The position numbers and the translations under genes were made by a program. This document shows, piece by piece, positions 1 to 64,000 of a stretch of DNA of 64,000 bases. The DNA comes from Octopus vulgaris (taxonomy: Eukaryota). Under the pieces are notes generated by a model, which saw only the letters and a list, made by a program, of their open reading frames with translations, had not been told where the DNA came from and did no database searches. The stretch covers positions 62,434,001 to 62,498,000 of the forward strand of contig OX597833.1 of assembly GCA_951406725.2 (NCBI GenBank), written 5' to 3'. Positions within the stretch are counted from its first letter, which is position 1; the number at the start of each line of letters is the position of its first letter.

Positions 1-96
1 AGTAGTAGTAGTAGTTTATATTGTGTTATTTCACTTTAACCTGTCTTTGTGTGATGTTATATTAATTGGAAGTTTTGCAATCTTTCTCTGCTTCAG

Positions 97-147
97 ACGG
101 GAGACAAATCCTTCAAAATTGACTCAAACAAACATCTACAGTTCAAG
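97..147 (+). CDS. EXOC2: EXOC2 internal exon (TGDKSFKIDSNKHLQFK)
   Basis: tctgcttcag acceptor, AAG|gtaag donor, 51 nt, phase 0/0; in frame with the next exon. Confidence 0.8.
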
Positions 148-189
148 GTAAGGACTTCTTATTTATATACATCAGTAGGCTTACCTACA

Positions 190-224
<35 letters not shown>

Positions 225-1015
225 CACTACCATCAGAAATTAATTAGCACCCTTGATTTGCTCTTCACTCAAGGTATGTGCTGTCACCTAGTGGCCATAT
301 CTCGAACTATTGCTTTGTTGCGAGTTCACTGTTGCGCAGAACGATGATGTAACTTTGTTTGCAGAGCAGTTTGAGAGTCTACAGCCTTATGATGTTGACA
401 TAGCAGTGCAACAACAACTTGGAGTGTGGATGCAGACAAATCTTCCTTTGTTTAATAGATATAGGTAGCGCCTCGCAAGGACCGAAATCACACCATACTA
501 AGTTTTCTCATCGCGTAAGACGTTTTGAACAGCTCATAAGGTTAATTGATTTAACCTATTTAATGTAGAAATTTGAGAAGTGCTAATTAATTTCTGACGC
601 AAGTGTACATACACTCACACACATGCATAATTGTAGATATATAGTCTTTTACTGCTTTTACTTATATATATATAAGGATAAAATTATTATTATAAAATAA
701 TAATAATAATATCATTGGCCAGCATGCAATTAAAAACTATAGAGGTAAAAATTAATACAGATTCATTATTATATATAAAAATATTTCTATTTCTAGCATG
801 TTGGTACTTTTTCCAAGTAGCCTTCATTATGATCATTTACTTTTATGTACTTTGTAAAACCGGAAAGGGCTAATGGCAAGGAACACATCTGGCTGTCAAA
901 CAGTGCCTCAATAACATATTCATCCAACCCATGCTAACATGGAAATACAGATGTAAAACAGACAAATATATATTTCTTATATTTATTTGCTTATATGATT
1001 TTTTTTTTCTCACAG

Positions 1016-1185
1016 CAAATGGTGTCAGATGTCATAACATTCTTTGCCAATCTGGTCCGTGCTGCATTCTTGCCCGAGTCTCTGGAAAACCTACCGAGAG
1101 AAGAACGGGAAAAATATGGGATCTGGCCAGAAAACAAGCAGGAGATCCCTTTTGCCTGGCTGCCACACTGTGTCCGATGTGTTCG
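1016..1185 (+). CDS. EXOC2: EXOC2 internal exon (QMVSDVITFF...WLPHCVRCVR)
   Basis: Poly-T + cacag acceptor, CG|gtaaa donor, 170 nt, phase 0/2. Confidence 0.92.
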
Positions 1186-1989
1186 GTAAATATTTAAATC
1201 TCTTTTATTCTTTTATTTGTCTCAGTTATTTGACTGTGGCCATGCTGGAGCACGGCCTTAAGTCGAGCAAATTGACCCCAGGACTTATTCTTTGTAAGCC
1301 TAGTACTTATTCTATCGGTCTCTTCTGCCGAACCGCTAAGTTACAGGAATCGAAACACACCAGCATCGGTTGACAAGCGATGTTGGGGGGATAAACACAC
1401 ACACACACATATGTACGATGGGCTTCTTTCAGTTTCCATCTACCAAATCCACTCACAAGGCTTTGGTTGGCCCAAGGTTATAGTAGAAGACACTTGTCCA
1501 AGGTGCCATGCAGTGGGACTGAACCCAGAACCATGTGGTTGGTAAGCAAGCTACTTACCACACAGCCACATCTAATTGATAATTACTAGAATCTCTGTGG
1601 TGGTTTAACCCTGGGTCAGCCCTGATCCAGCCAAACCTATGATCGTTACTGTCATCATTTAGCCCTGATCCAACAGATCTATGCTTGTTGTTGTTATTTA
1701 GCCCCAGGTCAGTGTTGATTGAGCTGAGCCATGATCAGTGGTATTCCAGCCTTAACCAACTTGTCTGTTGTTTTCCAGTCACAGTGTATCTAGGATTACA
1801 TCATCCTTCCCATGTTTAAGACAATCGTTTTAAGGATATTCGATGGCTATTTCTATCAGATTGAATGACTGCATAGAGACTCCTTGGTGGGATCATCACT
1901 AAATTAATGGTGTTGTTGTTGTTGGTTGTGGTGGCTATGGCTGAGTTGGTCGGATGCCTAAGTCTGAACAGAGCTGACCTGGGGCTACA

Positions 1990-2400
1990 CAACAACAACA
2001 ATCATCATCATTACCATCATCACTACCACCACCACCATCATCACCATTATCATCATCACCACCAGCCTCATTACCACCATGACTATCATCACCACCGCTA
2101 TCGTCACCATCACCACTGTCATCATCACCACCACCATCACCGCCACCATCACCATCACCGCCACCATCACCACCGCCACCATCACCACCATCACAATCAC
2201 TACCACCACCACCATCACCACCACCACCATCATCACCACCATCATCATCACCACCACCACCACCATCACCACTACCACCACCATCATCACCATTATCGTC
2301 CTCACCACCACCACCTGTATCCTCATCTCCACCATCATCACCATTACTGTTACCAACTGCATTATCATCATTATCATAACCATCATCATCATCACCATAG
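1990..2400. repeat. (CAC/CAT)n degenerate trinucleotide microsatellite
   Basis: Directly visible; intronic. Confidence 0.95.
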
Positions 2401-2463
2401 TCTAAGCAATTCTAATACTTTTACAAAGGCGTTCTCTAAATTCTTCTTCCGTTTCCCCTTCAG

Positions 2464-2585
2464 TTCCTGTGTTTCATCCCTCACCAATCTGGATTTGCCG
2501 ACCGATTCTACGGATCTGATCCAAGAACTGGCATTTGATATGCGAACCCACTGCATGTTTACCTTACTGAAACAGGCCATCACAG
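2464..2585 (+). CDS. EXOC2: EXOC2 internal exon (SCVSSLTNLDLPTD...LLKQAIT)
   Basis: ttccccttcag acceptor, G|gtgag donor, 122 nt, phase 2/1. Confidence 0.92.
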
Positions 2586-3138
2586 GTGAGTGCAGGAGAG
2601 CTCCTCCTTTTTTTGGTGTAAAATTTACAGAAATTAGGGAGAGATTCTTCAGGAAATAGCAGGGGAAAAAAAACAAGAAAATAAAGTAAAACTAGGAAAA
2701 GTGGGCGGGCGGGCAAGTACTGTGCCCAGAAAAAAGAGCAACAGAGGGTTGAAAAGAACGATGGAATGGGTTCCACCAGAGGGACTGAGATGGAGGTGGA
2801 ATGTCCCCTTAGCTGGTGGGGTCAGATTCATGTCAAAAGAGTAATGACCAAATAGATTGCTATCCAGGTAATATCATCCGTAGAAGAAAGGATACCTATT
2901 TCTTTACTACCCACCAGGGGCTAAACACAGAGAGAGGACAAACAAGGACAGACGAACGGATTGAGTCGATTATATCGACCCCAGTGCGTAACTGGTACTT
3001 AATTTATCGACCCTGAAAGGATGAAAGGCAAAGTCGACCTCGGCGAGTGGCAGACAAAATACGGCTACTCATTTCGCCTGGCATGCTAATGTTTCTGCCA
3101 GCTCGCCGTAGAAGAAAGGATACCATAATAGATGTTGT

Positions 3139-3440
3139 CAGTGGTGGACTGGGTCTAAAAATATTGGTTGCCAGGAGACTAAGGGGACCCACCTGCAGCT
3201 ACAAGGGGGCCCACCCACAACTATAAGGGGGCCCACCTGAAACGATAATGCTATCATTGAATTTTTTTATTTTCAACTGTCTACAAACACAGCCAGGTTG
3301 AAATAATTAATGCATTCTTCCAGGAGTGAATAAAAAATTCTCAAACTTGAGGGTGATGGGGCCCCTCCATATATGGATTCTAATGGCACAAGGGCCCACT
3401 TGCCATCAGGCAAGCTGGCAACCTGGCCAGTCCACCACTG
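3139..3440. mobile_element. hAT-type MITE
   Basis: Perfect 14-bp TIR CAGTGGTGGACTGG/CCAGTCCACCACTG; 8-bp TSD gatgttgt/gatgttct. Confidence 0.8.
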
Positions 3441-4122
3441 GATGTTCTGTATCAATGTTCAAGTTCTGCTGCAGCATCGGGAATCTCACGATGGTAGAGA
3501 TTCCTCCCCACGTATTCCAGGAGAACACCATTTGTATCCCCCCCTGGCCAGTTCCTGTCTTGCTCTGTCAACAATGTCCTACAAAAGTGATAACTCCCTA
3601 ACTCTAAAACCTGTAGCTCATTTCAGAATATCAGAAAGCGGCAGAAAGGTAAGTTGATTGAGGGGTGGTATTGATAAATGCATAAGACGTCTTTGAAGAG
3701 ATTCTCTCTCAGACAAAAATTACAGCATCATGTCTTTTAGTGGTGTATATGTATTAAGTATGATACACAGATGACTATTTTAATTTACCATATTTTAACG
3801 TGTATAAGGAAACTCCTAATTTGAGGGGCTTAAATTTTGGAAAAAAGGTTTTCTAAGGGATTACAATACTATCCATAAAGGTGAAGGTACAAGATTGGTT
3901 TGGTCAAGAATGGTAACAGACAGAGAGAGGGTTGAAGAAGGGTGTGTCCAGCAATGGACTGTTGTGTGTTAAAGGAATCAAAGAAATCAATTGAAACTCT
4001 TGGAGATGGTGCTCCAGCATGGCCACAGTCCATTGTTGGAACCAATGAAAGAATAAAAGAATCATTGTGTTGTTTTTTTTATGTTTTGTTTATTTTTTTC
4101 AAAGTATTTTTATTGTTTTTAG

Positions 4123-4196
4123 ATGTGGAATGTCTTCACACCAAAGAAACCTGGAATGTCGAAGCTGACGACGAATATGGCGGCACAACCCAGCTT
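4123..4196 (+). CDS. EXOC2: EXOC2 internal exon (DVECLHTKETWNVEADDEYGGTTQL)
   Basis: tttttag acceptor, |gtaag donor, 74 nt, phase 1/0; resembles the human KEDW..GLTSL segment. Confidence 0.92.
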
Positions 4197-4275
4197 GTAA
4201 GTAGAGGACTTGCAGACTATTATAGAATATTGTGGAGTTTTCTAGTACTGTAGAGAATTGCTGAATATTGTAGAG

Positions 4276-4950
4276 CAGTGTTTCTCAACCAGGGTTCCCC
4301 GGAACCCTAGGATTCGGCAAAAGGTTCCTAAGGGTTCCACAAGAAAGAGTGAGATAAGCTAATGCTAATTTCATGATTGTAATTCTTACTATACATGCAC
4401 AACATCTTATTGTTTATTGTAATATAGACATCATTCTATCTAACTTATCATGTTATCAAAACAATATAACAACCACATATATATATATATGTTTTTGTTG
4501 TTTGTTCCTTCTCAAGCCATGCCTGGCTCATAAGGGCCGGTTTCCTTGGCTTATAGGTTCCCCACCTGGACGGGACGCTGGTCCATCGCAGGTGAGCTGC
4601 AAGATGCAGGAGGAAAGAGTGAGAGAAAGTTGTGGCGAAAGAGTCAGCAGAAGTTCGCCATTACCTTCGGCCAGAGCCGCACAGAGCTTAGGTGTTTCAC
4701 TCATAAACACACACATTGCCTGGTCTGAGATTCGAACCTGTGATCCCTCGACCGCGAGTCCGCAGCTCTAACCACTAGGCCATGTGCCTCAACACACACA
4801 CACACACACATATATATAATATTTACCATGTGAACGACAATGAAAATATATGAGAAAGATATGGTGTATAATTTTGTTTGTGCAGGGGTTCCTTGAGACA
4901 TATTATTTATTTTAAGAGTTATGCAAGGGTATAAAGGTTGGAAAACACTG
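4276..4950. mobile_element. hAT (Charlie-like) MITE containing a nested SINE (about 4500-4790)
   Basis: TIR CAGTGTTTCTCAACC / GGTTGGAAAACACTG; 8-bp TSD ttgtagag/ctgtagag. Confidence 0.8.
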
Positions 4951-5532
4951 CTGTAGAGTATTGTAGAAAATTGTAAGGTATCATGGAAAATTGTGTTGTA
5001 CTGTGAGTATAGTAAAATATAGTAGGAACATATTCTGAAATGGGGAAATGTGATAATGCGCTGTATACTGTACTGTGGAAAAAAATGTATAGATTTTTAA
5101 TCAACACTGAAGGTATAGACAAGCGTAAATATGATGTCTCTGTGGACAGAAAAAGAGATCAGCTGAACTAGTTTCAGCCCTATGTTGGGACGTCATCACT
5201 GACTGAGCACCTTCTATCTGCTTAGAAACTCATTATTACTTATCGTTTGAGTTAAATAGTCTAATTTGCATTTATAAAGCATGCTCAATGGTTAGTTCGT
5301 TTAATAAATTACTGTTTTATTTCAATGCTCTGTGGATAGTAAAAGAGGGTTCACAATGATGAAATCTCAACATGGGACTGAAACTAGTCCAGATGATCTT
5401 TTTTTTTTTTATTTCTGTCTACAAAAATATTGTATGTAAAGTCAAAGTGTTTTCATTTGTCGATACATACATACAATGTTGGCTACAGATCTCTCTGTAC
5501 ATATATTCTGTAGAACAGTATATAGCATTAAA

Positions 5533-5859
5533 GAAAGACTCCGCCGGTTACGAAGACGAGGGTCACAGCTGATACGATCAACGGAACAGCTTGCTCGTGA
5601 AATTAACGTGCAAATGGCTGAGCATTCCACAGACACGTGTACCCTTAACGTAGTTCTCGGGGATAATCAGCGTGACACAGAGAGTGACAAGGCTGACCCT
5701 TTGAAATACAAGTACAACTCATTTTTGCCAGCTGAGTGGACTGGAGCAACGTGAAATAAAGTGTCTTGCTCAAGGACACAACGCGTCGCCGGGAATCGAA
5801 CTCACAACCTTACGATCATGAGCCGAATGCCCTAACCACTAAGCCACGCGCCCTCACTA
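5533..5859 (-). mobile_element. tRNA-derived SINE family D with 14-bp TSD
   Basis: TSD tatatagcattaaa at 5519-5532 and 5860-5873; tRNA-like head TGGCTTAGTGG...GAGTTCGATTCCC; body GTGTCCTTGAGCAAGACACTT. Relatives: 9005-9310(+), 15232-15460(+); different-bodied elements with a similar head at 4500-4790(-) and 16010-16312(-). Confidence 0.8.
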
Positions 5860-6116
5860 TATATAGCATTAAACATGTCTGTCTATACAGTTTGTCCATA
5901 TATGTGTTTATATATGTGTGTGTATTCTGAAGTACAGTATATAGTCTTGAAGAAAGGTATATATATATCTGCTATTCTTTTGGTGAAGCAAAGCAACCAT
6001 GTTCAGAGATCTCATTTGCTGACTTCAAATCCTCTCACTCTTGTTTCAATTCCAGCCACCGTCATTATTTGTTAATTCTGTCCAAACTAATCCATTGTCT
6101 CCTGTTTCTATTCCAG

Positions 6117-6200
6117 CCGGCGTTATTTGAAAATATTGTCAATGAAACAATTCAACATTTACATGAAGTTGTTATCCAGAACAGAACTGGGGAATATGAG
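6117..6200 (+). CDS. EXOC2: EXOC2 internal exon (PALFENIVNETIQHLHEVVIQNRTGEYE)
   Basis: ttccag acceptor, GAG|gtaaa donor, 84 nt, phase 0/0. Confidence 0.9.
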
Positions 6201-6778
6201 GTAAATATTGTTGTTGCTATAGATGTTGTTGTTGTTGGTATTAATGCTGTTGTTGTAGAAGAGGGTGTGAAAGTGTAGATAGTCTTCATCATCATCATCA
6301 TGTAGCATCCCCTTTTCCAAGCCCCCATGGGTCAGACAGAGTTTTATTGAGGCAAACATTATCATTTTTTAATAAGAAATATTTAAAATTTAGTGATGAT
6401 ATTTAACGAAATTGATGAAGAACCATAATATTTTGCTTCAATATTTTGCTGGAAATCAGTGCCTTTTAAGCTAAAATTACTGCATTCTTCCCAGATTTAG
6501 GTCACCCATAATTCAGCACCCTTAATACTCAAAATCATTTCAGATGCTTGTTAATCTCTTGGATAGCCACATATATCCCCCCACCCCCTCACTATTGACC
6601 ACTTTGCTAGGCCATTGTATATCTAGAACTACATCATCTAACATTTTCCTCTCTTTTTAAGATGTATGATTTGAGAAAATTTCAGCTGTTTTTGTCCTAG
6701 CAGGTGGGGCAAGAACTCTGGAAAATAGAACTGTCAAAAGCCCTTTCAAGTATGCTTCTTAATCTTGTTTATTTCCAG

Positions 6779-6903
6779 ATCTTCAGCCAGCAGACAACCC
6801 AGAAAGAAGCCACTATGCTATGTACCAAACTGCTCCAAGCATTCTCTGTCTGTCTCCACAAATTAGCTTTCCAACAGCCTCAGTCAATTGGAGACACAAA
6901 TAA
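6779..6903 (+). CDS. EXOC2: EXOC2 internal exon (IFSQQTTQKEATMLC...QSIGDTN)
   Basis: tttccag acceptor, AA|gttagt donor, 125 nt, phase 0/2. Confidence 0.88.
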
Positions 6904-6966
6904 GTTAGTCTTCCTATGTTTTTCACTTAACCTGTCTTTGTGTTTGTCCATCTTCTTGAGTTTATA

Positions 6967-7002
<36 letters not shown>

Positions 7003-8186
7003 TAAGAATTTTTTGCGTAATAAGATAAAAAAACCAAGGCTGTATAGATATTAGAGCATTTATAGACGCTCTAATATCTATACAGTGTTGGGTTTTTTAT
7101 CTTATTACGCCAAAAAATTCTTATATACACGCGCTGACATATGACCAACGTTGAACCCTTTATTCGCAATATCACCGAATCTGGAACTTAATTATGGTCT
7201 GTCCATAGCACTTACTCAGCATTACCTGACACCTTTGGGTCTCAATGACACCATTATCTCTTATAACCTCAACTTATATATACATATATACATACATTCA
7301 CATGCTCACACATACAAACATATATATGATCTGTTGATTAATGAACATTTGAACGTTGGGCCTCACTGAGGCAATGACAAGTGGCTGAGACCTTTGGAGA
7401 TATGCTTTGCTTGAGAAGACCTGGCAAGCCAAGTGAGACCATGACCTGAGCCAGTGCTGTATAACCAGCCCATTTAAGAGTACCCTTCAATCATTGGACA
7501 ATAAACTATGCTTGCAAAGACCTGTTGAGGCAAGTGAAATCGTTGTCGTGGCCGATGAGAGTACTGCCTGATTGGCACCTGTACCAGTGGAGCGTTAAAA
7601 GCACCATTTGAGTGTGATTGTTGCCAGGGCCGCTGACTGGCTCCCGTACTGGTGGCACATAAAAAGCACCATTCGAGCATGATCATTGCCAGCGTCGCCT
7701 AACTGGCTCCTGTGCCAGTGGCACATAAAAAGCATCATTCGTTGCCAGTGCCGTTAGACTGGCTCATGTGCACCATTTGAGTGTGGCCATTGCCAGTACT
7801 GCCTGACTGGCCCTCGTAAAAGCACTCACTACACTCTCGGTGTGGTTGGCATTAGGAAGGGCATCCAGCTGTAGAAAATCATGCCCAATCAGGCAGGAGC
7901 CTGGTGCAGCATGTCAGCCCAGTTTTTTAGTTTAAAAAAATCATCTAATCCCATGATTACTGGATGTGGCTTCTTCAAATCGTACAAATGTCTTCACCTT
8001 ATTTTCTTCCATCGAGTGAGGTTTTCTTTAACTGAAAATATTACAATCTATCTTTCATCGTGGTATTCACTCTAACATATGTAGTTTTATGATCTATTTA
8101 CATATTTCTCAATGCTTCTAAATATTTATTTTTTATGTAAACAGATTTTTAATTTTATTTATTAATTTCTGTATTTTTTCTTTCAG

Positions 8187-8220
8187 ATCTGATTCTTTAC
8201 AAGATGATCTACCACCATTT
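8187..8220 (+). CDS. EXOC2: EXOC2 34-nt small exon (SDSLQDDLPPF)
   Basis: Long polypyrimidine + cag acceptor, |gtaagt donor; phase 2/0 exactly bridges the flanking exons. Confidence 0.85.
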
Positions 8221-8265
8221 GTAAGTAAACGTTAAAACAGTTCCTAATAATAATAATAATAATAA

Positions 8266-8850
8266 ATGCCCTGATGCAGTACCAGGCAGTGACTCTCGTG
8301 GCTTCTGATCTTAACTGATTGGAAGTGTTATCATGTACATTGTTTTGTCTTGGTATAAAGGATGGGCTACAGCAAATATTCTGCTCAATACCACAGATTT
8401 GCTTGTCAGTTGTTTGACCGTAACCAGTTGAGCATGTCCCTTAGTGGCTGATGATAAGTGCATCTCTGATCACGAGCAGAAGTAGTGGGGGAGCATCATA
8501 GCCGTGTGTTGAGAGGGATTCTTGGAAGTTTGGATAATTCACCTTAGGAAATATGGGTGTTTCATTCAACATCCTTAAACAACCCTTATTCAGGGACCTT
8601 TTGAGCCGGATGGGTTACTTGACCAGAAGAAAATTCTTACTGGGCCCCACCTGCAAGGTCATGCACTGTTAATCTTGATATGAGATCACCATGTCATGCA
8701 CATATGGTTGTGATACATGTACGTGGTGTACCCTTATCAGACGGGTAGTCATGATGGGTATACTGGGCTTCATATAATTGTACCCCAGTATCACTTTGAA
8801 GGCATGCACTGCTCTCTCACTCAATAATAATAATAATAATAATGATAATA
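8266..8850 (+). mobile_element. ~560-bp non-coding dispersed element inserted in (TAA)n
   Basis: Similar copies at 63492-64000(+) and 33815-34040(-); (TAA)n runs flank the 8266 and 33815 copies. Confidence 0.7.
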
Positions 8851-9351
8851 GGAGGAGAAGGATGGGAAGATTATCAGACTTTTAGGCAGAGGAAAGATTA
8901 TCAGAAGGGTTTTGAGCACTTGAAAGATTATCAAAAGCTTGTAGATATCTAAGGTTACAGGTAGTAACCCACTTAAATTCTACCTCTGTCTAATTCATAT
9001 GTGAAGGCTTAGTGGTCAGGGTATTTGGCTCACAATCATAAGGTCCCATGTTCAATTCCCAGCAGTGCACTGTGTCCTTGAGCAAGACACTTTATTTTAC
9101 GTTGCTCCAGTCCACTCAGATGGTACAAATGAGTTGTACCTGAAATTCAAATTGCCAGCCATATCACGCTCTGTTTCACACTGAATCTCCCTGAGAACTA
9201 TGTTAAGGGTACACGTGTCTGTGGAGTACTCAGCCACTTGCACATTAATTTCACGAGGAGGCTGTTCCATCAATTGGATCAACTGGAATACTCACCTTCG
9301 TAACCAACAGAATGCTAATAACTGTATCTATATAATATCAATATTATTTCT

Positions 9352-9765
9352 GGAGTGGCTGTGTGGTAAGTAGCTTGTTTACCAACCACATGGTTCCAGG
9401 TTCAGTCCCACTGCGTAGCACCTTGGGCAAGTGTCTTCTACTATAGCCTCGGGCCAACCAAAGCCTTGTGAGTGGATTTGGTAGACGGAAACTGAAAGAA
9501 GCCCGTCGTATATATGTATATATATATATATATATGTATGCGTGGGTGTGTTTGTGTGTCTGTGTTTGTCCCCTTAGCATTGCTTGACAACCGATGCTGG
9601 TGTGTTTATGTCCCCGTTACTTAGCGGTTCAGCAAAAAGAGACCGATAGAATAAGTACTGGGCTTACAAAAGAATAAGTCCCGGGGTCGAGTTGCTCGAT
9701 TAAAGGCGGTGCTCCAGCTTGGCTGCAGTCAAATGATTGAAACAAGTAAAAGAGTAAAAGAGAGT
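9352..9765 (+). mobile_element. tRNA-derived CORE-like SINE, family A
   Basis: A-box-like GTGGCTGTGTGG, B-box-like GGTTCAGTCCC, CORE-like CACCTTGGGCAAGTGTCTT, internal (TA)n, 3' end GACTGAAACAAGTAAAAGA. Other copies: 1201-1570(-), 17687-18078, 30393-30788, 37096-37480, 41537-41915(-), 45743-46410, 49350-49755(-), 51789-52202, 55713-56096, 56947-57354. Confidence 0.85.
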
Positions 9766-9844
9766 ATTTGATATCAATATAATATCAACCAAGATATCTC
9801 ATTTATTGAATATGTTTTTTTTTTTATTTCTTTCCGTTTTGTAG

Positions 9845-9961
9845 GATAAACGTCTAATTATTATGTTGAGTAATTGCAATCACGTTTGTAATCGCGTGAT
9901 TCCAAGACTTGTGGAGAATTTAGAAAAACACGGCTATGTTGAGATGGACAAAGGATTACAG
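9845..9961 (+). CDS. EXOC2: EXOC2 internal exon (DKRLIIMLSNC...EMDKGLQ)
   Basis: tttgtag acceptor, CAG|gtaag donor, 117 nt, phase 0/0. Confidence 0.95.
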
Positions 9962-10811
9962 GTAAGTTGTTTCACATTATCTATTGTTATTGGTTCTCTT
10001 CTATTGCACCTTAATTAGTTTGGTTCAGGTGTTTGATGTTTTAGTGACGGTTGGGTCAACTGCATTGGTAGATGGCACGGTGGCCATCTAGCTGAATGGA
10101 AGGTCAGCATGTTCTGAGCTGTCACTGGTTTTATTGGTCTGTCACAAAAGTCTTTCTCTCTTTCCCCTTCTCTCTTTATCTCATCCCCTCTCTCTTCCTT
10201 TTTCTCCCTCACCCTCTCTCTTTCTTCCCCTCACCCTCTCTCTTGCTTTCTCTTCTTGTGCTGTCTTTCCTCCCTTTTTCTGTCTGCCTGTCTCTCTTTT
10301 CCCTCTCCCCATCTCTTCCACCATTCTTTTTTCTCTCTTCCTCTCTCCTCCTTTCTCTTCCCTCACACACACATATACATACAATGGGCTTCTTTTAGTT
10401 TCCATTTACCAAATTCACTCACAAAGCTTTAATTGGCCTGAGGTTTAGTTAGAAAACACTTGCTCAAGGTGAGTGGGACTGAACCTGGAACCATGTGATT
10501 GGGAAAGCAAGCATCTTACCACACAGCCACACTGAACCTAGTATGTTGAATTCTTCAGCAAAACATTTCATATCATGTTGCTTCAGTCCACTCAACTGTA
10601 AATAGGGACCCCTGTGACTGACCGGTCTCCAGTTCAAGGGAGAATATCGGCCCGCCTGCCCAGCCAGCCGGGTGGCATCATTTAGGATCTCCCACAATGC
10701 AAGGAAGTGTAGTGTGACCAGCAGTCTATACCAACATCCAATAAACAGCTTGATACAGTGATAATTGTTCATTACAAATAGTGTTTTTCTTTTTATTTTA
10801 ATTAACTACAG

Positions 10812-10953
10812 ATAGCTCAAGCAAAATATCTGGAACTGGATAATAAATTATTCGAGGCTTACATAGAAGAGAAGTCCAATCCTATAGTTGGAGCTATGGA
10901 ACAAAATATGTATCGTGGCAGCTTTGACTGGAATACCTGCACCAAACCTGTTG
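10812..10953 (+). CDS. EXOC2: EXOC2 internal exon (IAQAKYLELDNKLFEAYIEEK...FDWNTCTKPV)
   Basis: ctacag acceptor, G|gtaag donor, 142 nt, phase 0/1. Confidence 0.95.
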
Positions 10954-12466
10954 GTAAGCAGCTTCACTTTTTTCTCTCTTTTAATTCTATGTTTTGTTAT
11001 GAACAACACACGGATGACTGGCATCTGTGCTAGCAGGGTGCAAAGAGCACCATACGAGTGTGTTCGTTGACAGAGCGGCTAACTGGCTTCCGTGCCAGTG
11101 GCACATAAAAGGCACCATTCGAGTGTGATTGTTACCAGTGTCGCCTTACTGGCACTTGTGCCTGTGCTAGTAGGGTGCCAAGAGCACCATCCGAGTGTGA
11201 TCGTTGCCAGAGCAGCCAACTGGCTTCCATGCTGGTGGCACGTAAAAGGGCACTATTCGAGTATGATCGTTGCCTTACTGGCCCCTGTGCCGGTGGCATG
11301 TAAAAAGCACCCACTACACTCTCGGAATGGTTGGCATTAGGAAGGGCATCCAGCTGTAGAAACACTGCCTGATCAGACTGGAGCCTGGTGCAGCCATCTG
11401 GTTTGCCTGCCCTCAGTCAAAATCGTCCAACCCATGCTAGCATGGAAAGCGGATGTTAAACAATGACGATGATGATGAACAACAGCAATCAGATACAGGC
11501 TTTCGAATTTGCCAAATCATATTAAGAATGAATAGGTGCGTTATTGCACAAATTCATCATCTTGTAACTAAAAACAAAAATATCTGTTTCTTTTTCTTTT
11601 CATCGGTTATTATTTTGAATTCCAGGAGTGTCAGTGTGGTTAAGAAGTTTGTTTCCCAACCACATGGTTTCAGGTTCAATCCCATTGTGTATCACACTGG
11701 GCAAGTGTCATCTACTATAGCCCCAGGCTGATCAAAGCCTTGTGAGGGGATTTGGTAGATGGAAACAAAAAGAAACCTGTTATGCATGTATGTGTGTATG
11801 TTTGTATTTCCTTGTCTTTGACTTTGTGCGATGGTTGTAAATGAGTATCACTGTTATACAAGCAACGTCATTCATTTCCAGTCTTCAGTGTAAACATGTC
11901 TTGCCATGGAAAAATATTACTTTCCACCATTGTCTGGCCCCCGTGCCGGTGGCATGTACAAAGCACCATCCAATCGTGGCCGTTGCCAGCCTCTCCTGGC
12001 CCCCGTGCTGGTGGCACGTAAAAAGCACCATCCGACCGTGGCCGTTTGCCAGCCCCGTCTGGCACGTAAAAAGCACCCACTACACTCACGGAGTGGTTGG
12101 CATTAGGAAGGGCATCCAGCCGTAGAAACATTGCCAGATCAGACTGGGCCTGGTGCAGCCTTCTGGCTTCCCAGACCCCAGTTAAACCGTCCAACCCATG
12201 CTAGCATGGAAAGGGGACGTTAAATGATGATGATGATGATGATTGGCAACAGGTGATAGTTGGTTGACAGGAAGAGCACCCGGCCCAATGAATTCCATCC
12301 AACTGCTGAATTTTGGAAAGAATATAAATGTACCACAAGTGAAAAAAAGTTGTAGAACCCTGCTCTGTTATACTCCACTTTATTTTATTTATAATCTGCT
12401 GTAATCGATTGTGCTCCACTGTACTCTACTCTTCTGTACTCTTTTTCTCTTGTGTTTAAATTAAAG

Positions 12467-12522
12467 CTGTGAGGAGTTACTTGAAGGAAGTCTTAATGGG
12501 AATGATTGAAGTTCATGCTGAA
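12467..12522 (+). CDS. EXOC2: EXOC2 internal exon (AVRSYLKEVLMGMIEVHAE)
   Basis: Atypical ttaaag acceptor after an upstream pyrimidine tract, |gtaagt donor, 56 nt, phase 1/0. Confidence 0.93.
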
Positions 12523-12667
12523 GTAAGTACTTTTACTAGTTGTTGTTGTTGTTGGTAAAGAAGTGCAGTCTGTGTGTGTTGCTTCAGTCATTTGGGGTTC
12601 AATCCCACTTTCATGGTACTTTGGGCAAGTGTCTCCTACTCTAGCCCCTGGCCAGCCAATATCTTGT

Positions 12668-12869
12668 TGTTGTTGTTAAGCAACAAGACGGGTAAGGGCG
12701 ATTAGGTGATGGTCTAGGGCTTAGGGGCGGGAGACCCCAGACCTTCGAAAAAAAAAACACTGCTCGTCTTGTTGTAGTCGAGGGCTCTTCGTTGACGCCC
12801 GACACCACTGGGAGGTGGCCCTCGAAGTCGCTGGAAATGGAAATCTCCAGATCCAAATTCTTGGACAGT
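12668..12869 (-). mobile_element. Young 5'-truncated retroposon 3' end with (CAA)n tail and 13-bp TSD
   Basis: TSD gccaatatcttgt at 12655-12667 and 12870-12882; splits an older family A SINE. Confidence 0.75.
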
Positions 12870-13254
12870 GCCAATATCTTGTGAGTAGAAGGATTAACGG
12901 AGGCCTTTTCTGTGTGTGTATCTATGTATTTCTTTTATTCTTTCTTTTACTGGTTTCAGTCATTTGACTCTGGCCATGCTAGAGCACTGCCTTTAGTCAA
13001 AAGAATCGACCCTAGTACTTATTTTATCAGTCTCTTTTGCTGAACCGCAGTTGTCAAGCGATGGTGGGGAGACGTTGACATTCCATGGTTTCACTTGTAA
13101 CCATTTGACCAAAATAGTGATATGATGTTTACATTCCTTGTTGACATCACAACTGGTCATCGTGCATTTTTGAAAACCAGTGAAATGAAGGAATCCCTTA
13201 TTTGAAAAACAGAATAAGGCTGTTGACTGGAAGGACATCCATTAATAAAATACC

Positions 13255-14980
13255 CCTTCCAAAATTTTTGGGTAAAATTTTTGAAAAATTTTGGGGTAAA
13301 ATTTTTGGTGAAAATTTTCGAAAAATTTTTCGGTAAAATTTGTCAAAAATTTTCGAAAAATTTTTTGGTTAAATTTTTGGGTAAAATTTTCGGTGAAAAT
13401 TTTCAAAAAATTTTTGGGTAAAATTTTCGAAAAATTTTTTGGTAAAATTTTCGAAAAATTTTTGTGAAATTTTCAGAGAAAATTTTTGGGTAAAAATTTT
13501 TGGGGAAAATTTTCGGTGAAAATTCTCGAAAACGTTTTGGGGAAAATTTTCGAAAAATTTTTGGGTAAAATTTTCAGTGAAAAGTTTCAAAAAATTTTTG
13601 GTGAAAATTTTGGAAAAATTTTTGGGTAAAATTTTCGGTGAAAATTAAAAAAAAAATTATGGAAAGTCAGCGGTGCCAAAATCACAAAGTATGGAAAGCC
13701 AGCGGTGCCAAAATCACAAAGTATGGAAAGCCAGCGGTGCCAAAATCACAAAGTATGGAAAGCCAGCGGTGCCAAAATCACAATGTATGGAAAGCCAGCG
13801 GTGCCAAAATCACAATGTATGGAAAGCCAGTGGTGCCAAAATCACAAAGTATGGAAAGCCAGCGGTGCCAAAATCACAAATTATGGAAATTTTCGAAAAC
13901 TTTTTGGTGAAAATTTTCAAAAAATTTTTGTGTAAAATTTTGGTGAAAATTTTCAAAAAATTTTTGGGTAAAATCTTCGGTGAAAATTTTCGAAAAACTT
14001 TTGGGCAAAATTTTCGGTGAAAATTTTAAAAAAATTATGGAAAGCCAGGGGTGCTAAAATCACAAAGTATGGAAAGCCAGCGGTGCCAAAATCACAAAGT
14101 ATGGAAAGCCAGCGGTGCCAAAATCACAAAGTATGGAAAGCCAGCGGTGCCAAAATCACAAAGTATGGAAAGCCAGCGGTGCCAAAATCATAAAGTATGG
14201 AAAGCCAGCGGTGCCAAAATCATAAAGTATGGAAAGCCAGCGGTGCCAAAATCATAAAGTATGGAAAGCCAGCGGTGCCAAAATCACAAAGTATGGAAAT
14301 TTTCGAAAAATTTTTGGGTAAAATTTTTGGTGAAAATTTTCAAAAAATTTTTGGGTATAATTTTCGGTGAAAATTTTCAAAAAATATTTGGGTATAATTT
14401 TCGGTGAAAATTTTCAAAAAATTTTTGGGTAAAATTTTCGGTGAAAATTTTCGAAAAATTTTTGGGTAAAATTTTCGGTGAAAATTTTCAAAAAATTTTT
14501 GGTGAAAATTTTCGAAAAATTTTTGGGCAAAATTTTCGGTGAAAATTTTCGAAAAATTTTTGGGCAAAATTTTCGGTGAAAATTTTCGAAAAATTATGGT
14601 AAGCCAGCGGTGCCAAAATCATAAAGTATGGAAAGCCAGCGGTGCCAAAATCATAAAGTATGGAAAGCCAGCGGTGCCAAAATCATAAAGTATGGAAAGC
14701 CAGCGGTGCCAAAATCATAAAGTATGGAAAGCCAGCAGTGCCAAAATCACAAAGTATGGAAATTTTCGAAAAATTTTTGGTGAAAATTTTCAAAAAATTT
14801 TTGGGTAAAATTTTTGGTGAAAATTTTCAAAAAATTTTTGGGTAAAATTTTCGGTGAAAATTTTCAAAAAATTTTTGGGTAAAATTTTCGGTGAAAATTT
14901 TCGAAAAATCTTTGGGCAAAATTTTCGGTGAATTTTTGGGTGAAAATTTTCGAAAAATTTTCCAAAACAAGTATGGAAGA
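13255..14980. repeat. Compound satellite: 32-bp unit arrays alternating with A/T-tract arrays
   Basis: GTATGGAAAGCCAGCGGTGCCAAAATCA(C/T)AAA x7 (13658-13885), x8 (14036-14298), x5 (14595-14760), separated by GGTGAAAATTTTCGAAAAATTTTTGGGTAAAATTTTC-type repeats. Confidence 0.95.
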
Positions 14981-15180
14981 CTGATGTTAAATGAATGAAC
15001 ATATATGATCATCATCATATATATAATAATAATAATTATGAACAAATATATAATTATCATCATTTAATATCCAATTTCCATGCTGGCTTGGACAGTTTGA
15101 TAGGAGCTGGTCAGTTGGAGAGCTGACCAGGTTCAAATTATCCGTTTTGGCATGGTTTCTACAGCTGGATGTCCTTAATG

Positions 15181-15231
<51 letters not shown>

Positions 15232-16639
15232 GAGGTGCGTGGGTTAGGGTTTTGAACTCATGATCGTAAGATTGTGGTTTCGATTCCTGGACTGGGCAAC
15301 GCCTTGTGTTCTTGAGCAAGACACTTCATTTCATGTTGCTCCAGTTCACTCAGCTGGCAAAAATTAGATAGACTGGCACCCCGTCCAGTTGGGGAACACA
15401 TACGCCATAGAAACCGGGAAACCAGGCCCATGAGCCTGGCTAGGCTTTTAAAGGGTGCATTTATTTTATATATATATATATAATACATACAAAAAAAGAG
15501 AGAGGTGTTGCTAAATATTTGGTGGCATATCTCCTAAAAAAGATGATCTTGTGTAATGTTATATATCAATATATATAATGTAGCTATGTTCTGAATAAAT
15601 ACGCTACAGAAATGTATGTAGTAATATTCACAATACCCATTCATCACGTGAAAAACAACATTCGAGTGAGGTTGTTGCCAGTGCCACTGGACTGGTTCCT
15701 GTGCAAGTGTCACATAAAAAACACCATTTGAGTGTGGCCGTCATCAGTACCGCCTGACTGGCCCTCATGCCGGTGGCAGGTAAAAACACCCACTATACTC
15801 TCGGAGTGGTTGGCGTTAGGAAAGGCATCCAGCTGTAGAAACTCTGCCAGATCAGACTGGAGCCTGGTGCAGCCATTTGGCTCACCAGTTCTCAGTCAAA
15901 CTCTCCAACCTATGCTAGCATGGAAAGCAGACGTTAAACGATGATGATGATGATGTATATAATTCGTTTTACATCTGTTCTTTTATGTGTATGTATGTGC
16001 ATATATATATCACCGTGACCGACCAGGCTATCAGATGTTGCTACACATCGCTGGTCACAATGCGCTTAGCATTGTTTTTAACCTTCAAATGATGCCACCC
16101 CGCTGGCTAAGCGAGCAGGCCAACAGAAGAAAGAATGAGAGAAAGTTGTGGCAAAAGAGTACAGCAGAGATCGCCACAACCCCCTGCCGGAGCCTCGTGG
16201 AGCTTTAGGTGTTTTCGCTCAATAAACACTCACAACGCCCGGTCTGGGAATCGAAACTGCGATCCTACAACCGTGAGTCCGCTGCCCTAACCATTGGGTC
16301 ATTTGCGCCTCCACACACACACACACACATACATACATACATATATATAAATAAATTTTTTTAAAAATGATGTTTAATAAATTTATTCAGAAACTGAAAT
16401 ATGCTTCACATCTCACAACTCCTAAGTTTCATTACTTGAACTTATTTTATGGGGGGAAAACTATTAGTTGTAATGCAGATAACGAAGGCAGTTCAGCTTT
16501 TGAATAAATTTGTTACGCACAACATGTTGGTATTGAGTTCTTTTATTTAAACCTACTTTAACTCCTTTTATAATATCTAATATATATCATATGAATGTCA
16601 GTTTTTAAAATCTTTTGTCCCCTGCTCCCTCTTTCTCAG

Positions 16640-16762
16640 GTTTACGCAGTTTTTCCATCTTTTGTCCCACGAGTTATGTGCAAGGTCGTTGAAGCTGTTG
16701 CTGAAGAACTCTCTCGTCTGATGCTGTGTAGTACAGGTTTCAATTCCAACGGAGCTCTTCAG
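16640..16762 (+). CDS. EXOC2: EXOC2 internal exon (VYAVFPSFVPRV...FNSNGALQ)
   Basis: ctttctcag acceptor, CAG|gtgag donor, 123 nt, phase 0/0. Confidence 0.95.
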
Positions 16763-17271
16763 GTGAGCTGCTATGTTATGTTGTTGTTTCTTCTTTGTTT
16801 ACTGGTTTCACTCATTGGACTGTGGGCCATGCTGTAGCTCCACCTTCAAGGGTTTTAGTTGATTATGTCGATGCCTTAATAATAATAATAATTTTCTAAT
16901 TTAATAATAATAAATTTTCTTTACATAATTTATTAATTTTTGAAAAGTAGCCTCGCCTGGCCCCCGTGCCGGTGGCACGTAAAAAGCACCATCCGTCTGT
17001 GGCCGTTGCCAGCCTCACCTGGCCCCCATTTGCCAGCTCCGTCTGGCACCTGTGCGGGTGGCATGTAAAAAGCACCCACTACACTCATGGAGTGGTTGGC
17101 GTTAGGAAGGGCATCCAGCCGTAGAAACATTGCCAGATCAGACTGGGCCTGGTGCAGCCTTCTGGCTTCCCAGACCCCAGTTGAACCGTCCAACCCATGC
17201 TAGCATGGAAAGCGGACGCTTGATGATGATGATGATGATGATGAATAAGAGCAACATTGTTTATATTTCAG

Positions 17272-17333
17272 GCTCGTCTTGAACTGATTGCTCTGCAAGA
17301 CGCCGTGTCCGCTTACCGAAATGATGCTGCCAT
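17272..17333 (+). CDS. EXOC2: EXOC2 internal exon (ARLELIALQDAVSAYRNDAA)
   Basis: atttcag acceptor, AT|gtaagt donor, 62 nt, phase 0/2. Confidence 0.95.
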
Positions 17334-18380
17334 GTAAGTAGTCTTTGAATTATTCTGTCTTTGTTCTCTCTCGTGTCTTGTTGAATTCTTGTTTAAATTT
17401 GTTTAAATTTGAAGAATTAAAACTTCTGTTGTTGAATACGTGTGTTTGGGTGAATATGCAAACATACACATTGTAAACTGGTGAGTGTTAGGAAGGGCAT
17501 CCAGCCGTGAAAAACCATGCTGCGAAAGTAGACAGTGGGGTTTGCTGCATTCCTCTGGCTTATCTGTTCCTGTTAAACCATCCAATCCATGCCAGCATGG
17601 AAGACAGACGTGAAATGATGATGATGATGATACGTGTGTTTGTCTCTGTAGTATATTTATACATATGTATCTGTATATTTGTATAGGGCAGGAGTGGCTG
17701 TGTGGTAAATAGCACATGGTTCCGGGTTCAGTCCCATTGCGTGGCACCTTGGGCAAGTGTCTTCTACTATAGCCTCGGATCAACCAGAGCCTTGTGAGTG
17801 GATTTGTTAGATGGAAACTGAAAGAAGCCTGTCATATATATATGTATGCATGTGTGTGTGTGTATATGTTTGTGTGTCTGTGTTTGTCTCCCCCACCATT
17901 GCTTGACAACCAATGCTGGTGTATTTACGTCCCTGTAACTTAGCAGTTCGACAAGGGAGACTGATAGAATAAGTAGCAGGCTTACAAAGAATAAGTCCTG
18001 GGGTTGATTTGTTCGACAGAGGCCATGCTCCAGCATGGCCACAGTCAAATGACTGAAGCAAATAAAAAAATAAAAGAATATATATATATGTTTGTGTGTG
18101 TGTGTGTGTGTAACCAATTGTTAATGATTTCCTAAATGACCCTCTCCTCTTTCTTCCTCTTCTGCCACTTCTACAAGGACTTCTTCATCATTAATATTCT
18201 AATCTTTTCCCCTGCCTTTATCATTCATCTTGCCTTCTGTTTATAAAATAAAAGTCCCACTCACATACTGGGTTTCATTTAACTGATTCTACCATTTCCA
18301 CCTCAAAATATTCCATTTCATGTCTTTGTCAGAATTCAATATTTACATTTATTTATTTCCGTTTTTCCTCTAAATTTCAG

Positions 18381-18434
18381 AAAACATTTCCAAGAAGCTT
18401 TGGCCATTCTCACACCAATCGGCTCAAGTAAAAA
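18381..18434 (+). CDS. EXOC2: EXOC2 penultimate exon (KHFQEALAILTPIGSSK)
   Basis: atttcag acceptor, AA|gtaagt donor, 54 nt, phase 2/2; resembles human SFKQALEAL. Confidence 0.92.
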
Positions 18435-18489
18435 GTAAGTGAAGACATTTTTCTGGGGGTTTTTTGTTTTATCTTTCTTCAACATTTTG

Positions 18490-19070
18490 GTGTGATATCA
18501 TCTCTCTCATTTTTCTTAGTGTGATATCTCTCCTTTTCCTTATTCTTAGTGTAATATCATCTCTCTACAGCAAATTTATGTAATATCATCTTTCTCTTAC
18601 TCACTCTCTCTCTCTCTCTCTCTCTCTGTAAAATCATCTCTACTATAACTTCATGTGATATCATCTCTCTCCTACACATTTCTTAGTGTGATATTATTTC
18701 TCCATCTCTGCTTCTTAGTAAGATATCTCTGTTTCCATCATCTCTCAACAGCAGATTAATGTGATATCATCTCTCTCTACTTTTTAGTGTAATATCATCT
18801 CTACTTTACTTCATGTGATATCATCTCTCCACTACTTCTTCATGTGATATCATCTCTCTCTTACTTTTCAGTGTGATATCTCTCTGTTTTTAATCCTCAC
18901 TTTCTACTTCTTAGAGTGATATCATTTCCTCTACTGCAACTTAATGGGATATCATCTCTCCTTCTCCTACTTCTTAATGTGATATCTCCCTCTCCACTTC
19001 TTACTGAGATATCATCTCTCTCTTTATATTTAGTGTCATATCATCTCTCTCTCTCCTTAATGTGATATAT
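18490..19070. repeat. Degenerate ~30-bp minisatellite (GTGATATCATCTCTCTC core)
   Basis: Many recurrences of tg(a/t)gatatcatctct-like cores. Confidence 0.85.
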
Positions 19071-19109
19071 AACCATAATAAACAACCCATGTGATATGTG
19101 TGTTGTATG

Positions 19110-19145
<36 letters not shown>

Positions 19146-20868
19146 CACACATACATTGATTTATCTCGTGTATTCCACGCTATTTAATATTTAGACTTTA
19201 CACTTTGTTATTGGATTTTGTTTTTATTGTTCATGTCTCACCTGTTCATTAATTAATTACCTGTGTATCATCATGTCACGCTGACACTAAATTAACAAGG
19301 ATTTCCCCTGGATTACACCTGTTGCTCCTTTTTTTTCCTTATAAGCATCCTCTAATTGTAAAGTTGCTGAAAACACTACACGACTATATATATATATATG
19401 TATATATACACACTATGTACTCATTAGTGGACCTTTAATTCTATCTATATACACCTGATTACCTTACATAACACACATTCACACACACAGTGCCTGCAAA
19501 ATGGTATTTATGGTAGTAGAGGTCAGTGACTGGCTGTGATGTCTCTGGTTGTCCACCATGTCATGGCTGAATGGTTAAAGGGATTTGCTTCCCAACCACA
19601 TGATTTCAGGTTCAGTTCCACCGTGTGGAACCATGGGCAGACGGCTTCTACTAAATCCTACCTACCCACATATCTATTTACCTACCTACCTACAAACCTA
19701 TATCCCCAAATATCTACCCACTCACCTACCTACCTAGCTACATAAATACGTAATTCATACCTACCTACCTGCCTACCCATCTACATCCCCAAATATTTAC
19801 CCACTCACCTACCTACCTACATACATACATACATACATACATACATACCTATTTCTTTATTACCCACAAGGGGCTAAACATAGAGAAGACAAACAAGGAC
19901 AGACAAACGGATTAAGTCGATTACATCGATCCCAGTGTGTAACTGGTATTTAATTTATCGACCCCGAAAGGATGAAAGGCAAAGTCGACCTCGGCAGAAT
20001 TCTAACTCAGAACGTAATGACAGACAAAATGTCGCTAAGCATTTCACCTGGTGCGCTAACGCTTCTGCCAGCTCGACGCCTGCATACATATATACCTACC
20101 TACTAACTTACCTACCTACATCTCCAAATATCTACCCTCTCACCTACCCACCCACCTACCTTTTTTACCTAGCTGCCAGAAAACAATATACCTAAGATGT
20201 ATCTGTACTAAAAATATTTGAAGAAATTATTTTAAAAAATGAAAATTTTTCTATCATGATGTTTTGAAATTTTGAATGATTTCTCTTTAATTTGCCAACA
20301 TTATCTTGAAACTATTTTGTTTGCAAACACATCTATCTGTTTACCTCTTTGTCTGTCTCTCTCTGTTTGCCTGTCTACCTATCTATGTGTCAGCCTGTCT
20401 CTGTCTTATTCTGTTATCATCATGATAGGTATCTGCGTGTGTCTGTATTTTTCTACATTTGTAGGTGCCGGCATGGCTGTATGATTAAGAGGTTTGTTTC
20501 CCCAACGATGTGGTCCTGTGTTCAATCTCACTGTGTGGCACTTTTACTATAGCCCCAGAATGACCAGACCCTTGTAAGTGGATCTGATAGGTAGAAACTT
20601 GAAACCCAGTGTGTGTCACTTATATATGCCATGAAAACTAAGTGACTAGCCCTAGGAGCCCCAGAACATGAGACAGCAGTGTACATGAGTTGATGATGAT
20701 GATGATACGTACATATGTCATCATCATTATCATCATCATCATTTGACATCCATTTTCCATGCTGGCATCAGTTGGATGGTTTGACAGGAGCTGGCAAGGC
20801 CAGAGAGCTGCACCAGGCCCCAGTTGTCTGTTTTTGACATAGTTTCTACAGCTGGACAGCCTTTCTAA

Positions 20869-21671
20869 TACCTATTTCTTTACTACCCACAAGGGGCTAA
20901 ACACAGAGAGGACAAGCAAGGACAGACAAACGGATTAAGTCGATTACATCGACCCCAGTCCGTAACTGGTACTTAATTAATCGACCCCAGTCGGTAACTG
21001 GTACTTAATTAATCGACCCCAAAAGGATGAAAGACAAAGTCGACCTTGACGGAATTTGAACTCAGAATGTAACGGCAGACGAAATACCTATTTCTTTACT
21101 ACCCACAAGGGGCTAAACACAGAGAGGACAAGCAAGGACAGACAAACGGATTAAGTCGATTACATCGACCCCAGTCTGTAACTGGTACTTATTTAATCGA
21201 CCCCGAAAGGATGAAAGGCAAAGTCGACCTCGGCGGAATTTGAACTCAGAACGTAATGGCAGACGAAATACCTATTTCTTTACTACCCACAAGGGGCTAA
21301 ACACAGAGAGGACAAACAAGGACAGACAAAGGGATTAAGTCGATTACATCAACCCCAGTGCGTAACTGGTACTTATTTAATCGACCCCAAAAGGATGAAA
21401 GACAAAGTCGACCTTGGCGGAAGTTGAACTCAGAATGTAGCGGCAGACGAAATACCTATTTCTTTACTACCCACAAGGGGCTAAACACAGAGAGGACAAA
21501 CAAGGGGATCAAGTCGATTACATCGACCCCAGTTCGTAACTGGTATTTAATTTATCGACCCCGAAAGGATGGAAGGCAAAGTGAACCTCGGCGGAATTTG
21601 AACTCAGAATGTAGCGGCAGACGAAATACCGCTAAGCATTTCGCCCGGTGTGCTAACGTTTCTGCCAGCTG
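20869..21671 (-). mobile_element. tRNA-derived SINE family B, head-to-tail tetramer
   Basis: Four units of about 184-216 bp; body motif GCCTTTCATCCTTTCGGGGTCGATAAATTAAGTACCAG. Other copies: 2895-3108(-; TSD ccgtagaagaaaggata), 19848-20075(-), 31952-32362 (dimer), 36628-36850, 40965-41198, 46465-46665, 62580-62990, plus older copies at 33600-38165 and 57490-57700. Confidence 0.85.
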
Positions 21672-22039
21672 GTAGTTCCTGTCTACCAAATCCACTGACA
21701 AGGCTTTGGTCGGCTTAACGCTACAGCGAACACTTGCCCTAGGTGCCATGCGGTGGGATTGAACCTGGAGCCATATGGTTGGGAAGCAAAACTTCTTAAC
21801 CACCCAGCCACGCTCGTGCCTAAACCATGCCTGTTGATGTGTGTGTTTTAGTCCGAAACAAATATTTCTGTTCAAATATCTGTTTGCATATATGTTTTTG
21901 AACCTATGTTTATACATCCATCTACATATATATATATATATATATATATCCCCATATCCAAACAAGCCAGCCTGCCTTATTCACAGATGCTCTTTTTTTA
22001 TGTTTGTTTGTCATTGCTTTATGAAACTATCCAAGCTTG

Positions 22040-22851
<812 letters not shown>

Positions 22852-24494
22852 TATGAAAGAGAGAGACAGAGAACTGACAGTAGTGACATCTGTTGTAATG
22901 TGATGTTGTAGCCGTAGAAGGTAGACCTTGAATGAATCTTTCAAAGACAAAATATTCTAAATATACCATTTATAATGTAATTCCAAGACCAAACTTTGTT
23001 GAAATAACGAGGCAGGTCTTCACTTATGGGCTTCCATTGTTTTTACTCGTATATATCACCATCATCATCATCATTTGACATCCACTTTTCTATGCTTGCC
23101 CGGATTGGACTGAATTTCGTTGAGGTGAATGTTCTCTGGCTGAATGCCCTTATTGTCCCCAACCCTCACCTGTTTCCGGGCAAGATGATATTTCCCTATG
23201 ACCAGACATGTTTTTATGGAAGATTGGAAACAAATGCTGCTCTGATGGGGGCCCTCGGTTATGACTATCATGCAACGTCAAGGCAAGGGGCCAAAAACAC
23301 ACACACACTCATGTACAGGTCGGGTCAAAGGTCATGTGCAAAATCGATTCAATATATTTGGGAAATGTCAGATGTGCTTCGATTTTTCTAAAATTGAATA
23401 AAATATGTGAAATAACGATGAATACACTCGTACTTGTACAGGATGAACAAAATGAATAATAATAATAACAACAACATAATGTGTCAAATTATTTTAGTAC
23501 ATGGTTTTTGGATCAACCTCTGTAAACACACACACACACACGGTGGACATTGTTCAGCTTCCATCTACCAAATCTACTCACAAGATTTTGATTAGTCCAG
23601 GGTTGTAAGAGGAGGTGGTGAGCTGGCAAAAACGTTAGCACACCAGGCGAAATGTTTAGTCTTAACACCAACCACTCTACAGAGTGTACTGGGTGCTTTT
23701 TATGTGGCACTGACTCTAGTGAAGTCCCCAAGGAGGAAGGTGGCTTTATACAAGGGGATGAGGGTTGAAAGTATAACAGAGGGACAGAAAGGGGCCACTT
23801 GCTGTAGAGGAGATACATGATTACCTCAGTTGGAAAAAGAGAGATTATGGTGGTGAAGAGATGAGAGGGCATAACCTCAAGTTAGAGGAAAGGGAATTGG
23901 ACATGATGAATGAGGTGTGTGTGTGGATGGGGGGTGGGGGTAAGCGAAGGGAGAGTGGCAGAATGCAGTGAATGGTGGTCAAATGTGAATATTAATTTTG
24001 TAGGGGAGTTGGTGGAGGAAATATGAGGCAAAGGGTTGTAAAATATATTATACATGATGCAAGCTATCTGATGTAGAACTCAATACACTGTGATCAGCCA
24101 AGGGTGAAACTTAGGTAAACTGTTTTTTTATTTTGTGGTCTACCTGATGAAGCCACATTATGACAAGAAATGCAAAGAAGGGCAACTTTGTCCAACTTAA
24201 TTACTTCGTCGGGGCTGATTCCAGGGACAGGACTGAGAAATGAATCTAAAATAAACAAGCGTTAATACTAATGGTGGTGCTCCAGCATGGCCACAGCCTC
24301 TTGCTGAAACTAATAAACGGATATATATATAGAATGGTTGTATACTGTCAATTTAACGTGACAGTAGGGGGTTACACTACTGCTGCTTAGCCCCAGGAAG
24401 CATCGACGCCTCCTGATGGCTTTGACACATTTTTCCTGTGTCCTTATATACATTTACGAAGGGGAGACAAACACCCCCAGCAGCCAGGCCTGCA

Positions 24495-24541
24495 TCTAGA
24501 GACACGCATGTTTCAGGATCATTGTCCTTCATCAGTCTAGA
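24495..24541 (-). ncRNA. Type I hammerhead ribozyme, apparently intact
   Basis: Minus strand reads TCTAGA CTGATGA AGGA caatga TCCT GAA ACATGCGTGT C TCTAGA: 6-bp stem I, full CUGAUGA/GAAA core, 4-bp stem II, near-palindromic stem III, GUC cleavage triplet. Confidence 0.8.
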
Positions 24542-25669
24542 GTAGCAGACGCCCGTCAGCTGTTGATATCTGTCCCTATTCACAAATGTATATATCTAAT
24601 TTCAGTGAAGTTTATTCACTGATTACCAAAATCAGAAATATTAAATTTCTAAATCTCTCATTGAGATATGTACGGTATCATTTATGAAAGTAAAATAACA
24701 AAGCTAGTCTCATAGCTTGAATATCATTGAGCCTAGGGCTTGCTCAATCTGGGCTGACCTGGGGTTAAACAACAACAACAAACCCCTCCCTATCACTGCA
24801 GATTATTGATATATTTAGGGATCTATAATGGAGCTTGTAGAAGGTCACTTGACCTTCAAGAAATAACTAAATGTCCCTTATATTATACCCTACTCTCTTA
24901 TACAGGGAGGGTTACATTGGATAAAGGAATACTGGTCATATTGGGAGCAGAATGTCATTGATATAATTGACTGATATCTATTGAAGGTTGTGCTCCAGTA
25001 TGACCACAATTCAATAACTGAAACCAGTGAATGAGTAAACAGATGCATGTGTGTTTGTAATTGTGTGTAAGTCAAAATCCAAGAAATCCAAATGATAAAT
25101 TTTTCTGCAAGGATTAAATAAAGCCTAATGTTAGATGTGAGAAGTGAATAAAAATTTTTTTTTTCTGTATTGCTACTATGTGATTACAGCTGTTTCGTAA
25201 CTTTCATCATATCGTACTATTAATCATGGTTCACAAAACTATTTACAACAAAATGTATTGCTCAATGTTCTACACTACAACTGTATATTCACAAATTGAT
25301 GTGAATAAAGAAAGCTAATTCATCAGATCATCTGAACATTTTGGTTGCATCTACGATTCAAATTTGAGTAAAGCACTTTATCTCATTACGTTATGTGTAA
25401 ACAAACATAAGTTTGTGTTTGAAGGGTTGAAATATATTGTAGAACAAATAGAAAGATTATTTTTTTTTCAACACATAAATACTGAACAGTATATATAAAG
25501 GATAAAATCCTTTTATGGGGACGGTGGGGTATATGTGTCTCAGAAACCAGGAAACCAACTCTGTGAATTTATATGATTCACAGAGGATCAATGTAGCAAT
25601 ATGTTGGATTATCTTCCAGTAAAGCCCCACAAAATCTTACAGATTTCCCCATCTATCCTGTAATATTTT

Positions 25670-26520
25670 ATTCTTAAAGTATCTAAGTTTCTTGCCTGAG
25701 AGGTGATCGTCAGATGTATGACAAAAAAAAATGTTTTAAATGATATCAGAATTATGAATGATTATTCAGTGCTATAAGACTGCATGTTGCAAACTTGTTG
25801 GTTTTAATATTTATATCTGATTGGTCCTCTTGCTTACACCTTGTTGGTTCTATTATTTGTCTGGTAGATCAATTCAATCTAGTTTGCTATTGTAATTTCT
25901 AGACAAAATTTGTTTGTGTATCAGCATTTTGACATTTTCCCTGTATTTTTGTTAAAAATTACTTAACTTTTGTTATATGATATTTCTCTGCAGTGCAAAG
26001 TTTGTATTGCCCTGTTCATTTCTGTTAAGTATATTGTGCTCAGCTGATATTGAAGTGGTCATTATCTTGTACTTGCATTTCCAATATATAACTGGATAAG
26101 GCTGTGGCGCTCATCTTTTTCTTGTTCTTTAAAGTAAATTTATCACAGAGAAAACTGCTCTTAAAGCTACTTTTGTTCATATCAATAAAATTCTTTTGCT
26201 TCTGAGTTACTATTTGTTTCATAGACAAGTGATTTTCATTAGGATAGCAGGTTTGTTTTATATTGCAATTACACTGATTCTTCAGTGCTATTCACAATTG
26301 CCTTTGAAAGATAACAGATTATTATTATGCTGCTTACAGTTTTCATACAAGTGTAACTGACCTTAACATTGTTTATGTCAAACAACTTGTAGAAATCACA
26401 ACTGATTGAAAAGTGTTTTATACATATATGTGTGTGTGAAAGAAACAGTGGGTACTTGTCAGTATTATATAATTCTATAAACTTTAGTAATACTAGTGCA
26501 ACTCTTCTTTTTAACCTTCT
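25670..26520 (-). mobile_element. Decayed Penelope-like retroelement: GIY-YIG endonuclease region plus 3' hammerhead remnant
   Basis: Minus-strand translation across frameshifts and stops: KHFSISCDFYKLFDINNVKVSYTCMK...NQCNCNIKQTCYP...NFIDMNKSSFK...ATALSSYILEM...YKLCTAEKYHI...NKNTGKMSKC*YTNKFCL, typical of the Penelope GIY-YIG C-terminus; CTGACGA...GAAAC lies at 25686-25713 downstream. Confidence 0.8.
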
Positions 26521-26899
26521 TTCAGCTTTAGAACAGCAACAGCAGTTGGGTGAGAGGGATAACTGGGAGACGGAGAAGGGTTCTGCTTTTCTTATTTCTT
26601 CTATTTTTTCTTGGCATTTTTCAGTTTTGTTTATTTCTTTATTTATCTGTTTTTGTGCTAATTTTTTTCACTTTTCCTTTGGTAAACTCTGCAGCTCTGT
26701 AATTCTATAAAAATCATTGACAGTCACCATTTGTCTCAGCATCTCACAGACTTTAATAAACTGCTTTGCTTTAGTTTATTTTCTGTTTGCTTTCATAATT
26801 TCAAAGCTGTTTTGCTTTCCTTCTTTTGTCATTCCTGTTTTTCTTCTTTCTTTTGTCTTTCAATCTTTTTCTTTCCTCTTTCAACTTCATTCTTAATCT

Positions 26900-27420
26900 T
26901 CCTTTCTCCCCCCCACTTTCCCACTTTCTTTCTCTTCACATTCTTTCTTCTCTTCTTCATCCTCTTTCTCCCCCTTTTCTTCTTCTTCTTTCATATTTTG
27001 TTTTTTCTTTCTACTCCTTTGTTTTATCTTCTTCTTCATCCTCCTCCTCCTTCTGTCATCTTCTCTTTCTTTTCTTCCTCCTCTTTCTCCCCCTTTTCTT
27101 CTTCTTTCATATTTTGTTTTTTCTTTCTACTCCTTTGTTTTATCTTCTTCTTCATCCTCCTCCTCCTCCTGTCATCTTCTCTTTTTTTTCTTCTTCCCCT
27201 TTTCTTCTTCTTTCATATTTTGTTTTTTCTTTCTTCTACTTCTTTGTTCTTTTAGCTTCTTCTTTTCTCCTCCTCCTCATTCTTATTCTTTCTTTCTTCG
27301 TCTTCATCTTCTTGTTTTCTCCTCCTCATTCTTATTCTTTTCTTTGTCTTCTTCTCCTCTGCCTTCTTCTTTCTTCTCTGTCATCTTTTTCTCCTCCTTA
27401 TTCTTCCACCATCCTCCCAT
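26900..27420. repeat. Polypyrimidine low-complexity tract with ~115-bp tandem duplication
   Basis: ttcttctttcatattttgttttttcttt recurs near 26985, 27100 and 27205; ends about 100 nt upstream of terminal exon A. Confidence 0.8.
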
Positions 27421-27523
27421 AACATGTCACCTTACATCCTTCCTCCTCCCCCATCAAAGTGCTGTACCTAACACAGTACGGCTGCTGTAACGACATATCT
27501 TGATGTTGATGTCATCTTTTCAG

Positions 27524-27605
27524 GATGATGGACGAGATACTCAACAAGTTCAAATCTCAGATGCAATTCCAGCTGATGTCTTTCCAAACGGATCGCTGTC
27601 TCTAA
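27524..27605 (+). CDS. EXOC2: EXOC2 terminal exon A ((K)MMDEILNKFKSQMQFQLMSFQTDRCL*)
   Basis: tcttttcag acceptor, phase 2, TAA stop; close match to the remembered human C-terminus [23 protein letters not shown]. Confidence 0.92.
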
Positions 27606-28041
27606 CAGGGGGAACTGCTGCTGCTGCTGTTCTCGCTACTACTACTACTACTACTGCTACTACTAACCCACCTCTTTTCCGACTTAACAAAGATAGGAGG
27701 GGAAAAAGTTTATATTTATTTTAACGTTGAACTGTGTTGAATGAATGACAGAAGAGTGCTCAATACTGGTTGTAGAGTATATGGCTTATTGAAACTGAAA
27801 TGTTTAAAACTGCACATCATGACTCAGATTAAATGCCACTGTGATGTTGAAGCAAGTTCATACCTGAAGATTGCAGTAGCATGAAACCGAAGTTGTGGGA
27901 TAGAAACTTTATACATTTATTTATATATTTATTATATTTATCACTCTGACGTTGCCAACTTTTATTCCTATTGCATTTCTGTGGCTTTTTCCACAAAACA
28001 TTTCTGGTCCTCTACTCGCACACATACACACTCACACAAAA

Positions 28042-28083
<42 letters not shown>

Positions 28084-29415
28084 CTTATAATCTTCTTTGG
28101 CAGCACTAAAATGCGGACCGATGTACATTTGGAGAATCAACAAACTGTGACAACCACTTGCCTCTCTCCTCCCACCATCACTCCCAAGAGGCAAACTTTC
28201 CGGAATTCCTTCCCCCTTCTTCACTACATTGACCCCTGCTGATTTTGGCTTAAACTGAACATCAGCTGTATTAATCCGACCTGAAAGGGATAGTGGCAAA
28301 TGAAAGGTCAAGGATACTGACTTAGAGGGTCAGTAGCCAATTAGTTTCCCTGAGTGGTCTGTACCTTTGACCTTTCTCTTGGTATATTTTATTTCTTCTT
28401 TGCTATTTTGAAGCCACACAGTTAAGTTTCTCACATTCTATAGAATTGTCATATTGTTACATTTTGGTTAAACCATTCCTTGGCGTAATGGCGATGCCAG
28501 AAAATGCTTTTGGTACATGGCAGCTGTTGAACCATTCTAGAAAGGGCAAAGGTGGCAGTGTTCTTCTCCGACCTTATATTCCAGTCATGGTCCTCTACTG
28601 TTCTCTGCAGAACTGCACTTTAGCATTCTCTGCAACCATCACATACCCAAGATATGCACAGATCTGGGGTATGTGATGAACAGATGTTTTCTAGACTGTT
28701 CTGCTGTGAAGAGGTATCAGGTTGGAGTAGAAGCCTACAGTGACCATCACTGAGCAATAGCTGTCTTATTGAGTCCTCCCCCCCTCTCTCTCTGACAATG
28801 TCTGTCTGTCTCTCTCTCTCTCTCTTCCTCTAACACTCTCTCTTTCTTCGACAATGTCTCTCTCCTTCTCCCTGATAATGTCTCTCTCTTTCTCTCTCTC
28901 TGACAGTCTCTCTACCTCTAGACTCCACCACCCTCTAACCTCTTAATATATCGCCTTCTCCACTCCTTAACTCCTACCTCCTCCCCTAATCCTTTACCCA
29001 TTCCCCTCTCCACCTCCACACCGTTCTCTTCAGATTCCCATCTTTCCTGCCACCCTCAACCCTCCCCATTCAACTTCCTAACCATTCCATTCTAATTCTC
29101 CAGCTGAACATTAATTAATTAATTGCACTAACAAAACCATTCCTTATGACAATACCAATTACTAATCAACTTCACACTAATTAAACCATTCTTGATCACT
29201 ACACCAATTCCATTAGTCAAATGGAGCTTTCCAAAGGTTATGGGCATGTCCCTTTGTCATTAGGCCGACAGTTTCAACAATGAAAAGAAAGCAAACCTGC
29301 AAATCCACACCGGTTTTTTGAGCTTAATGCTGACACCCAATTTACTGCCCACACATTTATATATACCTATGTATGTATCCTGATTATGTGTACATATAGT
29401 TATATGGGTACTTTG

Positions 29416-29475
<60 letters not shown>

Positions 29476-29478
<3 letters not shown>

Positions 29479-29834
29479 TAGCACCTCGGTTTTCAAATAT
29501 CTCTGATCTTGAATAAATTATGCTTTATATATATATATATATGTGTGTGTGTGCGTGCGTGTGTATCGTTGGCGATTTTTTTTTTTCCTTCGTCTTCCCT
29601 TCCTTGGGCCTTTCCTTTTTCTATGTTTCTGATGAAGAGCTCCGCTCGAAACATTAAATCCCCCTTCTTTCTTTCCTTTCCTGAGCGTCCAATAACACTA
29701 TGCTTGTTCCGCATCCCTGCGTCCCTGCGTTTTCTCTTTGTGTTTTCATGTTTGGATTAACTATATATATAGATAGATAGATATAAAGCACAATTTATTC
29801 GTGATCAGAGTTGTTCGAAAACCGAGGTACTACT
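29476..29834. mobile_element. Tigger/pogo-like MITE interrupted by a hammerhead-bearing element
   Basis: TIR CAGTAGCACCTCGGTTTTC / GAAAACCGAGGTACTACTG; TA on the right flank. Confidence 0.7.
29625..29659 (+). ncRNA. Type I minimal hammerhead motif, same family as 53201-53236
   Basis: GTTT CTGATGA A GAGC tcc GCTC GAA ACAT T AAAT; stem III ACGT>ACAT is consistent with CpG decay. Confidence 0.55.
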
Positions 29835-29923
29835 GTATATATAAAACATAACCTTATCAGGTATACATATACCTATACATATACCCTGATTTTGTGTACA
29901 TATAGTTATATGTGTACCTTGAT

Positions 29924-29959
<36 letters not shown>

Positions 29960-30256
29960 TATATATAAAATATACCCTGATCATGTATACATGTACCTTG
30001 ATAACTGCTACATATACCTGTATATTTACCCTGATCACATGTACATACACCTATATATCAACCCTTATCATGTATACTTACATATGTACCCTGATCATGT
30101 GTACATATAGCAATCCATGTACCCTGATCACACTCACATATACATACACCCAGACATATTGTATACAAAATGTTTTTGCCTCCCCCCCTCCTCCTCTGAT
30201 AATAGTTTGAAACTTGTTTTTGTTTCTTTTTATATTTTGCTGTTTTTATTTCTATA

Positions 30257-30262
30257 AATAAA
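30257..30262 (+). terminator. Candidate polyadenylation signal for the exon-A isoform
   Basis: AATAAA preceded by a U-rich tract and followed by GTTGTGTCTTT; lies between terminal exons A and B. Confidence 0.4.
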
Positions 30263-32680
30263 AGTTAACTATGAAGTTGTGTCTTTCATCCTTTGGCTAA
30301 TAATAATAAACTTATTAATTTCTCTTGTACACACAAAGGCTATCTTCTATGGTTGCTGATAGTGAGTGTCAGACTAAAGAATATGGTATAATAGGTGACG
30401 GAGTGACTGTGTGAAGTAGCTTGCCTACCAACCACATGGTTCTGGGTTCAGTCCCACTGCGTGGCATCTTGGGCAAGTGTCTTCTGCTATAGCCTCGGGC
30501 CGACCAATGCCTTGTGAGTGGATTTGGTAGACGGAAACTGAAAGAAGCCTGTCGTATATATGTATATGTATGTGTATGTATATGTTTGTGTGTCTGTATT
30601 TGTCCCCCAACATTGCTTGACAACCGATGCTGGTGTGTTTACGTCCCCGTCACTTAGCGGTTCGGCAAAAGAGACCGATAGAATAAGTACTGGGCTTACA
30701 AAGAATAAGTCCTGGGGTCAATTTGCTCGACTAAAGGCGGTGCTCCAGCATGTCCGCAGTCAAATGACTGAAACCAGTAAAAGAGAGTTGTTCTATGGTC
30801 CCTGGCCCCACACAGTTGTGATGTAGTTGAGGTGGTAACTTGTGGTTATGAGATGGATGAGCTGTGTGTGATGTGTTCACTGGTCCCTTCTGCCTGCTTC
30901 TAGAAACCTTAGTTGACTGAGCAGGGACTGAGTCATTAGTAGGCATAAATCAATAATTGTGGGGTGGGGTGAGAGTTGCAGAAATTGGCTTGAAAGAATG
31001 AGTTGAATTTCAGTTCTTTACCTTGCTGTTGCTGCTTTGTTTGTTTGTTTGTTGAGTGAAGCGGTCTTCGTCCCAGAGCTCGCAAGATCACACCTCAGGA
31101 TTGTCTGTTGTAGGAGAAGTCTGAAACGTGGTCCTTTGCTATTCGTAAGACAAGTAAAAACAGTCACAGAAAAACTGGTCAGCAACCAACTGAAGAAATG
31201 CAGAAAGATGTTTTAAGGCTTCAAGAAGAAGGATGGATATTTATTGAAGGACACAGAAATAAACTGTCCCTTTTTAAGAGAAATGTGTGTGTGTGTGTAT
31301 GTAAAAAACAGCCACTACACTTACAGAGTGGTTGACATTAGGAAGGGCATCCAGCTGTAGAAACATTGCCAGATCAGACTGGAGCCTGGTGCAGCCTCCT
31401 GGCTTCTCAGACCCTGGTTGAACTGGCCAACCCATGCTAGCATGGAAAACAGACGTTAAACAATGATGATATATATATATATGTGTGTGTATCTGATGGA
31501 CTCTTCCATCGAAGACATCATACGAGTGTTCAGCCTTTGCTGAATGACCTGCACAAATGGTTTGTTTATTGTGATCGAATGCAAGTGTTGTACATTAACC
31601 CACTCACTCCATTAAATCGATGTTGCCTGAACAGGTGCCACATGTCAGGTGTCAAAGTCATTGCAGAGCAACGCCGAATGAAGTGTTTTGCTTAAGAACA
31701 CTAAGCACGACCCAGTCTAGGAATTGAAACCGTGACCACTAGGCCATAATACATCTGGCACATCCACTGCAGAGGATGCAAATAGGCACAACTGTGAAAC
31801 AGCCGTAGGGAACAAATGATGTAAACTTATGTTTATCTTACTTTTTCCAGTATTTGCTCTGTATATTGTAACCAGTAAAATTACTAAGTACAGTAGTAAC
31901 CAAATCACCTAACTAGAAGCAGACTCGGTGATGATATACTTTGTGGAAATCGGCGAGCTGGTAGAAACATTAGCACGCCAGGTGAAATGCTTAGTGGTAT
32001 TTCGTCTGTCGTTACGTTGTGGGTTCAAATTCCGCCGAGGTTGACTTTGCCTTTCATCCTTTCGGGGTCGATAAATTAAGTACCAGTTACACACTGGGTC
32101 GATGTAATTGACTTAATACCTATGTCTGTCCTTGTTTGTCCTCTCTATGTTTATCCCCTTGTGGGTAATAAAGAAATAGGTATTTCGTCTGCCACTACGT
32201 TTTGAGTTCAAATTCCGTCAAGGTCGACTTTGCTTTTCATCCTTTCGGGGGTCGATTAAATAAGTACCAGTTACGCACTGGGATCGATATAATCAACTTA
32301 ATCCTTCTGTCTCTCCTTGTTTGTCCCCTCTGTGTTTAGCCCCTTGTGGGTAATAAAGAAATACATACACTATGCGGAGCTTTAAAATCACCAGTAGCTG
32401 TCATACATCAAACTGTACACACAAGATATACAATATATTGTACTTCATCAACCAAGAGGAGGTGGAAGTTTCACTGAAGGAGTGTTCTTTGCCTCGAAGA
32501 TCTGGAACTAGCGTCAGCATCAGATTGCAGATCTTGCAGTAAGGTGGCTTCAGACAGTGCAACATGATGGCTTTAACTTTAAATGCTAGGCTCTCTTGTT
32601 ATAACTTGAAGAAGAAAGCAAATAAGTTATAGAATATAGAAAAACTTTTGACTCAACATAATAAAAAATATACATATATA

Positions 32681-33181
32681 TACCGTAAATCCTTGAGAAT
32701 AATCCATATTTTCCCCCAAAATTTAAAGGTCAAAATCTCTGGTGCGTACTATATACGAGGTTAAAAATGAAAATTATTTTCTGAGCAATGTCCGAGTCTC
32801 TATTTGCTGTCTGGCAATGTTTATTCAGACGCATTTTGTGATGTCGGGCGTGAAAATACCTGAAAACAATGAAGTCATAAAAGAATCCTCCATAACTTGC
32901 AGTAAGCAACATTTATTAAACATTATTACTGTTATTTCTTTATTTTCTGCAAACAAAATGCACAAAAAAGCTACACGTTTGCATTATCTTATATATACAA
33001 TAATAGTAAAGGACGTTAGCATATACAGTTTTACAAACCAAGGACGTTATATGGACCTCCTTGATTCAAGTTAGAGAAGGGGTTGCATATTATACACAAG
33101 GTTTAGGTTTTTCAGAGGTACAGCCCCCTAAAAATCCCCTGCGTATTATACTCAAGGGTGGACTATACTTGAGGATTTATG

Positions 33182-33183
<2 letters not shown>
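32681..33183. mobile_element. MITE with ~25-bp imperfect TIRs
   Basis: TACCGTAAATCCTTGAGAATAATCC ... GGACTATACTTGAGGATTTATGG. Confidence 0.65.
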
Positions 33184-33234
<51 letters not shown>

Positions 33235-33570
33235 TACATACATACATATGTGTGTGTGTGTTTATGTCCCTCTTGTCTTGACATTACATTATGGCTGTAA
33301 GCGAGTGTCACCATCATACAAGCAGTGTTGTTTGTTTCCAGTCTTCCATGAAAACATGTCTGGCAACAGGTGAGGGTTGGCAACAGGAAGGGCATCTGGC
33401 TGTAGAAAATCTGTATCAATGAATTCCATCCGATCCATGCAAACATGGAAAAGTAGATGTTAAAACAATGTTGGTGATGATTTGCTGTGCACACAAAAAT
33501 GGAATTTTCATTGAAGATTGAAATGGTTAGGGAAAACTCATGGAATCAATCCAGGAATTTTTACATTGGA

Positions 33571-33601
<31 letters not shown>

Positions 33602-34041
33602 GCAGAATCATTACCGCTCCAGGCAAATGCTTAGTAACATTTGGTCCGTCTTTACATTCTGAGTTCAAATTCCACCGAGGTCAACTTTACCTTTTATCCT
33701 GTCGAGGTCAGTAAGTACCAATTGTGTACCGGAGTTGATGTAATCGACAATCCCCTCCCCCAAATTTCAGGCCTTGTGCCTATGGCAGAAAAGTTACCAT
33801 TATTATTATTATTAGTTAGTGAGAGAGCAGTGCATGCCATCAAAGAGACACTGGGGTAAAATATACGAAGCCCAGTTTACCCATCATGACTACCTGTCTG
33901 ATAAGGGTACACCAGGCACATGCATAACAACCATATGTGCATGACATGGTGATCTTGTATCAAGATAAAGAGCACATGACCTTGCAGGTGAGTCCCAGTT
34001 AGAATTTTCTTCAGGTCGAGTAACCCATCCCGCTCAAAAGG

Positions 34042-34079
<38 letters not shown>

Positions 34080-34793
34080 AAAGTGGCAAGCTGGCAGAAT
34101 TGTTAGTATGCTGAGAAAAATACTTAGCAGCATTTCATCTGCATTTACATTATGAGTTCAAACCTTGCCTTTCAACCTTTCAGGGTTGATAAAATAAGTA
34201 CCAGTTGAGAAGAGGGGGGTGGCATTGATGTAATCCACTTAGCCGCTTCCCAAAAATTGCTGGCCTTGCATCAAAATTTGAAACCATTATTATTTTATAT
34301 GGGGCATTTTTTATACTAAAATTTAGTTTTGCATAATTTACTACATCATTAACAAATGAACTTAAGCTTAATTTTTGATTGATATTATATGAATTATGAT
34401 GATAATAATAATAATAATAATAATAATTTATTAACCAGTAAAAGTTTATGAGCAGGATGATACAAAATATGATGTAGGTGTTTAAACGGTAAAATAATAA
34501 CAAAATGATAATTACTGTTCTTATTCTAACTCCTGTTCATTTTCCAGAAATCTTTCGTCACACATCTGTGACCTCTTCAGCAACACTTTCCATCCTTGTG
34601 TGTGCTCCTGCTCCACTTAGTCCATTCTATTCTTCCATTTGGCAAAAAAAAAAAAAAAAAAAACTAAAAATTGACCATCCCGAAATACAACAATATCTGT
34701 TTCAACACCACGGTTTCACATCAGGAATCTTGCAACACAAATTCATATACATAAATATGATAATAATAATGCTAATAATAATAATGATTTCTT

Positions 34794-34830
<37 letters not shown>

Positions 34831-35031
34831 AAACTTAGGATCAATTTTCTGAATGTTTTGCAGTATATTGATTGTGTAAATGAAGTTGTGTGTTTAAATG
34901 TTTCTTTTTTATTTTGTTTATTTTTATTTTTTATTATTATAATTTTTTTTTTTTGAATTGCTCATTTATCTGTTAATATATTTCACTGAACGATGGAACT
35001 TAATTAAAAAATGTCTTGAACATTCTTACAG

Positions 35032-35125
35032 AACCGAAGAAATACTTCTGACCGACTTCAAATCAACGATGCGATTCCACCTTATGTGCTTCTATGCCGA
35101 CAGTGTAGTAGAAACTCCTGCCTAA
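35032..35125 (+). CDS. EXOC2: EXOC2 alternative terminal exon B ((K)TEEILLTDFKSTMRFHLMCFYADSVVETPA*)
   Basis: ttcttacag acceptor, phase 2, intact frame to TAA; aligns without gaps to exon A (FKS-x-M-x-F-x-LM-x-F). Confidence 0.82.
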
Positions 35126-36329
35126 CAGATCCATCGTGGAAATTTCCTCACCACACAGGGGTGCTAATGGTTGTGCTTATATCATTTTTTTAAAAACATT
35201 ATTAATATTATCATTATTTTGCTCGTATTCCATGTACCAGTCACATATTGGGGTCACTATCATCGATTTATACATCCCACCGCCTCCCCAGCAATGTATG
35301 GTCCAGGGCTGAAGTAAGAAATCTTTATTATTATTATTATTAAGCTTAAGGTGGTGTGCTGGCAGAATCGTTACTGTGCCGAGCAAAACGCTCCGTGGAA
35401 TTTCATTTGACTTTACGTTTTGAGTTCAGATTCTGCCGAGGCTGGTTTTTGCCTTTCAGCCTTAATGAAATATGTACCAGTCATATACTGGGGGATCGAT
35501 GTAATCAAATTACCTCCTACCCCTAAATTACAGCCTTATGCTAAAATTTGAAACCATTATTATTACTAATTAATATTTCAAGGTTGAAGTTACTCTTCAC
35601 GAAGACAAAGAAAGAAAGAAAGAAAGAAGAGCGAAACTGTTATTGGTAATAAACAGAGATTGACTCTTACATTTTGAACTTGTAAAAGACACACGGAGTC
35701 TTGAAATATTGTTCATTCATTTTCATCTTAATAAACAAAGTCAATCTCTATTTATTACCAATAACAGTCGTGCTCTTCTTCTTCTTCTTCTTCTTATTAT
35801 TACTATTATTATTACTAAGGCAGCGAGCTGGCAGAATTGTTAGCATGCTGGGTGAAATGCTTAGTGGTATTTCACCTGTCTTTATGTTCTGAGTTCAAAT
35901 TCCGCCAAAGTTGACCTTGCTTTTCATCCTTTCGGGCTCAATAAATTAAGTTCCAGTGAAACACTGGGGTCAGTGTAAACAACTAGTCCCTTTCCCCCCC
36001 AAATTACAGGCCTTGTACCTATAATAAAGGATTATTATTATCATTATTATCATTATTATTATTAAGGCAGTGAGAGCTGGCAGAGTCGTTAGCACACCAG
36101 GCAAAATGCTTAGCAACATTCTGTCTGTCTTTCCATTCTGAGCCCAAATTCTACTGAGATAGACTTTGCCTTTCATCATTTTGGAGTTGATGAAATTAGT
36201 ACCAGTCAAGTACTGGAGGGTCATTGTAATCAACTTCACTCTTCCCTTAAAAATTGCTGGCCCTGTGCCGAACTTTGAAGCCATTGTTATTATCAAGCTA
36301 GTAATACGTTCATTTGATTAGCAGGAATG

Positions 36330-37050
36330 TTATTTCGAGGTTTGGCGACAACAAGTCTTAGAATTCCTTCTGAATACAGAATGGTACTTTTCCTGCATGT
36401 CAGCAACGTGATCCTTAATTCCAATTTCTATCAGTCTCAATTGCCACAGGAATCATTGTCTTAGTCTTCCACAGTCTTTACAGCTCTCTTGCTCAATCCT
36501 GATATATTTCTCAGGGCTCCCTGCCCCCAATTTCTGTGGTATCCACTGTTATCATATGGTATTGCAAAGTCTCCCACAGCACAGTATTATAACTATTACT
36601 ATTACTATTATTATTATTATTATTAGGTGGCGAGCTGCCAGAAACTTTAGCGCGCTGGGCAAAATGCGTAGCCGTATTTCGTCTGCTGCTACGTTCTGAG
36701 TTCAAATTCCGCCGAGGTCGATTTTTGCCTTTCATCCTTTTGGGGGTCAATAAATTAAGTACCAGTTATGCACTGGGTCAATGTAATCGACTTAATCCGT
36801 TTGTTTGTCCCCTGTGTGTAGCCCCTTGTGGGTAGTAAAGAAATAGGTATTGCAAAGTCTACGATCTTAAACCATTTCTGGCCCTCTCTCTGCAATAATA
36901 TGGTCAGTCTTCATGGAGAAACCTCATAAACTTCTGTGATGCTTATTCTCCCTCATAGCTTCCGGTTCCTCATTATTTCAAAACCGTTTCACTCAACTAA
37001 CAACCCAATGGACTCTTTAACCTACGCAGTCTTGCCTGTGCTTTCTGAAT
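36330..37050 (-). mobile_element. Highly decayed R4/Dong-like fragment interrupted by a SINE (36628-36850)
   Basis: Nucleotide similarity to 58160-58660 (cgacaacaagtct...atggtactttt...ctgc; atatggtcagtctt). Confidence 0.55.
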
Positions 37051-37246
37051 AAAAAAATATTTATTATAATTATGATTATTATTATTATTATTTTAGGCGT
37101 GGCTGTGTGGTAAGAAGCTTGTTCCCCAACCACATGCTTCCAGGTTCAGTCTCACTGTGTGGCACCTTGGGCAACTGTTTTCTACCGTAGCCTCAAGCCG
37201 ACCAAAGCCTTGTGAGTGGACTTGGTAGATGGAAACTGAAAGAAGC

Positions 37247-37282
<36 letters not shown>

Positions 37283-37691
37283 TGTTTGTCCCCCCACCAT
37301 TGCTTGACAACCGATGTTGGTGTGTTTACCTTCCTGTATCTTAGTGGTTCAACAAAAGAGACTGATAGAATAAGTACTAGGCTTACAAAGAATAAGTCTT
37401 GGGGGTGATTTATTAACTAAAGGTGGTGCTCCAGCATGGCCGCCATCAAATGGCTGAAAGAAGTAAAAGAATAAAAGAATATATATATATATATATATTG
37501 ATAGTACTGGTAAGACAATGAAAGAGACCTCGATATTATGTAAATAGAGGAATTTATCTGTAAATGTAATATGTGATAAATATTCGGTTGGCATGATAAA
37601 ACTCCAAGGTTCGGATGTTGGGGCGGAAACCTGCACCAGCATCTCTTCAGTATCAAGACAGATCATTTTCATAGCATATTTTGATTGCCTC

Positions 37692-37752
37692 GATAACTGA
37701 AGAGATGCCGGCATGGGTTTCCGCCCCGACATCCAAAACTCGGAGTTTTATC
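37692..37752 (+). ncRNA. Degenerate hammerhead motif in an inverted-repeat element
   Basis: GATAA CTGAAGA GATG..CATC c AAA ACTCGGAGT T TTATC: 5-bp stem I intact, G12 mutated; the related copy at 38925-38977 keeps CATCTGAAA. Confidence 0.5.
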
Positions 37753-37788
37753 ATGCCAACCGAATAATTGTCACATTTTATATTACAG

Positions 37789-37826
<38 letters not shown>

Positions 37827-37910
37827 CAAAATGGGTCAAGAACGCAAAACATTCGGTCAGCTAGGTGATACAAAGAAAACAAGGACTTGTGCTTCCAACA
37901 GAAAGGATTA

Positions 37911-37943
<33 letters not shown>

Positions 37944-38521
37944 GAAGGAGGTGACAAGCTGGCAGAACCCTTAGCACACTGGACAGAATGCTAAGCAGCA
38001 TTTCTTCTGATGAATGGTTCTGAGTTGAAATACTGCCGAAGACAACTTGGCTTTCCATCCTTCCAGGGTCTATAAAATAAAATACCAGAGCAAGTACTTA
38101 GGGAGATGTAACGGAACTATACAACTCTTCCAAAACTCCAGGCCTTATCCCTATAGTAGAAAGGATTATTATTATTATTATTGTTGTTGTTATCAGTGCC
38201 GTGTGTAGTTTTGTCCCTTGGTTCCAGATCTCACTCCTCATCAGCTTTAATTATTCTCACATATTTTTGATACTCTTCCCTCATTGCAACCTCCTCACTA
38301 TGGAATTCTTCACAGATACAGAATAACCTCCTGAAGATTCTGTAGAATTTAGATTAATTATTGTTAATTCAAAATTGCAGTTCTTCCCCTTTTTTTTTCC
38401 CTTTATAGTCATTATATTTTTTATCATTTTACCCCCCCCCCACATATACATATACACACACAAACAAATATGCATGTATAAGTATATATACACATACTCT
38501 CACACACACACACACACACAT

Positions 38522-38565
<44 letters not shown>

Positions 38566-38567
<2 letters not shown>

Positions 38568-38787
38568 CAAGGTGGTGTTGGAAAATTCTTGGTTTTAGGT
38601 CAAGAAAATACAGGAGGATCAGTTAATCATGATTTTATTGAACATATTCCCCTATCAAATTCATACACTTATTGTGGTGGTCCTTCAGCTTTTTCTAAGC
38701 CTTGGAAAAAAAACTCAGAAGGTTGGGCTTCCAACCAGGCTTTTCACAATGCCCTTAAAACCAGGAACGTTTCATCACTCCTTTGTA
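38566..38787. mobile_element. Tc1/mariner-derived MITE (related copy at 48278-48500; another MITE at 23314-23524)
   Basis: Imperfect TIRs tacaaggtggtgttggaaaattcttgg / ccaggaacgtttcatcactcctttgta; internal sequence shared between the two copies. Confidence 0.6.
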
Positions 38788-38827
38788 CATATATGTGTGT
38801 GAGTGCATATGTATATATATATGTATT

Positions 38828-38865
<38 letters not shown>

Positions 38866-41728
38866 CTATATATATATATATATAGTATTTTTTCATAGCA
38901 TTTTTCCGATGGCCGATTAAATAAAGAGATGGCGGCATGGTTTTCCATCTCAGCATCTGAAATTCGGAGTTTTATCTTGGCTACTGAATAATTGTCACAT
39001 ATTACATTTACAGATAAATTCCTCTATTTACATTCTATTTAAATTCCTGTCTTACCATTTTTATCAATATATATATATATATATATATACATACCGGAGT
39101 AAACACATAAATGTGAAACAAGGTGGAAAAAAGAGTACTCAAATACCAGTGGTAGAGTAATATACTTTATTTAAAGCAGCAGAAAATTCAACAAAACCTG
39201 TTACTCTGAGTTTCACGTTGCTGTACATCAGACAGTTTTTGCTGGAAAAACTGTCCGACGAACGGCAACGTGAAACTCAGAGTAACAGGCTTTGTTGAAT
39301 TTTCTGCTGCTTTAAATAAAGTATATATATATATATATATATGCATTGCACCTTTTTGCCTGTTGGCTCTGGTGTGTGTGTGTGTGTGTTTTTTTTTGTT
39401 AGCTACAATCACTTGTTGAGGGATCTTTTCTGAAAACTGATTCTAAACATCAATGTAATTATGGACCTCTTCTTTCTCGTGTCCACATTCCTTCCTCCTT
39501 CATGATATCTGAGATCTCACCTTCCATGTCTAACGCAAGACTAATCAGATTACCTTAGAGACTGCTGCTTTAATAGAAAGTGGCTTTTTAAATGCTTTTC
39601 AAAAGTTTGTCTTGAAACCAGAGCTTAACGAGGATGGTAATGAAAGAAGGAAAATACAAAGAAAAATAAAATACGCAGTTAAATTGTTAAAGGTGGGCTT
39701 ATTTAAAAACCTTAAAATCTGTTTTCAAGGATTTCATCTTCTTGATACCAACCTGCTTGAAACTGTCCCTGGTTCTATAATTCAAATTTTAGGATTTAAA
39801 GCAATCTAAATTCATATCTTCCATTAAAATTTTGTGTTAATTTATGTACCAAACACCAACTTATTAATGACAAAGTTAATTAAATTCTTCATTGTTTGAA
39901 AATTAATTGAAATGGAGGCAGTGCATATCGAAAGAAATATGATAACAAAAGGGTTCAATAGCAATTAATAGTAATTATTGTTAATTAATAATAATTAATA
40001 AGTGTTTGTGCGTGTGTGTGCATGTATGTATCTATGTGTGTGTATATATATATATATATAAATAAATACATACATATATAAATACATATATAAATAAATA
40101 CATACATATATAAATACATATATATATAAATACATATATATAAATACATACATATAAATACATACACATATATATATATATATATATAAATACATACACA
40201 TATATATATATATAAATACATACATATATATACACATACATATATATATATAAATACATACATATATATATACACACACACACATATATACATACACACA
40301 CACACACATATATATACACACACACGCACATATATATATATAATGTGCATATACACACTTACATGTAGGTGTTTATGTGTTTTATCGGTGTATATATGAA
40401 ATTTATGCTTGCATGTTTCTAGTGAAGTGTGTAGATTCTGTAATATAAGTGCATGTAATTAACAAAGTAATTACTCAATTAAGGCTGTACTGTGGCATCG
40501 CACAGGCCTCTGTGCAGAGAGACAAGCAAGGGCTCCAGAACGGATGTGACTCTGCTCACACACACACACACGCATGCACACGTATGTACATACACTTGTT
40601 ACTAATGGTAACAAGAAATGATTTTGCTTTGCAATTTTTTTTTTTTTTTTAAATGACTTTGTGAAATAAAAATAGAAACCTTAAAATATATTTTACTGCG
40701 AATGAAGAGGAGAGCAGCAACTCCTTTTCAAGAGGTTTTCATATTTAATTTCAGTTGAACAAAATTGCTATTTTTTTTTTTTTTTTTTTTTTACTATCAA
40801 TATATTTAGTTAGAAAATGAAAAAAAAAAACAAGAACCAGAAGAAAAAAAAAGCTTTAAAAAAATTGAAAATAAGAAAAAATGAAGATTAAGAAACAAAT
40901 AAAATAAATATAATTGGAGATCTGGAGTTGTTTATTCTGTGGAAATGGTTTTTTGTGTATGTTGGCGGTGTGCTGGCAGAAACGTTAGCACGTCGGGCGA
41001 AATGCTTAGCGGTATTTCGTCTGCCATTACGTTGTGAGTTCAAATTCCGCCAAGGTCGACTTTACCTTTCATCCTTTCGGGGTCGATAAATTAAGTACCA
41101 GTTACGCACTGGGGTCGATGTAATCGACTTTAATACCTATGTCTGTCCTTGTTTGTCCCTTCTATGTTTAGCCCCTTGTGGGCAGTAAAGAAATGGGTAT
41201 GTTGGGGAGTGGAGTAATGAATAAATGATGGGGAGTGATGAATAATTGTTGAGGATTGATGAATAAACTGATAGGCTGTAATGAATAATTGTGAAGGAGT
41301 AACTGAAGACAGGGTATTGTCATTATGTCCCACCCATGCCAGCAGGGAAGGCGGACGTTAAACGACGAGAACTGAACTATTTCTTAGTTGCGGTAGAGTT
41401 ATTCCCCTTAGAGTTTCTCGGTTACTCCCCTTTTTTATTTTATATTCACAAGAGTATTCTCAGTGTTGTCTCCCTTGGTAGTTGTGATAACGAAAGCAGA
41501 GTTATTTCCCCTGACAATCTATACCTTGTCTTTAATTCATTTACTTGTTTCAGTCATTTGACTGCGGCCATGCTGGAGCGCCGCCTTTAGTTGAGCAAAT
41601 CGACCCCAAGACATATTCTTTGTAAGTCTAGTAATTATTCTATCGGTTTCTTTTGCCGAACTGCTAAGTTACGAGGACGTAAACACACCAACATCGGTTG
41701 CCAAGCGATGCTGGGGGGTACAAACATA

Positions 41729-41771
<43 letters not shown>

Positions 41772-42139
41772 GGGCTTCTTTCAGTTTCCATCTACGAAAT
41801 ACACTCATAAGGCTCGAGGCTGTAGTAGAAGGCACTTGCCTAACGTGCCACACAGTGAGATTGAACCCAGAACCATGTGGTTGGGAGGCAAGCCTCTTAC
41901 CACACAGCCACCACTGCATCTATATGTGTGTATGTGTGTGTGTGTGTGTGTATGTGTGTGTGTGTATATATATACGAAATTTAGATGTTCCAAAGGTATA
42001 GTTGCCCGCATTTCAGTTCAACTTTCTGTAGCAAGTAGATTAAACGTGGATTTCAGTATATTGGCTTTAGAAAACTTTCTTTAGCCCTTGCTTATAAGAT
42101 ATTTATATATATATATATATATATATATACAGAGAGAGA

Positions 42140-43635
42140 GCAAAGAAACAGGTTGGAAGGCCTGGAAGAGGCGGTGTAGCAGGAGAATGTATCAGATGGC
42201 CAAATAGGAAGCTAGGAGACAGGTATATATAAGCCAAGGGAGCAGCAGAAAAGAAGTTAGCTGATGCTCAGTGACGTATGAACCAAAGAACTGAAGTATT
42301 TCGAATTGCAAGACAGTGTGTGAGAGCAAACCATGATTTCATAGGAGAGAAATGAATCTGTATGGATGATGGCCCACTTGCATTTAATGATTCTGCAAAA
42401 AAAGAGGCTTGGAGAAGTCATTATGAAAGACTGCTGAATGGAAGGAGGAGAGTCTGCCAAAGGTTGACCCATTTGAGGGACCAGTTACCCAAATCAACAG
42501 TACTCTGGTAGATAAAGCAATTAAGGATATGAAGACTGAGAAAGAACCTGGCCCATCAGGAATCACTTCTGAGATGCTTAAAATATTGGGTGGTGTGGGT
42601 TATGGTCTTGTCACCCGCATTGTAAATCAGGTGGTTCATCTACAAAGGGCCTCTCCCTCAGAGTGAAAGGCAGATTGTATGATGCCTGTGTGCAAATGGC
42701 TATGCAACATGGCAGTGAAACATAGGCTGTGACAGCTGAGGACATGGGTAGGCTTGAAAGAAACGAAGCCAGTATGTTTCACTGGATGTACAATGTCAGT
42801 GTGCATGTATGACAGAGTGTAATCATCTTGAGACAAAAGTTAGGCATAGGAGGCATCAGATGTGGTGTGCAAGAGAGATGACTGCACTGGTATGGTCATG
42901 TAATGCATATGGATGAGGACGCTGTGTAAAGAAGTGCCAATCTTTAAGAGTGGAGGGAACCTGTAGTACAGGTAGACCCAGGAAGCCATAGGACAAAATG
43001 GTCAAGCATGATCTTCAAACTCTGGGCCTCAAGGAGGCAGTGACTAGTGACCGACATCTTTGGTAATACGCTGTGGTTGAGAAGACCCATGAAGCCAAGT
43101 GAAATCATAGTCATGGCTAATACTGCTGTCACATAACTGGAACCCATGCTGGTGGCACATAAAAGGCACCATTCAAGCATTGGGCCTCATGGAGGCAATG
43201 TGGCTTATGCTGGTGTCACGTAACTGGCACCCATGCTGGTGGCACATAAAGAGCACCTTTTGAGCATTGGGCCTCACAGAAGCAAAGTGGCTGAAGCCGG
43301 TGGCACATGAAAAGCTCCTTTCATGTGTTGGTCCTCATGGAGGCTATGACTGAGACCTTTGGCATTATGTCATGCTTGAGAAGAAGACCCATCAAGCCAA
43401 GTGAAATCGAAGTTGTGGAAGACACCAGTGTCACACAAATGGCACCTTTGCCGGTAGGATATAGAAGCACCCATCACACTCTTGTAGTGGTTAGCTTTAG
43501 GAAGGGCATCCAACTGTAAAAACCATGCCAAATTAGATTGGAGCCTGGTGCAGCTTTCCAGTTTGCCAGCCCAGGTCAAACCATCCAACCCATGCCAGCA
43601 TGGACAATGGACAATAAATGATGATGATGACGATG
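42140..43635 (+). mobile_element. RTE-clade LINE remnant with the RT core deleted; 3' UTR and (GAT)n tail retained
   Basis: EVFRIARQCVR...KEAWRSHYERLLN...VDKAIKDMKTEKEPGPSGITSEMLK joins directly to KGLSLRVKGRLYDACV...HGSET*...LHWYGHVMHMDED, then the ~50-bp repeats and tail shared with many short copies. Confidence 0.85.
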
Positions 43636-43644
43636 ATATATATT

Positions 43645-44000
43645 GGATCATCCCATAAACGATGCAATTTTTTTAATTGCATGAACTAAAAGTCAGAGGG
43701 GCACGGGATAAACTACCTGCATCAACTTGCTATAAAAGCAGGGAGTAATTTTACCTTGTGCTTATTCTTAGTGCAAGTTTTGAAGAGTGCAATTCGATTT
43801 TTACAGTTATTTTTTCAAAGCTATAATGGAAGTGACCAAAGAGCACATTCAGCATATTTTGCTTTGAGTTCAATAAAGGCAACAATGCAATGGAAAGTGT
43901 GAGGAATATTAATGCAGTATATGGGGATCGGATGATAAGCATAAACCAGTGTCAATGGTGGATCCAGAAATTCCGAGCCAGAAACTACAGCCAAGAAGAC
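43645..44000 (+). mobile_element. Mariner transposon 5' fragment (N-terminal HTH)
   Basis: ATG at 43826: MEVTKEHIQHILL/(F)EFNKGNNAMESVRNINAVYGDRMISINQCQWWIQKFRARNYSQED, the mariner HTH pattern; truncated. Confidence 0.75.
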
Positions 44001-44063
44001 GCGCCTCGTCCTGACTGGCCCTTGTGCCGGTGACACATAAAAAGCACTTTCCAAACGTGATTG

Positions 44064-44064
<1 letters not shown>

Positions 44065-44098
<34 letters not shown>

Positions 44099-44735
44099 CA
44101 TTGTGTACAGTGCTCAGGTGCACTACAACTCATCGAAAGTGTATATATAATCAGGTGTAGTTTCGACGGATTTCGGAAAGCATGAGGGCCTTAAAGGATG
44201 CAGTGTCATGGCAGTCAACAACTGACGCAGGCAGTTTATTCCATGCTTCAGCAACTCTGAGCGTGAAAAAATGTTTCCGAAAGTCATGGGAGCTGTGTTG
44301 TTTTCTGACTTTGTAGGCATGTCCACGTGTGTTAGACACATGGAGATCAAAAAGGTGTTCAGTGTTGTTGTTGGTGAGGTGGTTGATAACTTTGTGGGTG
44401 TTTACCAAGTCCGTCGCCAAACGCCGGAGCTTCAGTGAATCCATGCCCAGGGAAACAAGGCGCTCAGAATATGGTAGGTGTCTGATGGAGGGTATGCGTT
44501 TGGTTGCACGTCTCTGGACAAATTCCAGGAGGTCAATGTTCTGTGCAAGATAGGGGTTCCAAACTGATGATGCGAATTCCAAGTGTGGTCGTACCATAGC
44601 TGTATACAGTTTTAAATAGATGGCTGGAGAGCGGCTAACAAAAGACCTGCTGAGTGATGCCAAGACACCCTCGGCCTTCCTGACAATCTTAGAGATATGC
44701 TTTGACCAACGCAAATCACTGCTGACAGTGATGCC
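44065..44735 (-). mobile_element. 5'-truncated CR1/L2-group LINE (ORF2 C-terminus, 44151-44714) with (TTA)n tail
   Basis: LYTAMVRPHLEFASSVWNPY...VQRRATKRIP...YSERLVSLGMDSLKLRR...FFTLRVAEAWNKLP; uninterrupted 187-aa frame; inserted in an RTE-tail repeat. Confidence 0.88.
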
Positions 44736-45924
44736 AGGTCCCCACTACACTCTCAGAGTGGTTGGCTTTAGGAAGGGCATCTAGCTGTAGAAACATTGTT
44801 AGATCAGATTGGAGCCTGGTGCAGCCACTGGTTTTTCAGACCTCAGTCAAACTGTCCAACCCAGTTGGGACAAACACAGACACAAATACACACATGTTTT
44901 TATGTATGTATGTATATACGATGGGCTTCTTACAGTTTCCATCTACCAAATTCACTCACAAGGCTTTGATCGGCCTGAGGCTATAGTAGAAGACACTTGC
45001 CAAAGGTACTACACACTCGATGCAAACGATGATGATGATGATGACATACCTACATACATACGAACATACATGCTCATACATACATACATCCATACACCCA
45101 TGCATGCTCATACATACATCCATCCATACACCCATACAGACACATACACAAACGAGCTTACACACAGTCACACACACAGATAGACACACACACACACACG
45201 CGCATGCACACACAATTCTCTTTTATAAAAACAAGAAAAAGTTGGTCCCAAGTAAATAAATACTCCCAATGCTTTGGAGTGAAATGACTGGTAGGGGAAG
45301 TGAGAGAAGGAGATAAGGGGCACGGGAAGAAAGGGATACTTGGGTGTGTATTCTTACTCCGCTGATGTGTGCAGTCGACCAAAAGGCAGAAGGAACCAAA
45401 CCGTGTTTGCCTCCCTCAAACATGCATCAGATTCTACGCAACGAACACAAAATGGTGTAAGGAATACTTTCATGTTTTGTCTATCACAAAATAAACAACG
45501 GCTATAGAATTATATACACTTCTTTCATACGTAAGCCCACTTTTTTTGTTTTTTTTCTTTAGCCTCATACTTAATCTGTTAGTCTCTTTTACCACACTGC
45601 TAAGTTACAGAAATGTCAACATACCAAAACCAATTATAAACACACACACACATGATGGGATTCTTTCAGTTTCCATCTGGAATATTCATACACAAGGATT
45701 TGGTCAGTACAGATGCTAGTCTGAAATTATTACAGCAAACATAGGCATAGGAGTGGTTGTATGGTATGTAGCTTGCTTACAAACCACATGGTTCCGGATT
45801 CAGTCCCACTGTATGGTACCTTGGGCAAGTGTCTTCTACTATAGCCTCGGGCCGACCAAAGCCTTGTGAGTGGATTTGGTAGATAGAAACTGAAAGAAGC
45901 CCACCGTATATATGTATATATGTG

Positions 45925-45967
<43 letters not shown>

Positions 45968-46115
45968 TAAATTAGAGATAAAACCACTATTTGGCAAATC
46001 AAACAGTGAAAAATATAAACCAAAACAGAAATAAAATTGATTAATATAATATACAAAATGTATAAAAAAATTCAAAATTTAAATTATTTAAAAATTTAAA
46101 ATTATTAATTTATAA

Positions 46116-46159
<44 letters not shown>

Positions 46160-48570
46160 TTGTGTGTCTGTGTCCCCCTCTCCCAATATCGCTTGACAAT
46201 TGATGCGGGTGTGTTTCCACCCCTGTCACTTAATATGTTGGTGTTAGAGTAAAAGAAACACTTACCTCCAGCCACAATGTTCCGGAGACCGATAGAATGA
46301 GTACTTGGCTTACAAAGAATAAGTCCTGGGGGTCGATTTGCTCGACCTAAAGGCAGTGCTCCAGCATGGCCACAGTCAAATGACTGAAACAAGTAAAAGA
46401 GCAAGAGAGTAACCAAATAGTGCCACAGTTAGAAGAAGGGTTGCAGTTAAGAAGATAAGATGTGAGCGAGCTGGCAGAAACGTTAGCATGCCGGGCGAAA
46501 TGCTTATCGATATTCCGTTTAACGCTACGTTCTGAGTTCAAATTCCGCCGAGGTCGATAAATTAAGTACCAGTTACGCACTGGGGTCAATGTAATCGACT
46601 TAATCCCTTTGTCTGTCCTTATTTGTCCCTTCTATGTTTAGCCCCTTGTGGGCAATAAAGAAATAAGATAAGATGTGGAGGAATGCTCAACATGGGCAGA
46701 TAGTGTGCACACACACACCTTCCCCCATACTCACAGGATACAGAATCAAGCCATATATATATGAGTATGATCATAACTTGTACATGAGTTGCAAAGCAGA
46801 GATGACATTTTTTTTACATGTCTCCTCTTTGTTAAATGCAATGCAGAATCATGACAATTACAACTGAAGATAGACATGTATCTCTGTTTTGCAACATCAC
46901 TGACTGCTTAGTCAGTGTTAAACTATACCGGTTTGACAAGATTTCAGTCTAGCATTCCTTGTTTTAGGTGTCTGCTGCTGAAGATGAAAAAAAGATGCTG
47001 AAATCACAAGATAAAACAGTTCTAATACCAGTAGTGACAAATTCATCAGTCAGTATATAATCTGTGCTTTTTAGCATTTGTCATAGTCATGAAATGATTT
47101 TACAGGAAAATTATAGCAGTTTATGGCGTCCAAGTTAAAGTTAACATGGATATACAAATTAATATATATGTATAACAGTTGGTTAGGATCACATCAATTA
47201 TGGTTATTAATTAGTTCAGTAGCTTCTAGCACATGATTAGCAAGCAGAATATTCTGAGAGAACATTAGTAGATTAATTAGTTAATTAATCAATAAATTCT
47301 GTTGTGTCTGGGGAGAGTCATTTTCTTTTTGTGCCTTATGATTTAACACACTCACCGGTAAAATTTCCACTTACTTCTTATTTTTATTTTCCTAAAATTT
47401 TCATTGCGTCTTGCAACCTTTTCAATTTTACCAGTGAGTGTATTAGATTATAAGGCAGAAAAAGAGAATGACTCTCCCCAGACACAACAGAATATGCTTC
47501 AACACACGAAATCATATAAAGAATCTTGCAAACCAAATCCCAAAACGAAATAATTATCATCATCATTTAGCATCCGCTTTCCATGCTAGCATGGGTTGGA
47601 CGGTTCAACTGGGGTCTGGGAAGCCGGAAGGCTGCATCAGGCCCAGTCTGATCTGGCAATGTTTCTACAGCTGGATGCCCTTCCTAATGCCAACCACTCC
47701 ATGAGTGTAGTGGGTGCTTTTTACATGCCACCGGCACAGGTGCCAAACAGGGCTGGCAAACGGCCACGGTCGTATGGTGCTTTTTACGTGCCACTGGCAC
47801 GGGGGTCAGGCGACGCTGGCAATGGCCACGATCGGATGGTGCTTTTTACGTGCCACCGGCATGGAGGCCAGTCGGGGCGGTGCTGGCAACGGCCATGATC
47901 GGATGGTTCGCTTACGTGCCACCGGCACTGGTATCACAGCTGCAATTTCCATTGATGTTGATCAACTTCAATTTTGGTTCTGATTTCCACTTGCCTCAAC
48001 AGGTCTTCACAGGTGGAGTTTTGTGTCCTAATTGGACACAATTAATAATAATCAATTAATAATATTCCATTATTCTGTCACAAAATCTGGAACAGTTTTG
48101 TAAAGACAACAGGTACTTCACAACTCAAATCCAAGAACAAGCATGTTACCCATAGCATGCTGCAAGTCTACACAGGAATCAAGAGAAAGGACAATGACCT
48201 TACTACTGAAACATGTGGCAGTTGAGCTACCATTGTCCATTCTTTTAACTTTGAATACATACATACATGCATGCATACACAAGAGGGACTGGTGAAAAGT
48301 TCCTGGCTTTGGGTAAAAGAAAATAGGGGAGGATCAGTTAGTTATGATTTTATTCAACATATTCCCCTCTCAAACTGACACACTTATTGTAGCAGCCTTT
48401 CAATTTCTTAAGCCCTGTAAAAGAACTTGGAAGGTTGGAACTCCAGCCAGGCCTTTCACAATACCCTTAAAGCCAGGAATTTTCAGCCCCTCACCTTGGA
48501 TATGTGTGTGTGTGTGTATATATATATATAAACATATATATATAAACACACACACACACACATATATATA

Positions 48571-48619
<49 letters not shown>

Positions 48620-48632
48620 ATATATATATATA

Positions 48633-48682
<50 letters not shown>

Positions 48683-48787
48683 CATATATATATATATATT
48701 CCTATGTAGTGAGGCCAGAAATCTTAGTGCACAAAATAACAAAGAAACAGTGTTTGGCAGTTGTAGTGGAAGCATTGTTGTTGTTGT

Positions 48788-48820
<33 letters not shown>

Positions 48821-49314
48821 CAGCAGCAGTAGTAGCAGACAATGCCAAAGTCCGTTTATCAAACATCTAAAATAGGAAAATATGTAGTGAGAATGAGTGT
48901 AAAAATATAAGGAGGAGTGTGTGTATATATTCCTGTGTGTATATATTCGTGTGTGTGTGTAACAAGTTCACAGGGTGGGAGGTCGGATAGTCGGTAGATA
49001 TTATATTGCTTATTTGTGTGTGTGTGTGTGTGCACATATAGGAAGTGAGAACAGGAAGTCGTTGTTCAGGCCTGAGGTAGAGGCATAGAATCCAGCTATG
49101 ACCATCCCATCTGTTTCCACTGTGCAAGGATCATACTTGTCTTTTCTCTATGGTGGTGGGGACGGAATGAGGTCTGATGAAATTATAGCTGCTATTTCTA
49201 GGAGGTTAAGCAACCGTGTACAGATTCCATCAGAGGTTCAACAGAATGGGACATCGGAAGAGTAGACTTTAACCATTGCAGGACTTGTTTATATGTGGGT
49301 GTTTATGCATGTGG

Positions 49315-49346
<32 letters not shown>

Positions 49347-49814
49347 TTTTGTTGTTTTATTCTTTTATTTGTTTCAGTCATTTGACTGTGGCCATGCTGG
49401 AGCACTGCCTTTAGTTGAACAAACGACCCCAGGAATTGTTCTTTGTAAGCCTAGTACTTATTCTATTGGCCTCATTTGCCAAACCGCTAAGTTATGGGGA
49501 CACAAACACACCAGCATAGTTTGTCAAGTGATGTTGGGGGGACAAACACAGACAAACAAATGCATATATATATATATGTATGTATGTATATATGATGGGC
49601 TTCTTACAGTTTCCATCTACCAAATCCACTCACAAGGCTTTGATCGGCCCAAGGCTATAGTAGAAGACACTTGCCAAAGGTACCACACACTCAAACTGAA
49701 CTCAGAACTGAGTGGTTGGTAAGCAAGCTACTTACCACACAGTCACTCCTGTGCCTTACATATACACATGCACATACATACATGTGTGTGTGTGTACATA
49801 TATATATATGTACG

Positions 49815-49841
<27 letters not shown>

Positions 49842-49845
<4 letters not shown>

Positions 49846-50113
49846 ACAATCAAGGAACGGCAATAATAGGCCATTCACCCACTAGAAATAACAGCCAAAG
49901 CTTCAACCGCAAATAAAAGTTAATTCTGTAAACCAGGAGAAAATTTAAAAAAACATTTACCCTGTAAATTTTTAAATTTTTTTTTTTATTTTTTTTTTTT
50001 ATTTTTTTTAATTTTCTCCTGGTTTACAGAATTAACTTTTATTTGCGGTTGAAGCTTTGGCTGTTATTTCTAGTGGGTGAATGGCCTATTATGGCCGTTC
50101 CTTGATTGTTGAT
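49842..50113. repeat. Long near-perfect inverted repeat (~110-bp arms)
   Basis: atcaacaatcaaggaacggc...ccaggagaaaatt versus aattttctcctgg...gccgttccttgattgttgat. Confidence 0.9.
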
Positions 50114-50212
50114 GTTGAACTTAAAAATGGTCTATGACTATTTAATTTTTTTCCTACTAGGCCGCTGGTGGCAAAAGAATTCTACAAAATTTTTTTGCCA
50201 CCCTATATTGAT

Positions 50213-50269
<57 letters not shown>

Positions 50270-50556
50270 ATATGCGTATAGTGACAGAACCGGAAGTTGG
50301 AGTAGACAGTTAAATAAAACAGGTTTTGCGTGCATGTGTGTGTGTGTTGTACGTTTATGTGATGAATGTATTTATGTAAGTACACATATGGATGTCTGCA
50401 TGTAAGTGTGTATGTATATATGTTTGTATGTCTGTACGTATGTGTCTGTGCATATGTATATATGTTTGTGTGTGTTAATGTGAGAGAGATAAGAAATGTA
50501 AAGTTTAAGGGAATATAAACTGAGACCAAGATAACAATAACAACAACAGCAGCAGC

Positions 50557-50588
<32 letters not shown>

Positions 50589-50959
50589 CAGCAGCAACAA
50601 TGACCGAATTGTTCCTAATACTGGAACAAGATTTGAAATTTTAGGGGAGAAGCTTAGGTAACAGAATACATGACTGGTATTTTATTTTATTGATCCCGTA
50701 GGGTAAAAGGCAAAAATTGGCCACGGCAGGATTTGAACTCAGGATGTAAAGTGCCACACCACGCACTGCAGTGCTCTAACCATGCTTCCAATCCCTGACC
50801 CTCACAATGCATCTGTGTATGTGTATCTGCAAATTGTGTACGTATGAAATAGTCAAGCAATTTATGCATGCATGTATGTATATACATGTACATACATAAA
50901 TACATGTGTGTGTGTATATATATATATAAGAAATCCATCAGTGCTGTAGTCAGTGCGGT

Positions 50960-51588
50960 GGGCACATGACAAACACCATCCGATCGTGGCCGTTCGCCAG
51001 CCTCATCTAGCACCTGTGTCGGTGGCACATAAAAACACCATCCGAAGACCCGGCAAGACTAGTCAGGCCATAACATCAAATCAAAACAAATCAAAATAGA
51101 TGAACATCAATGGAATTTGTATCCTTGTGGTACCAGTGCCGGTGGCACGTGGCACACAAGAAAACCATCCGAACGTGGCCGTAGCCAGTACCGCATCGAC
51201 TGGCCTCCGTGCTGTGGGCACGTAACAAGCACCATCCGATCGTGGCCGTTTTGCCAGCCTCATCTGGCACCTGTGTCGGTGGCACATAAAAACACCATCC
51301 GAGCGTGGCCGTCTGCCAGCCTCGTCTGGCACCTGTGTCGGTGGCACATAAAAAACACCATCTGAGCGTGGCCGTTTGCCAGCCTCGTCTGGCACCTGTG
51401 TCGGTGGCACATAAAATCACCCACTACACTCTCGGAGTGGTTGGCGTTAGGAAGGGCATCCAGCTGTAGAAACACTGCCAGATCTGACTGGACTGGTGCA
51501 GCTTTCGGGCTCCCCAGACCCCAGTTGAACCGTCCAACCCATGCTAGCATGGAAAGCGGACGTTAAATGATGATGATGATGATGATGA
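50960..51588 (+). mobile_element. Short RTE-tail repeat, family C (variable ~50-60-bp internal repeats, (GAT)n tail)
   Basis: Shared 3' end CACTACACTCTCGGAGTGGTTGGCGTTAGGAAGGGCATCCAGC...CCATGCTAGCATGGAAAGCGGACGTTAAA(TGA)n. Other copies: 7355-7920, 11020-11478, 11930-12243, 15645-15955, 16950-17243, 31310-31470, 47555-48010(-), 62010-62500, 62757-62925, 63245-63490(-). Confidence 0.85.
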
Positions 51589-52214
51589 TATATGGTGGTT
51601 GTCTACTCCTTATGTAGAGTCTGACCACCTCTTCTACTTACACATTAGAACCATGATGACACCTGATGTGGCTTTTTAAACCAGACCAATGTATTGAAAA
51701 GACAGCCACATAGATTGCATATTTGATTTGGACCACCAAGAGCTGTAGTTAAATTCTGATCTTTGTGTATTTTAAAATGTCTCTTGAGGCCACAGGAGTG
51801 GCTGTGTGGTAAGTAGCTTGCTTATCAACCACATGGTTCCGGGTTCAGTCCCACTGCGTGGCATCTTGGGCAAGTGTCTTCTGCTATAGCCCCGGGTCGA
51901 CCAATGCCTTGTGAGTGGATTTGGTAGACGGAAACTGAAAGAAGCCTGTCGTATATATGTGTGTATATATATATATGTGTGTATATATATATATGTGTGT
52001 GTGTGTTTGTGTTTGTCCCCCTAGCATTGCTTGACAACCGATGCTGGTGTGTTTACGTCCCCGTCACTTAGCGGTTCGGCAAAAGAGACCGATAGAATAA
52101 GTAACTGGACTTACAAAAGAATAAGTCCCGGGGTCGATTTGCTCGACTAAAGGCGGTGCTCAAGCATGGTCGCAGTCAAATGACTGAAATAAGTAAAAGA
52201 GTGTATTTGCAGAC

Positions 52215-53022
52215 CTTATGGCATACACAGCGTTGAAAGCTGTTCACATAAAGAGAATAGATGGTGGAGGTTCGTTTTTCAGGGGTCCCCGAATGAGATT
52301 TGGGCCCAGCAAAAGAAAAGCATGTTCTGTCACAAACTGTGTACACAAAACGCTCACTGAGATTCACCTTCTGTCTCCTGAGTCTTGCATGTGTCTCTTC
52401 AAAAGCTTTCACTCCACTCCACACTTTTGTTTGCTATCCAACTCAATCCGAAGCAAGGGTTTCTATGCCCTTTGGATCCATTCCAAGTGACTTCCTGGTA
52501 GTCCTTATGGCATCCTTAAACCTCTTTTTAAGTTAACACAAATTGCAGTTCCTCTTTACAAGCTCACCGTAAAACAGCTGTTAGGGTGTGCGTTCATCCA
52601 CCATTCGAACAATATGACCAGACCATCTCATTCGATTTTTCAGAGTCATTGATTTAATTGAAGTGATGCCTGCAGATGCAAAGACGTCTGTGACTGGAGT
52701 AAAAAAGCCCCATTTAATGTTTAAAATATGGCAAAAGCCTCCTTGGTGGTATGGTTCTAATAGTTTGAAATGGTTTTCATAACACGTCCATGTTTCAGAA
52801 GAATACAACAGGAATGGTAAGACAAACGATTTGTAAAGAGACAATTCTGTGTTGTTATTCATATGTCGTTGGCGTCAAACGCATAACTCCAAACCACCAA
52901 ATGCTTCTGCAGCCCTTTGAATTCGCAGGTGTATTTCTGTGTCCAGATTTCCATCATTTTGTACAGAGCTTCCAAGGTAGATGAAAGAATCAACAACCTC
53001 AAGTAACTTACCCTTAATGAAA
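52215..53022 (-). mobile_element. Decayed RTE (BovB-like) LINE, RT C-terminal region
   Basis: LEVVDSFIYLGS...DTEIHLRIQRAAEAFG; LYKSFVLPFLLYSSETWT...ILNIKW...RMRWSGHIVRMVDERTP*QLFYGEL, with frameshifts. Confidence 0.85.
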
Positions 53023-53064
53023 ATTTGCATATGCATGTATATACATATATACGTATGTATGTAT

Positions 53065-53096
<32 letters not shown>

Positions 53097-53200
53097 CTAC
53101 ATATACACATAGTTAATCCAAACATGAAAACACAACAACGCGAGGACGTGCAACAAGTATAGTGTTATTGGACACTCAGGAAAGGAAAGAAAGAAGGAGG

Positions 53201-53236
53201 ATTTAACGTTTCGAGCGGAGGCTCTTCGTCAGAAAC
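53201..53236 (-). ncRNA. Type I minimal hammerhead motif (Penelope-type)
   Basis: GTTT CTGACGA A GAGC ctcc GCTC GAA ACGT T AAAT: palindromic ACGU stem III as in Penelope-element hammerheads; lies in a ~190-bp dispersed element (53120-53310). Confidence 0.65.
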
Positions 53237-53699
53237 ATAGGAAAATGAAAGATCCAAGGAAGAGAAGACGGAGGGAAAAAAATCGCCAATGATACACATG
53301 CAGTCACATATCAAAATAAGCAACAAGGATATCCAGAGGTAATGCAGTACGATCGTGTCATGCAACTCCATTTAATTGAACAATGCAAACATTTCCTTTA
53401 TATCAGTTCAAAATGTAGAGCAATCTTCAGCTGCACAAAGACATAGAATTTAATTAAATTAGAACAGATGGACACATTAGTATAATTTTACCCAAATTCT
53501 CCAAGAGGATAACAAGATAGACAAAGAACATGTTTTACCAACAACCTCATAGGTTGTAACTGAAATTTTTTTCAAGAAGACACTGCTTTTCATTGCTTTT
53601 TCTGTGATTTAGTTTTAATTACGGGTGGGGGGTCAGTTTTTATTTTATCAAAGTTTTTTTATTGTTAGTTTATCAAAGGCTGAGAGAAGACAGAGGATA

Positions 53700-53745
<46 letters not shown>

Positions 53746-54541
53746 TCACATATACATAGATATGTTTGTATGTATATGTATGTATATACATACATACAAA
53801 TGCACACACACACATATATGACGGTTTAAGAGTGTGTACTTTAATAGTTGGGCATAGTGTGTGTGTGTGTGTGTGTGTATATGTTTTAGATTTGAGTATG
53901 TGTATGTAACAGTTGTACTTACTGTGTGTAGAGAGTTCCTGTGTGTAATAACTGGGTCTTATTGTATTGCGCGTTTACGAGTGTACAGGAATAGTTGGGT
54001 ATTGTGTTGTGTATATGTATATGTATGACAGGTTGTATGTATGCACCCCATTGTTTGGCATTCTATATATGTATGTGTGAGTTTATGTGTGTGCATGTAT
54101 ATATATATATATATATATAATTTTATGTGCATGTGTGTGTGTTTGTGTCTACATATATATATATCTATGTGTTTGTATGTATGCATAGGTATCTCTGTGT
54201 CATATAGCTATATACTGACATGTGTGTGCTTATGTGTTTGTGTCTATGTATGTATTTGTTGTATGTGTGTGTGTGTGTGTTTTCGTTTTTGTCGATCACC
54301 CCATCTCTCGCCCTGTACTGTGAATTGATAAGGAGAGTAACCCGACTTCCCTGACTCACTTCACACATACACATGCACTACTCACACACACACACAGATG
54401 TGCGCATATGTAAACACACACACATACAGAAACACATATGTAGGCATGGTCACATACAAATCTATGTACATATACACTTATACACACTCATACATACATG
54501 TGTGGTCACAGTTGCTCAGAGCACCCACATGCATATACACA

Positions 54542-54582
<41 letters not shown>

Positions 54583-55600
54583 TCACACAGATTGCTATTG
54601 AGATAGGTGTACATTATTCCACACAAGCAAAAACGAATGTGTAGACAAACTCACATAAAGATGAAGTTTCTACAATACATACACACACATATATCCATAA
54701 GCTCACATATATATATATACACATCCATACATACTTATACACACACACATGCATGCACACATACATACATACACACACATATATCCACAAGCTCACATAT
54801 ATATACACATCCATACATACTTATACACATACACACGCATGCACACATACATACACACACACATATATCCGCAAGCTCATATATATATATATATATACAT
54901 CCATACATACTTATACACATACACACACACATATATCCACAAGCTCACATATATATTTATCCATACATATACACACATATAGCCACAAGTATACATTTAT
55001 ACACATCCATAAATAATTATACACATACACACACACACATACAAGGAATACAAATTCACCTACACACACCCACACATATGAGGAACACAAATTCACCTCC
55101 ACACGCACACAAACACACACACATACCCATACATACAATGAACACACACACACACACACATCTGGCACAAACAGACAGCATCAAAGTGACGATGCAGACA
55201 AAGAAGGCTTTGGAAACTGAAGAATTGGTAAACGGGAACCTCTAAGAACATCGTGGCTGGAGGTAAGTGTGTCTTTTATTCTAACACCTACATATTGATT
55301 GAAGGGTGGGGAGTGGGGGTGGAGGAGAGATCAATACAGGGAATGTGTTGATTGATAGACAGAGACATAGACAGGTAGATGGATATTAATACAGACATAG
55401 ATATATATATATGTATGTATAAATATATATATATGTATGTGTATATATATATATAATATTTATGTATGTATATGTGTGTGTATATATATATGTATATATG
55501 TGTGTATAAATATATATATTTCATAAGGAGGGTATATATATATATATAGGTATATATATTTATGTATGAATGTATGTATATATGTGTATGTATATATATA

Positions 55601-55659
<59 letters not shown>

Positions 55660-55668
55660 GTATGTATG

Positions 55669-55716
<48 letters not shown>

Positions 55717-56376
55717 TGCAGGAGTGGTAAGAAGCTTGCTTTCCAACCACTTGTTTCTAGGTTCAGTCCCACTACATGGCACCTTGGAGAACTGACTTCT
55801 TCTACAGCCTTGGGCTGACCAAAAACTTGTGAGTGGTTTTGGTAAATGGAAACTAAAAGAAGCCCATTGTATATATATATATATATATGTATATCTGCCT
55901 TTGTCCCTCCAACATCACTTGACAACTGTTGCTGGTGTCTATATGTCCCCATAACTTAGTGGTTCGGCAAAAGAGACTGATAGAATAAGTACTAGGCTTA
56001 TGAAGAATAAGTCCTGCAGTCGATTTGTTCAACTAAAGGCAGTGCTCCAGCATGGCTGCAGTCAAATGACTGAAACAAGCAAAACAATAAAAGAATATAT
56101 ATACATATATGTGTATGTGTGTGTATATATATATATATATATATACAATTGCAGCGTGGAAGGTGTTTATAAGCCATTTAAGAAACACACAAAAGCCGTT
56201 CGATTCACTTCAACATTTAAGTTTAATTTGTCAAAATATATTTTCGTCGCTAAAATCCGAATCGAACGGCTTTTGTGTGTTTCTTAAATGGCTTACAAAC
56301 ACCTTTCACGCTGCAATTGTTTTCGTTTCAGCACACAATCTCAGATCAAATTACTTGCTATGCGAGTACATCTCCG

Positions 56377-56412
<36 letters not shown>

Positions 56413-57115
56413 CACACACACACACACATATATATGTATTTGTATATATATCTTATATGTGTGTGTATATGCATATGTATATATATATATATATACACAT
56501 TTATTTATATACATATATATGTGTATATATATGCATGCATGTATGCATATATTAGATATGTATACATTCTTGTATATAGACTTGTATATATATATATATA
56601 CATACATATATTCTGACATGCACACACACATATTCATTGATGCACGACTTTGGCGGGTAACTTGAATGAATAGAAACTCCATTGAGTTTAACACATATAC
56701 ACAATACATACACAGATCCATACATAGTACATATGTGTATATATAAATATATCGATATAGATATACACATACAGTACTGTTTACAATGGTCATCTGTGGT
56801 GGAGGCCCACCACCATTGAAAAATTACCAAATCCTATCAACCATAATTCTATAGGTGTGATTGTGTCTGTACATGTGTGTGTGTGTGTGTGTGTGTGGAG
56901 AGAGAGAGACAGACAGACAGAGATGTGTGTTTATTTATAAATATGTGCACAGGAGTGGCTGTGTGGTAAGTAGCTTGTTTACCAACCACATGGTTCCGGG
57001 TTCAGTCCCACTGCGTGGCACCTTGGGCAAGTGTCTTCTGCTATAGCCTCGGGCTGACCAAAGCCTTGTGAGTGGATTTGGTAGACGGAAACTGAAAGAA
57101 GCCCGTCGTATATAA

Positions 57116-57147
<32 letters not shown>

Positions 57148-57699
57148 GCGTGTGTGTGTCTGTGTTTGTCCCCCTAGCATTGCTTGACAACCGATGCTGG
57201 TGTGTTTATGTCCCCATTACTTAGCGGTTCGGCAAAAGAGACCGATAGAATAAGTACTGGGCTTACAAAAGAATAAGTCCCAGGGTCGAGTTGCTCGATT
57301 AAAGGCGATGCTCCAGCATGGCCACGGTCAGATGACTGAAACAAGTAAAAGAGTACATTGCCATGAGTTATCCAACACTCTATATCAATGAAAACAGCCT
57401 GCTTCTATATTTTGTGAGTTTTTGTGGTGACAACGTAATACTATTGTGTAGATGATGATGATGATTATTACTGTTGTTGTTGTTAAGACAGCGAGCTGGC
57501 AGAACTGTTAGCACGCAGGAGAAAATGCTTGGCAGTATTTCACCTGTCATTATGTTCTGAGATCAAATTCCACCAAAGTCGACTTTACCTTTCATCCTTT
57601 AGGGGTCGATAAATTAAGTACCAGTTGTGTACTAGGGTTGATGTAATTGAGTATCACCCTCCCCCAATTTCAGGCCTTGTGCCTATAGTAGAAAGGATT

Positions 57700-58125
57700 A
57701 TTATTATTATTGCCTATGCAAAACTTCTAACGTTGGAGATGTACTACGGTGTCAGCTGTTCACTACCAGTGAACTAAGGTAACACCTCTTATTTTTCGAG
57801 CACCTTCCAGAGTATTCGAGAGGTTCCAAGCAGTGCTGTTTTCTGCAAGTGGTCCACCCTTATTGCAGCTCCTATTTGTTCCACGTATTTCTCTAGATTT
57901 TTGCTGAACGTTCCCAGGGCTCCGTCATTTATTAATATTACTGCTACCTGTTTCATCGACCACAACTGCTTAACTTCCCAAGCTAACCTGTCAAATCTCT
58001 CGCCTTTTCTTTCTTCCTTATCACATACCTTGTTGCCAGCTGGGCATGCTATGTCTATGATCCAATATAGTCTGTTTTCTTTCTCAATTAAGACTATGTC
58101 TGGCTTCGTTTGTTGGTTGTTGTTA
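57700..58125 (-). mobile_element. R4/Dong-like non-LTR retrotransposon 3' end (restriction-like endonuclease)
   Basis: KPDIVLIEKENRLYWIIDIACP...KEERK...GALG...LQKTALLGTSRILWKVL (PD..D motif); ends in a (TAA)n tract. Confidence 0.82.
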
Positions 58126-58159
58126 TGCTGGAGCATGCTAATTTAATTAGTATTTTATC

Positions 58160-58832
58160 TTGAGGCTTGGTGACAACAAGTCTACTCAAATCTCAGGAAT
58201 ATTTCTGAGGGTTCTTGCAGAATGTAGGATGGTACTTTACTGCAGATTGACAATGCAAATCTAAATTTCAATCTCCTTCACTCTTTTAGGTAGAATTTTG
58301 GGTGTTGTACCTAGTGTGCCTATAACTACAGGCATATTTGTTGTCCAGGTGTTCTGCAGTCTCCTCAGCTCTCTGGCTTAGATCCTGATATATCTCAATT
58401 TTTCTTTCATTTCATTGATATTGACTCTGCTACCATAGGGAACTGCAAAATCTATGATCTTATTCAGTTTGTTTATTTTGTTGTCCTCTATGATCATATC
58501 CAGTCTTCTTGCTTCAATAGTATGGTCAGTCTTTATGGGGAAATCCCACAAGAACTTGTAATTCTCATTTTTTATCACAGCTTCTGGTTCATGTTCATAC
58601 CACTTTTCTGTTGTCTTGAAGCTACATGCTTGGCTAATATCCCAATGCACTCTTTTGCCTACACACACACACATCTGTGTTTATACTCCTTTTGTGCTAG
58701 TAACCTGCACTCATTTGAAAGGTGAGTGATCATTTTGTCTCCTTTCCTGTAGGTTCTACATTTGCTGTCTGATTGGGTTTTGTTGAACTTTGCCTTTATC
58801 AAATTTATTCTAAGGGTCTGTTCCTTAGTGAC
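58160..58832 (-). mobile_element. Second, more decayed R4/Dong-like fragment (zinc knuckle + RLE)
   Basis: EQTLRINLIK...SKCRTY...ITHLSNEC..LAQKEYKHR...VHWDI...KWYEHEPEAV..NENYKFLWDFPIKTDHTIEARRLDMII...IIDFAVP. Confidence 0.8.
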
Positions 58833-59345
58833 TATAATTATATACATATATATGCATATATATGGGTACAGGACATCACAAACTGTAAACAACATGAAAT
58901 ACGAAAACAAACAAGTTGAATATGCAAACAACAAGAGAAACAATGGAAAACAGGACAAGTAACATAAAGAACGACCCTTCATTAGTTGTCAGCTACCATC
59001 TACTCCTCATTTCGAGCATTGAACATATATATATATATGAATAAAAAATGGAGTTAACGCAGGTGTAATCAAATATTTTTACTTTCGACACATGTTTCGA
59101 AAATTCCACTGATACTATTCAAAAGAATAAATGGTATAAACAATGCAATCTTCTCCTCAGATTTTTTGCTGCCCTGGTAACTATTTATTTATTTTTTCCA
59201 TGTTAATTGTTAACAAGGTAAAAATACACTCATCTATTTATATATATATATATATATACTTTATTTTAAGCAGCAGAAAATTCAACAAAATCTGTTACTC
59301 TGAGTTTCTCGTTGCCGTTCATCAGACAGTTTTTTCTAGCAAAAA

Positions 59346-59383
59346 CTGTCTGATGAACGGCAACGAGAAACTCAGAGTAACAG
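59346..59383 (+). ncRNA. Type I minimal hammerhead motif (mirror copy on the - strand at 59292-59329)
   Basis: CTGT CTGATGA aCG gcaa CGa GAA ACTCAGAGT A ACAG: stem I CUGU/ACAG, GNRA-capped stem II with an A.A mismatch at its base, GUA triplet. Confidence 0.7.
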
Positions 59384-59484
59384 ATTTTGTTGAATTTTCT
59401 GCTGCTTAAAATAAAGCATATTACTCTACCACTGGTATTTGAGTACTCTTTTTCCACCTTGTTTCACATTTATGTGTTTACTCC

Positions 59485-59520
<36 letters not shown>

Positions 59521-60107
59521 CTTTATCATTATTAAAGCTGCAAAAACATCACAAAAATATTACAAAAAACTCAGAGTTTCACATTCCCATTCGTTGGACA
59601 GTTTAGATTGAGAATCATTATCAATCTGAATTGTCTGATGATGAACAAGAACATGAAACTTTGGGTATCAGTTTTATGTAGTATTTTTGCAGCTTTAATA
59701 ATAATGAAGCATATTACTCTACCTCTGGTATTCGAGTACTATTTTCCCCACCTTGTTTCACATTTATGTGCTTACTTTTGTCTGTGACGTCCTGTTCTTG
59801 TTATTATTATTATTATTCATTATTGTTTTTACGTATTTTTGCATTCTTATTCGTGTAACATCGTCCGGTTTTCCGTCCTTGTTTTGTATACATTCGAGGC
59901 CTTCTTCCAAGGAATCTAATGCGCTTGGCTTAGATTTTCCTTTGGGGCTGGCCAGGTCGGAGCAATCTCAAGATTAATCAGCCGAAATTGCGAGGATGAT
60001 CCGGTTCTTGACTGAAGATTGAAGACTTCGAATGTCCCGTCCGTGTTTTTTGTATCGTCTTCTAAATGTTTTGCGTTCTTGTCCCAGTTTGTATTTTTTT
60101 TACATTT

Positions 60108-60158
<51 letters not shown>

Positions 60159-60161
<3 letters not shown>

Positions 60162-60731
60162 ATATATATAAAAGGCAGTTTGTCTGTCTGTGTGTCTGTC
60201 AGGTTGTACCCTCACCCTGACCACGGCTTTCAACTGATTCTGATGAAACTTGACACACACATAGCCCAATGTCATAATTCAAAACTAACGCAGCGAAAAT
60301 TTTGAAAAGTTCCTCCAGTTCTGAAAAAAATTCGATAAATTCGACATGGGGTCGAGAATCTAAGCTTATCATATGCAACACATTTTCCGTTGTAGTTTTC
60401 ACAACTTGCAATCGATTTTCACTAAACTCATGGTGAAGCTTAATGTTACCCTAAGGAACTTAATTCTGACGTTAGTTTTCCATGCAATACCTTACCATCA
60501 GAAAAAATCGATAAAATCATGCCATTTTGGGAAATTGCGTTCAAATTCAAGATGACATATTTTCGACAATATCTTTAACAAATTGGCAGGAATTCTCTTT
60601 GAACTTCTCAGCGAGCATCATGTCTGCTCCAAGGAGCTATATGGCCCTTTTGATTCCAATAGGATACGTCATTACTGGAAAAAATCGGTTTTATCGACAA
60701 AGTTTCTTACATACCCGGGCAACGCTGCTAG
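60159..60731 (+). mobile_element. Non-autonomous Helitron
   Basis: Begins TC(TATATATATAAAA), ends with a partial GC hairpin ACCCGGGCAACGC then CTAG; inserted between A and T with no TSD. Confidence 0.7.
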
Positions 60732-63700
60732 TATACACATAATGCATATATATATATGCACATACACACACAATATACATACATAAAAAAAGTGGAAACA
60801 GAAATATTGTACAGCTACACACACACATATATTTGTACACGTGTACGCACACACACACACACATGCATGCACGCACGCACACACAAAGCATACAGACATT
60901 CCTTCTTTGTCTTCGAGCGTTGGGTAAAGGAAACTTCCAGCCATGTTCTGAAAAATTCTTCCATCTTCCATAAAAGAAGGAAAGAAAGCAGAAAGGAGGG
61001 AAGAAGAAAGGAAGGAAGGAAGGTTGAGAGGAAAGAAGGAAGGAAGTAAGGAAGGAAGAGATATCAGGCAGTTATTTTTAATGTTGTATCAAGTAATTGT
61101 TTTGCGTTACTCATTAATAAAGGAGTGATAATGTGTGTGTGTGTGGGGGGGGCATATGTGGCTGTAGGGGTGGATGTATGTGTGAATGTGGGTGTGGATA
61201 TGAGTGTGTGGATGTATGTGCGTGTGTATATATGAGTGTATGAATATGCATGTATGTCTATATATGTGAATATGTGTGTATGGTAATATCTAAGGGTGTA
61301 GGTGTGTGTGTGTGGGCATATGTGACTGTAGGTGTGGATGTATGTGTGAATGTGGGTGTGTATGGATGTGTGTGTAAGTATGGTGCATGTATGTTTGTAT
61401 GTATATATATATATATATCATCATCATCATCATCATATATATGCGTATGTATATGCATGTGTGTCTATAGATATATATATATGAATATGTGTGTATGGTA
61501 ATATCTGTGTGGGTGTTGGTGCGTGTGTGTGTGAGAAAGAGAGAGAGAGACAAAATAGCTATTTCCAAAGTTGGCGCTAACATGACATAATAACCGATTT
61601 TTTTCCACCTGTCTTCTGTTACCATGTTACTCTTTAGAACCCATCCCATGGTCAGGTGGTTGGGTAGATGACCACTAAACTATTCTGGCACCGTTTTGCT
61701 GGGTGAGGAACACATGCGAACACCCAGCAGGACTAAAAATAAAATCTGTCAAAGAACAGAAGAACTTGGTTAGAGAAACCAAAATTAAAACCATAAAAAG
61801 GCAACAGATGGCACCAAGTCTTCCATTGTCTGTTGATTAAAACACCGTATGATGGCGCAGTCAGACCAGACTGAATCGGTTGGAACCCAGAATAAAAGTG
61901 ATTACATTCTCTGGTGTTATTTTTTGTTTCTTTTTTTCTCAGGAAGAAATCTATAAATTTACTAAAAGCACCAAACTGAAAATTAAAGCTGCGTCCAAAT
62001 TCTTCAGTGGCCGATACCAGTGCTGCCTGACTGGCTCCTGTGCTGGTGGCATGCAATAAGCACTGTTCATGTGTGGGTCGTTGCCAGTGTCGCTTGACTG
62101 GTTCCCTGTGCTGGTGGCACATAAAATGCACCATCCGAACGTAGTCGATGCCAGCTCTCTCCCTGCCCCCACTGGTTCCTGTGCCAGTGGCACGTAAAAA
62201 GCACCATCTGGATGTGGTCGATGCCAGATTTCCCTTCCCCAACTGGCTGCAGTGCCGGTGGAATGTAAAAAGCGCCATCCAAATGTGGTCGATGCCAGTG
62301 CTGTCTGACTGGCTCCCGTGCTGGTGGCACATAAAAAGCACCCACTACAATCTTGGAGTGGTTGGCATTAGGAAGGGCATCCAGCTGTAGAAACATCGCC
62401 AAATCAGATTGGAACCTGGTGTGGCCTCCTGACTTGCCAGTCTCCAGTCAAACTGTCCAATCCATGTCAACATGGAAAACGGACATTAAACAATGATGAT
62501 GAAGAATTCGGAATGTAGGAATGTTTTCTTCAAAATTGTACTCTTTCAGACATTATCCAACATTCATGGTTGTAGGTGAGGCAGCGAGCTGGCAGAATCG
62601 TTAGCACGCCGGGTGAAATACGTAGCCGTATTTCGTTTGCCGTTGCGATCTTAGTTCAAATTCCGCTGTGGTCAACTTTGCCTTTCTTCCTTTCAGGGTC
62701 GAAAAATTAAGTACCAGTTTCGCACTGGGGTCGATATTATCGACTTAATACATCTTTACTACACTCTCGGAGTGGTTGGCATTAGGAAGGGCATCCAGCT
62801 GTAGAAACTCTGCCAAATCAAGATTGGAGACTGGTGCAACCATCTGGTTCGCAAGCCCTCAGTCAAAATCGTCCAACCCATGCTAGCATGGAAAGTGGAC
62901 GTTAAACGAAATGAATGAATGAATGACGTCTGTCTGTCCTTGTATGTCTCCTCTGTGTTTAGCCCCTTGTGGCTAGTAAAGAAATAGGTTGTAGGTGAGG
63001 TTAGGCATGAAAACCAAATTGAAGTTCGTGTGTTTTTTTTTTTGCCCCTCTTTTTGTTTCCACTAATTTTTCCTCTGAAGATTGATGACTGAAGCTGGCA
63101 TTTTACTACATCAGCACCTTCAATTCTAACATCCAGTTCAGCCTCCTGCATCCCATCACCCTGCCTACCTTGGCTGCTATGGCATTCATGTAGACCCTGT
63201 TAATGGGCTCAAAACCCAGATATTAAACATTGGCTGAATAATAATCATCATCATCATCATTGTTTAACGTCCGCTTTCCATGCTAGCATGGGTTGGACGG
63301 TTCAACTGGGGTCTGGGAAGCCAGAAGGCTGCACCAGGCCCAGTCTGATCTGGCAGTGTTTCTACAGCTGGATGCCCTTCCTAACGCCAACCACTCTGAG
63401 TGTGTAGTGGGTGCTTTTTACATGCCACCGGCACGGGGGCCAGACAAGGCTGGCAACAGCCACAATCGGATGGTGCTTTTTACGTGCCGATTGCCCTGAA
63501 GCAGTACCAGGCAGTGGCTCTCATGGCTTCTGGTCTTAACTGATTGAAAGTGTTATAACGTATGTTGTTTTGTCTTGGTATAAAAAGATGGGCTACAGCA
63601 AATATTCTGCTCAGTACCACAGATTTGCTTGTCAGTTGTTTGACCTTAACCAGTTGACCATGTCCCTTAGTGGCTGATGATATGTGCATCTATGATCATG

Positions 63701-64000
63701 AGCAGAAGTAGTGGGGAAGTATCATAGCTATGTGTTGAGAGGGATTCTTTGGGGTTTGAATAATTCACCTTTGGAAACATGGGTGGTTTGTTCAACATCC
63801 TTAAACAATCCTTATTCAGGGACCTTTTGAGCGGGATGGGCTACTCGACCAGAAGAAAATTCTAACTGGGCCCCATCTGCAAGGTCATACGCTGTTTATC
63901 TTGATATGAGATCGCCATGTCACACACATATGGTTGTGATGCATGTGCCTGGTGTACCCTTATCAGACGGGTAGTCATGATGGGTATATTGGGCTTCGTA

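What the first reader, a model, noticed from the sequence alone, without database searches (positions are those of the whole stretch)
27524..35125. EXOC2/Sec5 has tandemly duplicated, mutually exclusive terminal exons
Seen: the penultimate exon (ending 18434, phase 2) can splice in frame to either 27524 (KMMDEILNKFKSQMQFQLMSFQTDRCL*) or 35032 (KTEEILLTDFKSTMRFHLMCFYADSVVETPA*). Both have good acceptors and intact frames, and align without gaps (FKS-x-M-x-F-x-LM-x-F) despite heavy nucleotide divergence. Known: this is the C-terminal helix of exocyst subunit Sec5; exon A is closer to the vertebrate sequence. Inference: an old exon duplication kept under selection, giving two exocyst isoforms with different C-termini and 3' UTRs, possibly tissue-specific. 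I know of no description of this.
Basis: partly seen in the sequence, partly recalled or inferred. Interest (0 to 1): 0.8.

Follow-up and report, generated by a model that had tools for sequence, protein, structure and literature searches.

The report
Squid-octopus Sec5 has two alternative tails
The octopus gene for Sec5, a subunit of the exocyst complex that tethers secretory vesicles, ends in two old, intact copies of its last exon, both also seen in a squid- or cuttlefish-like relative, and only one copy keeps a short end-of-protein motif predicted to bind adaptor proteins; databases already list both forms.

Summary
Observation confirmed. A single-copy EXOC2/Sec5 gene (27 shared exons) can splice in frame to exon A (27524) or exon B (35032). 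The two exons are homologous (10 of 26 residues identical, synonymous sites near saturation, no clear flank similarity).

Both forms are already RefSeq isoforms X1/X2 in two Octopus species, and Argonauta has B. An unnamed decapodiform-like transcript pair carries both endings at the same junction. The duplication therefore most likely predates the octopus-squid split (285-340 My) and is under selection.

New here: the copies diverged in complementary ways. A keeps the ancestral helix surface but lost the tail. B changed the helix surface but keeps a C-terminal [ST]-x-[AC] motif (ETPA/ESVA), also found in 10 of 13 other mollusc and nemertean Sec5 sequences. The motif fits a class I PDZ ligand, possibly for GIPC; this is untested.

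I have no junction reads for this species and no tissue data. My searches found no paper on it. The class (duplicated alternative last exons) is well known; the scan noted it before in other genes, not in EXOC2.

The parts
18381..18434 (+). Last shared (penultimate) EXOC2 exon, phase-2 donor GTAAGT
27524..27605 (+). Terminal exon A, coding part with stop: last helix plus a 6-residue tail (QTDRCL), no PDZ-type end; stronger acceptor; intron 9,089 nt
   Evidence: equals RefSeq X2 (P0013, P0014)
27828..27833 (+). ATTAAA, first candidate poly(A) signal after exon A (first AATAAA at 29512); use not shown
35032..35125 (+). Terminal exon B, coding part with stop: last helix plus a 10-residue tail, predicted flexible, ending ETPA; weaker acceptor; intron 16,597 nt
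   Evidence: equals RefSeq X1 (P0001)
35648..35653 (+). AATAAA, first candidate poly(A) signal after exon B (next at 35730); use not shown
97..17333 (+). Twelve further shared EXOC2 exons: 97-147, 1016-1185, 2464-2585, 4123-4196, 6117-6200, 6779-6903, 8187-8220, 9845-9961, 10812-10953, 12467-12522, 16640-16762, 17272-17333. Fourteen more lie upstream of the window, back to about -20981.
   Evidence: all 27 junctions GT-AG and consistent with P0014

Best explanation
The single octopus EXOC2 gene has two homologous, intact last exons, likely duplicated in the ancestor of octopods and decapodiforms and likely chosen by alternative last-exon splicing, that swap the end of the Sec5 rod and likely switch a predicted PDZ-binding tail on (B) or off (A). 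Shown: both exons, both frames, both isoforms in databases, and a spliced B form in a decapodiform-like record. Inferred: the strong proximal acceptor plus proximal polyadenylation gives A as the default, and skipping it gives B (about 0.9 that both are functional isoforms). Inferred: assembly into the exocyst is unchanged, because the swapped part lies at the far end of the helical rod and keeps its hydrophobic core positions. Predicted and untested (about 0.3): B's E-[ST]-x-A end is the ancestral mollusc PDZ ligand, and its most likely reader is GIPC, a myosin VI adaptor that accepts Ala or Cys as the last residue. B-containing exocyst would then gain an adaptor link that A-containing exocyst lacks.
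For: (1) Single intact gene; no upstream exon is duplicated between A and B, and no second copy of exon B was found elsewhere in the genome (a floor). (2) RefSeq X1 = B and X2 = A, identical over the 881 shared residues, in O. sinensis and O. bimaculoides; Argonauta X1 = B. (3) Unnamed Logan proteins P0003 (A) and P0031 (B) are identical at 882 of 884 upstream residues and diverge at the same junction. P0031's 914 codons sit on a 2,912-nt contig, so it is spliced. This pair is 92% identical to the Sepia cluster and 83% to Octopus. (4) A-A across the two lineages is 19-20 of 23 identical. B-B is 15 of 30, with equal length, His at 897 where 49 of 53 outgroup rows have Gln, and an E-[ST]-x-A end. 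Tree: A 87/94, B 66/77. (5) A vs B pS 0.73-0.80, pN 0.34-0.37. Under neutral decay at 1.0 substitution per site, 0 of 20,000 simulated exons stayed intact with 15 or more identities; at 0.5 the share was 0.6%. (6) AlphaFold model (mean pLDDT 80): exon B encodes a confident helix to residue 901 and a low-confidence tail at 904-911; best PDB match is yeast exocyst 5yfp_B. (7) [ST]-x-[AC] ends 4 of 4 B rows, 0 of 4 A rows, 10 of 13 other mollusc and nemertean rows and 0 of 3 vertebrate rows, although tail lengths differ widely (7-19 aa); base rate about 1%. (8) Literature: the class I consensus allows A and C; GIPC1 binds Cys- and Ala-ending ligands (10.1101/2023.03.23.533931) and PlexinD1 SEA, linking cargo to myosin VI (PMC5461112). 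This genome encodes a GIPC.
Against: No junction reads for this species were seen. RefSeq isoforms are predictions whose read support I did not see. B occurs in only 1 of 9 decapodiform-like Logan records with a complete C-terminus (1 of 73 contig counts), and in 0 of 7 in the Sepia cluster. Independent duplications are not formally rejected (AU p = 0.084), and the B node is weak and joins long branches. B changes faster than A and than the rest of the protein: Octopus-Argonauta 22 of 30 vs 90.8%; octopus-decapodiform 15 of 30 vs 82.7%. Octopus B has Glu at 883, where 96% of outgroup rows are hydrophobic. The tail motif is only three residues long, the rows are related, and it is absent in Mytilus (VSA, class II), Solemya, two unionids, one scallop model and all vertebrate rows. 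Ala at the last position is often a weak PDZ ligand (recalled). I chose GIPC after seeing the motif.
Confidence: 0.6

Rival explanations
1. Both exons are kept mainly for their different 3' UTRs (mRNA stability, localisation, translation); the protein differences are tolerated drift on a surface-exposed end.
For: The exons have unrelated downstream sequence (local score 28, reached by 11 of 500 shuffles) and separate candidate poly(A) signals. B drifts faster than the rest of the protein. Hydrophobic core positions are kept in both.
Against: B's length and E-[ST]-x-A end are kept across octopods and the decapodiform-like record while the middle of the tail changed. UTR selection would not explain that.
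Confidence: 0.2
2. B is a real but minor isoform under weak constraint (enough to fold), with no distinct job.
For: Weak acceptor. B is 1 of 73 contig counts among decapodiform-like records. Faster evolution.
Against: Retention for about 300 My is very unlikely without selection. Shared derived residues. B is the annotated form in the only Argonauta record seen. Logan contigs are likely to break where both isoforms coexist (inference), so the counts are biased.
Confidence: 0.1
3. Octopods and decapodiforms duplicated the last exon independently (convergence), or the duplication is older than cephalopods and B is related to the gastropod exon.
For: The AU test rejects neither octopod A+B together (p = 0.084) nor B plus caenogastropods (p = 0.097). 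Caenogastropod helices score as well or better against B than against A in 2 of 4 rows.
Against: Independence needs either the short MMDE...QTD form or the 30-residue His/ExxA form to arise twice. No second ending was seen in any bivalve or gastropod cluster listed. A cephalopod A+B clade is the least penalised of the three constraints (p = 0.355).
Confidence: 0.08
4. Exon B is a dead duplicate, an assembly artefact or the remnant of a partial gene copy.
For: No reads were laid for this species.
Against: Saturated synonymous sites exclude a haplotype artefact. No neighbouring exon is duplicated. B is intact in two named Octopus species, Argonauta and a spliced decapodiform-like record.
Confidence: 0.02

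Closest known systems
RefSeq/GenBank models: O. sinensis XP_029647749.1 (X1) / XP_029647750.1 (X2); O. bimaculoides XP_052830890.1 (X1) / XP_052830891.1 (X2); Argonauta hians GAB1601968.1
   Same: The same two isoforms. The O. sinensis X1 and X2 endings are letter-for-letter exons B and A of this window.
   Different: Automatic annotation only; it does not state homology of the exons, their age or the tail motif.
Tandem exon duplication-derived C-terminal substitutions (Martinez Gomez et al.; PMC9741552, PMC8373072)
   Same: Homologous alternative 3' coding exons that swap a C-terminal segment; 77 of 236 human events are of this kind, described there as ancient and enriched for tissue-specific isoforms (passages).
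   Different: EXOC genes were not found in that catalogue: 0 hits in the main text of PMC9741552 and in the 1 supplement held for PMC8373072. This event appears confined to coleoid cephalopods in my sample.
Sec8/EXOC4 C-terminal ITTV motif binding SAP102 and PSD-95 (PMC10577314)
   Same: An exocyst subunit using its extreme C-terminus as a PDZ ligand; that paper also notes a flexible C-terminal loop in Sec5 models.
   Different: Different subunit, Val-ending, binding shown experimentally, not reported there as switched by splicing. For Sec5-B, binding is only predicted.
GIPC PDZ ligands (PlexinD1 SEA, RGS-GAIP, Cys-ending receptors)
   Same: Small residue (Ala or Cys) at the end, with Ser or Thr at -2 in the PlexinD1 case.
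   Different: I saw no report of an exocyst subunit as a GIPC ligand, but did not search for one. PlexinD1 also needs a second hydrophobic contact that I did not test in B.

Membership tests
EXOC2/Sec5 | N-terminal IPT/TIG Ral-binding domain plus Sec5 helical domain | tested here: met
   Pfam PF01833 and PF15469 far above cut-off for both isoforms; PDB 1hk6/1uad by sequence; 5yfp_B best fold match
Tandem-duplicated alternative last exons | Two homologous exons in tandem, same phase, behind one shared donor | tested here: met
Tandem-duplicated alternative last exons | Each exon has its own stop codon and downstream 3' end signal | tested here: inconclusive
   Stops shown; poly(A) hexamers present but use not shown
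Tandem-duplicated alternative last exons | Both junctions used in transcripts | tested here: met
   Met for the decapodiform-like pair P0003/P0031 on cDNA-sized contigs. In Octopus only RefSeq models; no reads seen for this species
Tandem-duplicated alternative last exons | Conservation of both copies across species | tested here: met
Internal mutually exclusive exons (Dscam/Mhc type) | Internal exons spliced on both sides to shared downstream exons | tested here: not met
   Both exons carry the stop codon and no shared downstream coding exon exists
Class I PDZ-binding motif | [ST]-x-[ACVILF] at the free C-terminus | tested here: met
   ETPA/ESVA match, A forms do not (consensus)
Class I PDZ-binding motif | Accessible, unstructured terminus | tested here: met
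   Predicted only: residues 904-911 pLDDT < 50, no secondary structure after 901
Class I PDZ-binding motif | Binding to a PDZ domain that depends on the last residues | not tested

The most novel reading that the evidence does not exclude
Mollusc Sec5 ancestrally ends in a GIPC-type PDZ ligand. Coleoid cephalopods duplicated the last exon and turned this into a splicing switch: a default exocyst without the ligand (A) and a regulated one (B) that couples to GIPC/myosin VI or another PDZ adaptor, possibly in neurons or other polarised cells. This would be a splice-controlled adaptor link on a core exocyst subunit, fixed about 300 My ago.
Probability: 0.22. Interest if true: 0.65.

Novelty: new member of a known kind. 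Interest (0 to 1): 0.38.

Why it matters
Sec5 is an essential subunit with no paralogues in humans (PMC7537385). A conserved pair of C-termini would let cephalopods build two exocyst variants from one gene. The comparison also exposes a conserved end motif on mollusc Sec5 that I found no paper on, and gives a cheap test (peptide-PDZ binding, isoform ratios by tissue). As a class of event it is ordinary, and both isoforms are already in RefSeq, which caps the interest.

Tried and rejected
Reads: the search for runs holding exon B plus 175 nt of downstream sequence listed 24 runs. Twenty hold 0.96-1.00 of 23 sampled words (7 studies), but no RNA holder is listed, so this is not used as evidence. 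Eighteen of the 20 are contig sets of 48-115 million letters. No reads or contigs could be laid on the region, so junction use and tissue pattern in this species stay open.

Structure: the single-sequence fold was useless (pLDDT 38).

Homologue searches: the search for short fragments with a B ending found 0 of 12 candidates significant. The metagenome scan gave 18 pattern hits, 0 confirmed. The Sec8 C-terminal family search in the genome found nothing, controls included, so whether octopus Sec8 keeps its PDZ tail is unknown. A genome search with the last 71 residues of the A form found only this locus and missed exon B itself, so it is insensitive. Rfam found 0 hits in 17000-40000.

Other taxa: scallop 919 vs 907 aa differs at the N-terminus; Mytilus and Sinanodonta isoforms differ internally, not at the end. 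Crinoid, priapulid, anemone, barnacle and scorpion clusters each showed one ending; one crab model ends differently after a shared helix and was not followed up.

Rejected ideas: a partial gene duplication or haplotype artefact. B as the gastropod-type exon is not supported but not rejected. dN/dS on the B branch alone could not be computed: no relative's DNA is held.

Literature: 'EXOC2' + 'alternative last exon', 0 papers; 'Sec5, exocyst, alternative splicing, C-terminal, isoforms', 12 papers, none on this by listing; 'EXOC2' + 'octopus', 3 papers, irrelevant by listing. Subscription journals and bioRxiv supplements were not searchable.
Full report
1. Observation. The exon at 18381-18434 ends in phase 2 before GTAAGT. 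Joined to 27524 it reads ...SSKKMMDEILNKFKSQMQFQLMSFQTDRCL*; joined to 35032 it reads ...SSKKTEEILLTDFKSTMRFHLMCFYADSVVETPA*. A and B align without gaps: 45 of 83 nt (12-28 at the 12 other offsets) and 10 of 26 aa. B is by far the best match to A among 1,297 AG-preceded frames of the window (41 vs next best 11). The coding parts are similar beyond chance (0 of 500 shuffles), the upstream 100 nt are not (339 of 500), and the downstream sequence is at most marginal (11 of 500). A's acceptor is strong and B's is weaker but within the gene's range (10.8 vs 3.8 bits).

2. The gene. The window is G000:C20:62434001-62498000. Mapping the Octopus proteins onto the window and 60 kb upstream gives one intact gene of 27 shared exons, all junctions GT-AG, followed by A (intron 9,089 nt) or B (16,597 nt). 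The other 26 introns are 421-4,117 nt. No other exon is repeated between A and B, and exon B matched only itself in the genome (that search is a floor). Pfam, PDB sequence and fold searches identify it as EXOC2/Sec5.

3. Use and conservation. RefSeq lists X1 (911 aa, B) and X2 (907 aa, A) for O. sinensis and O. bimaculoides, identical over the 881 shared residues; Argonauta hians X1 ends in B. That such models usually rest on RNA-seq is recalled; I did not see their support. An unnamed Logan pair gives direct transcript evidence. P0003 ends in A and P0031 in IVDNLLDDFKSKMQFHLMCFHCEDLHESVA, with 882 of 884 upstream residues identical and the switch at the same lysine. P0031's 914 codons fill a 2,912-nt contig, so it is spliced. 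The pair is 92% identical to the cluster holding Sepia pharaonis EXOC2 and 83% to Octopus, so I call it decapodiform-like (inference). Among 9 decapodiform-like Logan records with a complete end, 8 are A (72 contig counts) and 1 is B (1 count). A therefore looks like the default, with the caveat that such contigs probably break where both forms coexist. No reads were laid for this species.

4. Age and selection. A-A between octopods and decapodiforms is 19-20 of 23 identical. B-B is 15 of 30, with equal length, His at 897 (Gln in 49 of 53 outgroup rows), Asp/Asn at 889 (commonest outgroup residue Lys) and an E-[ST]-x-A end. If the common ancestor had had only one form, the other would have had to arise twice. 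A 24-row, 34-column tree groups A at 87/94 and B weakly at 66/77. AU tests reject nothing: independent duplication p = 0.084, B with caenogastropods 0.097, cephalopod A+B 0.355. The octopod-decapodiform split is given as 285-340 My in PMC10925132 (passages). Between A and B, pS is 0.73-0.80 and pN 0.34-0.37. Neutral decay keeps an intact exon with 15 or more identities in 0 of 20,000 runs at 1.0 substitution per site, 0.6% at 0.5 and 10% at 0.3; the true neutral distance was not measured. B does evolve faster than A and than the rest of the protein. No second ending appeared in the bivalve, gastropod or other invertebrate clusters listed, apart from one unexamined crab model. That is a small sample, and Nautilus was not seen.

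5. What the swap changes. In the AlphaFold model built on 59 sequences (pLDDT 80, pTM 0.60), exon B gives the final helix (877-893, 895-901) and a low-confidence tail at 904-911. The hydrophobic positions 886, 887, 890, 894, 896, 898 and 901 are kept in octopus A and B. Most differences fall at polar positions, where A mostly keeps the ancestral residue (E885, N888, K889, Q897) and B does not; octopus A alone lost the near-invariant Cys900. The tails show the reverse. A's is 3-6 residues, while B's is 10 residues ending in [ST]-x-A. That end occurs in 4 of 4 B rows, 0 of 4 A rows, 10 of 13 other mollusc and nemertean rows (STA, TAA, SSC, SKC, SYA) and 0 of 3 vertebrate rows, and also in two limpets. 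Over all 194 stored proteins in which the last helix was recognised, 17 of 79 distinct tails match, all from molluscs, a nemertean or unnamed mollusc-like records. The base rate from composition is about 1%. The rows are related, so this is one or a few origins. Still, the motif stays fixed to the terminus while tail length varies from 7 to 19 residues, as expected of a terminal ligand (inference). Exceptions are Mytilus (VSA), Solemya, two unionids and one scallop model.

6. Mechanism. Likely: competition between the strong proximal acceptor with proximal polyadenylation (A) and skipping to the distal exon (B). Exclusivity follows from each exon carrying its own stop. Exocyst assembly is probably the same for both: an N-terminal EXOC2 fragment still associates with the complex (PMC7537385, passages), and the human subunits' C-terminal rods show little inter-subunit contact and point outward (10.1101/2024.10.07.617058, passages). 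The swap should therefore affect outside partners. [ST]-x-[ACVILF] is the class I PDZ consensus, Pro at -1 is tolerated (p38gamma ETPL), and GIPC1 is noted for Cys- and Ala-ending ligands (10.1101/2023.03.23.533931, passages). GIPC tethers cargo to myosin VI and binds PlexinD1's SEA end (PMC5461112, passages; DOI recalled). This genome encodes a GIPC with an intact PDZ exon. I commit to 'B keeps a PDZ ligand, A drops it' at about 0.3, with GIPC the likeliest reader. It is a post hoc, untested prediction, and Ala-ending ligands are often weak (recalled).

7. Comparison and novelty. The event is a member of the known class of tandem-duplicated C-terminal exon substitutions (77 of 236 human events; PMC9741552, passages). 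EXOC genes were not found in that text or in the one supplement held for PMC8373072 (otherwise listing only). It is not an internal mutually exclusive exon pair. A PDZ ligand on an exocyst subunit is known for Sec8 (PMC10577314, abstract and section 16). PMC11555703 (passages) has no mention of isoforms. Three searches found no paper on EXOC2 alternative last exons. Earlier notes of this scan report the same kind of event in other genes and genomes (unchecked AI notes), none in EXOC2.

8. Verdict. Real, old, conserved and already annotated automatically: a new member of a known kind, interest 0.38. The tail-motif switch is the part worth testing.

Noticed in passing
G000:C20 upstream of the window (window-relative -49711 to -32032; L006-L008): An RPAP3-like gene of 10 exon matches lies about 11 kb upstream on the same strand. 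GenBank model CAI9737961.1 (P0012, 1473 aa) fuses it to EXOC2-B, while the O. sinensis RefSeq keeps them apart (P0015); probably an annotation fusion.
   Followed up: partly
Mollusc and nemertean EXOC2 proteins P0008, P0010, P0056, P0057, P0059, P0171, P0232; crab P0206: A C-terminal [ST]-x-[AC] motif is kept across gastropods, several bivalves and a nemertean, and the crab protein ends in SLA; absent from the vertebrate rows. I found no paper on it but did not search for it specifically.
   Followed up: partly
window 27579-27581 (exon A codon 19): Octopus exon A has Ser where 52 of 53 outgroup rows, decapodiform A and all B forms have Cys (LMCF), and a three-residue extension (RCL) relative to decapodiform A.
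   Followed up: no
L009/L010, window-relative about 68565 and 78021, + strand: Two open frames that look like immunoglobulin-domain exons mark the next gene downstream, more than 33 kb beyond exon B; named by eye only.
   Followed up: no
window 13245-15008: A long array of short tandem repeats, alternating with a second repeated unit, inside the 4.1-kb intron 12523-16639.
   Followed up: no
window 44154-44744 (-), 52584-53096 (-), 57792-58142 (-): Fragments that look like LINE reverse transcriptase remnants, among many SINE-like repeats; named by eye only.
   Followed up: no
G000:C13:76029000-76082000 (L013, L014): GIPC gene with a roughly 52-kb stretch between the two GH1-encoding exons and the whole PDZ domain in one exon.
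   Followed up: partly
P0206 vs P0244 (Scylla paramamosain): Two crab Sec5 models share the last helix but end differently (...TQSLA vs a longer tail); could be alternative tail splicing or a model error.
   Followed up: no
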